Counted from the first letter of the stretch, positions 1-64,000 are shown. The stretch: DNA of 64,000 bases from Eutreptiella sp. 'Long Island Sound 2002' (GCA_964036045.1 OZ038378.1:59892001-59956000), one strand, 5' to 3'. Notes: generated by a model not told the origin, from the sequence alone. Numbers and translations are program-made.

Positions 1-1
1 C

Positions 2-505
2 ATGTGCGGTGTCCCTAGCTGCACCATGACCGATTGTTTTGTTGCCGTTGTTTGGGTGAAAGCTGTCGAAGACCCCGCCAGCACATGTGGATGCTCTCTT
101 CCCCACGGCGAGGCCTTCTTGGACAACGTCGCCTCCACCGCTACCGCCGTGACTTGGCCACCGGGCACCACCATTGGCCCGGTGCGCATCACCAAGTCCC
201 TCCTCCACGCCTAGCACCAATGCGAACTATCCGACGTCATCGCGGCAACGGTGCGCCGCAACCCCACAATCACCGGCTTCCAACTGCGGCCCACTGCCAG
301 GGACTATGGGTTCCTTGTTGAGTCCCTAGCCACGCGCATGCCCAACGACCGTGCCCGCATCCACAACCACTACATGGTCACCCATGCGGTGGATGCCAAG
401 CCCCCCACCAACCTCCACTTCGCCTCCACCAAGCCCAACGCCGGCACCTTCACCAAGGAGGCTTTGCACAAGGACGCGGCGAAGAGGAAATTCTTCCTCC
501 TCGAC
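2..505 (+). pseudogene. Decayed coding remnant of unknown family, with one in-frame TAG
   Basis: ORFs 2-214 and 251-670 share a frame. Reading through the TAG at 212-214 gives a continuous C/G-ending-codon-rich peptide (..RITKSLLHA*HQCELSDVIAATVRRNPT..AAKRKFFLLDP). It then runs into G-run repeat DNA near 505. Confidence 0.5.
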
Positions 506-773
506 CCGCTAGGAAGGGGGGGTTCTCAGGGGGGCTCTTGGCCAAAACGGCATTTCCAAAAACGCCTTAAAATTGACGAACACCAATGTGGCGCCAACAT
601 CCTCCAAAGTAGGCCCATGATAGGTGCGGTGTTTGCTTTCAAAGTTTTTGGGTGCCATCACAAGGTGTAAGAGTAGAAACACCCTAGGAAGGGGGGAGGT
701 TCCTAGACCACCTCTCCTTGGCAGCACCCCACATTCCACAAACAACGTGCCACTAGCACGGTGACATCCTATT

Positions 774-1686
774 TCATGGTGCGGTCTCTGCAGCCACCAA
801 TTCTGCTTCTTGTGGTATGCTCTTAGTACTAGGGCTACACTTGCTTGCACGAGATCGTGCGTTGGCTAGCATGGGGGCATAATCAGTAACCGGCTCAGGT
901 GCTGCATGCCAATCGCCAAGAACGAATTTCTGTTTCACTAGATCAACTAAAACGGGCATACCTAACAAACATACATCTTTCAAAGACCAGTGGTGCTTGA
1001 AAACTAACTTTTGGTGTGAAATTGTATGCCCTCCATGAGCGACAACAAGATACACAGAACGAACAACAAACACCCCACACTTTGTGCAACGCTTGCATGA
1101 CATTATGCAATTATCACGGCGACGCATCCATGCCGGGTCTTTCCGACTCCTTTGATCAACCAATTCAGTGCTAATGGAACTCACCGTTCGAAACACACCT
1201 GCAACGCTGCTTTAGGGGGTGGTCTGTGCGTCACCCGTGAATTAGCAAAAGAGGGATCGCACATATCATGGAGATGTATGCCTTGGATGAGGGGTTGAAG
1301 GCGTTACAAAAGACGCGGGCGGTGAAGGATGAAAGTAACAAGCGGCAAAGAAAGGAGTAACAGCAACGTACAAGTGAACCATTGTGTTCTGGATTGTTTG
1401 TTGTGCCCATTGTTTTGTGCCACCCAAAATCAGGACCCCCACCAGGAAGTGCAATCAGCAAGAGGTTCCTGGTCAGTATGTATGATCTACATCCCAATTC
1501 AGTAACCCCTTTCTGGTCTGCATGTACTCTCAAGAAGTATCCCATACCTCCCGGGAACCAAAGTGGCAAACGCTTCGAAATGGGCCATTTGGGGTGAAGC
1601 GCATGTTTGTCCAACAAAGATGATCCCCTCAACAGGATAACCCTTAGTTTTTGGTTCCTGCCCCCGCCCTTGGTCCGTGTGCTCAA
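774..1686 (-). pseudogene. Decayed coding remnant with a Cys/His cluster (CIMSCKRCTKCG..HGGH..H), possibly transposon-derived
   Basis: ORFs 774-1196 and 1231-1686 on the minus strand read as fragments of protein-like sequence. No family recognised. Confidence 0.3.
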
Positions 1687-1729
1687 ACGGAAGTTGGGCC
1701 CGGGAAGGGGAGTGGGGGGTGTTCCCGCT

Positions 1730-4460
1730 ACCCCCTCCCCGGGGACACCACATGGGTGGTTTGTCGGCGCCTAGTGATCTTTGCGGATGCAAGAGGGCGC
1801 CAATAGGAGGGCAAAAGGTTTCAAGGTCGGGGCGTCCTCGGGCAAGGACGGGTGTCAAGGGCAAATTGGGGGTTTCGGCGGCGTACCCTGCCAATTTGCA
1901 AGCGTTTCTAGGGTGAAATTGGGGTGTTTAGCCTGCAACTTGTATCCTAGGTTTCTGCTTATTGCTCGGCCTCTCCCCAGTTTGTGGAGTTTCTCGTGCT
2001 CTTTGTGGTGGATACCAGGCGCCGATAGGAGTGCAATAGGTCTCAAGGTGGAGGCCGGCGGGGGCATGGAGCGGTGTCCAAGGCAAGTTGGGGGGTTTCG
2101 GGCTGTACCCGGCGAATTTTGGGGGCGCTTTTAGGGTGTTTTGGGGGGGTTTTGATTTTGCGGTTTGTATCCCCGGTTTCACCTTACGGCTCTAGTCTGC
2201 TAGGTGGTTTTTGGGGTGATTTGTGCTCTTTGTGGAGGGAAGGGGGCGCCGATATAAGTGCAACAGGTCTCAAGGTTGAGGCTGGCGGGGGCACGGAGGG
2301 GTGTCAAGGGCAAGTTCGGAGGTTCCGGGCTGTACTCGGCCAATTTGTCGCCGCTTTTAGGGGTTTTTTGGGGGGGTATTGATCTTGCGGTTGCTATCCC
2401 AGTTTTCCCTTTGCTGCTGTGGGCTGCTAGGTGGTTTGTGGGGGGTCCACTCCTCTTTGTGGAGGCAAGGGGGCTCCTATAGGCGGGCAAAAGATATCTA
2501 GCTCGGGGCTACCTCGGGCAAGGACGCGTGTCACGGGCCAAGTGGGGAGTTCTTGGGTGTACTCGGCCAATTTGGGGGCGTTTCTAGGGTAATTTGGGTG
2601 TTTATTTTGCGGTTACTATCCTACGTTTCTCATAACTACTCTAGACTGCTCGGTGGTTTGTGCAGTGTGTAGTGCTCTTTGTGGACATGCCGGGGAGCTA
2701 ATAGGTGGGCAAGAGGTCTTAAGGTTGAGGCTCTACCGGGGGCACGTAGGGTGTCAAGGGCAATTTTGGGAGTTCCGGGACGTACTCGTCAAATTTGGGA
2801 ACGTTTTCAGCGTGTTTTGGGGGCATTTCTCTTGCGGCTTGTATCCCACAGCCCTCCTTTATGCTCGGGGCTGCTAGGTGGGTTTTGGGGTGTCTAGTGC
2901 TCTTTGTGGAGGCAGCGGGGCGGCGATATGAGGGCAAAAGGGTCTCGAGGCAGGGTCAACAGCGGCACGGAGGGTGTCAAGGGCAAGTTGCCGAGTTGGG
3001 GCCGTACATGGCAAACTGGGGGGCATTTTTAGGGTGTTTTCTTTGGGCATTTTAGGGCGGTTTGCAGCCCAAGTTTTTGCTCATTTTTCTGGGTTGTTGG
3101 GCGGGTTGTGGGGTGTCGAGTGCTTTTTGTGGAGGCAAGGGGCCACCGATAGGAGGGCAAAAGGTCTGAAGGTCGTGGCCATGGGGGCCACAGGTGTCAA
3201 GGGCAAATTTGGGGGTTCCGGGCCAGACTTGGCCATTTGGGGGGCACTTTTAGGGTTTTTTTTGGGGTCTCAATCTTGCAGTTTGTATTTCACGTTTCTC
3301 CGTCTTGCTATGAGCTGCTGGGCGGGTCGTGCAGTGTCTAGTGGTGTTTGTGGAGGGAAGGGGGCGCCGATAGGAGGGCAAAGGGTCTCAATGCCGGGAC
3401 TGCCGCTGGCACGGAGTGTTGTCAAGGGCAAGTTGGGGGGGCCTGGGGTGTACTTGGCCAGTTTGCGGGTGTTCCCGGGGTGAATTTGGGGTATCTATCT
3501 TGCGGTTTGTATCCGAGGGTTCTCCTTATTGCTCCGGGCTGCTGGGTGCTTTGTGGTGTGTCTAGTGCTCTTTGTGGAGGCAGCCAGGCACCGATAGGAG
3601 ACCAACAGGTCTCAAAGTCGGTGGTACCGGGGGCACCGAGGGGTGTCCAAGGCAAGTCGGGGCGTTTCGGGCCGTACTCATATATCTTGCAGCTTGTAAG
3701 CCAGGTTTCTCTTGCATTGCTCTTGGGTGCTCGGTCGTTTTTGGGGTATCTAGTGCTCTTTGAGGAGGCAAGGGGGCCAATAGGAGGTCAAAAGGTCTAA
3801 AGGTTGGAGCTTCCTGGTGCATGGAGGGATGTGAAGGGCAAACCATAGGGTTTTGGGGCGTAGTGGGCCAATTGGGGGCATTATTTGGGTGTTTTTGGGG
3901 GGCTATTTGTGTTGCTGTTTGTATCTCGGCTTGATAAGTTCCTTGAAAAAAATACACCCGAAATATGCCCCCAAATTGGCCGAGGACGCCCGGGAACCCC
4001 ACAACTTCCCCTTGACACCCCTACGTGCCCACGGTACCGCCAACCTTGAGACTTTTTGCCCTCCTATCGGCGCCCCCTTGCCTTCACAAAGAGCACTAGA
4101 CACCCCACAACACGCCCAACAGCCCAGAGCAGAATGGACAAATGTGGGACAAAGTGCAGGATAAATACCCAAAAAAAAACACGCTAAAAGTGCCCCCAAG
4201 TTGGCCGAGTGCAACCTGGAATCCCTCAACTTGCCCTTGACATCCCTCCGTGCCCCCGGCAGCCCTGACTTTCAGACCTTTTGCCCTCCTATCAGCGCCC
4301 GTTTCCCTCCACAAAGAGCACTACTCACCCCACAAACTGCCCAAGAGCCGGGAGCCGTAAGGAGAAACGTTGGTTACAAACCGCAAGTTCAATGCCCCAA
4401 AAAGCACCCAAAAAGTGCTCCCAAATTGGCTGGATACGGCTAGAAACACGTAAATTTGCC
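1730..4460. repeat. Tandem satellite with ~223-bp unit; orientation flips near 3935
   Basis: The motif GTGCTCTTTGTGG recurs at about 1996, 2223, 2672, 2897, 3119 and 3565. Its reverse complement CACAAAGAGCAC appears at about 4086 and 4309. Confidence 0.9.
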
Positions 4461-4489
4461 CTGCATACTATGGCACATGCGTAGAATGC

Positions 4490-5067
4490 ACGCATCCTGC
4501 TTGGACATGGCGTACCTTCTCCCAAACCTCGACAATGCGCTATCATGGGCCGATGTTGTGCCATGGCAAGATGGGGTGTTCTGGTGACAGATCGGACAAC
4601 CACCATACACCGTGGCATGTCCAACCTAACGACACACTTGAACCTATTGTGTGGTGCACGGGCTGTCCCGCCCCCCGCATATGTTCCAACTCGGGGCCCA
4701 CCAACACACATGGGTCGCCATTGGTGTAGATGGCACCAATCAGTGGAATCCGGGTTATGTGCATTGGGCAGTTGGTGGCCCCAGTGGTGGGCCCCAACAC
4801 ATTGCGAAATGGTGGATGTTCGAAGGTGCGGAAGCACGGCCGGCCATGTTGAGCCAGCGGAGCGAATGTGACCTTGTTGGGTCGCAATGGCATACCTACC
4901 ATATGATGATGGAAGACTACCTGCTCGTCTGTATTTTATTCAGGCGGCCGGTAAAGCACATGTTTTGCTTGCCACCGGTGATGCCCGTGCAAAACAAAGT
5001 TCAGGGGTGTTGGTATGACACTATTGTCACAAGAACTGTGGTACCGTCCTTCATGTACCCTTTGTGA
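4490..5067 (+). pseudogene. Decayed coding remnant with a 'WVAIGVDGTN' motif, possibly an old transposase core
   Basis: One frame reads as protein across several TGA/TAA stops (..LSWADVVPWQDGVFW*QIG..HTWVAIGVDGTNQWNPGYVHW..). A hydrophobic strand followed by DG resembles the first catalytic strand of RNase-H-fold transposases, but this is weak. Confidence 0.3.
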
Positions 5068-5699
5068 AGCGTGCTTTTCAATCTAGTTTGGGTTTTTTGG
5101 CTAATTTCTGTCTCGGTTTTTGCATAGTCCTTGGCTCCTGTGCCGGGTGCCTTCTTTCTTCACTGAAAATTCCAGGGAACTATGTAGTTCCAAAATCCAA
5201 TTGGGAACCTCTTCGTCATTCACACCCCGATCCACAGAAGTTTAAATCAACACTCACATTCACACCCACATTCTTAGTGTAGACACATGATTTATGCAAA
5301 TGCGAATTTCGCTCAAGCTTCGCACAAATTTGACATGAATTTCACATGCTTTTCTCAGAACCTTACATTGCTGCCCCTTTGGACCATTGCTTTTTTCCCG
5401 CCATGTCTCACCACGTCTCATAGCTCGGCTCCCTAGCAAACCCCTCCGCCAACACCCACGCCCCCTACCTTACCTGCCCTATCCTGCAACACCACCTGGA
5501 GGAGGCCACATACTCCTTGGACGACTTGTCTTTGGGGTCCATTTTGAAGTGGCCACGGGAGCAGGCTCCGCTCTTTGCGGTAGTACGCGTTGACATATGC
5601 GGTCGGTTCAGCGTAGTCAATTCTATTGTCGCAAGGGTTGGAGCACACGCCTGTTGATCGGTTTGCAGGGAGTCATCCCAAGTATGTTAGGTCCTAGGT

Positions 5700-6820
5700 T
5701 GGTTCTGGGAGAGAAGCTTGTTTAGTCTCCTATGGGTATTATGGGGGATCATGTGCAGGGAAAAGCCCAGCGAGGCGGTGTGCAAGGTCTACCCCCTCGA
5801 TGATTTGGCAACAATACCCCTCGGTTGCGACATGATCGCTTTGCAAGACAGTGGCACTCGTGAAAATGAAGACTCCTCAACTCCCCTTCCATTGGCAGAT
5901 TTACGAAGTAAACTGGTGGGATGACCTTGGCATTACCCCCACCCATCCCCGGGTTGCCCCTAGGCACCCCTTGTCTGACCTCACCACCCCAAACCCATAC
6001 ACCAACCTCCGAGCTTGGCATGGAGGTCTGGGAACCGCCTACGCCTTCAATACGCTGCAAGCCACCTCCGTACATGTGCTGCGCCTTGCCCGATCCCTCA
6101 GCGTACACCACAGCCCATCCCCCATTGCATTATGACAGGGCCGCCCCAACTCTAGCCAATACTTTTGTGAACATGCTACATAGTGGCTACATAGTGGTTA
6201 AAAGGGCTTTTGTTTAGCACAGAGTGTGAACCAACATGGCAAAACATCAAAAAGATGTTCGAGCGTAGAGAACACGAAATCCTGAAGCATTTTGGCCACA
6301 TTTTTAATGATGAGGAACAAAGGAGGTCTCCAAACTCGCTTCAACGATGGCAATCGCAAGCCAGCACACCCCCTCGACACCCATGTGTGGGGTATGTCCG
6401 AAGAAAGCCGTTGACCGGCTACCCGGGGAAATTACCGCGGTTGGGGAATCTACCATATGCCTCCGTTAGCCAGTGTTTCCTCAGACACAGCGGCTCAGCT
6501 TGATCACACCGACACATCCTGTGACCCTTGACTCTTGGCCCCCAGTGTGCCACAAGTACCGCATCGCTGTGCAAGCCAGCTCCGCCTACCCTGAGGCCAG
6601 TAACACGCATTTCAATGAGTTGCTCCTTTACCAAGGTGATATGCTTGCTGTGGTGTATGGGTGCCTTCGGCGCCTCACTGAGCGGGCCCTCGAACACAAC
6701 AAGTCTTCATTCGTTGGGCGGCACACGCCGTTAGCAGCCCTTTTGTTATGTGGAAGGAGGCGTTTGGTGTCTTTCCCCACTTTTGGCACCTCGCAACTAC
6801 ATCATGCAGACAGTGTCTAA
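5700..6820 (+). pseudogene. Decayed, frameshifted coding remnants of unknown family
   Basis: Successive short ORFs (5718-5924, 5851-6135, 6210-6503, 6473-6820) read as pieces of protein-like sequence. Confidence 0.3.
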
Positions 6821-8369
6821 AATCAGCAAATAGTGTTTGCTTGAGGCAGGCAATGTCTAAAAAAAAAAGACTACAAACCGCGATGCCCATGTGCACACGC
6901 AAAAATTTCAGTGGTCCCTTTTGGGGTAAGGGGGCTGCCGGGCCCCTTCTCAAATATTGCCACTTCATGCCTACAACATGCCAATAGTGTCTACAATTAG
7001 CACATATAGTGTCTACACATACATACCACAATTCAGTTGGTCCACGGGTAAGCGGGAGTGGTGTATAGGTAAACCTGGCATTCGGTGTGAAATGTGCATG
7101 CTGTTGCATATTGGGGGCCTTCGGCCTTCGGCCTTCGGCCCCACATGGGGCGCTACGACAGACATGGGGGGCTATGATGATGGGGGTGGGGGGCAGAGTT
7201 GTCATATACTACATAAATATACGAGTGCTCAAGGGGGGGGGTCTAGGCCAAAACGATAGGAAGTCTGCCGTTAGTGGATCCCCATAAGGGTCGCAGGGAG
7301 CTGGCTGAAAAACCCCCCCCCACCCTCCCTGTTGTGAATAATGAGAAATCAAGAATCAAGATCTGAGCCTTGGTTATGATGGTGATGGACTTGTGCGAAG
7401 CGATGTAGTTGGGTAGTTGGACCTAACCGTTTCAAGGTTTCAGCTTGCACTACATTGAGTGCTTCTCAACCATACAGCCTTGTTCCTAGTTGGAGTCAAG
7501 TCATAGAATGGGTATGCTGCATTTGATGTGTAGAAGCCATGTGGAAAGGCTCTCCCCTCAACTCAACGATTTGTTCACCGATAACCATCGTAAACAATCT
7601 GCGTGCACCGTGGGGCTGCTTGTTCACACCAAGTTGCAGCAATGTCTGGCGTGGGTAGTGGTCAAATCAGTGAACGGAAGGTTGGGTTAAGAGGGGCCAC
7701 TTTGCACATGGCTTCGGTACATCAAATGCAACAACTCCACCATGGATGACTTGACGTCCAACATACAATATGGTGGAGGAATAGAGCGAGCAAGTCTGAG
7801 ACACTTGCGATGGAGCCTAGTTGGCAACAAGGCTGAAGCTTGAAAATTTTAGATGTTGGCCATTGGTGCTCAAAAAAGTGGTTTTGGTCACATGACCCAT
7901 AACTTTCTGAAATGGCCCCTTCCTAAAGATTTCAAAAAGGTATAACATCCCCCCACATCCCCCCCCCCCCCCACACACTAGCACAACATTTTTGAGAAAA
8001 TGGCCAAAAACTGAAAAGTCACCAACTTTGTGTTGGTACGCCGCACCCCCCCCTCCTACACCCATTCAACCACCTTCAAGCCAGTGGGCAAATAAGTATT
8101 GATCCTCGTTGTGAATCATTGTCCAGTCCAATTGAGGACATTTTTTGAGGAAAAGAACAAAAATAGTGCCCTGCCCTGAAAATAGTCCTCATCACAAGCC
8201 GTTTGGTCCCCCCCCCACCCCACCCTTGCCTCTCTCCCCCGGCCCCGAAAAGGAGTGCAATCCAGCTAGGCATAGACTTACTGAACCGGGGACCCCATGA
8301 CCGACTAAGGTACCACACTAACGAGCGGTGTGTTTGCAAGACTTGCATCCGCAGTGTACTGTTAAGCAT

Positions 8370-9100
8370 GTGATGTCTTTTGTTGTTTGGTCATTTGAAG
8401 ACTCCACAACAACACTCCTTGCCACCCTCCTCGACTATCGCTTGTTGATGGCCCCACATCACGAGTAGTTGTTGTTTGGGTTCACATCCTCCCAAGTTCT
8501 CCGCTGCCTGGTGATTGGTAACGTTTTTCTCCTCCTTGACCCTGGTTTATAGCTCAATGATGCAGCAGCTTTCTGTGGTTGTAAATGCTTGTGTCCATTT
8601 GCATGCCTAGTGCGCTGATGAGTAGCACAGCAATGTGTGTATCTTCATGTATAATCTTCCTGTTCAGGGAGTGTTTCAGTTTCTGTACCCGTGATCTTTG
8701 TTGACCAAACATGGGTTTCCATTCTCGCCAACTCCTTTTCTCAGCCCTCTTTGGTGGGTAGGGTTGTATGGAAGATGGGGTAGGACTTCCTCAACAAGCC
8801 AAGTGTATGTTGATCACATCTAGTTTTTCCAGAGGACATCGTCAAGTCTGTCTAGCCTTTGTCAAGCAATGTCCTTCGTTTGTTGAATATGTTCCCAAAT
8901 CCTCGTGCATGGACAGTATGGTCGGACTTTTGAACAGCTGATCCTCTGGTCCTTGTTTGTTACACTTGCTTTATCTCCAAATATGTCTTTGTATTGAGCC
9001 TTGATTGGCAGTTGCGCAGTGTGCTTTACCCTCCTACTTGTCAGCCACGAGCGTTTGAGCCTGTGACATCTTGGAGTCTTCAACTATGATCCGCAATTGA
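8370..9100 (-). pseudogene. Decayed coding remnant
   Basis: The frame of ORF 8862-9083 stays protein-like past several stops towards ~8370. Confidence 0.25.
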
Positions 9101-10307
9101 GATCTAGTCACATATGAGGGGCACTGTTGCAAGGACCTCCTGCTTTTACCCCCTTCCCATGCTTCCCCACAAATAAGCTAGATCCACAACCAGATTACGC
9201 ACAACAAATGTCACTGGTCATAGGTTGTACTCTACGGTAGCCTACCAGCATTCATGGGACCTCCTAGTCCTGCCCCCCCCCCCCCCCCTGCCTTCTCTAG
9301 CACCCACCCAACCCCTGACTTTTGACAGATACGTCAACAGTTGGTCACGTCTCAACAGCCCCTGACATCCTAGTTGGCATGTGCCGACACCCACGTTGAC
9401 ACAGATTGACACTTATGTCGACACAAGGGGATATCTGCACTGGCACACACTAAGCCTTTCAATGACACCAATATTCGCACATGATAGCACTGTCGATGCG
9501 GGTGGCAATGATATATGGCAGGAGATACGTGTTGATACCCACATTGCACATGTTGACACCCACATCAATGCACATTGACACACTGGTTCACACAGGTTGA
9601 CAAAAAAAACCAGGCCTCAAGTTGCCCCTGTGACTTGTGCTGCTGTCAGGTTTTGGCTTCAGTCATGGTTAGCGCTTGCCGTGTTCAGGGTGATGGCTGA
9701 GGTAATTACACAAGCTGGTCCTTGGGGCATGGATTGGTTGATATCTGTAGGCTCTATGGTTGCGTTGCCCAAGATCTGAACAAAATGGAACAGATGATGA
9801 GCAGAATAAAGATGTCAGGTGCCGTCTCCCCTACCCGTCTGGAACACCACTGCACAAAGCACGTCAATTTGATTGCTACGGTGCCACCAATGTTAGTCGA
9901 GAGGTGGGGAACATGAAGAGTACGGTCTTCTTGTACTTGGACACCGTTCAACTCCCAAGTGTGAACAATGTGCACTACTCTGCGTGTTACCTTGCTGGAG
10001 AAGTTTTTTTTTTAAACATTGTTTAACAGAAACATTTTGCATCTCTGGATTGCAAGCCAACATTCTTGTTTATCCTTGAGAAGTGTGGTCGAACGTTGCC
10101 CAGGAACAATGAGCACTTTGCCAGTCACAATATGCTCTTTTTCATCCCATTGTTTCATTTTTGAACCGAATTATTGTTGTGATCTGTCAAATTTGCGCAT
10201 CATATCTACAGCTACGTGTCACAGATCAACAGCCTGCTGTACGCCAAAGGTGGCTCACAGGTTCCCTCCGGTGAATCCATCCCATACATTGCACGAAGTT
10301 GACCGCC

Positions 10308-12289
10308 CAGTGATGTATTAGAACGGCCGTACTCCATAGGGGAAGGGGGCCCACCGTACCCCCCCCCCCCCTGGACCCCCCTCCCCGCCCCCCTCCTCCC
10401 CTTGCAATGTTTGAGGCTGACAGCCAAAATTTCTGCTCCGGCACCAAGAGCATTTAAGCTTAAACCATTTTGGCACGCCTCTGGCAGGGACCATAGGGGG
10501 ACCCTAGGAGGAGGAGGGTCCTGGCCAAACCCGCCCCTCCCCTTCAAACCCCCCCCCTCCCCCCCTTCTAATAGCCCGCCCGCGCAGCCACCACCGCCGG
10601 CGCGCCCGGCCGGAGCCCCACGGGCGCTAGGACGCGGTCTGGGCACTGTGCGCGTACTGTGCCCTGCACACGGAGCGGCGACGTGCGCGGCGTGTGCGGC
10701 GACTGGTCAGGGCATTAAATACTGCTGCTCCCTAGGCCACGAGGGGCACCGGTTGGCGCCGGCAGCGCAACGCGCAGGGGCCAGGGCGTTGCGTGCGTGG
10801 CTCCAAGCGCCCCAGCAAGTGCCCCGGCCTGCGCCCCCCCAGGCACGGTGCTGGGCTCCCGAGGGCGGGAGTCGCCGCGGGGCTCATCAGAGGATGAGCC
10901 GCCGCAGACGCGGCGGCGCGTGCTGCCGCCGTCAGTGCTGGGGCGGAGGCGTCGGCCGCCGCGAGTCGGCTCCTCCTCCGACGACGACGAGCCACCGCGC
11001 CGGAGGCCCCCTCTTAGGGCCGGGCCATCTCTTTCCCACTCTTCCCGGGACTTCAGCCCCCACCACCCATGGGGATATGGGGGGGGAGGGGCGGTCCACG
11101 GGGGGGTGGGTCAGCCTCAGCCACAGTCCCAGCCACGGGCGAGCAGCCTCAGTGGCTCCGGCCTCATATCTCCTGGGGGGCGGTGGTTGCGTGCACCCCC
11201 GCTAGCTGCGTCGTCGGCCACGACTTCACTGCCCTCCCCCCCTCCTACTATGGGCACGTCCCGCGGCGGGGGCGGGGGGCAGGGACGGGGGCGCGCGAGC
11301 CTCGCAGACGTTTTTGGCTCCATCTCGGCCGCGCTACTTGATGCGGCGCGGGCGGATGGGTCACAGGGTGACCCACCTCCGCCCCGCGAGCGGCAGGGGG
11401 CTGCAGGGTGGCTTCGGGATGGGCAGGGTCGAGGTGCCTCCCCACCCCCCAGCGACCAGGGGCAGCAGGGTGCTGCAGGACAGGGTCTGCGGCAGCAGGG
11501 TGCTGCAGCTCTTTCTGTGGTACAGGCACGGGGGCAGCCAGGGGCTGCTGTCCTGGATCAGGGGTGTCAGGGGGCTGCAGGGTGGCCACGGGATGGGCAG
11601 GGCAGAGGTGCCTCCCCACCCCTCAGCGATCAGGGGCAGCACGGTGCTGCAGGGCGGGGTCTGGGGCAGCAGACTGCTGCGCCTCTTTCTGTGGTGCAGG
11701 CACAGGGGCAGCCAGAGGCTGTTGCCCTGGGTCAGGGGTGTCAGGGACAGGGCCAGGGTCAGGGACAGGGTGGTTCTGCTCCCCCCCCGGCGCGGCGCAG
11801 CCCACCCCCCTCCCTCCGTGGGCGGGCAGGGCGGGCGCAGGAGCGCGGCAGTGCGACACGGGGGGGCAGGGCAGCGCGCGGGGCGGACCGTCAGGGGCGC
11901 CCCGCGCAACGCAGGAATGCGGCAGCCCGTCTGCCGCCCCGCGGGGGGGGGCTCTTGAGCCTGGGCTTCACTCGGCAGGTGCAGTCATCGGGAGGGGGGA
12001 GCGCCCAACCCCCCACAGCCGCACCTGCATCTGCGGGCGCGGATGGGGGAGCGCACAGCCCGCGATCTGGGCAGGGTCGCTCCTCGGAGGATCCCACATA
12101 GGATGGAGGCCAAGGTCCTTCCGTCGCGCCGCGATACGCTAGGGGGGGCGGGGGGGGTAAGGGCCTTATATATCTGTATACAGCTGTATATAGATGAGCT
12201 CTCACCCGCTAACCCTCTGAACCCCTCAATCGCACTAGCGTCTAGGACTTGAAAAGGCGAATGCCTCCCCCCCTTCTAATACATCCCTG
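10308..12289. mobile_element. Segment bounded by 16-bp inverted repeats CAG(T/G)GATGTATTAGAA (hAT-like termini), enclosing a GC-rich ORF
   Basis: CAGTGATGTATTAGAA at 10308-10323 and TTCTAATACATCCCTG at 12274-12289 (1 mismatch). The flanking 8-mers do not match, so there is no TSD support. Confidence 0.45.
10797..12101 (+). CDS. Low-complexity G/Q/P/R-rich ORF with a duplicated 58-aa unit; probably TE-borne, function unknown
   Basis: 434-codon open frame. A 174-bp direct repeat (~11397-11570 vs ~11571-11745) encodes QGAAGW..DQGC twice. A Cys-rich stretch (CPAHGAATCAAC..CC) lies just upstream in another frame. GC-rich DNA makes long ORFs easy, so coding status is uncertain. Confidence 0.35.
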   Translation: MAPSAPASAPACAPPGTVLGSRGRESPRGSSEDEPPQTRRRVLPPSVLGRRRRPPRVGSSSDDDEPPRRRPPLRAGPSLSHSSRDFSPHHPWGYGGGGAVHGGVGQPQPQSQPRASSLSGSGLISPGGRWLRAPPLAASSATTSLPSPPPTMGTSRGGGGGQGRGRASLADVFGSISAALLDAARADGSQGDPPPPRERQGAAGWLRDGQGRGASPPPSDQGQQGAAGQGLRQQGAAALSVVQARGQPGAAVLDQGCQGAAGWPRDGQGRGASPPLSDQGQHGAAGRGLGQQTAAPLSVVQAQGQPEAVALGQGCQGQGQGQGQGGSAPPPARRSPPPSLRGRAGRAQERGSATRGGRAARGADRQGRPAQRRNAAARLPPRGGGLLSLGFTRQVQSSGGGSAQPPTAAPASAGADGGAHSPRSGQGRSSEDPT

Positions 12290-12699
12290 CACACCCGCAC
12301 AGATTGGTGGTGGTGCGATGTGTTTGCGGGGATTTGGATTTGGATTTGGGAGCTGATCTCACGGCTCACAGGATACCTGGGGTGGAGCACAATGGCTTCC
12401 CTGACGGCTCTGCATATCGGCCAGCCATGCCATGTGAGATGCACGACCCGGGCCCTCGACAGACCCTTCCCAATGCCCTTGCCCCTAGGACGGTGCCAAG
12501 GCCACACTCTGCTCGGCATGCGGAGCGCTCTCGGCTCAACCCCTAGGCCCTGCCCTAGCACCTCACGCTCTGGGGGCGCTGGGCCACCTGGACCCCGCGG
12601 CCTCTCCCGCCGCAGGCCCTGGCCCCGCCCCCACCACAGCCCCGACCGCACGTGCCCTTGCCCGTCACTGTCCCTTGCACAACCTCCCCCTCCACCCAC

Positions 12700-14260
12700 T
12701 GCCCATGCCTCAGCCGCTGCCCTGCCCCTGCAACACCACCCATACGGAGGGAGGAGGGGAGGGGGGGGGGAGCGAGGCAGGGCTGCAGCCAACCCCTGCC
12801 CCGTTACTTGTGCACGGGCTATGGGGGTGCTGCACCAGCTGCTGCAGCTGCAGCTGTCGCGCCGCAGTAGCTGAGGGAGCTTTGTTGCTGCCGCCGTCAC
12901 TTGGCAGCATTTCAGCGGCTGCATTCGCACTGCAGGTGTGGCTGCACAACTTCTGGCGTGGCTGCACAACTTCTATTCTGCTGCAGCTTGTGGGTGACAG
13001 CTCACTGCAGCCAGCCCCCACCCCGTTACCAATTGAGGGGCTATGGAGCTGCCGCAGTGGCAGCCATCCTCCTACAGCCGCCGCAACCGCGGTTGTGCCG
13101 CAGCGCTTTCCGTAGGTGTCCCGCTGTATTCGTTAGCAGGTGTTAGGTGTCATGCAGCAGTAGCATTTCAGCTACTGCTTTCACATTGTAGGTGTTGCAG
13201 CTGCTTTGTTGCTAAGGCATGTGGACTGCAGCTTACAGCTGCCAACCCCTGCCCCGTTACCAATGCAATGGCTATGGGGGCACTGCACGAGCATAGAAGC
13301 CTTCGTGACGCAGCTAGTGTAGCCACGGTTGTCGTGGTGCAGCTGCTGCGGCAGCTTTCTTGCCATTGTGCAACAGCACTTCAGCCGTTGCTGGTGCACC
13401 GCAAGTGCAACTGCCACCATTTTGCTACAGTTGGTGCGCGGCCGCTCGCTACAGCCACCCCCCACACCGCTACCAATCAAGGTGCCATGGACTCACAGCA
13501 TTGGCAACCATCCTACTGAAGCTGCCGCAACCTCAGCTGTCGTGCCGCGGTGGTGGTAAGTGCTCGTACCTCCCCTTTTGTAGATGCCATGCAGCAGCAA
13601 TTCAGCTACCGCTGGTGTGCCGTAGTTGGAGTAGTTGCCTTGTTGCTGAAGTATGTGAACTGTGGCTCACGGCAGCCAACCCCCACCCAATTCCCATTGC
13701 ACGGGGTATGAGGGTGCCGCGCTAGCAGCCCCCCCGCCGCACCGCAGGTGCTGTGCTGCCGGGGCTGTGGCAGCTCCTTCGCTGCAGCTGTCATGCTGAA
13801 GCAAGTTTGCTGCCGCTTTTGCGTTGCAGGCGCAGTAGCCACTCAGCCTGTCTGCTACTGCAGCATCTCGACTGCTCCTCTTTGCGGCCAACCCCCGCCT
13901 TGTTACCAATGCAAGTGCTGGTGGCGCCGCACCAACATTCTCCCTGCTACTCAAATGCTGTTGCAGTCCTTCTGCTGCCGGGGCCGCAGCAACTCTTGTG
14001 CCGCGGTTGTCATGCATCTACATTTGTGCTACTGTTTTTGCGTTGTTGCGCGGTAGATGGCGTTGTATGTTTCGCAGTAGCTGCCATTGTATGTGGGCAT
14101 TGCTCACTGAAGCTTTACCCTGCCCCGTCACCAATTCCGGCACTATGGGGGGCTGACAACAGCGGCTTGCTTGCAGCAGCAGCCATCGTGCCATAGTAGC
14201 TGTGGCACCTTCCCACTCTAGCCCCATCAACATGCAGTAGCACTTCATCTGCATGGCTAG
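12700..14260. repeat. Degenerate tandem repeat, ~220-bp period, rich in GCTGCA
   Basis: CAACCCCTGCCCCGTTAC-like motifs at about 12790, 13017, 13243, 13455, 13678, 13888 and 14117. An inverted fragment of the same family lies at 45670-45850. Confidence 0.75.
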
Positions 14261-14299
14261 CTACTTTCTCTGCTTCCTTCTAGCTCCTCGGTTGCAACT

Positions 14300-16100
14300 C
14301 GTTGCTGCCGATTTCGTGATTGTCATGCTACCACATTCTAGCCACCGTTTGTCCTGTTGTTGCCTTCGTAGTTGCTTGGATGCTGCTGCATGACAATCCC
14401 GCAGAGGGAGGACCCAACGGCTAGTGGTGTGGGCATACAACTTGGCTCTGTCCAGTGCAGCTCCCTTGCACCCTCTTCTTCGCCTCCTCGTGCTTCAGTC
14501 CCCCTTCCTTCCTCTGCTCCTTTTGGTTCTCCTTCTAGCCCCGCTCCTTCCCCTAGCCGCCTGCCAGAGCGGTGTTCGCCCCCGACAAACCAGAGCTCCA
14601 TGAGCTGGTCCGCTTCCTCCTCCCCAGCCTCGGACGCCACGACCACTCTTTCGATCTCCTTCTCCTTCTCGTTTTGGGAGGGGGTGGCAACAAAAGAGGT
14701 GGGGATTGGGGTTGTAGGGCTTGGGGTTGCGACTATCGGTGGCCGGCTTGCGGTTGTTGGGGCTACTCGGGCTCATGCCAGTATTGGTACTCGGGCTACT
14801 AGGGTTGTCGCCACTGTTGTGGTGCACCATTTGCATTTGATGCGATAGTGCAAGGACATGTATTCTAGTTTCTTTCTAGCGACATTGTTTTGGCGGCGTT
14901 CTAGCACCGTTCTAGCAGCGGTGGCAGTGGCTACAACAAAACTAGAACGCGATTTGAACGGCACCTAGAACAACGGTAGGATGCAAAGCAACTACCTTCG
15001 CGATGTGCAGTAGACTTGCTTTGGGGGTCATGGCCATGCCTTCGGAAGAGAGTTTGGTGGCGAAATGTAGCTTGTGTGTGCGTTGTGCCCGCTTTGTACT
15101 CTGCCATGGCGGAATGTTGAGTGGCCTACTAATTTCCAAGGATGCCTCCTACGGGGCCGACGGTGAATGGTTTCGGATTTTACAATCAACGAAATCCCCC
15201 ACCAACCGGCCTAGGACCATCATCAACTGCAAGATGAACAAGATAGTGTAGGCATTGGGCAAGCCCAAGATGGGTGCCACATTGCACCCAGGAGACTGCT
15301 TTGAAAGAGTGCCCAAGATGAAGGCCGTGTGGTGTGTGTCATCCCGCTCAAGGGTGCGGGGCGGGCCCTTCCCGTCCCAAACCTTCAACTTTGCATTCCA
15401 TATCCCCTAATTGAAAATGGAGCCCACTTGAGCGTACGTGGACGTTTCAATGACCCTCTTTGTCCACAGTTGACCCCCCCCCCCCCCAGATTAGCTTTCC
15501 ATCCTGCTTGCTGGCTACCCAACGGACCCGGGCGGTGTTGATGATTTCCTTAATCACGCTTGGAAGAGGTGGCATATTGTAGTTTGGTTCGACACTAGAT
15601 GTTCTAGTCTAGTCTCATATCCTTCTAGCAAAGGTTGGCCGATGCTAAGTAGAACAAAACTAGAACGGAGATTTTAGAGCACCCGGATAGTATGTGGAGA
15701 GAACAATTTTCAGGTGTCCCTCCATAGCGGCCAAAGTGTCTCCATGCACTTGTCGTCATAGTTGGTCATGAATAAAACCCGGACACTTGCCGGAAAGGGG
15801 GCCATGCAAAAGTTGGCTCATGAAATCGTGAGTTGGGTCGAAATGGACGCGGCCACTGGGTAGGCGTTCCCCCGGAGAACGCAATTCAACGCAGATGAAC
15901 AATGAATGTCCCGCTGCAAGCCAAGGCGGGAGAGGGGGTACTTGACCCAAGATGCAAAGGGCCATGAAATCTCTGTGGCCTTGGATGACACCGTGGCAAC
16001 GGAGTCATCCACTTCCACGGGCCCGATCAACTCATTCCCCCTAGTTCGGGAGTTGTCTTTCGTGCAAAGAAGACGTGCATGGGGACCACTAGGGATGGTG
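14300..16100. mobile_element. Old dispersed repeat with coding remnants, related to 32800-34200
   Basis: 14860-14960 is the inverted homologue of ~33180-33320. 15980-16030 is directly homologous to 34010-34070 (minus-strand peptides IGPVEVDDSVATVSSKATE vs MGPVEFDDVVATALLKATK). Confidence 0.5.
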
Positions 16101-18139
16101 CAGTAGTTGTCCCCATTGTGAAGGGTGTAGAGCTGTCACGGGGTCCTCTATGCAAACCTAGGGGCGCAGAGATTGGGCACAATGTACCCATAGGGTTTCG
16201 CGCGGGGGGGGGGGGGGTATGCCCTTCACCTGCGAGAATTTTACTTTGTTGGCCGTGTACCTCAAAATGACTGCATTTTTGATATGGCCTGTGATATTTT
16301 TCTGAAAAGTGCGTCGAAAGGGCCTTTTAAAGACTTTCGTTTTGGTCCCACTCACCGATATGTTGACATGCCGGGCCGTATGAAAAAAACCTTTTAGGCC
16401 GGGACGCCCTTTTTTGCTGTTGAGACAACACACTACACGCCTACACTAGTAAGGATGTGCACTGCATTGCCTCAATTTTCTACCCAAACTCATCCTTTCC
16501 AAGCAAGGAACCTTCAATGGGGCTGCAAATAACCTTTTTGCAATGGGAGTGCCATTGCAATTTAACGGTAATTGTCCCCCTTTCGCCACAAAAGTCGACA
16601 TTTGTCAGCACTCACCAAAACCCTGCAAGCAAAAATTGCACCAACATGAGTACATCCGCCGCTCCAAACAACCTGCCATACTTGTGCACCGTCACTAATA
16701 CTTTTTTTTAGTTCCTCATATGGTCTTGGCGGCCTTCACTTCAAGTCAAGTCTATGTTGGGTCGTGCTACAGCGGCAACCAAGTGACACACCATCATCCA
16801 ACCCTCCTATTGATGGTCGGCTTTGGCCATCTGCACTGCGGCCTTGATGTTTTCCACAATGGTTTCTTGCACCCACCCACCTGAGTCTTGGGGGAAATGG
16901 TGGCCACCGCCCTCTCCAAAAATGCTGCGCCAAAAAGCCCCTCCACATTGGCCCCATCAATGACAACATAGACCACGGCGTGCATTGCTCTCCAAACGGC
17001 TTGCTTGTTACGGTCTCCTTGTCGTCCACGCGGCAAACTTCATTGGAGGGCAGAAATAGTGCGTCTGTTCTTCTCTTTCTGATACACAATTGCCATTTCT
17101 TGCATGTTGAACCTCCTTAATTTGGCGTCGACATTTAGGGGTACCCGGAGAGGGTGATCTCCCGTTCCTTGGACTCGGAGAAAACGGGGTGTTGCCGCTA
17201 GTCGAAAACATGGGCCAAAAACACAAGAAATTTAAAATTTTGCAAAGAGGCCGTGAGGAGGAGTTCCCAAACCTTCAGACATAAATTCTTGACACTGAAA
17301 GCTAATCTCCAGGCCGCACACCGCTAGTGGGCGGGTTAGGCGAGTTTAGACCCCCCGGCCCGGGAACACTCCTACCTACGGTTCGCCCGAAGCTGTGAAG
17401 TAAGTTTGGAGCTAAGGGCAGAAACGTGAAGCAATGGCGACACAACATTTTCTACGTCTTTGTAGGACCATTAGTGTTACTATCAAGGGTTAGAATAGGT
17501 CATTGGATGCCCCCTATATGATCCCTGTGACTACTTGGTGGTACCTGGACAATGGGTGTACGTTTTCGGACAAGGTGAAATGCATCAAGCTTACCCCCCC
17601 CCCCCCATTGTTCTTCATCATCCTCTTGAGCCGTACATGGCTCCCCTCTCAACTAAGCAACTAATCCTACCCAATGTACCCCAATTTGCTAAACCACCCC
17701 CCCCCCAAATATATACCCCGGGGTATAGATTTCGGCAGAACGCCAAACAAGGCCACGGGGGTATCAATTTTTTGGGGGTGTAAATTTTTGGGGCGCGGTG
17801 CTACGTGGTCTTTGTCGCTTGTAATTCAATTTTGTTTTGCGTTTGTGGCATGGAACATTCAGTCTCGGAATCCGATTTTCAATTGCACGAGCTGCTGGTG
17901 TGGCCCATGCCTCCACCCGTGATTCCAATGTCTAGAAGCAAACCACGATCACCGCCTTCTTCAAGTGAGTGACCATGGCTGTGGTGTTGAGATTGTACCC
18001 TCGATTTGTTCGTGTTGTGTCAGGGCAAAAGGGGGTACAAATTATCGAAAAACGCCCAATAAGCCTAGGGGGGTATAAATATTGGAGGGGATAAATATTG
18101 GGGGGGGGTTAAATTTTTGGGGGGGGTTTACATAAGGAT

Positions 18140-21100
18140 ACATGTGGTCATTCCACATGTGCGCCCATAGGGTCTTGCTCCACCCCAAGGCAATGTGCTT
18201 TGCCTTCATGGTCCGCATATTACATACAAGACGCAAATGTTGCCACATCCGTTGGAACCCCTCTTGCCATGCCGCCTTGCTCATTTCGGCAAAGCCCTCC
18301 CACCAATCATGGCACACGGCCGCCCATTCGAAGCCCTCCCCACCAACTTGTGCCCACCGATTTTCCATCCCATTTCTCACAACATTGGGACCCATAGTCT
18401 TGCCTTCACGAACTGGAGGGCGCCTAACTGATCGGTAACAGGCCCTTTCGCATTCGCCTTCTCCGCCCCCCATCTTTAGGGGCGCACAGCTCGGGCAGCT
18501 TCTCGTGCCCCACTCACAAGCTGGTGCACAACTCGGGCCACATTGCCCTTCCCTATTGCCCATTGCGCCCTTAGTACCCCCCCGGTACCGCAGGAGGCGC
18601 GGTTGCGCAGTCTCAATATGCCGTGGGCACCATAGTCCGGAACCCATTGATTAGCAGGGATGTCTTGGAGGACTCCCGAGCTCCACACCAACCCCTCTAG
18701 TCCGGCGCTAGCGACCTCCGCACCGCCATACCGTTGAAGGAAGGTTTTACGGTTCGTGGTAGATCACAATTTGCGCATGGCATCATTTGTTTTGCCCAAG
18801 GATGTCCACTGTTCCCACAGTACCTCCCCCTACAATACCTCAATACTTGCTTTCCAGGCAATGCCGCAAGTACAGCTTCATTGGGTGGCCCGCGCAAACG
18901 CGGGCCCACTAGGCGTGTGCTTCCGATGTGTAATATGTGGACATTGGTCCATGGACCTTGGAACGGCAGTCCCTATGCAGCACGAGCAGACATCACAAAT
19001 GCTTCAGCCCCAGACCCCCCAATAGCCAACACCGGTAGGTGTCCCGCACACGCACACAGCCCGCACGTTTTGTGCCCCCCCCCCCCCCCGGCACGGGCGG
19101 GGTTCACAAGGTGGGGTCCCAAACCATTCTCAAGGCGCACACGACCAGGCGCCAATGCGATGCAACACCGCCTGCCTTCTTACCCTTGCAGCAGATGCCT
19201 TGGGAACCACTGGGGCCGGCAGCCTTGCCCATCGCGGTCGGCCATTGCAGCGCCATACCAGTTTCAGCCGTAGCCAACCCATCACCAACCCGAGTTCCCA
19301 CTCCAACCACAACTGCAACCCCAATAGTAACTCAAAGGTAGGTGGGAGGACCAGGGACGAGGGTGCCGACCTGGGCGCCCATGATAGTATAGCAGCAGCC
19401 TTGTGTTACTTGGCCACGTCGTTGGACAAATTCATTGCCGGGGATGTGGCAACCAAAACAGCATGCTTGCACGGCAAGCATGGGGCAACGGCACCACACC
19501 ACGACGCCAAGAACAGCCGCTTGGTAGAGGGGTACTCATGTACTCCACCTGCGACGCACCATCAACTCTCGCCCAGCACTTACCCTCCTGGAAGTGCAGG
19601 GGAACCAATGTACCACACTCAATGGTGTTGTATCTAGTGTCCGAACGGGTGAGACAATAATCGTCAGCAAGGTGGTTGCCCCGCTCCCCTGGGCCTTATG
19701 TAAGGCGGCTCGCAAGGCATGTGCACCCCTAGCACTCACACGCATATGGGCTCCGCGGTATGAGCCCTGGAAGACATCTGTGTTGTCCCGCCCATTGTCG
19801 TTGCCATCCACAAGTGTATCGAGGGAGGAGGCGCCAAGCCAAGAGCGCAGGACGACGCAACCGGCTCGCGACTCTCCTGCGTGGGTCATGATGGAGCGGT
19901 TATGCATGGCACAACCTTAAGAGGGGAGGCACATCCTCCTGTTGAAACCAGAAGCCCGGACTACCCTACTTCCAGTGGTGGGGGGGTTGGGCTTCTACCG
20001 GGGCTGCCATGCGCTAGCCGACAACTTACCTTGATCATGGAATGCTAGCTCCATTGGCTTTGCCATGTCCTGGATCGGAGGTCGGAGAACCTCATGTGGT
20101 CAACCGGTGATCTTTGTGGGGTTCTGCTATTTTTGGGGCGGACGCGGTTGAAGAAACGCTTGGTTACTTGAAGCCCGTCCTTGGTCTTGCTCTCCCCTAT
20201 TCTGGCGTTGTGGCTGTGTCGCCGCCTGCGAGGGTGGTGGGGAGCGGCGACGGCGGCAGTGGTGGTCATGAGTGGGACAGTACCCCACAAGCTCCGAGGG
20301 GTCCAGCTCCTGCGAGTCATACCACTCGGATGTTAGGATCATTGACCCACTGGTCGGGGCGCGGGCTCCCGCACACTGAGCCTTCTTGGTCGCAACCAAG
20401 GGGCAATTAGTGGGGCAAAACCAGGGGGGTGGGAGGGGCAAGACAACGCAAGCGAAAACAGCAAGCACCCCCGCCCGCCCTCCAGGAGCCGCATAGCAGA
20501 CGCCGAGTTAGGGCTCTGGCCGTCCCAGGTGATCTTGAAGGGGGGGTGGCAGACTGGCCCGTCGGTGGGAGTGGAGAGTCTCTGCCCGATAGCACCCCCC
20601 GCACCCCAGCGCTGCATTCCAAGGCCCCGGCCCGTGCAAGCTGCGCTGGGCTCCGGACCACCTCCTAAACGACTTCCCGCCCGCGATGCGAAGCCGCACC
20701 AGTGTCCATTGCCCTAAGCCACGAGCCTTTTGGCTACGTTCCAGGGGCGCCAGAGACAGTGCTGATTCCCTTCTTTCCCATCAACCGTGTTCGTTCCCGT
20801 CTACGCTCCAGAATTGGGCTCCCCCTTGCCTCCCCCCGCCATTCTTCGGAACCGTCCTCCCGGCCCGCTCCCGAGCCCCCCACCTTTCCTCGTCCTTGCT
20901 GCCCTTGGCAACGAATAAGGAGGCGCCCTTGTTTGTACATTTCATGGAGTGCCTGGCGCCTACTTCGCCATGAATTGCCCGGAAAGTGTACCGCCCTTTG
21001 GAACTCCTTTTTAAGACATTGCATATTTTTTTGGAGAGGATTGTTAGCATCATGGAGGATTCCAGGCCGGGGGAGGCTTTGCCCGTTCTTTTGCAAAATT

Positions 21101-21480
21101 TTGCTGATTTGTGGGAGGATGCCTTGGGAGGGCTGGCGCACTTAGCTACTTCCCCTATACTCCACATGGCACGCTCTCATATTGCTGTGGCCTGGAAGGG
21201 CCTGGGTACAATGGGATCCTATGTTATTCCACAGGACCTCTGGCAGGACCTCGTCCCCGAGTCTTTTTTGGGTGATGCACTGAGTTATGATGTCGAGGCC
21301 GACCCAGAGGGCGGTTGTGGTACGGTGGGGGTGGGGGTGGCGCAGATGGCGTCCCCTTTGCAAATGTTTTGGGTGATTAGCACGTCTGCATTGCCGTCGT
21401 CCTGCTTTGCATTCATCATATTCAAAAGTAGCAAGAAGGTCAGCCTGATCCTGTCTCGCCTGGGAATGAACGAGCGGATA
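18140..21480 (-). mobile_element. Heavily decayed retroelement-like coding region (possible non-LTR remnant)
   Basis: ORFs 21142-21528 and 20734-21141 are contiguous in one frame across a stop. 'TKRFFNRVRPK' (~20150) resembles the region after the endonuclease in LINE ORF2. A Trp-rich end (18142-18440) resembles LINE C-termini. No YADD motif was found. Confidence 0.3.
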
Positions 21481-24400
21481 GGAGAGCCGCCTCCATCGCG
21501 CCGAAGGCCCCGGCAATGCCACTATCAACGAGGCCTCTTATGTCATGCGGCGCCCCGCCGTTTTAGGGCGGGGGGCATCTGTTGCTTTGGAGCCAGTCGG
21601 GGCCCCGCTGCATCGGCACAGCGGCTTCTGTCGCTTTGCAGTTGCCGTGGCTCCGGCCACATCATTGTAGAAGCCTCCGTCGCTCTGCAGTCATTGTTGC
21701 CCCTGCCACATCGGGGCCGGGGTCTCTTTCGCAGTGTGATGGCCGGGGCCTGTTCGGCATCAGGGCACGGACCGCTGTCGTGTTTGAGCGAGTGCAGCTC
21801 CCACCTCATCAGGGCAGGGGCCTCCTTTGCAATCTGATTGATGAGGCTCCCATCGCATCAGGGCGGGGGCGTGTTTCACAATGGCATTGCCGCGGCCCCC
21901 GCGGCATTGCGGCAGGGGCGTGTTTGCCAGTTGGATGGCTGGGGCCCCCACCGAATCAAGGGAGGGGCCTCCATTGCTTTGCAACCATCCGGGCCCCACC
22001 CGCATTAGGGCGGGCCCCTCTTCAGCAATGGTATTGTTGGGATGGCCGCTGCATTAGCGCAGGGCCCTCTGTTACTTTGGAGCCAATGGGGGCCCCGCCG
22101 GATCAGAACAGAGGCCTATATCGCTTTGAAGTGGCCGGGCTCCCCGCCGCCTCAGGGTAAGGGGCCTTCGTCGCTTAATATCCATTGGGACTTCGGTTGC
22201 AATAAGGTGGGGGCCTCTGTCGCTTTAGAGCCGCCGCGGCCCCCACCACATTAGGATAGGGCCTATGTCGCAGTGGGAGGGCCGGCGCCCCTAGCCCCCG
22301 CAACCCCATTGCTAAAGCGGCCCGCACCCTAATGCGGCGGGGCCCCCATGGTTGAAAAGCGGCAGAGGCCCCTACCATGATGCGGCAAGGGCCCATCCAA
22401 CCCACTGCGAAACACGCCCCCTCCATGATGCGGCGGGGGCCGCGGCAATACCACTGCAAAAAAGGCCAGTAACTTCATGTGGCGGAGACCCCATCCATCT
22501 CAGTGCAAAGGACAGCCGTGTCTTGATGTGGTGGCCGCCTGACTGGCTCCAAACAAACGGAAGTCCACCCTGATTCCGACCAGTCCGCGGCCTCTGCACT
22601 GTGCAAGACGGCCACGTCGTAATGCGGCGGGGACCCGAGCGATCCCACTACAAGGGGGGCCCCCACCCTGACGTGGGAGGGGCCCCAATGGCTACAAAGC
22701 GACGGACGCCCCGGGCCTGACACGTCGGGGGCCCCGGCAACCCCAATGCGGAGGAGGCTCGCCCCTTGATGCGGCGGGGGGCCCGGCACTCAAACTACGA
22801 AAGAGGCTTTGGCCGTGATGCGGCCGTGCCCCCGGTGGCTACAAAGCCACAGAGGCCCTCGTGTTGATGTGGCGGTTCCCCCGGCAATCCCGCTGTGCAC
22901 GAGGCCCTAGCCCGGATGCTGTAATGGGCCCGAGAAACCCACTGCGAAAGAGACCCCCGCCCTGATGCTAAGCGACGGAGGCCCCCGCCCTCATGCGGCG
23001 GGGCCCCGAGGGCTCCAAAGCAACGAAGGGCCCCGGTGAGATGCGGCGGGGGCCCGGACCCCACGGCAAAAAGAGACCCCTCACCAATTGCGGCAAGGTC
23101 CTGGGCCATCCCCCTATGAAGGAGCACCCATCCTGATGTGGTGTGTGTGTGTGTGGGGGAGGGGGTGCAGCACAAGTCCCACTGGATGCAAAGTGACGGA
23201 GGCCCCTACGGTGATGCGGCAGGGGCAGCTCCAAAATGACACAAGCCCCTGTCGTCATGCGGAGGGTCCCGCGCAATGATGCGCCGGAGGCCCCGGCAAT
23301 TCCACTGCTAAGAGTTGCCCGACCTAACGCGGAGGGGGGGGGCAATTGTTCCAAAGCGACGGAGGCAGCGAGGGCCCTAACCATCGCACCGCGAAACTCA
23401 TCTCCGCTGTGATGCGGCGGGGGCCCACGGCGAAGGAGCCCCCTAACCTGAAGTGGCGGGGGGCCGGGCAATCCCATCGCAAAGGAGGCCCCTGCCCGGA
23501 TGCGGTGGGGGCCCCAATGGCTCCAAAGCAACGGAGGTCCCCGCTCTGATGCGGCGGGGGCCCCGCCATCGCACCGCGAAAGAGGGCAACACCTTGCCGT
23601 GGGGGGGGGCCAAGAAATCCCACTACAAAGGAGGCCCCCACATTGATGTTGCGGGGGCCGAAATGGCTGCGAAGGGATAGAGGCCCCCGCCGTAATGCGG
23701 CGGGGCCCCGGCAATCCCAATTCGAGGGAGGCCCAGGTTCTGATGCGACAGGGGCCTGTATCACCGGGATGCGGCGAGGAGCGTGATGCCCCTAAAGCAA
23801 CGCAAGGCACTGCCCTTATGCGACGGGGGCCCCAGCAACTCCAAAGCGACGGAGGCCCCCGCCCTAGGGCGGCGGGGGCCACGGCAAGGCCCCTACGAAC
23901 GAGGGCCGAACGCTGATGCGCCGGGAGTTCCAATGGCTCTAAAGCGACTGAGGCCCCCGCCCCAATGCGACCGGGGCGCCAATGGCACCAAAGCTATAAA
24001 GGCCCCCGGTGTAATACGGCGGGGGCCCTGCAATTCTAGTGTGAAAGAACCCCCGCCTTGATACAACGCCGGGACCGTAACGGATCTAAAGCGACGCGGT
24101 CGAGCGAGGGACCCGGCGATCCAACTCCCAAAGAGGCCTCTAACATGATGCAGTGCGGACCCCGGCAATCGCACTGCGAACGAGGCCCGCCTTGATGTGG
24201 CGGGGCCCCGGCAGCTCCAAAGAAACGGAGGCCCCCGCCCTGATGTGGCGGGGGCCCGACATCTCCAAAGCGGCAGAGGCCACCTTCTTGATGCGGTGGA
24301 AGCCGCATTGCCTCTACAGCGACGGAGCCCCCTACCCTAATGCGACGGGGGCCCCGGCCGCTTCAAAGGGACACAGGCCCTTCCCCTGACGCGGCGGAGG

Positions 24401-25645
24401 CCCCCGCAATCCCACTGCGAGAGGCCCCCGCCCTGATGCGGAGCCGAGGTCTTGACAGCTCCAAAGCCACAAAGGCCCCCGCCTAATGCAACCGAGGACC
24501 GAACAATCCAACTGCGAAAGAGGCGTCCCTGTGATGCGGCCGTGGCACCCAAAGCCACGGAGGCCCCCGCGCCGATACGGCGGGGGCCCCGGCATTCCCA
24601 ATACGTAAAAGGGCCCCGCCTTGATGCGGCGCTGGGGCCCTAACGGCTCCAAAGCGAAGGAGGCCTGCGCCCTGATGCGGTGGGCGACCCGGCAACCCAA
24701 CGGCGAAAGAGGCCTCGCCAAGATGCGGCCGTGGCGCCGGCGGCACGGAGGTTACAGAGGCCCCCGCCCTGATGGGGCGAGGGCCCCGGCAATCTCAATG
24801 CCAAAGAGGCCTCTAACCTGATGCGGTTTGGAACTCGGCAATCCCATTGCGAAGGAAGCACGCCCTGATGTGGCGGGGGCCCCGGCACCTCCAAAGCAAC
24901 CGAGGCCTCCGCCCTCATTCGGGGCTCAGCAGCTCCAAAGCGACAGAGGCGCCCTTCGTGATGCGGCGGAAGCCGCAATGCCTCTAAAGCGACGAAGGCC
25001 CCTACTGTGATGCGGCGGGGGCCTGGCAGCTTCAAAGCGACATACGCCCCTGCCCTAATCCAGCGGGGGCCTCGGCAATCCCACCGCGAAAAAGGGCCCC
25101 ACCCTAATGCGGCGCTGGTGCCCCTGACAGCTCCAAAGCAACGGAGGCCCCCGCCTCGATGTGGTGGAGAACCGAACAATCCAGCTGCGAAAGGGGCATC
25201 CCCGCGATGCTCCCGTGGCTCCCAAAGCTACGGAGGCCCCCGCTCTGATACAGCGGGGCCCCGGCAATCCCACTACGAAAAAGGGCCCCGCCCTGATGCG
25301 GCGCCGGGGCCCTAACAGCTCTAAAGCGACATTGCCCCTGCCCTCATGGGGTTAGGGACCCGGCACCCCAACTGCTAAAGAGGCCTCGCCAGGATGCGGC
25401 CGTGGCGCCGGGGCCTTGGAAGCAACGGAGGCCCCAGCCGTGATGTGGCGAGGGCCCCAACAATCTCAATGCCAAAGAGTCCTCTAAGCTGATGCGCTGC
25501 GGAGCCTGGCAGGGGCCGCGGCAGCTCCAAAGCACGAAGGTCTCCGCCCTCATGCGGCGGGGGCCCGGCAGCTCCAAAGCGACGGAGGCCACCTTCCTAA
25601 TCCGGCGGAAGCCGCAATGCCTCTAAAGCGACGAAGGCACCTACC

Positions 25646-26216
25646 CACGGGGGGGACGTCTCCTCGGTCTTGGTACGCGACCCCCCCCCCCCCCCCTCCG
25701 GGCCCTCTCGGCCCACTTAGTTACCAAGGGTCAATGGCTACTGACCATACATATGGTGGCGCCAAAGGCGCCCGAAAATTTTTTTTCATTCCCCTTGCCC
25801 ACGTAGCATCCCTCCCCGCCCAGGCGGTGGAGCACCCCAACGCTATACTTGAACCCAACCTTGACTCTAACGCCCACCCCAACCCGCAGCCTGCTCCTAA
25901 CCCTACAGCTGACCCTACCCATGACCCTAACCCTAACCCCAACCCTAACCCTAACCCTAACCCTAGCCCTAACCCTAGCCCTAGCTCTCACCCCAGAGGG
26001 AGGGCAGGGGGACGTAACGGGAGCATGTGCCCCCCCCCCACCACCCCAAATGGCCCCACCTGGACCCCCCCCCAACTGACCCTCCCGACCGCCCCCCCCC
26101 CCATCGCCCCTCCCTGAACCCCCCCCTCCAAGCCCCCCCCCCCCTCTTGGGGGCCTTTGGCCCACTTCTACTGGGGGGGGAGTCGCGTACAGAAGCGAGG
26201 AGACGTCCCCCCCGTG
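25646..26216. mobile_element. Non-autonomous TIR element (MITE, 571 bp) with 8-bp TSD CACCTACC and internal (CCCTAA)n
   Basis: TIR CACGGGGGGGACGTCTCCTCG is perfect for 21 bp and imperfect to ~40 bp. TSD at 25638-25645 and 26217-26224. The empty site is visible in the neighbouring satellite unit at ~27480. Confidence 0.9.
25925..25984. repeat. Interstitial telomere-like (CCCTAA/CCCTAG)n tract
   Basis: Direct reading; a related tract lies at ~45340-45410. Confidence 0.85.
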
Positions 26217-29200
26217 CACCTACCCTAATGCGGTGGGGGCCCCGGCAGCTCCAAAGCAAAATAGGCCGCTACCGTGATTCGCCCGGGGCCTCGGCAATCC
26301 CACTGAAACAAAGAGGGCCCCAGCTTGATGCGGTGCCGGTACCGTGACGGCCCCTGGCCGACGGAGGCCCCCGCCTTGATACAGCCGAGGAGCGAACAAT
26401 CCAACTGCGAAAGACGCGGCCCCGTGAAGCAACCGTGGCTCCCAAAGCTACAGAGGCCCCCGCGCTGCCATGGCGGGGGCCCCGGGAATCCCACTACGAA
26501 AAAGGGCCCCGCCTTGATACGGCGCTGGGGCCCTAACGGCTCTAAAGCGAAGGAGGCCGCCGCCCTGATGCGGTGGGCGACCCGTCGACCCAACGGCGAA
26601 AGAGGCCTCGCCAGGATGCGGCCGTGGCGCCGGCAGCACGGAGGGGACAGAGGCCCCCGCCCTGATGGGGCGAGGGCCCCGGCAATCTCAATGCCAAAGA
26701 GGCCTCCAACCTGATGCGGTTTGGAACTCGGCAATCCCATTGCGAAGGAAGCACGCCCTCATGTGGCGGGGGCCCCGGCACCTCCAAAGCAACCGAGGCC
26801 TCCGCCCTCGTTCGGGGCTCAGCAGCTCCAAAGCGACAGAGGCCCCCTTCGTGATGCGGCGGAAGCCGCAATGCCTCTAAAGCAACGAAGGCCCCTACTG
26901 TGATGCGGCGAGGGCCTCGGCAATCCCACCGCGAAAAAGGGCCCCACCCTAATGCGGCGCTTGTGCCCCTGACAGCTCCAAAGCAACGGAGGCCCCCGCC
27001 TCGATGTAGCGGAGAACCGAACAATCCAGCTGCGAAAGAGGCATCCCCGCGATGCGCCCGTGGCTCCCAAAGCTACGGAGGCCACCGCTCTGATACAGCG
27101 GGGCCCTGGCAATCCCACTACGAAAAAGGGCCCCGCCCTGATGCGGCGCCGGGGCCCTGACAGCTCCAAAGCGACGTTGCCCCTGCCCTCATGGGGTTAG
27201 GGACCCGGCAACCCAACTGCTAAAGAGGCCTCGCCAGGATGCGGCCGTGGCGCCGGGGGCTTGGAAGCAACGGAGGCCCCAGCCGTGATGTGGCGAGGGC
27301 CCCAACAATCTCAATGCCAAAGAGTCCTCTAAGCTGATGCGCTGCGGAGCCTGGCAGGGGCCGCGGCAGCTCCAAAGCACGAAGGTCTCCGCCCTCATGC
27401 GGCGGGGGCCCGGCAGCTCCAAAGCGACGGAGGCCACCTTCCTAATGCGGCGGAAGCCGCAATGCCTCTAAAGCGACGAAGGCACCTACCCTAATGCGGC
27501 GGGGGCCCCGGCAGCTCCAAAGCAAAATAGGCCGCTACCGTGATTCGCCCGGGGCCTCGGCAATCCCACTGAAACAAAGAGGGCCCCAGCTTGATGCGGT
27601 GCCGGTACCGTGACGGCCCCTGGCCGACGGAGGCCCCCGCCTTGATACAGCCGAGGAGCGAACAATCCAACTGCGAAAGACGCGTCCCCGTGATGCAACC
27701 GTGGCTCCCAAAGCTACAGAGGCCCCCGCGCTGATATGGCGGGGGCCCCGGCAATCCCACTACGAAAAAGGGCCCCGCCCTGATGCGGGGCTGGGGCCCT
27801 AACGGCTCTAAAGCGAAGGAGGCCTCCGCCCTGATGCGGTGGGCGACCCGGCAACCCAACGGCGAAAGAGGCCTCGCCAAGATGCGGCCGTGGCGCCGGC
27901 AGCACGGAGGGGACAGAGGCCCTCGCCCTGATGAGGCGAGGGCCCCAGCAATCTCAATGCCAAAGAGGCCTCCAACCTGATGCGGTTTGGAACTCGGCAA
28001 TCCCATTGCGAAGGAAGCACGCCCTGATGTGGCGGGGGCCCCGGCACCTCCAAAGCAACCGAAGCCACCGCCCTCATTCGGGGCTCAGCAGCTCCAAAGC
28101 GACAGAGGCGCCCTTCGTGATGCGGCGGAAGCCGCAATGCCTCTAAAGCGACGAAGGCCCCTACTGTGATGCGGCGGGGGCCTGGCAGCTCCAAGGCGAC
28201 ATACTCCTCTGCCCTAATCCAGCGGGGGCCTCGGCAATCCCACCGCGAAAAAGGGCCCCACCCTAATGCGGCGCTGGCGCCCCTGACAGCTCCAAAGCAA
28301 CGGAGGCCCCCGCCTCGATGTAGCGGAGAACCGAACAATCCAGCTGCGAAAGAGGCATCCCCGCGATGCGCCCGTGGCTCCCAAAGCTACGGAGGCCCCC
28401 GCTCTGATACACCGGGGCCCCGGCAATCCCACTACGAAAAAGGGCCCCGCCCTGATGCGGCGCTGGGGCGCTAACAGCTCCAAAGCGACATTGCCGCTGC
28501 CCTCGTGGGGTTAGGGACCCGGCAACCCAAGTGCTAAAGAGGCCTCGCCAGGATGCGGCCGTGGCGCCGGGGGCTTGGAAGCAACGGAGGCCCCCGCCGT
28601 GATGTGGCGAGGGCCCCAACAATCTCAATGCCAAAGAGTCCTCTAACCTGATGCGGTGCAGAGCCTGGCAGGGGCCGCGTCAGCTCCAAAGCACGAAGGT
28701 CTCCGCCCTCATGCGGCGGGGGCCCGGCAGCTCCAAAGCGGACAGAGGCCACCTTCCTAATGCGGCGGAAGCCGCAATGCCTCTAAAGCGACGAAGGCAC
28801 CTACCCTAATGCGGCGGGGGCCCCGGCAGCTCCAAAGCAAAATAGGCCGCTACCCTGATTCGCCCGGGGCCTCGGCAATCCCACTGAAACAAAGAGGGCC
28901 CCAGCTTGATGCGGTGCCGGTACCGTGACGGCCCCTGGCCAACGGAGGCCCTCGCCCTGATACAGCCGAGGAGCGAACAATCCAACTGCGAGAGACGCAT
29001 CCCCGTGATGCATCCGTGGCTCCCAAAGCTTTAGAGGCCCCCGCGCTGATATGGCGGGGGCCCCGGCAATCCCACTACGAAAAAGGGCCTCGCCCTGATG
29101 CGGCGATGGGGCCCTAACGGCTCCAAAGCGACGGAGGCTGCCGCCCTTATGTAGTGACGGACCCGGCAACCCAACTTCGAAAGAGGCCTCGCCAGGATGC

Positions 29201-30749
29201 GGCCGTGGCGCCGGCGGCTCGGAAGCGACGGAGGCCCCCGCCTTGATGCGGCGAGGGCCCCGGCAATCTCATTGTGAAAGAGGCCTTTAACTTGATGCGG
29301 TGCGCAACCCGGCAATCCCAATGCGAAGGAGGCCCGCCCGGATGTGGTGGGCGCCCCGGCAACTCCAAAGCAACGGAGACCCCGGCCCTGATGTGGCGGG
29401 GTCCGGTAGCTCCAAAGCGACCGCGGCCCCCTTCGTGATGCGGCGGAAGCCGCAATCCCTCTAAAGCGAGGAAGGCCGGTACCTTGATGTTGCGGGGGGC
29501 CCGGCAGATCCAAAGCGACAAAGGCCCCTGCCCTGATGCGGCGGGGGGGACGGCAATCCCAATGCGAAAGAGTGCCCGGCCTTGATGCGGTGCCGGGGCC
29601 CTAACGGCTCCAAAGGGATGGAGGCCCCCGCCCGAAATTGGCGAGGCACCCGACAATCCAACTGCGAAAGAGGCGTCGCAGGATGTTGCCGTGGCCCCGG
29701 CGGCTTTGTAGCGGCGGAGGTCCCCGCCCTGATGGGGCGAGGGCCCCGGCAATCTCACTGCGAAAGAGGCCTCTAATCTGATGCGGTGCGCAACCCGGCA
29801 CTCCTAGTGCAAAGGAGGCCCACCCTGATGTGGCGGGGGCCTCGGCAGCTCCAAAGCAACGGACACCCCCGTTCTGACGCGGTAGGGGCCCGGCAGCTCC
29901 AAAGCGATGATGCCCCCTTCGTGATGCGACGGAAGCCGCAATGCCTCTAAAGCGATGAAGGCCCGTAACTTGATGCCCCGGTGGCTCCAAAGTGACACCG
30001 GCCCCCGACCGGATGCGGCAAGGGCCCCGGCAATCCCAGTGCAAAAGGGGGCCCAGCCCTGATGGGGTGCTGGGGCCCTAACGGCTTTCAAGCGATGGAG
30101 GCCCCCGCCCTGAATGGGCGATGCACCCAACAATCCAAGTACGAAAGAGACGTTGCATTGATGTTGCCGTGGCCCCGGAGTCGGGGTAGCGACGAAGGCC
30201 ATCACCGAAATTCTAGAGTGTTATCCGCTCAGGGGCACCATTCAAAGGATCTTCGGGTTTATACACAGCTGGGCTCACATAGCTATCCATGTGCACTTTC
30301 GTTCGCACCTAAACACCCTCTACTAAACGTCCCCATTGCTTCCTTACTCCCTAGTACTTCTTCTCACTTCAACTTTCCCAAAACTTCATTGTCTTTGGGA
30401 AACTTAAATGGATTAGGCGTGTTTCTTTTTCTTTTTCGCGAACATCAATAAAGAATTAACATCCCTCAATATTCATGGGCAAATTTCTCTATCATTCGCC
30501 ATGGTACAGAACCTAAGTTCTAGCTTCTGCACCACCATTAACCGGCGGCAACGCCCGTGGCATGGTAAGTACCAAAGCACTACCCCGCCAAGGCACAAGC
30601 CCCTGAAACGCTTGTCTCAGAAATGTCAATTTGGGAGTGACGTAACCGAAAAACAACAAGGGGGGCATGGGTAGGTATTAAGTTGCCAAACAAGAGATAA
30701 CACGTTAACGCAAGGTCGACCTTGTGCAAGGAAAAAATTCCACATCCAT

Positions 30750-31731
30750 GAGGTGTCTTACGTGTTTCAGTGTTATTTTTACATGATGTAACACGGTCCT
30801 TAGTTTGTCGGGTTGTAGGCATTGGTGGCGTGAGTTGCTGTATTGGTTGGTGGTTCCTCCTACGGGTCTTCCTCCCCTTCCTCCTCCTCGTCTTCTTTCT
30901 TTTCTCCTTCAACGCCGCTTGTGTGTGCATTCGAAGCTTGACGGTAGGCTTCTTCTTTTTAGTGGGGCGAGAGTCCCTAGGAGGTGCTATCCGTTTGGAG
31001 CCACTCGGTTCCTCCATGTGTTCCCCTGCTTTAACCGGCTTGTGCTTCATCTCCTCCTGCTTGATTTTAAGTCCGGCAAATCCTTGTTATTTGTCCAAAA
31101 CTCAAAGTGGAATGCGGCAGTTGATCGATGGATAATGGTGGTCCCAATGACCGGTGATTTGAAGACGTTACCGTGTGTCAAATGACGGTCCAAGTTTGCC
31201 TGTGCCTAAATCCACAGCACACATATGAGATATCCCAAGACAGCACAGTGTGTCATCCTCTGTGGTCACCATCTTGTAGGCCATGTGCGGCAAATTATCA
31301 AGAAAGGCGAACCCACTGTCGTGGTCGGGGGTCAGCATGTCACCCAAGTGAGTGTCACGGTACCACACAAACACTGCAAAGAGGAGACATTCCCCGAATG
31401 CGTGGTCTTGCATCTCCTTCAAATGCAGTACACCAAGTGTGAGGTAATGGCAGATCTCCAAAGGCGCGAGTGCAGCAGCAATGCGTGGGGCCCTACTCAT
31501 GCACTATAATCGGGGACATTGACGTCCACACCTTTTTGTGCCAACACTCGTTCGCCAAAACTCAGACAAAACTCTTTTGGAGGTGGTGGGGTCATTGTTT
31601 GATTTCCTTGTGGTTGCCCGATTATACATTGAAATGTTAAGGATGTGCCTCATACTGGGCAAAATCCAATCTTCGGTGTTCCGCGATGAGTCTTGTTCTT
31701 GATGAAGTGATAAATCTGATTGATAACTCAT
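30750..31731 (-). pseudogene. Single-frame decayed gene with a Lys/Arg-rich C-terminal part
   Basis: ORFs 31504-31731, 31168-31500 and 30580-31050 share one frame, separated by stops. Confidence 0.45.
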
Positions 31732-32799
31732 ATTGATTCACATGTAACGGTTTCCAAGCCACCAGGGAGTACCTCTTACAACCAATCCTAGCACCAATCA
31801 TCGAGGATGAGATGCTAAAAAAAACTTCAATTTATCACCGTCCTTGCCTTCTCCACGTTGCAGGATCCTTTTGATAGAGGGTTGGTCTACGCCGTCATAT
31901 GGATGGCGTTGACGCGGATCGTTGCACCATGATGGTACTGACCCACCTTTTGACATGCTTCAAGCTGCCCATGACACCACCTATAGCATGTGCCCCGTGT
32001 GCGCTCACAACAACAAGGAGCACTTTTGTCACATTGTGCAAGCTGAAAGGCATAGTGTGGCCCTACCCAGGGCCCTTCAGAGCCATGCTTGCAAAAAACC
32101 TTTTCCAAGTTGGCCCTGGAACACAGCTCCCGACCCCGTTAGTCTCCCACTAACCCCACGTCCGCTACGTCACCTTCAAGTGCGTAACTCCAAGTGGGGC
32201 GGGACAGCGACGGGCACAACGTAGAAAAGCAAGGCCTAGCAAAGCGCTGCACGGTAGGCCGTAGCAATGCATGGCGGAGTGCGGTAGGGCAAGTAACTGC
32301 ACAAAAACCTGAGAACCAAGGATCGAGGCAAAGGAGGACGAGACAAAGATCAAGCAGGACGAGGACGAGGAGAAGAAGAGGAACGGGGCGAAGATACGGA
32401 AGAAAGTGAAGAAACAAAAGGATGGGAAGACATTTGAGAGGTAGGAGATAGTGGAGGACGCTCTAATACCCAACGGAGGTCGAACTCCATGGCCTTTGAG
32501 CCTATTGTGGTCAAAGTCGGTTATGGTTAACTTCGACCTGCCCTAGTCGCCCAAGGCCTTGGTGGGCCTCGACCGCCCCCATGCCTTACCACCCCCCTCC
32601 TCCAGCCCCTAGGGGGTCCAATTTGGACTCTTTGCTTTAGCATGCACAAACTGCATGCAAAATTTTTGTGCACATGGCAAGGGATGTGGAGGGAAGGCAA
32701 GGAGGTTAACACAAGGCAGCCGGAGCGCCAAGGGCCAGTGCGTGGGGAAAGGGTGTTGATGAAGGAGGTGGAGGTTGTTGTAGTAGATCCGTTTTGACG

Positions 32800-34200
32800 T
32801 CCTAGAGGGGGGGAGGGGAAATTGTTTGAGTTGGGCCAACCCAATGATGCCCCCGCCCAACCCCAAGGAAGCGGGGCACCTCCATATTTGTTTCGATTGC
32901 ACGTTTTTGCATTCGTTTGGACTTGGGGTGATGAACTAGGGGCAGTGAATGCGGCATTACACACCAACATGGGGGGCGATCGATGCAAGAGGGAAATTCA
33001 ACCCCTATTCCAGCAACTGCGGGGCAATATGCAGGCACCATTCAAGGGATTGTCTTCTATCCCCGTGGCCGCCAAAACTTGGAACAGAACCATCCCCAAT
33101 CCTCGCCGGGTCGCCATGGTGGTGGCCCTGAAGAAGGCATGTGGGGCAATGCAACCAGTTCTCGGCAGGAGCGCCTACGTTTGCGTATTGGGTTCTAACT
33201 TTGCTCTAGCCACTGCCGCCATGTTGTTCCAGTTTTGCTCCAACCAACAATCGGTCTACACTAGCTAGAATGTCGCTACAAGGCGCTTCCTGGAAAGATA
33301 CTAGACCGGTGCCTACCTCTCCTTGAAATACAAATGGTCAATTTGCACGCCTGCCCCCATGAGCCCCGTGCCATCCGGGTGGTACGGAGGAATCCGAAGC
33401 CCAAGCACCAGCCCAAGCCCTAGAAGGAGAGGGAAGCAGCAGAAGGAGATGGAGAAGAACAAGGAGAGGCAAAAGTGAGAGAGCTACATGGGGGAAAAGA
33501 GCGAAGGGGGGAAGAAAACAAGGGGGAAGGAGAAGAAGAGGGCCAAGTAGGCGGCCAAGACTATCCTCGTCCGCCCCCCAACCCAATGGGAGCGAAAGGC
33601 GTAGGGATACCTATGCTGATTTGATGCGGGGAGGTTCAGTATGTGTGGTGGGCGAAGTCGGGACACCAGGGAATGATGTGCAAGTGCACTATAATGTTGG
33701 ACGGGGATGATGATTGGACCACCGTGAGTTGTACGTGCCGTCGGCGTGTTGGTGAGGAGAGAGGGTCCGGTGGGCCTTAAGCTCGGGGGCGCCCAAGGGT
33801 TGACCTGCGTCCAGTGATGGGGTGCTAACTGGTCAAGCTAATCAACATCAAGTCATCCACTGCTCTCCTCCAAGTGACCTTGCAAGTGGCTGACGGAATG
33901 GAAGCCCATCCAAGCTTTTGAGGCGGGCAGGGAGAGGGGGGGAAGGAGGAAGGGGGTTGCGGGGGATGGAGAGGGGGAACTTGACGTTGGTGACAAAGGG
34001 CCACAAAATTTCGTGGCCTTGAGCAAAGCCGTGGCAACGACGTCATCAAATTCGACGGGCCCCATAAACGTAGGAACCTGCCGGGACCGTGGCATGGTAC
34101 ACCCATTTGCACAGCCTGTAGAGTTTCCAGAGCGTCCGCCATACAATTATATGGGCGCAATGGTTGACCACACCCTCACACACAACCATGGGGAGAAGCG
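32800..34200. mobile_element. Old dispersed repeat related to 14300-16100
   Basis: Shared DNA and peptide segments as described for 14300-16100. Confidence 0.45.
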
Positions 34201-35199
34201 ATGACACCGCGTACTCCCTAACCACGTGTTTCATGTTGCTCCGCTAGTGCATGCGTACAAGGTGCCATTATTCAGGTGCTTCGCGGCAATGCGCCTTGCC
34301 GCCGTGCAAGTGGGCATGACATTGCCCTCTTAGAGTAACACATCTCTATAGATGGTGCAAAGCAGGATTGTGTGTGTGACCTGCGGCGAGTATGCTCGCC
34401 ATTTGGCAAATGCCGCATTTAGCGCATCGCCAGATACCGCTCTGTTGCCAGCGATATATCTGTCAATTGTTGCCACCAAATCTGGATTTTTTTTCTATCA
34501 ATGTATAGCCTAGCTCTCAATCTGTAGATCTATCTAACAAAAGTTCTGCAGATCCAAAACAAATTTTGAAAAATTGACGGGATTGTGACCCACGGGCCCA
34601 ACACGCTCGGAGTTCGGCAACTCACCCTAGGGCATGGGCCTCTTTCGTAGTGGGATTAGGGAGTTGCGTTGGAGATGCGGGTCCCTCACACCTTTACAGG
34701 GCTACGTCCACCTACACAGTCGTTGTCCGGATGCCGTTCTCCGTCCGAAAGGCGTGGCTTGCAGCAAGTCCAGCACGGTGGGTGTCCCGGAATGCTCTGG
34801 CTGTGTGTGTCTCGGTCCGCGCATAGACACCTCTGTCAGGAGTGCTATGCGGTGGGGGGAGGGTCAGGCTAGGGACCAAGCCCCCGTGACCTACCGGCCA
34901 AACGCCGCCCAGTCGGTAGTACTTGGTGGGCTAGGGGCCCACACCCGTGAGATTGTGTCCCCTCCCCCAAGGGAGGGTGGCAGACCGGGACGGAAGTGGA
35001 GCCGGCCCATCCAACTCCTGGGGGATACTATCAGCGCATGGGGCGGGAACTGTGGGCCAGGGGATCATGGGGAGGAGACAAAGAGGAGAACCGCCACCAT
35101 GATGCTTAGCCGAACAGGTTGAGACAGGGCCTCTCGATCGCAGCCAGGTCGGTGGGGGCCAGGGGGCACCATGGGGTTGGATGTGGCGGGTGCGCCCTA

Positions 35200-35760
35200 C
35201 CGGGGGACCGCATCTCCTCCTCCTCCTCCACGGTGGGGATGTGTATGTGTAGTCCTTTTTGGTGGATAGTCTGCACAGCGTTATGGGGAATGTGGTTCCC
35301 GAGTCTTGTTTGTTGGTATATCCGTTTGGGTGCATGGCTTGCACAACATGTTGGAAATTGTGTTCATGCGGGCTTCTTGGGTGTATGGTGGGAGATGTGT
35401 TTGTGCAATTTTGTTTGGTGTCTGAATTGCACAAAGTGCTGTAGGATGTGGGATATGAACAATGCGTTGGTGTCTTCCATTTTGCCGGATGGTGTGCACA
35501 ACACTGTGGTGTGTGTGCTTGCAGCCTTTTTTTGTGGCTGGTCTGCGCAACACTGTGGGGGATGTGTTTGTGTAGCCAGTGTCTGCAAAACATTGTGGAG
35601 GATATGTTTGTGCAGTATTGGCGGTATGCACTGCACATTTTTGTGGAGATGTGTTTGTGCCATTTTGTAGGGTGTATGAACTGCAGAGCATTGTGGGGGA
35701 TGTGTTTTGCGGTCTATTTTGGGGATGCCCTGCTAGACTATGATGACCTCCAGCAAAAAC
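35200..35760. repeat. Degenerate TG-rich minisatellite (~55-60-bp unit)
   Basis: Recurrent TGTGGGGGATGTGTTTGTG..CTGCACA motifs. Confidence 0.7.
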
Positions 35761-37907
35761 TCGGTTGGTAGCAGCTAAGAGAGGCTGAGTGGGCAGATGC
35801 TCTAGGACTCAAGCATTTGGGGAGGGTTTATTTTGGAGGGGGGTTGGGAAATTTCGCTTTGAAGTTTTGCTCCAATGGGGCTATACCCACCATATTGGTA
35901 GCAACCTTTTGGTGGTGTTACAAACCACGAAAATTACTTGGAAATATTGCTCAGAAAATTAAGGGGGTTCTACGTGCCGCAAAGTGCTTGTGATATCACA
36001 AGCAACTTTTGGTGGTCCCATGGGCTGGGGAAAGTGCTCGGAAAATTGGAGGGGGGTGCACCTGCCACAAAGTGCCCAAGATATCACAAGCAATTTTCCA
36101 TTGGTCCCCGTGTTGGGAAAAGTGCATGGAAAAGCCGCAGAGTTTGCGACTTGGTGTGGGCATTACCAGTATCTTCAGGGGATGTCTCAGGACACTTTAA
36201 AAAAAATGGATTGCAAAAAACAATCACCGAGAGGATGCATTGTCATAAGGAAACAGTTGTTTCAAGATGAGGTTTTTTGCGACATGTGATGCTGTTTGTT
36301 GTTTTGTTTTGTGGTGACTGATTGAAGGTCTTGTCAATAGTCCGTCTGATGTGGTCCATCTGATGTGTCACAAGCAGGGCACATTAGAGACTGTATTGTC
36401 AGTGCTCTGTTGCAATGCATAAGTGACCGTCTGTTAATTTGAGTGTTGTTATATGCTATTGTGTATGTGTGCTTATAGCATCACAGTGTCACCAAAATTC
36501 ACATACCTATTATGCCTTTTTTTTTTGCCGTGGTACCCCATCACTCGTCAAAACTTCTTGTTTTGCTGTCCATCATTCCTTTGCATCAGCTTGTGCCTTT
36601 TTAAGCAACAAACGACGCTTCGGTTGAATCTTTTGGAACACAATCCAGCTGTGCCCGATGAGGTTTCCATCAATTTTTTTACATGCTGAACTCGTGGAGC
36701 CTGCAAACTTCCCAACACAACTTTCTCCCCATGAAACACGAACTGTTGCGAAGCCACAGGTTAAACCAAGGCCCAACCCGCATGATAAAAACTGCAACAA
36801 AGACAGCATGTCCAAATCAACATATAACAGTGGCCTTTTTCTAAAAGATGGCTAAAATTTCGGTCAATTTTGACAGAATGTGGAATGGAGCAGTCTTTTT
36901 TTATGTTTGGATTGGATTGTCACTAAATTTTCAGTCAAACCCCAATTTTGCCCCTTTGTGTAAGCACTTGCGACTGTGAAGCCAACTAAATTTTCAGTCA
37001 AACCTTGATTTGTGTGCGATGACGTCTACATGTACACATTTGGCGGTCTTTTTTTGGCATCTGTGCTAAAGGTAACCGAATTTTCAGCCAGCCAGACCTG
37101 TGTTGCTTTTTTGGTATGCCTAATTTTGTTATTTGCTACGAAGTTGACTAAAATTGATACTATGTTACGAAGGTGTGCCAACCCCCCCCCCCCCCTCCCC
37201 AACCACCACCACCAACAAAAACCGTCATGAAGAATGGTCAACTACACCCGTGATATGATTAGAAACGCCTGCAAACCACGCTAAAGTTCCTCCCGTGGTA
37301 CATCTGTCATTGAGCAGTAACCCATCTCAGCTAGAACGTCCGGAGTAGGTGCCTTTGGATGATGTAACACCCCTGTTTTGGGGTGCCACCAATGTGCGCA
37401 ACCCAAACACTTAAATCAACCCCCCTATTTGACCTCCCCGGTTGGTCAACACCATTGGCTTTCTTTCAGTCAACCCGTCTCTTGGGGGGTCGAAAGTTTG
37501 CATCGCCTAAGAAGTACCCAGCAATGAGGTCCATGTGACTCGACTGTTCGGGCGCATAATGCCTAAATGAGAGGTCCCAGGATCAAGCTTTTTAGGTGAG
37601 GCGTTTGGAGGAACACAATTTCCAGGCCCTGGATCTATGATCCCGGGAACAAGATGGTACATTGTGAAGGATAAAGGGTAACAATCTGCTGGTGCCCAAA
37701 AATTGCACCAACAACCTTAGCTCACCTGACCCCACCCTCTAACCCCCCCCCCCCCCACCTTCTGCTACACACTAGCAAATGGGACCTCCAAGGGCTCGTG
37801 CCCTTATGAACACAAGGACACGTAGCACGTAGCCGCTAGTCCCTCCATTGTGTTTCTTCATGCGATGGTGCATAGGGACGCCGGGGTGGGTCACACCCAG
37901 CCCTCCC

Positions 37908-38909
37908 CAGGGGTGGATATAATAGTGACGACATTACCAGGGTGGGGGTGGGGTGGGGGGCGTTGAGCCGGGTGGCAGTGATGACAGAATGACGATTACG
38001 ATGTGCTCCTTTTTCGCTTTACAGGTATGTGTGTTCGCAGAGTTGGATGAATCTGCAGCTGCACTACCACCTGGGTTTTGCACCCCTTTCCTTGCTGTGT
38101 CATCACAGATTGTACCCCACAGTCCCTTGTGCTTTTTCTCCCTTTCCCAGGACATCAAATGCAATTTTGTACCTCCTTGCTGCTTGCAGAAATACCATGG
38201 TTTTCCTCCCTTGTTGCGTTCCTGCTACCAACACAAATGTGGTTGTGAAAACTGTAAACAGTGACAGGGTGCTTTTTTTCCGTTTTTGCTTCCGGTGCTG
38301 CAGGCTGCAGCAAAGTCTGGGGATCGTAGGCGCTTCCAAACACGCAAGCGCAAGACACGGAGTGACAAGGGGAAAAAGTGCAAGGTTCTTGTTGTACAAA
38401 CCTGTGATGACAGTGGGGATGACAATGCCCTGCAGGAAATTTGCATGGCTGCCAATGCGCCTGCTGCAGACTCATCCAGTAGCTCGTCTGGAGCCTCGTC
38501 CAGTGGTGACGTCGTCTCCAGCTCAAGTTCCAGCTCAGACAGCTCCAGCTCAGGCAGTGCAGACACAGATGATTCGGAATTGCAAGCCTTTTTTTTTTGG
38601 CAAAATGTGTCAACAAATAATTGCACTCTGTGGACTGTCTTCATAGGATACATAAAGCACTGTGCATTGTAGTGTCTTGTGTCAGGGATGGCAGATTGGC
38701 TCAGTAGTACAGTGGTATATGCTCGGTCTTGCAATTTACAGGTCCTGGGTTCAAACCCAGGATGGCACATGACCCCGGCGCTTTTTTTGGCAATCAGTCC
38801 TGTTGTCAAACTGCTGGCAAAACTGCCGTTCAGTCACACGGGTAAATCGTAATCGTAATCGTCATCTGGGGGGGGTGGGGGGGGACCCCCCCCACTATAT
38901 CCACCCCTG
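37908..38909. mobile_element. hAT-like non-autonomous element (1002 bp), 14-bp TIR CAGGGGTGGATATA, 8-bp TSD GCCCTCCC
   Basis: TIRs at 37908-37921 and 38896-38909. TSD at 37900-37907 and 38910-38917. The interior holds a Ser/Asp-rich ORF fragment and a tRNA-like segment. Confidence 0.88.
38698..38770 (+). other. tRNA-derived remnant (Pol III A and B boxes), not a functional tRNA
   Basis: A-box-like TAGTACAGTGG (38705), TTGCAAT loop (Cys-like GCA) and T-arm CCTGGGTTCAAACCCAGG. The acceptor stem does not pair. Confidence 0.45.
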
Positions 38910-39129
38910 GCCCTCCCCCTTAACTACTAGTCATTCTTTTTGCATAAGCGATTTGGATCTTCACACGATTTGGACTTGAATAAGCTCTACTTGTCTGTCC
39001 CCCCTTGTACACCCAAAAGACAAGCCAGCACAGGCCAGCACAGGTTGGCTGGAAAATCGCAATTCCTGGGTGACCTCCCAGAACCCCTGGGGACCCTTGG
39101 GCTGTTGTTGGGTGATCATTTGGTGACAG

Positions 39130-41440
39130 TAGGAGTAGCCGTCTAGGGGGTCCCAAACCCTTGAAAGTAGGGGACAAAATGAGCAGTAGCCCACAAGCAG
39201 GCCTGGTAGCTGCACAATGCGTGCCCTTTGGGGTGTCCCCAACACTTCACACCGGGTAACAAAATTAGAAGTGGCCCACAAGCAGGCCTGTTGCCTGCGT
39301 AATCCCTGCCATTTGGAGGTTCCCTAACGCTTCAGAACCGTGACAAAATCAGCTGAGGCCCACAGCTGGCTCTGGTGGCTCTCTAACCCCTACCGTCTAG
39401 AGGTTCCTAAAAGCTACAGAACGGGGGGGAACATCAAAAGCTTCCCACAAGTGGGCCTAATGGTTACGGGACCCCTGCCATCTCGGGCGTCCCCGGCGCT
39501 TTGCAGCGGGGGAGAAAATTAGGCGTAGCCGTCAGGTGGGCGTGGTGGCTACGTAGCCCATAGCATGTGTGCCGTCCCTAACTCTGCGAAGCGAGGGAGA
39601 AAATCAGCAGTGGCCCACAAGTGGGCTTGGTTGCAACATAACCCATGCCGCCCGAGGGTACCCAACGTTTCAGAGTTGGGACAAAATCATCAGTGGCCCA
39701 CACATGGCCCTAGTGGCTACGTAACACCTATCGTCTGCGGGTCCCAAACGCTTCAAAGCAGGGGACAAAATCACAAGTGGTCCGCAAGGGGGCCTCCTGG
39801 CAAAATAACGCCTACCATCCGTGTTGTCACCAACGCGTGGGAGCAGGCGACAAGATCAATAGTGGCCTTGAAAGGGGCGTGGTGGCAAGGTAAACCATGC
39901 CGTCTACAATGTCCCACACACTTCAAAGTAGGAACAATCCAGGGAAAGGCCCAAAAATGGGCCTGGTGGCTATTCGGCCCCTGCTATTTGGGGTGCCCCC
40001 AACACTTCAAAGTAGGCGACGAAATGAGCCATGGCCCACAAGGGGGCGTGGGGGCTAAAAAACCCCTGCCATCTAGGGGGTCCCAAGAGCTTCAGGGCAG
40101 GGACAAAATTACCAGCGGCCCACAAGCGGGCCTTACACACCACTTATACACCCCATCAGCCCCGAGTACCGAAAGCTGGGGGACAAAATGATCAGAGGCC
40201 GACAAGTGGGCCTGGAGGCTACAGAACCCCCGCCATCTGCCGGATCCGCGACTCTTCCAAGGTGAGAAAAAATCAGGAGTAGCCCACACATGGCCCTGGT
40301 GGCTACATAACCCACACCGTCTCGGGGGTCTAAAACGGTTCAAAGCGGGGACAAATTCAGAAGTGGCCCACAAGTGGGTCTCGTGGCTACATAACCCCCA
40401 CCATTCGAAGTAGATGACAAAATCAATACTGGCACACAAGGGGGCGTGGTGGCTACGTCCTCCCTACCATCTAGGGGGCCTCCAACGCTTTAGACTGGGG
40501 AACAAAATCTGCAACAGCCCACAAGTGGTCCTAATGGTTGCATAACCCGTGCCAGCTTGGGGGGTCCCCGACGCTTCAAAATGGGGGGCAAAACCGAGAA
40601 AAGCCTAACAGTGGGCGGGCCGGCTATGTAACCCCTTCCGTTTGAGGGGTCCCTAACGCTTCAAAGCAGGCCACCATATCACTAGTGGGCCACAAGGGGG
40701 CGTGATGGCTATATAACCCCTGCCATCCAGGGGGGACCCAAGGCTTCACGGTTGAGTTGCGCCGGGTTGGGTAGTAGGTGGGAGCGGACAACGCCCTATC
40801 TGTTAGGGGGGTGTTGGAGCGGTGCGGAGCAATGAGTGTGTGCGTGCAGGAGAGTTGCGGACCCCAAGGCCTGTTGTGGGTGGTGATAGCTCGTTGGTAT
40901 TGAAGTGCCAAATCTAGGTGTCCATGAGTTCATCAGGGATATGGGCTCCATGGGTAAGGGCAACCATCAATTGTCGCACATATACAGCAGGGGTTATGTA
41001 GCCATCAAGCCCACTTGTGGGGGACTACTAATTTTGTCCCCCACTCTAAAGCGTTGGCGCCCCCGTAGACGGTAGGGGTTGCGTAGGCACCAAGCACACT
41101 TGTGGGCTACGTCTAATTTGATCCCCTGATTTAGAGCGTTGGGGAGCCCCAAGCAGCATGGGGTTAAGTCGCCACTAGACCTACTTGTGGGCCACTGCTG
41201 ATTTTGTGCCCGCTCTCAAGCGCTAGAGACCCCCTAAATGGTAGGGGTTGCGTAGCCACCATGTCCACTTGTGGGTCACTTCTAGTTTGATCCCCCTTTC
41301 TGAAGCTTTGGGGACCCCTAGGACGGTAGGGGTTACATCGCCACCACGCCCACTTGTGGGCCACGGCTGATGTTGCCACCCGCTCCGTGGCATTGGCGAC
41401 ACCCTAAACGGTAGCGGTCACGTAGCCGGGAGGCCCACTT
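39130..41440. mobile_element. Foldback-like element: inverted arms of ~84-bp tandem units around a ~240-bp unique core
   Basis: Units (GTGGCCCACAAGTGGGCCTGGTGGCTACATAACC..GGGACAAAAT) are forward at 39130-40745 and reverse at 40985-41440. The core 40745-40870 is homologous, inverted, to 61150-61300. Confidence 0.65.
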
Positions 41441-41940
41441 GCAGGGAAGGGGGGTGTTGTCTGGTATGTAGTGCGTAGGCGGGGGAGGGGGTGTTGTCTT
41501 GTGTGTACGGGTGGGGGGGTGTCGTCTTTTGTGTGTAATGGGGGGGGGGGCTGTTGTGTGTATGGGGAGGGTGGGTGTCTTGTGTGTATATGGCGGCGGG
41601 GGGGGGTTGTTATCTGTGAACGCTGTTTTGGGCCTGTTTGCATAATGGTGGGCAAAACTTGGTTGGCCTATAGCCACCACTGTGCTTCGATTCAGACCCA
41701 GGTCTTAGAGAACTTTTCCTGTCGACATAGACCCCCGAACCAATGGGTCCCAGGTGCTATCTCCAAATTTCCAAGATCCACCCCCCTATGGGGCCGCACC
41801 GGTGAGGACTTACCAATAAGCACCACTGGGAGGGCCTAATTGGTGGTACAGGGCTCCCCAAAGGCTTGTACGTGAGAGACAACAATCCCCACCCCCTACA
41901 CACAAGACAACACAAGTGGCACATGTCTCCTGTTGACCAG

Positions 41941-42170
41941 GGTTTGTCATCACGTCCACAACCACTTGCTTGGCAATCGAGGCCTACGGACGTGTGGGGG
42001 CATTTGAGAAGATTCAACAAATTTTGCGCGACTTGACTGCTGACGGCAAGTCAATCGAGGACCAGGTGTACGCTGCCATAGCAGTGGCACTGTCGCGGAT
42101 GGGCAAAGTGACGGAGGTCAAAGAGCTTGTTGCTGATTTGGACAAGGCCGGAATGTGTTTGTCTAACGAG
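41941..42170 (+). CDS. Exon of a pentatricopeptide-repeat (PPR) protein
   Basis: CAG acceptor at 41938-41940 and GT donor at 42171. The peptide TTCLAIEAYGRVGAFEKIQQILRDLTADGKSIEDQVYAAIAVALSRMGKVTEVKELVADLDKAGMCLSNE fits two 35-aa PPR motifs. Confidence 0.75.
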
Positions 42171-42549
42171 GTCTGGGCATTTTGTCGCCGACCCCGCAGT
42201 ATTGCGAGCTGTAGTGCTGGGCAGAGGGATAGGGCTCTGTTCAAGGCGCACTGCGTGTTGTCGCACAAACCTGGCCCCACGCCCCTGCATAGCCCTCCAC
42301 CCCTCCGTTGAAAGACTGCATGTGACAGTACGGACAGTGCGGGATCCACAGGGCGCCACACTCCACATGTGCGCTGTGGACGTGATCCTCCAGTGTTTCC
42401 TCCCCCGAAAAGACACCACTAATGGTCCAATGCAGATGTTTTCGTCGGCCATGCTATTATGGGCTCCTTAGGATGGTATGGGAGAGCACACAATGTTGGT
42501 CCCACCCTCTCTTTCCATACCATCATCCTTTGCTTTCCATCACGGTCAG

Positions 42550-42665
42550 GCTTTTGCAGAGGTTTGCTTCAATCTCGTCGCCCACTACGGCAGTGCCCGA
42601 GATTTCAGCATGATCCATGCGATTTTGGCAGAGCTGCGGAACCGCTCCATTCCCATCAGCAGCAG
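42550..42665 (+). CDS. Probable next PPR exon
   Basis: (AFAE)VCFNLVAHYGSARDFSMIHAILAELRNRSIPISS is PPR-like and in phase with the previous exon. It is followed by GTGTGTGAG. The acceptor could be at 42549 or 42561. Confidence 0.55.
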
Positions 42666-43099
42666 GTGTGTGAGTTAATGGATGGGCATACACCAGCGTA
42701 GCCCCTCGTGGGCAACGACCGCCTTGTGCAACGATCACGTTTGGGTTAAATGGCGATTTTTCTGACTCCACTTTTTTCACAGCATGGTGCTTTCATAGCT
42801 GTGGAACGAGGGATCACGAGTTATGGTAGTTGTAGGACAAAAATCCAGGCATCCAGGACAACTTTTGATGTATGTGAAATGAAAATTGAGGCATGCAGGA
42901 CGAAGATTGAGGCAAGTAGCACCAAATTTGGGGTGGGCGTGATCACGTTTGTGTTTGTTTACCACTTCATTCTGATTCGTATTGAGGTCCTAATTCCGAT
43001 TCTAATGGTGACTCTGGATCGGACCCGAGGTTTGCTTGACTCCAGTACCGATTCTGGTTCTGAGGAGTCATGTAAATCTGGTGGTAATGAGCAATGCGT

Positions 43100-43400
43100 A
43101 GATATTATTGTGGATATTGTGGATATTGTTGTAGATAGTATTGGTATCGGGCAAAGGTAGCCAGAGATGTCTGGGGTGTGATGTATGTTTTCAATGGGAA
43201 GTCATATTTTATATACGACGTCATGGATGACAAAGCAGTCCCCAAGCACCCAGAGTCCAAGCTGAAGCCCAAGCCGGAACCTAAGCCCAAGGGCAAAGCA
43301 GCACCCAAGCCTGGCCCCAAGGGGTCTGCTGTCACATGCGGGAGCGCACTGGAAAATTTTGGTTGTCTGGGCTGCAAAAGTGCCCAAGGTCTTGTTCAAC
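43100..43400 (+). pseudogene. Short decayed coding fragment (YYCGYCGYCCR*YWYR.. followed by a PK-rich tract)
   Basis: The frame of ORF 43178-43438 extends upstream through a TAG into a CxxC-like cluster. Confidence 0.3.
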
Positions 43401-43934
43401 GACCACCCCTTGGTCGAGCGGCGAGTTTTTTTCCTTGAAAACACTACGGTGGACAGTGGTGACGCATTGCTGGTCGTTGCACAAGGGGGGAGGGGGCTAC
43501 ATGTCTCGGAGGGCGGAGGGTTTTCACACGGACCGAATGGCAAGCGCCCGTGCAATTGCGCGTCACAACGCTGTCAGTGATGCGCTGCAACCAACACGTC
43601 ACCAGCGAGTGGAATGCTGCAAAGGGCCCTGTGTGCAGCCAATCACCTCCCGGTGCCACTGGCTGCGGGGGGACGGGCCCCCGGGCGGGGACTGCCAGCG
43701 CTGATTGTGCTGGCCCTTGCTGGGCGGCCTCCGTGATGAGGGCGCCACATCGTCCTCATTGACCGGGGCCACCCCGGCGTTACTGCCTCTGTTCGGCCTC
43801 GTAGCGGGGCGCCAGTCAGGCCGTACACCGTGATGGAACGCACCTCTGAGTGGTGGACACAGTTGACCACGACGGGCGGGACTCCAGGCTAGGGGGCTAT
43901 GGCGCCCAGGGCCGCATGTGTATGTTGTAATACG

Positions 43935-44292
43935 TGTAATTTTATCCAGTAAATGTGTGTCACAAAAAAATTGTCAGGCCGTGTCAATTTTTTTTGCGGT
44001 AAGTCGTGTAAACCCTTACTCGCAGTACCGCATAAAAATGACAGGATGTGACAATTTTTTTTGTGCTCACGTTTGCCGCAAAAAAGACCCGGGGGGGGCG
44101 ACTCCGCGGGTCTTAGGACGCCAACTACCCCCCCCCCCCCCCCAAGGGGCCTCCGGCCGACAGTTAGTTGTCAAAGGTATGAGCCCAAGGAGCCAACGGG
44201 CGCCGAAGGCGCCCCGGCGCCGAAGGCGCCCAGTGGGGTTATGTAGCCACCTTGCCCACACGTTTGCAGTTGCATTCCAACCCCTATATATA

Positions 44293-44329
<37 letters not shown>

Positions 44330-45000
44330 TCGTATGTATGTATGTATGTCTTGTGGCATGGTGTAACTCTAATCCCATGGCCGCCTCAGGAGCCCACCCC
44401 CCTGAGGTTCCCAGTGTGGCTGGGAATACCCAAGCCGATGATACCCTACCCTCTACTGTGGGAACGGGCGGTGCGAACTGTCGGATCACACCTGGGCCGC
44501 ATACCCAACTGTTCGGAGGTGCCCGACACCCCCCCCCCCCCACGGGAACCCCGGGAACCCCCCCCCCCCCCCCCCGGGAACCGCCCCCCCCCCCGGGAAC
44601 CGCCCTCCCCGGCGCCCCTCCTAGACCCCCCCCTCCAAGCCCCCCCCCCCCCCCCCCCCCCCCCCCAGGGGCCTTCGGCCAACAGTTGGTTGGGGGGGTA
44701 GTTGGCGTCCAGGACCGAGGGGTCGCCCCCCCCGTGAAAAAAGAACTTCATGACTTGACAATTTTTGTTTATGCGGGTTTAGCGCGAAAAAAAAATTCCA
44801 CAATGTGACAATTTTTTTGTACACACATTTACCGCTAAAACATTTACATATTTTGACAATTTTTCTTACACGCGTTTACCATGAAAAAAAATCTCACGAC
44901 CGGACAATCTTCTTCCACACGTTTACCGCACCAAAAAATCGCACAACTTTACCGCTAAGACAAACATTCACAATTTTGCTGAAAAGAAAAATGCATGCAT
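43935..45000. repeat. AT-rich array of ~45-50-bp units (TGACAATTTTT..TTTACCGC), interrupted by a MITE
   Basis: The motif recurs at ~44048, ~44755, ~44805 and ~44855, and inverted at ~43940-43975. Confidence 0.6.
44088..44736. mobile_element. MITE (649 bp), C(A/C)CGGGGGGGG-type TIR, 8-bp TSD AAAAAAGA, internal (TA)n/(GTAT)n
   Basis: Imperfect ~40-bp TIRs (GGGGGGGGCGAC..GGACGCCAACTACCCCCC). TSD at 44080-44087 and 44737-44744. Confidence 0.85.
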
Positions 45001-45104
45001 GTAGCCAAGCTCCCCACTTGTGGGCCACTGCTGATTTTGTCTCCCGCTCTGAAGCGTTGGGGACCCAGGAGTTGCGTAGCCACCAAGCCCACTTGTGGGC
45101 CACT

Positions 45105-45670
45105 CTCCTCGGTTCTGGTATGCAATCCCCCCCCCCCCCTCCCTCCCCTCCGGGCCCACTTAGTTGCAAAGAGTCAACAGCTATTGGTCATACATATGGT
45201 GGCGCCGAAGGCGCCCGAAAAAATGTTGTCATTGCCCTTGCCCATTTTGTCCACTTTGCACCCCAACACCATCCTTGAACCCAACTTTGACTCTAATGCC
45301 CACCCCAACCCTCAGCCTGCTCCTAACCCTACCCTCAAACCTTACCCTTAACCCTAACCCTTGCCCTAGCCCTAACCCTAATCCGAGCCCTGCCCCTAGC
45401 CCTAGCTCTTACCCTAGGCTCGGGTTAGAGTGAGTGTTGGGGTCCACAAGGGAGAGCAATGATGTGGCAAAAGCAGCCATGAACGAAATTTGGGGGATCT
45501 TGTTCAGCCCAATTAACATGGCTGGCATGGCCAAATCAACTGACTGCAAAGGTTAGGGTTAGGTTTATGGTGATGGTATGGTTAGATTGAGGGCAAGGGG
45601 AGGTAAGGGAAGTCTGTGCCCCCCCCCCCCCCCCCCACCCCCCACCCCACCACCCCAAATCGCCCCACCT
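45105..45670. mobile_element. Truncated, rearranged second copy of the telomere-repeat MITE
   Basis: Shares CCCACTTAGTT..CATACATATGGTGGCGCC(G/A)AAGGCGCCCGAAAA and the CCCTAA tract with 25646-26216. Confidence 0.7.
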
Positions 45671-46237
45671 AGCCCCTCGCTTGGTAACGGGGCGGGGTTG
45701 GCTGCAATGCAGCTACAAAGCCAGAGCTGCAGCAATACCCCTTGTGCAGCAGCAGCAGTAGGTGCGCTGGAGCCTGGGTGCAGCTATTGCAGCACTCCCA
45801 TAGCCCCTCGATTGGTAACGGGGCGGGGGTTGGCTGCACTGGCACAAAACCCACCGTGCCCTCCACCCTATGCTAACGTGCATAGGGGTGGAGGCCCAAT
45901 CTTTCCACCCTGTGGTGGCATGCACATGGGTGGAGAACGGTCCCTTTGCCCTGTGCTGAGTGCACAAGGGTGGTGGCCATACCCTCCACCCTCTGCTGAC
46001 GTGCATGCCCCCCCCGCAGGTAGCCGCGAGGGGTCCTCACCCCCCCCTCTCCTACAGGTGCGCCGAGCCCCCCCCCCCTTGCTCGCTGCCCAGGGCACGG
46101 CGGTGTGCCCCCCCCCCCCCCCCGGCCCGCGTGGGCGGATGGGGTGTCCATCATACGCATGGCCGGCTGATATGCAGATTCGTCGGGAAGCCATCGTGCG
46201 CCCCCTAGGCGTCCTGTGAGCCTCAAGATCGGCCCTC

Positions 46238-46260
46238 AAATCAAATCAAATCAAATCAAT
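46238..46260. repeat. (CAAAT)n microsatellite, possibly a retroelement tail
   Basis: CAAATCAAATCAAATCAAATCAAT read directly. Confidence 0.6.
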
Positions 46261-46339
46261 CGCTCCACGTGGACCCCCTCCCCCAACTTGGACTCCCCGC
46301 CAACCTGCCCTCCCAACCGCCTCGGGGCGTCCTCACTGC

Positions 46340-46926
46340 TAGGTACCATCCCTCTCGCCCCGGCTAACGCAGACTAGCCACAGCCGGGGCGTGTTGCCTA
46401 CCTGGTGCCCTCCCTCCCACCCCGGCTAGCGCAAAATGGCCACAATCGGGGCGTGCATGTCTCTTGTCCACGCTCCCCTCGCTCCGGCTACCGCAACCGG
46501 CCGGGGCTTCCTGGTACCATCTATCCTCCCCCCGCCGCGGCTAATGCGGAGCGGCCACGGCCGGGGCGTGCTGGCTGCCTGGTGCCCCCCACACCGCCCC
46601 GGCTAGCGCACAACGGCCACAGCTGGGGCGCGCGATTCGCCTGCTGTCTTCCCTCCCGCCCCGGCTCACACGGAGCCCTATCCGCACACCCTCCCGCCCC
46701 GGCTAACACAAACCGGCTACAGCCGGGGCGTCGCTGCTGCTAGGTAGCTTCTCCCCTGTCCCGGTTGATGCACAACGGCCACAGCCGGGGCGTGTTGACT
46801 GCCTGGTGTCCTCCCTCCCGCCCCGCCTAATGGAGAACGGCCACAACCGGCACATGCATGTCCCTTGCTCGCACTCCTTGCCGCCCCATCTAACACAGAC
46901 CGGCTACAACCGGGGCGTCCCTGCTG
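46340..46926. repeat. Tandem array of ~62-65-bp hairpin-containing units; continues at 53918-54065 after the transposon
   Basis: Units carry CGCCCCGGCT..AGCCGGGGCG stems (e.g. 46356-46391). About ten units lie left of the insertion and two to the right. Confidence 0.8.
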
Positions 46927-47568
46927 TTAGGCTTAGGCCACGCAAACTGCCCACCCCCGTGGCACACTTTTGCCCGGTTCTACACCCAAAAAGAGCAGTG
47001 TAAAAAACTCCCCTTTTTTGAACGTGTATTTTCGCGGCCGATGAAGTTAGGGGTTCAAAACACCCTTTCTACACTACTACTTCATGATGATTGAAAATGC
47101 TGATCTCAAAAGTATGTTTCCCATGATTGCAGCTGGGGCCAGCAACTTCCTTGACGAAAAGTACTTGTGGGATGTCCCCCAATTACATTTGTTGGTGATA
47201 TTCAATCGTGCACATGTTGGTTACTATAGTCACCGCGTATTGGACATGTCTTGTTACTTTGTATCTTTGGTATCAAGTTTATCATTGAAGCAGCTGGGGC
47301 CAGCACCTTTGCAAGCAATTTCACCTTTCCTTGGTTCTTTTTGGCAGAAAGGTGCGGGTGCCAGCACCTGCTGACTCAAATGGTCTTCTCGAATCCCCCT
47401 TTGGCTCAAAGTAGCTGCTGCCAGCACCTTTCAATGCAATCGAGTCTCTGAGATGATGTCCCGGACTATGAGTGCTGGCACCAGCACCAACTCCATTGAG
47501 CAACCTGGTTAGTACCATTCCCATATCCATTCCACCGATGTTTATCTTCATAAGGTACGTGCATCTCA

Positions 47569-49845
47569 TTGAAGGATAGGGAGTGTGCTGTGTTTTGCCA
47601 CCATGTGCATCGTGTCTTTTACTTGCATCACCAGACTTTTGTAATGAAAATTTCCTACTCCGTTGTTCGGCATCTACTACGTACTGGACATTATTCAAAT
47701 GGGTCTTCTTTATTACGTGATGCCCATGCTGGCGAGCCGGGGGTTCTGATGTTAGTGCACCTATTGGCTCAGGTCCGCTGCAACCGTCGTACTCGTAAGA
47801 CTGTACCTCAAATTGTTGTTGCAAGTAAGCAAAATAGGAAGCCTCGTTGGTTGTCCGTTTTCACGAAACATTTATATATGCTATGGTCTGTCCTGCACAA
47901 GGCTGCACGTCCAACTAGTAAGGTATCACGGAAAGACACACTTACAGGTCAACCTTTGACGCAGGGTGTTCGCCGTGTTTTAGCAAACCGTGGTGTTGTT
48001 ACCAATCGCCCTGTACCACTAACTGCCAAGGCTACCTCGGCTGCACAACAACTGTGGTCGTCCATGTCAAACCACCAAATGGCTATGTGGTTTGATAACT
48101 GGTGGTGGAAGAGGTCTACTACTTACCCAGAGCATCCCAATCCCACCATGAACCTGACAGTGTTTGCAATGTTGCACACTACAGACCTATGTCCCTTCCC
48201 TGGGCATCCGTCTTTGGTAACCGTGTTGGGACAGCTGGACTCAGCTGTGCATTCCACTGCTACTGCACTTCGCTCCTTGAACGATGTTACATGGGTTTCG
48301 CTTGATGCGGAGCCTGAGTTTATTCGTGTTCCCCTCGATATTAAACGGGACAACGTTAGGTCACTACAATTCCGGCCACTGTTGTTGACCGATTTGACTA
48401 CCGGTGGGATCCTTGATTTGCTACACATTCTACAAGAGATCCAGGACATACAGCGGCACACCCGGCACCCCATGCCCCTAATAATTGATATGAAAATACA
48501 TTTTTATTTACTGCGTTTTTTGTACGGGGAGTCATATGTGCAGTACAATTTCCATGAGCATCTGTCCCTGTTGCCTTGTATGTACGGTGCGTGGCACCCT
48601 TACAAACACACTGCCCTTGAGGTATACAAGGCCTTCTTTCCTATCTTTGCTGCCTTGGAAAACTGTAATTTGCAAGTTGGTGCCATGGTGTACCACCACT
48701 GTAAGCTGCTCCACATTGAGAAAGTGGTAGCAGCACTACTACTTGTAGGTAACTCTGTTCGTGTACGTATTCAACGCAAATCGGAATGGTTGCAACTGGC
48801 ACGAGCATCTCTCTCATCAGTTCAAGTGGATACAGCTACCCGTTGGTTGCAAGGACGGCAGTCCTTGCTGTTTAGTTATGTCCCTGCGCTTTTTGCGTTA
48901 GGCGTACAGGTACGCAACTGCAACTGGTCAGGGCGACAGCCAGGCACTGGTCAGGCAGCCCACATAGTTTTGCAATGGAGCCTGTTGCTACATCTGTTTC
49001 TTACTGGCGATTGGGACGCCAAAACAGAATACGTTCGCAGTTTGAGTGTCACACTTGCAGTGTGGCAGGAGTGGATGAGTAATACCCTAGGTTGTTTCTT
49101 TGCCGAAAAAATTGGTGAGGCCCTGTTGTCCCGGCTCTCCGCCCGGGTCAAGCTCCATCCAACTGCATTATCGCAACCCGCTCTAATGGACTTGTTCCTC
49201 AGCATGCCACACCCGCGCATGGGCACCAAAACCCTTCGCGGCAAGCTACGCACTGGTCTGTGCGATCTTTTTCGAGCACGCCTCCGTCGCTTTATCGCCT
49301 GGTGTACCAGTCCCCAGCTTTTGTTTGCCCCATTTACTACAGCTAAAACCACTGCTTTTGTTGGCCTTCTACCTGAAGGCCACACGTTTCCCAAGCCCAT
49401 CCCTGATTCTGTTAATGAGGCTGCTCTGCGAAAGGTTTTTCGCAGGAGTGTGCTCTTATTATTATCCAACCGGTCCCCTCCGGAAGGTGTAACTGAGTAC
49501 TTGGATCAATGCAATTTTAGGAGAGACCCTGCAGAGGTTGCACAGCTCACTAGCCTAATGGAACGGTTCCGCACACGGAACAGGCGCGGGAAAGGGGGGG
49601 GGGAGGGCAAGGGTAAGGGTGCCCCTGATGCCGATGATGCTGATGCACCAGATCGGTTTGTGGGGGTAGAGGATGACCACATATCCGTGTCCAGTGCTGA
49701 TTCCCTTGGCTCCCTGAGGCATCTGGTAGATGATGTGGATACCATGAGTGATGCCCCCCCCCGCCCCTTTGTTTTGTTTCAAGAGGAAGACGAATTCAAT
49801 TTGCCTCCCAGTGACGAGGAGGAGGGGGCAGTGTTCCAAGAATAA
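47569..49845 (+). CDS. DDE (RNase H-fold) transposase, Academ/DUF6589-like; first ATG at 47644
   Basis: 758-codon uninterrupted ORF between the TIRs. Motifs by eye: WFDN (D176), IIDMK (D307), YGAWH (H343), VQVRNCNW, EYVRSL, FFAEKIGE (E513/E517) and an acidic tail. Their order matches the Academ pattern DN..D..GxxH..RxxxW..YxR..E. Confidence 0.8.
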   Translation: MKDRECAVFCHHVHRVFYLHHQTFVMKISYSVVRHLLRTGHYSNGSSLLRDAHAGEPGVLMLVHLLAQVRCNRRTRKTVPQIVVASKQNRKPRWLSVFTKHLYMLWSVLHKAARPTSKVSRKDTLTGQPLTQGVRRVLANRGVVTNRPVPLTAKATSAAQQLWSSMSNHQMAMWFDNWWWKRSTTYPEHPNPTMNLTVFAMLHTTDLCPFPGHPSLVTVLGQLDSAVHSTATALRSLNDVTWVSLDAEPEFIRVPLDIKRDNVRSLQFRPLLLTDLTTGGILDLLHILQEIQDIQRHTRHPMPLIIDMKIHFYLLRFLYGESYVQYNFHEHLSLLPCMYGAWHPYKHTALEVYKAFFPIFAALENCNLQVGAMVYHHCKLLHIEKVVAALLLVGNSVRVRIQRKSEWLQLARASLSSVQVDTATRWLQGRQSLLFSYVPALFALGVQVRNCNWSGRQPGTGQAAHIVLQWSLLLHLFLTGDWDAKTEYVRSLSVTLAVWQEWMSNTLGCFFAEKIGEALLSRLSARVKLHPTALSQPALMDLFLSMPHPRMGTKTLRGKLRTGLCDLFRARLRRFIAWCTSPQLLFAPFTTAKTTAFVGLLPEGHTFPKPIPDSVNEAALRKVFRRSVLLLLSNRSPPEGVTEYLDQCNFRRDPAEVAQLTSLMERFRTRNRRGKGGGEGKGKGAPDADDADAPDRFVGVEDDHISVSSADSLGSLRHLVDDVDTMSDAPPRPFVLFQEEDEFNLPPSDEEEGAVFQE

Positions 49846-50310
49846 TTCCCCGCCCCCCTGCCTAACTATAGGGTAGGGTTACGCTTGTCTGCATGAGTAG
49901 CTGGTGCCAGCAATTCCCCCCTATTGTTCCTGCTTTCCTCGCTGCACATTGCACACACACCGTTGTCTGTTGTCTGTCGCACTGTTTTGTGTTCGGTCTG
50001 TTTGGTCTGGATGCAATGGAATCAAAGTCTGTCACGTGTACTGACCAGTCACGGAAACATGATCATTTGAGACGGCCGTCTCCTTCCAGGGCTTTGGAAC
50101 AAGTGCGCAATTTACCAGTGCCATGTCAGTAGTAGCGAAGCGGATGCCGCTGTCGGGGATTAATTGACTGCGATGTGCGCTGCCCTTCGTATGCACAGAG
50201 CCACTGACACACCGCTCAATTTGCGCCATTTTCTGCTGAAACTGCTGTTCCATTACCGATTTCTGTCGATTTGCCGCACCATTTCCCTTCAAATGAGACT
50301 CTTCATCATA

Positions 50311-53164
50311 ATGTCAGATGCAACCCCTGCTGAGGGTGCTGGTGCAATGTCACCTCTACCAATGACACCGTCAACGAACGGGGGATTCCTAAGCCAGTCT
50401 CAGGATGTGACGGCATCACAGCCAGTTCCAGCGCCAGGTGGTAAAGGAGGCAAGAAAGACAGTGCACTGAAGATCAAGCTCGCGGACCACTGTGAAAAAA
50501 AGGAGGTGGAAATACCCTTGGAGAAACTGCGATGGGACGAGAAGATGCAGTTTGGGAAGATACGAAAGTGGTCTGAGGATGAGGTACTGAACAAGGTCAA
50601 GGACCTGAAGGAGCGCCCGCCGACTACCCTTTTCCGGATTGTAATATGGGGTGATGGAAGTATGCTGCCTTCTGTGCGCACAGTTTGCTGTTTCGTTACC
50701 AATAACTTTCGTCGGTGCTGGTGCCAGCATCGCTTGTCCAAAATCGCCGTTGACTTTGATCATTTGTGACCGGGTGCAATATCAGTTCGGATCTACTGGA
50801 TACTGTCTGGCCAGCACATAGTGGAGGCTGCTCGGCGCGTGAAACTGGAGCTAGAGAAGCGAAACTTGCCCCCTCCCCGATGGTGTTTCCATTTCTTGGC
50901 GACTGTTGTGCGGCCTGAGACCCCGTTGACCATTCGTGAGTCCCTGGCAGGAATCAGTCAAGCCAACTAGACAGCACGAGCACCAACTTTGTGTGAGAGA
51001 GTTCAGCGACTGGTGGTGGAATACGAAAGGGATACCGAGGGGAACTTGACTGCCAGAGAGCACCTGACGAATTTGTGGGTGAAAGGTGGATTCAGCGCTC
51101 AAGATGGCACACTGGTGTGTAACTGCCCGTCAGCACGTCCGTTTGTTTGTGGTTTCATCGCCCTGTCAACGTACTCCGCCATCTGTTGCCCGGTGTGAAT
51201 CCTGTGGTACCCCTTGTAGGCCAATATGATAAAGCAGTGGTCTCCTGTGGCTCTGTTGGTGAGTACTTGTGGACGTGAAGCAGCGTTTGCAGTGCAGATG
51301 CTGGAGGCCCGCGGTCATAGCATGACTGTGAATCAAATGCGTTGCTTCGAAGGACAGGTGCCCCCCGATATCCGGACAATCTGCAAGTTTATGGCTGACA
51401 CGGCCAATAGTGGAGCACAGCTCAAGAAGATGGGAAAGCGATTGAAACTGGATCGGTTATGGAGTTGGCATCTGTGTCATCCTGAGAACAATCTCATCCA
51501 TGAATCTCGCCGTATGTTTGCCCTCCCATAAGGATGCATCTGCGGTGGCTGTTCGATTGCAATTTGTTGTGAGAGGTGCTGGGGCCAGCACCCATCGTTC
51601 GGAAATGCCGTTTTGGTGCCTGCAAACACTGGGGTCTCAAAGTTTGTACTATGATTGCTAAGGTGGACTGGGTGAACGAGAAAAGTGTGAATCCCTCCTG
51701 GCAAGCCGAAGTGACTTGTATTTCAAGACATACACGTGGCGTTGGACAGAAGAGGACCCTTTTCCACCGTGGAAATACGTTGTCAGTGCGCCGATTTGGA
51801 AGGATGTCAGCTATGTTGGTCTGCGAGAATCTTTGTCGAAACCACTGGTGTTACCAGCCGTCCAGGCGAATCAGGTCAATTTCTTCACCGTCGACCTGCA
51901 CATGGGTGCCACTGAGGAGAATTCACAGGTCTGTGTGCTACCCCGGTTGCAAGGCGATTCACTGACGTCACTGCTTGGCCTTCACTCGGAACTTCACTTG
52001 GAACATGAATGTGTTGCAGTTGGAAGGGGACTCGGACGGAAAACTACTGGTGCTGCCAGCTGCAATTGGCTGGGCCATCCCAGCAGCAGTGGCTGGTATC
52101 TCTTTTACAATGGTGTACATTGAGCCCCCCCATGGTTTTACCCTGGGCATCCATGCATTGGTCAGTACAGTGCTGCAGCGTGGCGTTCTTGTTGTTGTTG
52201 CCGGTGAGCCTGGTGATTGTCGTGGCATTCTGGACAGTCTTCGTGAACAGCACCAAGATACGGGGTTCTGTGCTATTAAGCTGTCAGTGTACCACCTCAA
52301 CAAGAAGTCACCACAATTTACTATGGGGTGTACTGAAGTGAATCTTCTCTCGAAACATCCGCTGCCACAAAAGGTATCTAGACCACACTGCGACCCTGGT
52401 TGTTCGGACACACGCTCAAAAATCACAACAAAATGGTCGTTTCACCTCGTTGCAGTTGGGGCCAGCTCCTTTCATTGAAGAATTGCTTTTTTCCCCCCTT
52501 TAAGGTGCCTCGATACATTACTGTGACGGATTTCCCAAGTGGGGGGTACCTGCCCGTGGAGATTGTTGGTTACTTGCTGACACTGGCTGGTGAAATGGTG
52601 GTGTACCAAGAAATATGGCTGCTGCTATTGTCCTCCTCCCACGCATTGCCCGGGGCCCTCACAGTTCGATTTCATATTCCTGTCAATGTGGTGGTTGGTA
52701 TCCTTGGGGATACGGCAATTCAGGACTTTGTCACACATGCTGTTGCTCGATGCAAGGAAGCTGATGGCCTGCCGAATATTGACTGGACTGGGGTGACAAA
52801 TCAGATGCTCCATGGGGTACCCATTGATTGCAGGGGAAAATTCCGCAAGCTTGAGGACGTAGAACAGGGGGATGAGGATGAGGATGGAGAGGAAGTGGCC
52901 GAGCATGAAGCAGAGCCGTTGGCCCAAAAGCCGAAGCCCAAAAAAACCGGTGCCAAGCGGAAGCAGGATGAGGAGAGCAGTAGTTCGAAACGTGCAACTC
53001 CAATGAAGGCTACGAGCAATGGGGCACAGCAGTCTGCGACTGGCGGGGAGAAGTCCAACAGTGAAGGCGCCGCTGGTGATCCTGCTGACACTGTGAAGCC
53101 CAAACGACTTGGATTTACCAATTGGACTGCCCGGATCAACAGGGCTGCTGCAGCAAAGAAGTAA
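50311..53164 (+). CDS. Six-exon cargo gene: ParB/Srx-like domain plus degenerate beta-class amino-DNA-methyltransferase-like region; one in-frame TAG (50968-50970)
   Basis: Predicted exons 50311-50659, 50786-51114, 51220-51511, 51663-51928, 52020-52373 and 52505-53164. All five introns are GT-AG (126, 105, 151, 91, 131 bp), phases are consistent, and the total is 2250 nt. ParB-like: EIPLEKL..GKIRKWSEDEV..IYWILSGQHIVEAAR. MTase-like: FTMVYIEPPHG (cf. DPPY) and later YLPVEIVGYLLTLAGEMVV (cf. motif X-I region). Confidence 0.7.
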
Positions 53165-54249
53165 TCATGTTTCTTGATCCCATAAAGACTGGTCCAGTGC
53201 TTTGCACTACAGCGCTGTCAGTGTTCGTCTTGCACAGTCATGCACTTGTCCGTTGGTTTTGTTGTTACACAGCACTCACAATACCTGTTCTTGGTTTGCA
53301 CCTACTATTTCTTTGTTTTCCTCAGGAGGTGCTGGCACCAGCTACTCTTTGCCCAATTGCTTGTCTTCATTGCCATTTTTCCAGGTGTTGGTGCTGGCCC
53401 CAGCTGCTCAGCTGGATTTTCATGTAAACAGCCCTGTCTTTCAGGTACAACAATTTACAGGTGAATTTTGCATATACTTCGCAGCGGTGACTCCTATGTA
53501 TGGTTGTGTATGTGCATATGATACTACTAGTGTATTACAAAGCATACGATTCGAAGTTCCCAATGTGGAAATAGAGACACTGTGTCAGCGTGCTTGTTCG
53601 TGTCCACAGTTGAGGGGGGGTCCAGAACAGCGTGATTTTACAGCTTCCTGTTTACATGGTGCAATAAGCCCTACATGTGCTTTTCCTCCGATATCACACC
53701 TTCAATCCAGGAAATGGGAACTGGGTTCAATAGATGAAAATGAAAGAAACGTGTTTGAGACCCCCCAAAAAGGCCCTGTTTTTGTGCCTACAATAAGACA
53801 CCATCAAAATGAGCCCACAGACCCCCCCATCTGGTGCTGGCACCAGCACCAGACGAAGATGCTGGTTTGCCACCTATGCTTCCGTGAAGGTGGGCAGTTT
53901 GCGTGGCCTAAGTTAGGTAGCTTCTCCCCCGCCCCGGCTAGCGTACAACGGCCGGAGACGGGGCGTACTGGCTGCCCGGTGTCCTCCTTCCCGCCCCGGC
54001 TCGCGCAGCACGTCCACAGCCGGGGTGTGCATGTCCCGCGTCCGCGCAACCCGCGGCCCTAGCTCCAGCAACCCGGTTGCGGCCGGGGGGTGCTGGCTGT
54101 GAGCGCCTTCCCTTCTGCCCAACCGGCGCGGAACGGCGACCGCCAGGGCGGAGGTGTCCCTCATCATCCCCCCGCCCGCCCCGGCCGCCGCAGCCCAGTA
54201 GCGGCCCAGGCGCTAGCTTCCCGGACCGCTCCCACACCCATGGCAGGGA

Positions 54250-57200
54250 GAACGATTTCTCGGGAGCGTTAGGGGGCGGCCGGGGCACCCAGCATGGGAC
54301 TCTGCGCCACAGGCACCATGGCAGAATTCCGCGGCCTATCCCATGCGGAGCATAGGCTCCACCTGGACGCCCAACCACACCACTCGGGCCGCGTGGATCG
54401 CGTCTCCCTCGTGGAAGGAACCCTCTTGGCAGCTGTGGCCCACGGCAACCGAGGTTGTGGGCGCCCCCCTCACGGACGCAATCGCCCGCACGCTGGGCAT
54501 GCAGCTCTTCATCCTCACGGGCAAGGTTCCCAGTGCCGAGCGCGCGCCGCTTGCAGCCCGGGGCTCGAGGTCCTGTGGATGTTTGTGCCCGTCGTGGTGG
54601 ACTCGTACCTCCAAGAGGTCCTCTTGAGGGGCGGCGACCACGAGCTCCAATTCGCGGGGTCTGCCCTGGGCCACATCCGGTGGGGCACCTCGCAGCAGCG
54701 GTGCAGCGACAAGGTGAAGCGCCACGTCCTCAACCAGTCTATCTGCCCCGTAGGCCCCCCGACGGCCCTGCACTAGCTATGGACTGGATCGCCCTAACGG
54801 CCGCGCGGGCTGCCCGGGGTTCCTAGGAGCCGGTGTGGGCCGGAGTGCCAGATGCCAACGGATACCCCGCCGACTGCCCTGTCGCCTTGCCACACCTGGC
54901 GGCCCTGATCTTTGGCTCCTTGCGCCTGGTGAAGGCGGGCCCGACGCTCCCCGAGCCAGCCCAGCCGGTCGCGACCTCTGCGGCGCTCGCTAGCCCGGCG
55001 CCAACCCAACAGCCAGGGACGGTTGTGGGGCCCCCTCAGGCGCCGCAGGAGTCCCAGGCGACCGCGGCGGCCCCAGGCCCCCAAGCGGCGGTCCACCTAC
55101 CGCACGACCAAGGGCCGCCGTTGGGCCCCTCACCGGGGGGACCGCTGTTCGCCCCCATCCGTGATGCCACGGCTATCGCGGAAGGCATACGCCGCCTGCC
55201 CGACCCTCCATCTGCCGGGGGTCCACGCAGCCTGATCCCCGCACCGCCCCTCCCCGCGCTACCGATGCCGTGCCAGGAAGCGATATCCTCAGGGGCAGTG
55301 CCGGCGCCTGCGGCTCCTTACCACCAGCCGCCCTTGTCGCACTACTCTCCGGCACCACAATACTCTCTGCACCCCCAGCCGCCCCCCCCCATGTTTGCAT
55401 GGTTCCCCTGCGAGGGCCAGGCCGTGGTCCTCCGTGGCACGCAGCAGGCGGCCGAAGCGTCCAGGCTGATGGCCCGCTGCCGCCTGTCCACGGCCAAGGG
55501 TGACCCGTACCTCCGCATGGCCGCATTCTCATCCGCCCTCGGCATCACTTAGCCCTCCGCACCGCTCAAACGGGCGACCAAGTCGCTAACATGCTCATAG
55601 CCAACGCAGCGCTGGGGGCGGAGGGCCCGGCGCCGGCGGGAGCGCTAGCCGAATGGGTCGCGTACCTGGAGGCCGGCGATTTTCTCACCCTGGCGGACGA
55701 CACTCGCCGCCGGTGCGCCGAGCGGCCATGGCAATCCGTGGCGGCCGTCCCTGGCGCCACGTCCTTTGCCGCGGTGGCTGCCGCCATCACGTGCACGGCC
55801 GATGTCCCGCCACACATCCGCGCAGTCCTCATGCACACCACGGACCGGGGAAATTTTTGGACGGCCTTGGTAGGGGCGGTCGCGACCGCGGCCCGCCCGG
55901 AGGACCTCCAGGCGATCGAGATCGCGGTCAAGAACCAGGGGGACATGTCATCGCTGCCCCGCGGGGCAAGAGCCGCCACCCAGCACGTGCCGGGAGCCGT
56001 GGCGCCCCCTCCCTCAGCCATGCACCCAGCCTGGGCGCTGGAGGCCTCAGCACGGGTTCCGGGGGCGGCGTTCATGCCAGGGGCACACTAGCCGACGACC
56101 CCGCCACCCCAATACCCGCCCGGCCACTCGACCCACCAGGCGTCGTTCCCTATGCCCTGGCCGATGGCCCCGGCCCCGGCCCCTTGGCCCGCGCCGACTA
56201 GCCTCGCCCAAGCCCCGCAGCCAGCCCCTTCAGTGCAGCCGCCCCCGTGCCCCATCGCCGCCGCCCCCTGTAAGGCGGCATAGGCGGCTCCGCCCCTCCC
56301 CCCCCCCGAGGCACAGATGGCCTCACCCGCCTGCCCCCAACTGTCATCGAGGTACCCGGTCTCAACCCGGACACCATGACGACCGCTGCGGATAGCGACG
56401 CCCTGTGGGCCCACCTGGGGTCCACCAAGTGTGTCCCGCAACACTACCACCAGCGTGGGTGCGAGTACGTCCCCTCCTTCGAGGCAGTGTGGCGCGCATT
56501 CGCGGGGGACTAGACCCGCGCGGTGATGCCGGTGATGACGGTAGCAGTTTACGTGCCCGCGATGCTTCGGTAACACCGTGCCGATGGCTCCCTCTTCTCC
56601 CCACCGCCCAAGGAGGGCCAGCCCCCCAAGAAGAAAGCGAAAGTGCAGCCGCCGCCGCCGCAGCCCTCGACGGGGTGACAGCCGCCGGCCCTAGCGGCCA
56701 TGTCGCCTCCACCAACGGCTTTCCCACCGCTGCCAACCCTCCCGCCCTAGGGCTCCCCCTAGGCCTCGCCCTGGCCCCCGGCTCAGCAGCCCGCCCCACA
56801 CCCAACCATGCTCTTGACCGCGCCTGCGGTGTGCCCTCCCCAAGGGGCAGCGACTCAAGCGCCCGGGGTGCCGGAGGGGCGCGCGGAGGGGTGTTGACTA
56901 CCCCTAGGGGCTCCGCTGCCCGAGCCCGCTCCGCGCTCTGGTGGTGGACCTGCTACCCCACACCGCCCCTCTGCGCCGCTCTGGCAAGCATCATCAGCAA
57001 CCTCTTTCGGGACGTCTCCCCTGCACCCGCGGGTCCCCGACTGCATGGGGTGAGCCAGGCGTGGCTGGACCCCGTTTGCCTCCGTTGTGCCGCGTAGTAC
57101 CGGCGCCCGGCAGAAGCTAAGCTCGCGGGCCGCCCCGCTTGTGGCTCTCGAGAGGCTGTGCGCCTCCTTCTGGCAGGGGGCCAACGGTGCACGGGGTACA

Positions 57201-58020
57201 AAGTGTTTAGCGACCTCGCCATGTCCCGCCTACCAGCTGTCGGGGTCCTCGGCCTTACCCCCCCCGGCCTCGATACCCCGCTCGGCATCCTCCAACCTTG
57301 GGTGCAGGTGCTTGTCCGCTCCACACACAAGCTCAGTACCATCACCCCGTGTTTTTCCCTTGGTAGTCGCCTTCGTGGTCCTCTTTGCCTGGCGCCCGGC
57401 CGACTCGGTCCCGCTGCTCAATGGCCCAGCGGGATGGCGCTACGACGCCGGAGACCACAGCCGCTTAAGCCCCGGGGACGAATCCCCGGCCCTCCCGCAG
57501 CCCTCTTATGCCGTGGGACTTCAGTGTCCCAGCTGCGGGAAGCTCCGCGCGGCCGGGGTGACCAAGCCCCCCCCCCCCCCCCCAGCCCCGCAGCGGGGGC
57601 TATTGTGTTTATGCCTCAACTCCGCCACGCCCGTCACTGTGGAGATGGCGTCGCGGGCTGTCGCGGACCTCTGGGGTACGGCCAAGCCCGGGGCGGTCCC
57701 GGTGGGCCGACTGCAAGGCACTAGGTGCGAGCCGCTACCCCTAGATCCGGGCCCGCCGGAGGCGTATGCCTCGCACGCGCTTCGCCTGCCGCACGACCGC
57801 TTGGAGCACCTGCAGCGTAGCCCCCCTCGACGTGGGCAGGCTCCGCATCATCACGACCAATTGCGGCGGCCTGGGGTTGGACCCCCGGAAGCTCCCGCGC
57901 CTCATCGCGTACCTTGCTTGTGCAGAGCCGGGCGTCGCCCACCTACAGGAGGCAAGCCCGCACTTCGCCGCCGCGTGGCTGGCCGGCCTGCCGTACCGCG
58001 TGTGCGTGAGGCCCTTGCAG
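54250..58020 (+). mobile_element. Decayed non-LTR retrotransposon (LINE): fragmented ORF1 region plus start of ORF2, truncated by satellite
   Basis: GC-rich protein-like fragments at 54294-57800, including CPSCG, followed by an APE endonuclease N-terminus. Confidence 0.6.
57835..58020 (+). pseudogene. Apurinic-like (APE/EEP) endonuclease N-terminus of LINE ORF2
   Basis: RLRIITTNCGGLG..KLPRLIAYLACAEPGVAHLQEA matches the I.swNv.GL...LQE signature. Confidence 0.72.
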
Positions 58021-61000
58021 CGTTGGGTACCCCCAAGCCGGTGGGGAGTTTTTTTAGCCATACGGCCCACTTGCGGGCCGCTGGTGATTTTGTCCCCCAC
58101 CGTAAAGCGGTTGGGAAATGGCAGACGGAAGGCGTTACGTAGCCACCATGCCCCCTTGTGGGCCATGGGTGTATTTGTCACCTGCTTTGAAGTGTTTGGG
58201 TTGGCACTATGGTGGCGGTTATTTAGCCATCAGGCCCCCTTGTGGGCCACCTCTGAATTTGTCCCCCGCTTTGAAGCGTTCGCGACCCCCTAGAGGGTAC
58301 GGGTTACGTAGGCACCGGGGCTACCTATGGGCTAGTGCCGATTTTGTCCCACCTGTGAAGCGTTTGACACCCCCCATACGGCGGGGATTATGTAGCCACC
58401 GCGCCCACTTGTGCGCTACTTCTACTTTCGTGGCCCGCTGTGCAGCGTTGTGGACGCCACAAATTATGGGGCTTATGTAGCCACGTGTCGCACTTGCCGA
58501 CCACGGCTGATTTTTTTCCGTAGTTAAAAGTGTTTGAGACCTCCTCGATAGCTGGGGTGGCATAGCCACCGTGGCCAGCCGTGAGCCTGAGTTGATTTTG
58601 TTCCACCTCTGAAATGTTGGAAACTCCCCAAATCGCTCGGGTTACGTAGCCACCATGCTTGCTTTTGGGCCAATTTTGATCTTGTCCCCCGCTATAAAGC
58701 ATTGGGACGCAATAGATGGTATAGGTTATGTAGCCACCATGCCCACGTGTGATCAACCGCTGAATGTGCCCCCCGCTATGAAGCGTTGGGGACCCCCCAG
58801 GCGGTAGAGGTTGTGTAGTCAACAGGGCCAAGTTTGCGCCACTGCTCAATTTTTGTCAGCTCCGAAGCAGTGGCTATATAGCCGCTGGGCACACTTGTCG
58901 ACCACTTCTTCTTTTGTCCCCCGCTTTGAAGCATTGGGGACTCCCTAGACCACACGGTTTTTGTAGCCACTAGGCCACTTGTGGGCCACTTCCAATTTTC
59001 TTCCCCGTTTTGGAGCGTTGGGGACCCTATAGATGGCAAGGGTTATGTAGCCACTAGGCCCACTTGTGGGCCATTGCTATTCTTGTCCCACAATTTGACA
59101 CGTTCGGGAGCCCCAGGACGGCATGGGATTACGTAGACACCACGCGATTTTGTGGGCCATTGGTAAGTCTGTCGCTAGCTTTGAACCGTCGGGGACCCCC
59201 GAGATACCGAATGTTGCGTAGCCACCAGGCCCAGTTGTAGGCCACTTCTGATTTTGTCCCCCTCTGTGAGGCGTTGGAGACACCCTAGGCGGCATGGGTT
59301 ACTTCGCCACCACGCGCACTCGTGGCCCGCTGCTGCTTTCGTCCCCCGCCTTGATGCATTGGGGGCTGCCTAGACGGCTGGGGTTATGTAGGCACCATGC
59401 CCCCTTGTGGGCCACTAGTGGTTTGGTTGTTTGCTTTGAAGTGTTGCGGACTTTGCAAACGGGAAGAGTTCAATAGCACCCCACCCGCTTGTGGGCTTTT
59501 CCCGGTTTTGTCGGCCTCTTTCCAGCGCCACGGACTCCCAAGATGGCAAGGGTTATGTAGCCATTAGGCCCATTTGTGGGCCACTGCTGATTTTGTGCCC
59601 CGCTCTGAAAGCTTGGGGAGCTCCTAAATGGCCAGGGTTGCGTAGCCACTAGGCCCACTTGTGCGCAACTTGTGATGCGATCCCCCTTTGAGACGGTTTG
59701 GGGAGCCCCTAGACGGCAAGAGTTACGTCGGCACCACGCCCACTCATGGGCCACTACTGATTTAGGGACCCTACTCAAAAGCATTGGGGACACTATAGAC
59801 GGTAGGAAATATGTAGCTATGTAGAATATGTATTTCTCCCCCGCTCTAAAGCGTTCGGAGCGCCCTAGACGGTGGGGTTTTTGTAGCAACAAGGGCCAGC
59901 AGTGGGCCACATCTAATTTTGGGCCAGCTATCAAGCGTTGGGGAGCCGCATGATGGGTCAAGGCAGGGGACACAATAAGAAGTGCCCCCCAAGTAGGCTT
60001 GGTGGCTACACAACCCCTGCGATCTGGGGGGCCCCCAACGCTTCACAGCTAGAACAACACCAGCAGTAGCGCACAGGTAGCCCTAACGGCTACGTAACCG
60101 TTGCCCTAGGGGGTTCCCAATGCTTCGGAGCGGGGGACAAACTCAAAGGTGGCCCACAAGTGGGCCTGGTGGCTACATAAACCCTATCATTTGTGGGGTT
60201 CTGAATGCTTCGTAGAGGGGGAGAAAAACAGCGATGGCGCACAAGTGGGCGCGGCGGCAATGTAACCACTGCCATCTTAGGGGTTTCCAACACTTCACAG
60301 TGGGCGCTAAAGTCGAAAGTGTCCATCAAACGGGCAAAGTGGCGACGTAGCCCCATGCCGTTTAGGGGGGTGCCCAACGCTTTAGGGCGGAGGACAAAAT
60401 GAAAAGTGGCCAACATTGGGCCTCTATGCTACACAAGCCATGCCATCTAGGGGTCCCCGACGTTTCACAGAGGGGGACAAAATTAGCACTCGCCCACAAA
60501 TGACCACGGTGGCTACGTAACTCCCACTATCTAGGAGGTCCCAAAAACTTCAAGGGGGGGGGGGATTTAGAAGTGGCCAACAAGTGGGCCTAGTGGCTAC
60601 ATAACCCCTACCATCTATGCTGTCCCCAGGCCCACAAGTCGGTTTGGTGGCTGTGTAATGCCATGTGGTCCAGGGTTCCCCAACGCTCCAAATCAGGGTA
60701 CAACATTATAAGTGGCCCACTATTGTGCCACCTACATATGCAACCCCTGCCGTGCACAGGGGCCCCAACGCTTCACAGTGGGGGGACAGACTGAGCAGTG
60801 GCCCACAGGTGGGCATGATGCCTACATGACTCCCGCCCTCTTCCGGGTCCGCTATTGCCAAGCCCCCGCTGCCGCTTTGTAAGCCACAAATGGGGATACG
60901 TGCCCTGGAACCCTTTACCGAACTTGAAAACCGGTTTATCTTGGACGTCTTGCAGCACATCCAGGACGACCACCCGGTGTATGCCCACCGGTAGCAGGTG

Positions 61001-61920
61001 CAACAGTTCCCCGCAAACAAACCTGGGTGCCCATGTCGCACGGGCTCACACCCATCTATGTGCGACAACTGATGGCTGCCCTTACCCACGGAAGCCATAT
61101 CCCAGATGACATCATGCACACCTATATCCGGCCCTTCAACACCAGCTAGGTGACCACGGACCACAATAGGGGTTGGGTTCCGCAACTCTCGTGTACGCAC
61201 ACCCTCATCACTTCGGCTCCGCCCTAACAACCCCCCAAAAGACATGGCATCGTTCGCTCACCCCCAACGCCCAACCCGGCACAACTCAACCTTGAAGCCT
61301 TGGGGACCCCATAGATGGCAGGGGTTACGTGGCCACCGCGCCCCCTTGTGGGCCGATAGTGATTTGGTCGCCTTCTTTGAAGCGTTAAGAACCTCCCAAC
61401 CGGTAGGTGTTAAATACCCACCGTGCCCGCTTGTGGGCCTTTCCCGGCCGTGTCCCATTTTTTGAAGTGTCGGGGACCCCTTAGACTACAAGGGTCATGC
61501 TCCCGCTACACCAACCTGTGCGCAACTTCTGAATTTGTCACCTGCTTCGAAGTCTTTGGGACCCCCAGACGCTAGGTGGACTTTTTCTCACGCATGAAGC
61601 GTTGGCGGGGGCTATGTAGCGACTAGGCCCACTTGCCGGCCACTGCAGATGTTGTCCTCCACTAGGGTAACCCCTAGGTGGCGGGGAGGTTTTTTAGCCA
61701 CAAGGCCATTTGTGGGGTGCTGGTATTTATGTCCCTCGCTGTGAAGTGTTTGGGACCCAAATGGCAGAGTTTTCGTCGCCACCACTCCCCCTTGTTGGTC
61801 ACTGCTGATTTTGTCCCCTGCTTCGAATCTCTTGGGACGGCACAGACGGTAGGGGTCATGTAGCCACCTATGAATTTATCTCCCACTTTGAAGAGTTTAG
61901 AACCCCCCAGACGCTAGCTG
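58020..61920. repeat. ~84-bp satellite family (same as 39130-41440), with orientation switches and a unique core
   Basis: Reverse at 58020-59990, forward at 59990-60800, unique at 60800-61280, reverse at 61280-61920. Confidence 0.85.
60870..61150 (+). pseudogene. Coding remnant in the Foldback-like core; weak resemblance to the Ulp1/C48 protease N-terminal part
   Basis: MGIRALEPFTELENRFILDVLQHIQDDHPVYAHR* then, after a frameshift, ..LMAALTHGSHIPDDIMHTYIRPFN (cf. L..g.WLnD.vin.Y). Confidence 0.3.
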
Positions 61921-62879
61921 CTAGGCCCTTGGCACGCGCTTGAACGCAAAGATTGTTCCGGCCAAATGGTTCCAGTGTTCCAACATAAATGGCCCGAACA
62001 AAAAAATTTCGAAGTTGATTTACCCCCCAACCAAGCACACCCATTCATGCTGGGAAAATATGTTGTTTGCTAGCCTAGGGGCACCCCGCTGGTACTCTAA
62101 TTTGTCGTATTCCGTGTTGTGGTGCGAAAAACATTTCCATTCAAAAACAGTTTTGGCCGGAACACCACTAGAACACCGCCACAACAAGTTACCGGAACCC
62201 CACCGGAACACGCAAGGGGCACAAAGATGAAATGGCGTATAACGGGTAAGTGGAACATACATTGTAGGTCAAGGTGCCGGCGAGGGCGGATGGGGTTTGT
62301 CTCTTTGCGGGTCCTTAGCCCAGTAGTCTTTGTTCCTCGTGGGGCTAAAGAGCACCATGGAACGTTTCCCAACGGCCCCACTACTAACCCCTTCTCATTC
62401 TCTAACCACCACGCCGCCACCCTGCACCCCTACCCATGGAATGTTTCCCACCGGTCCCACTACCCCTGCCCCCTTCTCAATCTCTCACCACCACACCGTC
62501 ACCCTGCACCCCTACCCCCAGACTTTTGTCCCGGTAGCAGTGCGTGCACCCCCCCCCCCCCCTCCCCTCACATACGCACACACAAAGACGATGATGAAGG
62601 CACCTGCATACACCCATCCCCTCCGACACCCGTCTCTCCTTCCTCCTTCCTCTATCCTCCCCTTCCCCTAGCGGTTAAGGTTAGGGAGGGTATGCCTTTT
62701 TCTTTTGGCAGGTTCTTTATATGTGTTATGTGTGTTTCCTTCGCTGCATGTGTGTCTTTTTTCTTGCCCAAATCAATCTCCCTCAGCAGCCCCCCCCCCC
62801 CTGAGCATGCCGTGCTTCCTCACTGTGCTCACAAGGAGTAGGGTGGCTATGTTGTGCTCTATTGTACAATGATGTGTTG

Positions 62880-64000
62880 CTTGTGTTTTGTTGTGTTGTG
62901 GTGTGTGGCAGTGTGTTGTTGTGTTGTGTTACTAGTGTCGGCCATTGTTATGTGATGTGGGCTGCGGGCGGTGGGCCTTGGGCTGTGGGCTGGGGCCTGT
63001 CGGCTGTGCCATGTGATCTGTGATTGGTGGTGTGTGGTATATGGTCTGTGGTATGTGTTCTTTGGTCTATGGTTGGTGGTCTGTGGCCTGTGGTCTGTGG
63101 TCTCTGGTTTTTGGTCAATGGTTGGTGGTGTGTGGCCACTCGTCTGTCGTTTGTGGTCTCTGGTTGGTGGTCTGTGGTTGGTGGTACACAGGTTTCTTGG
63201 TTGTTCCGGTGAAGTTCACATAACTTGTTCCGGCGATGTTTTGGCAACGTTCTCACGTTTTTTTGTGTTCCAAAATGGAATGTCGCCACAACAACTCATG
63301 AGAACGCCGCGGGAGGCCGCCAAACAGTTTTTCTCGCCCTAGTGGCCCTTATTACGAGCGGGAAAGTGGTCTGCGGTCTGTTGTTGGTGGTATGTGGTTT
63401 CCGTGGTTTGTGGTTGGGGGTTTATTGTCAGTGGTCAGTGGTCAGTGGTCAGTGTTAAGTGGTCAGTGGTGTATGGTTGGTGGTCTGTGGTGTGTGGCCG
63501 GTGGTTTGTGGTCTATGGCCATGGGGCTGTGGTCTGTGGTTGGTGGTCTGTGGTCCGTGGTCTGTGGTCCGTGGTTTGTGGTCTGTGGCTAGTGGTTGGT
63601 GGTCTCTGTGGTTTGTGGTTGGTGGTCACTGGTTTGTGGTTGGTGGTCTGTGATATATGGTCAGTGGTCCGTGGTTGATGGTCTGTTGTTGGTGGTTTGT
63701 GGTTTGTGGTTGGTGGTCAGTGGTCAGTGGTCAATGGTATGTGGTCTTCGATCTCTGATGGTGGTCTGTGGTTTGTGGCAGGTTGTCTATGGATGGTGGT
63801 CATTGGTAAGTGGTCAATGGCCTATGGTTTGTGGTCTCTAGCTCGTGGTTTGTGGTCCGTGGTTGGTGGTCTGTTGTTCGTGGTCTGTGATCATTGGTCG
63901 GTGGTGGGTGCTTGGTGGTTGGTGGTCTTGGGTTGGTAGTCTGTGGTTGTTGGTCTGTGGTTTGTGGTCCGGGGATGGTGGTCTGTGGTTGGTGGCATGT
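62880..64000. repeat. Low-complexity degenerate (TGTGGTC/TGTGGTT)n tract
   Basis: Direct reading; the overlapping W/V/C/G-rich ORFs are artefacts of the repeat. Confidence 0.9.

Follow-up and report, generated by a model that had tools for sequence, protein, structure and literature searches.

We identified in the genome of Eutreptiella sp. 'Long Island Sound 2002' a transposon of 6,981 bp, occupying positions 46932-53912 of the 64-kb stretch of DNA that was analysed (hereafter the window), that carries two genes, of which the first encodes a DDE transposase and the second rather likely encodes a ParB-like accessory protein that binds the palindromes found along the element itself. This element is a real cut-and-paste transposon, hosted by a microbial eukaryote, and it has been active recently. 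The link between the accessory protein and the palindromes is one of co-occurrence, from which we infer both the identity of the palindrome binder and the effect of its binding.

The ends of the element, its target-site duplication (TSD) and its additional copies were established directly. An earlier note on this DNA had described perfect terminal inverted repeats (TIRs) and a TSD, and both were confirmed: the left TIR of 24 nt (46932-46955, plus strand) is 100% complementary to the right one (53889-53912, minus strand), this 24-nt sequence matches the window at these two ends only, and the five bases TTAGG that precede the left TIR (46927-46931) are repeated just 3' of the right TIR (53913-53917). 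The element, which has CT..AG termini, is inserted in a 62-bp satellite, and joining its two flanks restores a neighbouring satellite unit. Three further full-length copies from an ENA assembly (L001, L003 and L004) are 96-98% identical to the window element, with a homology that ends exactly at the TIRs and with TSDs of 5 bp each (AGCAC, TCATT and CACTT, respectively); counting the window copy, a 5-bp TSD is found in 4/4 full copies. An Rfam search of the whole window gave zero matches.

The first gene (ORF1, 47569-49845, plus strand) is indeed open over the 758 codons that had been reported, and its alignment with homologues points to the ATG at 47644 as the probable start, which gives a protein of 733 amino acids. 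Among the full copies checked, it is intact in the window copy only. We found 834 homologues of ORF1 at E<=1e-3, and 26 homologues share D76, D207 and E413/414/417 with little or no variation. In the AF2 model of the protein (pLDDT 83, pTM 0.82), D76 is on strand 71-80, D207 comes right after strand 204-206 and E414 starts a helix, and these positions correspond to strand 1, to the residues following strand 4 and to a helix start of an RNase-H-like core. The solved structures that best match this fold are those of Hermes, the P element and Transib/RAG1, and the nearest predicted folds are, as had been anticipated, those of DUF6589 proteins (TM of 0.60/0.56 over 505 residues, Foldseek E-values of 1e-7 to 4e-6 against named DUF6589 entries and a language-model score of 0.95). 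When searched against Pfam, including the DUF6589 model (PF20231), 0/26 members of the transposase family matched any model, even at E<=10. As modelled, ORF1 has the RNase-H fold of DDE transposases, into which a large domain made entirely of helices is inserted, and it belongs to a large family outside Pfam coverage whose nearest structural relatives are predicted to be the DUF6589 proteins. Word-indexed protein searches returned near-identical copies and a single distant transposase, to which a profile search added nothing, and scanning metagenome contigs with the transposase profile gave two short loci, both too short to hold the second gene.

The element had previously been described as an Academ-like lineage, a placement that its TSD and gene content do not fit. 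DUF6589 presumably equates to Academ; we found no literature linking DUF6589 or PF20231 to Academ. The likeness to Academ (AcademX, AcademH) and DUF6589 lies in the large size of the DDE transposase and in its helical insertion, and DUF6589 proteins are present in fungi, cnidarians, molluscs and amphioxus, in agreement with the reported distribution of Academ. The window element differs in that it shows no sequence-level PF20231 match, in that it carries another type of accessory gene and in that neither an XPG-type nuclease nor an SF2 helicase was matched by Pfam in ORF1 or in any exon of the second gene. In addition, TSDs measure 3-4 bp for AcademX and 9-10 bp for AcademH (PMC10045372), and the 5-bp TSD found here fits neither. 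Since the TSD is 5 bp long, Transib and hAT5 were also considered, and both were rejected: the termini are CT..AG rather than CA..TG, a hAT dimerisation domain is lacking, and the TM to hAT is only 0.40 compared with 0.60 for DUF6589.

The second gene lies in the same orientation as ORF1 and consists of six exons on the plus strand, with GT-AG borders at 5/5 introns and a total of 2,250 nt in one frame. Exon 1 (50311-50659) encodes a low-complexity N-terminus and the beginning of the ParB-like domain, exon 2 (50786-51114) a conserved Y-x-L-S-G-Q-H motif followed by helices, and exon 3 (51220-51511) starts at the same place as its homologue in the relative L006; exon 4 (51663-51928) is placed by the gene model, exon 5 (52020-52373) holds an EPPH motif (EPPR in most copies), and exon 6 (52505-53164) encodes a structured part and an acidic, lysine-rich tail that ends at a TAA. 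This model agrees with the six-exon gene proposed in the earlier note, which had nevertheless overlooked an in-frame TAG in exon 2 (50968-50970), because of which the gene is broken in the window copy. This nonsense mutation is private to that copy: the codon reads CAG both in L001 and in majority contigs (collapsed, of high depth) from DNA runs X3, X4 and X6, and the model written with majority letters has 749 codons and no stop. The gene is broken in 4/4 full copies checked; the majority sequence is open. As for its splicing, no spliced read or contig supporting any of the five introns was found in four metatranscriptomes and three organism-labelled runs; a fourth organism-labelled run, X2, yielded nothing, and the organism-labelled runs look like DNA. 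The metatranscriptome contigs run unspliced across introns 1, 2, 4 and 5 (4/5), also cover the 3' end of intron 3 and may correspond to DNA carry-over. The lengths of introns 1 and 2 are divisible by three, but stops block read-through in all copies.

The structure of this gene was also observed across relatives. In L006, which is the one distant relative with enough downstream DNA for this comparison, a homologue of the second gene is found directly downstream of a 37%-identical transposase (tblastn, 1e-11), with an intron 1 that has the same position and phase (1) as in the window gene and with an intron 2 at the same position. In L013, a decayed copy from a ~60%-identical family, homology extends over residues 163-745 of the second protein, with gaps at the introns. 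Judging from these alignments, the second gene belongs to the element ancestrally, and its origin as a captured host gene was rejected because synteny is conserved in relatives. We regard it as very improbable that the gene is a passively carried, Pack-type passenger with no role in the life cycle of the element, next to palindromes that would be unrelated repeats: it does have introns as host genes do, and none of the full copies keeps it unbroken, but it sits with the same intron positions beside a far diverged transposase, it recurs in the family of L013, its majority sequence is intact and no homologue is found elsewhere in the window, outside the element. Of the earlier view, the following is supported: a DDE transposon that looks autonomous, a second gene that shares the orientation of the first and contains introns, and palindromes that are specific to the element.

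What the N-terminal part of the second protein may be was addressed by several searches, which weakly support the ParB/Srx-type N-terminus that had been claimed. The language-model neighbours of exon 2 include clusters of ParB_N, DUF6551 and DUF3723 at 0.89-0.90 (recognition 2684), and exon 2 of L006 matches PHROG 723 ('ParB-like partition protein') with an E-value of 0.14, in the expected part of the profile. These are weak signals, and searching single exons with Pfam, NCBIfam and PADLOC HMMs gave no match, and PHROGs gave nothing usable beyond the one above, in a type of exon-wise test that is weakened by the split of the ParB domain across two exons. Nothing usable came from PDB sequences with single exons either (phmmer and profile search), or from tblastn of exons 2 and 5 against 50,697 phage records. 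Intron 1 divides the domain, and the AF2 model of exon 2 alone (4-row alignment) reached a pLDDT of 45. The exon 2 motif reads S-G-Q-H-I in the window copy and S-G-Q-H-K in L006, and the canonical arginine patch of CTP-binding ParB proteins (G-E-R-R-x-R) is absent from the protein; we take the S-G-Q-H motif to resemble the DGQHR/nuclease-like type more closely than it does CTP-binding ParB clamps. Altogether, the N-terminal part of the protein is probably a ParB/Srx-type domain that is followed by helices.

The C-terminal half had been described as an N6A/N4C methyltransferase. If so, the second protein would combine a ParB domain with a methyltransferase, and it would load at the palindromes and modify the DNA of the element by N6A or N4C methylation, which we find improbable. 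Such a reading can draw on the ParB-HTH domains that are fused to Dam-type methylases in chlorophytes and chytrids (PMC4738411), and on a hydrophobic strand that is followed by EPPH and, later, by D-F-P-S-G-G, which by eye resemble motifs IV and I in the beta-class order. However, exons 4-6 gave no match with methylase HMMs, PDB sequences or tblastn against phages, and a language-model search with exon 5 gave nothing either (best score 0.59). The supposed motif IV is moreover degenerate: it reads E-P-P-H in the window copy and E-P-P-R in most copies, compared with (D/N/S)-P-P-(Y/F/W), so that its aromatic position is occupied by H or R. PAG3, a published ParB-type relative, carries a 2OG oxygenase instead, and the partner domain of ParB therefore varies. 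The C-terminal half probably lacks N6A/N4C methylase activity.

The palindromes were observed in a distribution that is peculiar to the element. All matches to GCTGG-NN-CCAGC in the window (13/13) are inside the 7-kb element, and the 12 good sites all fall in its non-coding 36%, which simple arithmetic puts at a chance of ~5e-6. Their arms, GCTGG and CCAGC, are often extended to GGTGCTGG and CCAGCACC, around a 2-nt spacer. Five sites form a 5' subterminal array (47132-47485, with starts at 47132, 47293, 47354, 47414 and 47474), in which the last four are spaced by 60-61 bp, and three others are subterminal on the 3' side (53331-53847, with starts at 53331, 53393 and 53836); the extended motif of ~30 nt of the 5' array has an inverted counterpart at 53322-53356. 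Between these two groups, sites are found between ORF1 and the second gene (49900-49911), in intron 1 (50717-50728), in intron 3 (51578-51589, with perfect arms of 8 nt) and in intron 5 (52455-52466, with one mismatch that is absent from the majority of copies, where 52456 T>C makes the site perfect). The internal spacings are 817, 861, 877 and 876 bp; the palindromes are thus in a 60-bp phase near both ends and ~0.86 kb apart through the right half of the element, in introns 1, 3 and 5. The palindromes also differ from family to family, which we observed directly in relatives of the element: L006 has GAGACGGGATCCCGTCTC (seven times), L007 has CCGCGAA-NN-TTCGCGG (nine times) and L011 has ACTCGGG-NN-CCCGAGT (seven times). 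Three of the L006 sites are in frame within variable loops of its transposase, where each of them encodes TGSRL.

In many DNA transposons, subterminal repeats are binding sites for the transposase. Another candidate for the palindrome binder is then the N-terminal region of the transposase, in which case the second protein would have another role, for example in chromatin or DNA modification, in nuclear import or in the evasion of host defences. The clusters in fixed phase at both ends and the inverted ~30-nt motif have the classic layout of subterminal repeats, and family-specific sites would co-vary with the transposase equally well as with the second protein. Yet sites that recur every ~0.7-0.9 kb inside the element, in introns and, in L006, in the frame of the transposase are unexpected for the recognition of ends, while the dyad symmetry of the sites and the published pairing of a ParB-like protein with repeats in Plavaka elements favour the accessory protein. 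We therefore consider binding by the transposase unlikely, although not negligible.

We thus favour a model in which the two proteins share the work. The transposase would cut at the 24-nt TIRs and insert the element with a 5-bp stagger, and the accessory protein would bind, as a dimer, to the palindrome of its own element. The resulting nucleoprotein, specific to the family, would mark the element, and it may pair the element ends and recruit or assist the transposase. Should such binding take place, a eukaryotic transposon would hold an identity system of bacterial style, made of a protein and its cognate site, and this would explain how close families that share a genome do not cross-mobilise the dead copies of one another. 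A bolder extension of this model is possible, although doubtful: the transposase family would be a new superfamily-level lineage with an obligatory ParB-like protein/palindrome module that coats or bridges the element at sites every 0.06-0.9 kb, those in introns and in the transposase frame included, and the palindrome would act much like a plasmid incompatibility determinant in choosing which copies can be mobilised. The element is compact (7 kb) and has an intact transposase, which makes it well suited in practice to assays of transposition and binding.

A catalytic protein that works with a separate protein binding subterminal repeats and assembling the ends is known from En/Spm (CACTA) elements, with TnpA and TnpD, and from PIF/Harbinger elements, with a Myb-like protein and a transposase. 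The two-protein logic proposed here is the same, but the folds of the proteins are unrelated and the sites in those elements are subterminal only, not along the whole element. With bacterial and plasmid ParB-parS systems, the likeness consists of a dimeric ParB-type N-domain followed by helices (predicted in our case) and of replicon-specific palindromes that differ by family; the differences are that the window element has no ParA partner and no CTP-binding arginine motif, and that it has a eukaryotic host and a spliced gene, segregation not being its expected role.

Closer parallels come from algae, and the earlier suggestion that this combination was undescribed is wrong in kind, since a ParB-like accessory protein with inverted-repeat arrays has been published for red-algal Plavaka elements. 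In Ectocarpus, Sola1-1_Ec32 (21.5 kb) encodes an accessory protein of 1104 amino acids that is ParB-like with an N4C/N6A methylase (PMC12477816). It resembles the window element as a DNA transposon with a ParB-like accessory gene (probable in our case), whose product has been suggested to bind the element that encodes it and to mark it epigenetically, but it belongs to the Sola1 superfamily, it has its accessory gene on the opposite strand and it has a recognisable methylase domain, whereas we found no methylase signal and a degenerate key motif. In Bostrychia moritziana, Plavaka elements carry the ParB-like accessory protein PAG3 and adjacent inverted-repeat arrays, and PAG3 was proposed to bind and modify its own transposon (Petroll et al. 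2025; bioRxiv 10.1101/2025.02.11.637652). Here too, the accessory protein of a eukaryotic DDE transposon is ParB-like at its N-terminus (probable in our case) and inverted-repeat arrays are on the element, and, as in these algal modules, the probable ParB-like gene is kept with the transposase across diverged families (L006 and L013). Plavaka is nevertheless a CACTA-like clade with CA..TG termini and TSDs of 2-5 bp (PMC12730594), while the window element has a DUF6589-like fold and CT..AG termini, and the 2OG oxygenase that forms the second domain of PAG3 has no such counterpart assigned in the C-terminal half of the protein described here. ParB-plus-repeat modules were thus already known from algal transposons in 2025, and the window element adds to them a module with a different and so far unclassified transposase family, in which sites are regularly spaced along the whole element, being dispersed, unlike those of Plavaka, through introns and, in the relative L006, in frame in the loops of the transposase.

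The element at 46932-53912 is a 6,981-bp insertion within a GC-rich 62-bp satellite, with a GC content of ~50% versus ~68-70% in its flanks. Its termini form a perfect 24-nt inverted repeat that is absent elsewhere in the window, TTAGG borders it on both sides, and joining the flanks with a single TTAGG gives a sequence that matches a neighbouring satellite unit across the junction. At least three further full-length copies (L001, L003 and L004; 96-98% identity) were found in the long-read ENA assembly ERZ25074135; similarity to the window starts and stops exactly at their terminal inverted repeats, the flanks are unrelated, and the 5-bp duplications are AGCAC, TCATT and CACTT, respectively. 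At a fourth locus, L005, a rearranged copy (844-8863) carries element positions 1-1521 on the + strand and the remainder on the - strand, with the junction inside the transposase ORF (ORF1; ~window 48451), reflecting either inversion within one element or a head-to-head pair of truncated copies. Since protein clusters of the copies contain 71-130 member sequences and since collapsed contigs of the element reach depths of 50-1000 in three organism-labelled DNA runs, the family is high-copy and young. An RVT_1 reverse-transcriptase ORF is located at L001 4975-5934, 1.4 kb upstream of the element copy, and this retroelement is therefore a neighbour of that copy.

The ORF1 frame is open over 47569-49845, its start being placed at ATG 47644 by homologue alignment (733 aa), and of the full copies compared, the window copy alone keeps it intact. 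ORF1 has no Pfam match; an exhaustive HMMER search returned 834 relatives at E<=1e-3. Across 26 relatives, D76, D207 and the E413/E414/E417 cluster (numbering from 47869) are invariant or nearly so, and conservation extends to the motifs W-x-D-N, P-L-L-V-D-x-N-I-H, G-x-W-H-x-Y-K and C-x-W-x-G-R-x-x-G-T. The confident AlphaFold model (pLDDT 83, pTM 0.82) locates the three acidic residues as in RNase-H-fold transposases; the stretch separating the second D from the E holds an insertion of ~170 residues that is helical throughout. Its nearest predicted structures are DUF6589 clusters and unnamed proteins of Glomeromycota, Basidiomycota, cnidarians and amphioxus (Foldseek E 2e-8 to 2e-5; language-model score 0.95), with a TM score of 0.60 over 505 residues against DUF6589-type structures versus 0.40 against hAT. 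The RNase H fold and DUF6589 likeness that the earlier note had predicted were supported; the DUF6589 HMM itself matches 0 of the 26 family members, even at E<=10.

The assignment to Academ, also made in the earlier note, fared differently. In the literature searched, no paper ties DUF6589, a putative Academ domain, to this superfamily. Target-site duplications (TSDs) measure 3-4 bp in AcademX and 9-10 bp in AcademH (PMC10045372), whereas all four copies of this family have 5-bp TSDs, and the element encodes no XPG nuclease and no helicase. Since these testable Academ features misfit, we leave this DDE family, structurally closest to DUF6589, unclassified: it is possibly a deep relative of Academ rather than a demonstrated member.

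The six exons of the second gene total 2,250 nt in one frame that ends with TAA, and its five introns (126, 105, 151, 91 and 131 nt) are all GT-AG. The geometry of the six-exon model first proposed was therefore right, but an in-frame TAG at 50968-70 in the window copy had been overlooked. L001 has CAG at this position but carries nonsense and frameshift mutations of its own, and the gene is also broken in L003 and L004, so that every copy shows a decay of its own. CAG is the majority letter in three DNA runs, and the gene model with all listed majority substitutions reads 749 codons without a stop, so the family founder had an intact second gene; an intact second ORF thus exists in the majority sequence and not in the three individual copies. 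The best evidence for a real gene with real introns is comparative. At L006, the locus of a distant relative whose transposase shares only 37% identity with ORF1, exons 1-3 have a homologue just downstream of the transposase (tblastn 1e-11), with intron 1 at the same position and phase (1), intron 2 at the same position, and intron sequences unrelated to those of the element. At L013, a decayed copy of a ~60%-identical family, homology covers second-protein residues 163-745 with gaps at the intron places. The RNA check proposed for the five introns brought no support: the short metatranscriptome contigs, possibly DNA carry-over, span both exons and introns and contain no splice joints.

By eye, the N-terminal part of the second protein reads like a ParB/Srx domain, in the order I-P-L-x-x-L, hydrophobic strand, Y-x-L-S-G-Q-H, helix, strand and a second helix with Q-x-N at its end; the L006 homologue keeps S-G-Q-H. 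Language-model neighbours of exon 2 include ParB_N, DUF6551 and DUF3723 clusters (0.89-0.90, high recognition), and the L006 exon aligns, in the expected region, to the profile of the PHROG 'ParB-like partition protein' (E 0.14), two weak but consistent signals. The domain matched no curated HMM and nothing in a PDB sequence search, exon 2 folded alone gave no confident model (pLDDT 45; intron 1 splits the domain, so only part of it was folded), and the arginine motif with which clamp-type ParB binds CTP is not kept. Altogether, we consider this part of the protein to be probably ParB-like. None of the tests run supported a methyltransferase identity for the C-terminal part; the supposed catalytic motif reads EPPH in the window copy, whereas the majority of copies read EPPR.

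With one mismatch allowed, GCTGG-NN-CCAGC matches the 64-kb window 13 times, always inside the element; 12 of these matches are good dyads, every one in non-coding DNA. The 5' subterminal region has five sites (the last four at 60-61 bp intervals), the gap between the two genes one, introns 1, 3 and 5 one each, and the 3' subterminal region three, with interior spacings of 817, 861, 877 and 876 bp. The intron-5 site is imperfect in the window copy, but most copies carry it in perfect form. Distant relatives have their own, different palindromes of the same build (arms of 7-9 nt, spacer of 0 or 2 nt), with seven copies at L006, nine at L007 and seven at L011. Three copies of the 18-bp L006 palindrome (1731, 2448 and 3240) lie 630-790 bp apart inside the transposase ORF (1498-3513); they share one frame, and each encodes T-G-S-R-L in a variable alignment loop. 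Being family-specific and kept at regular spacing, even at the cost of coding sequence, the palindromes are under selection as cis elements. At L011, ~270 bp with three own-palindrome copies (1714-1985) break the transposase frame, which then resumes; this could be an intron hosting sites or a disruption.

A second palindrome, GCCCAC-NN-GTGGGC, occurs 28 times in the window versus 0.8 expected, in arrays at 39443-41361, 45012-45100 and 58065-61438 with a spacing of mostly ~85 bp. Its central dinucleotide switches between AA and TT from block to block, a pattern that would suit the two opposite ends of other elements. No transposase or cargo homologue was found at these arrays, which may thus represent non-autonomous relatives that have a site of their own. 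Elsewhere, ~15 interstitial CCTAAC units (TTAGGG-type telomere repeat; 25896-25983) are embedded in GC-rich satellites with 49-bp and 97-bp units that form a 6-kb block at 24.2-30.2 kb. A 227-bp repeat in 8.6 tandem copies spans 1755-3679, and 63366-63989 holds a long (GTGGTCT)n array strongly skewed in GC and AT. No host gene was recognisable in the window, where 10 long ORFs matched no Pfam family and Rfam gave nothing.

The element has a DDE transposase, defined ends and a 5-bp stagger, and it was recently active. A dimer of the accessory protein would bind the palindrome of its family, and the phased subterminal arrays would then build up a complex that brings the ends together and aids the transposase, the part played by TnpA in En/Spm. 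In the leading alternative the palindromes are bound by the transposase itself, which the spacing of the interior sites makes less likely. With the accessory protein as the binder, these interior sites may allow it to coat, bridge or mark the whole element.

This combination, first thought undescribed, is not new in kind, since the idea appeared in print in two 2025 papers: by Dinatale et al., and by Petroll et al. (bioRxiv 10.1101/2025.02.11.637652), where the ParB-like accessory protein PAG3 adjoins inverted-repeat arrays in red-algal Plavaka elements and self-binding was proposed. New here are the partner transposase family (unclassified, DUF6589-like, 5-bp TSD), sites that recur at regular intervals along the element, their presence within introns and transposase loops, and the C-terminal domain of the second protein, in which no methyltransferase signal was found. 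In PAG3, the nearest published protein of the same kind, ParB is paired with a 2OG oxygenase. DUF3723 is a recurrent accessory gene of fungal Starship giant transposons, and the Ascomycota DUF3723 cluster among the language-model neighbours of exon 2 hints at a possibly broader occurrence of ParB-like accessory proteins in eukaryotic mobile elements.
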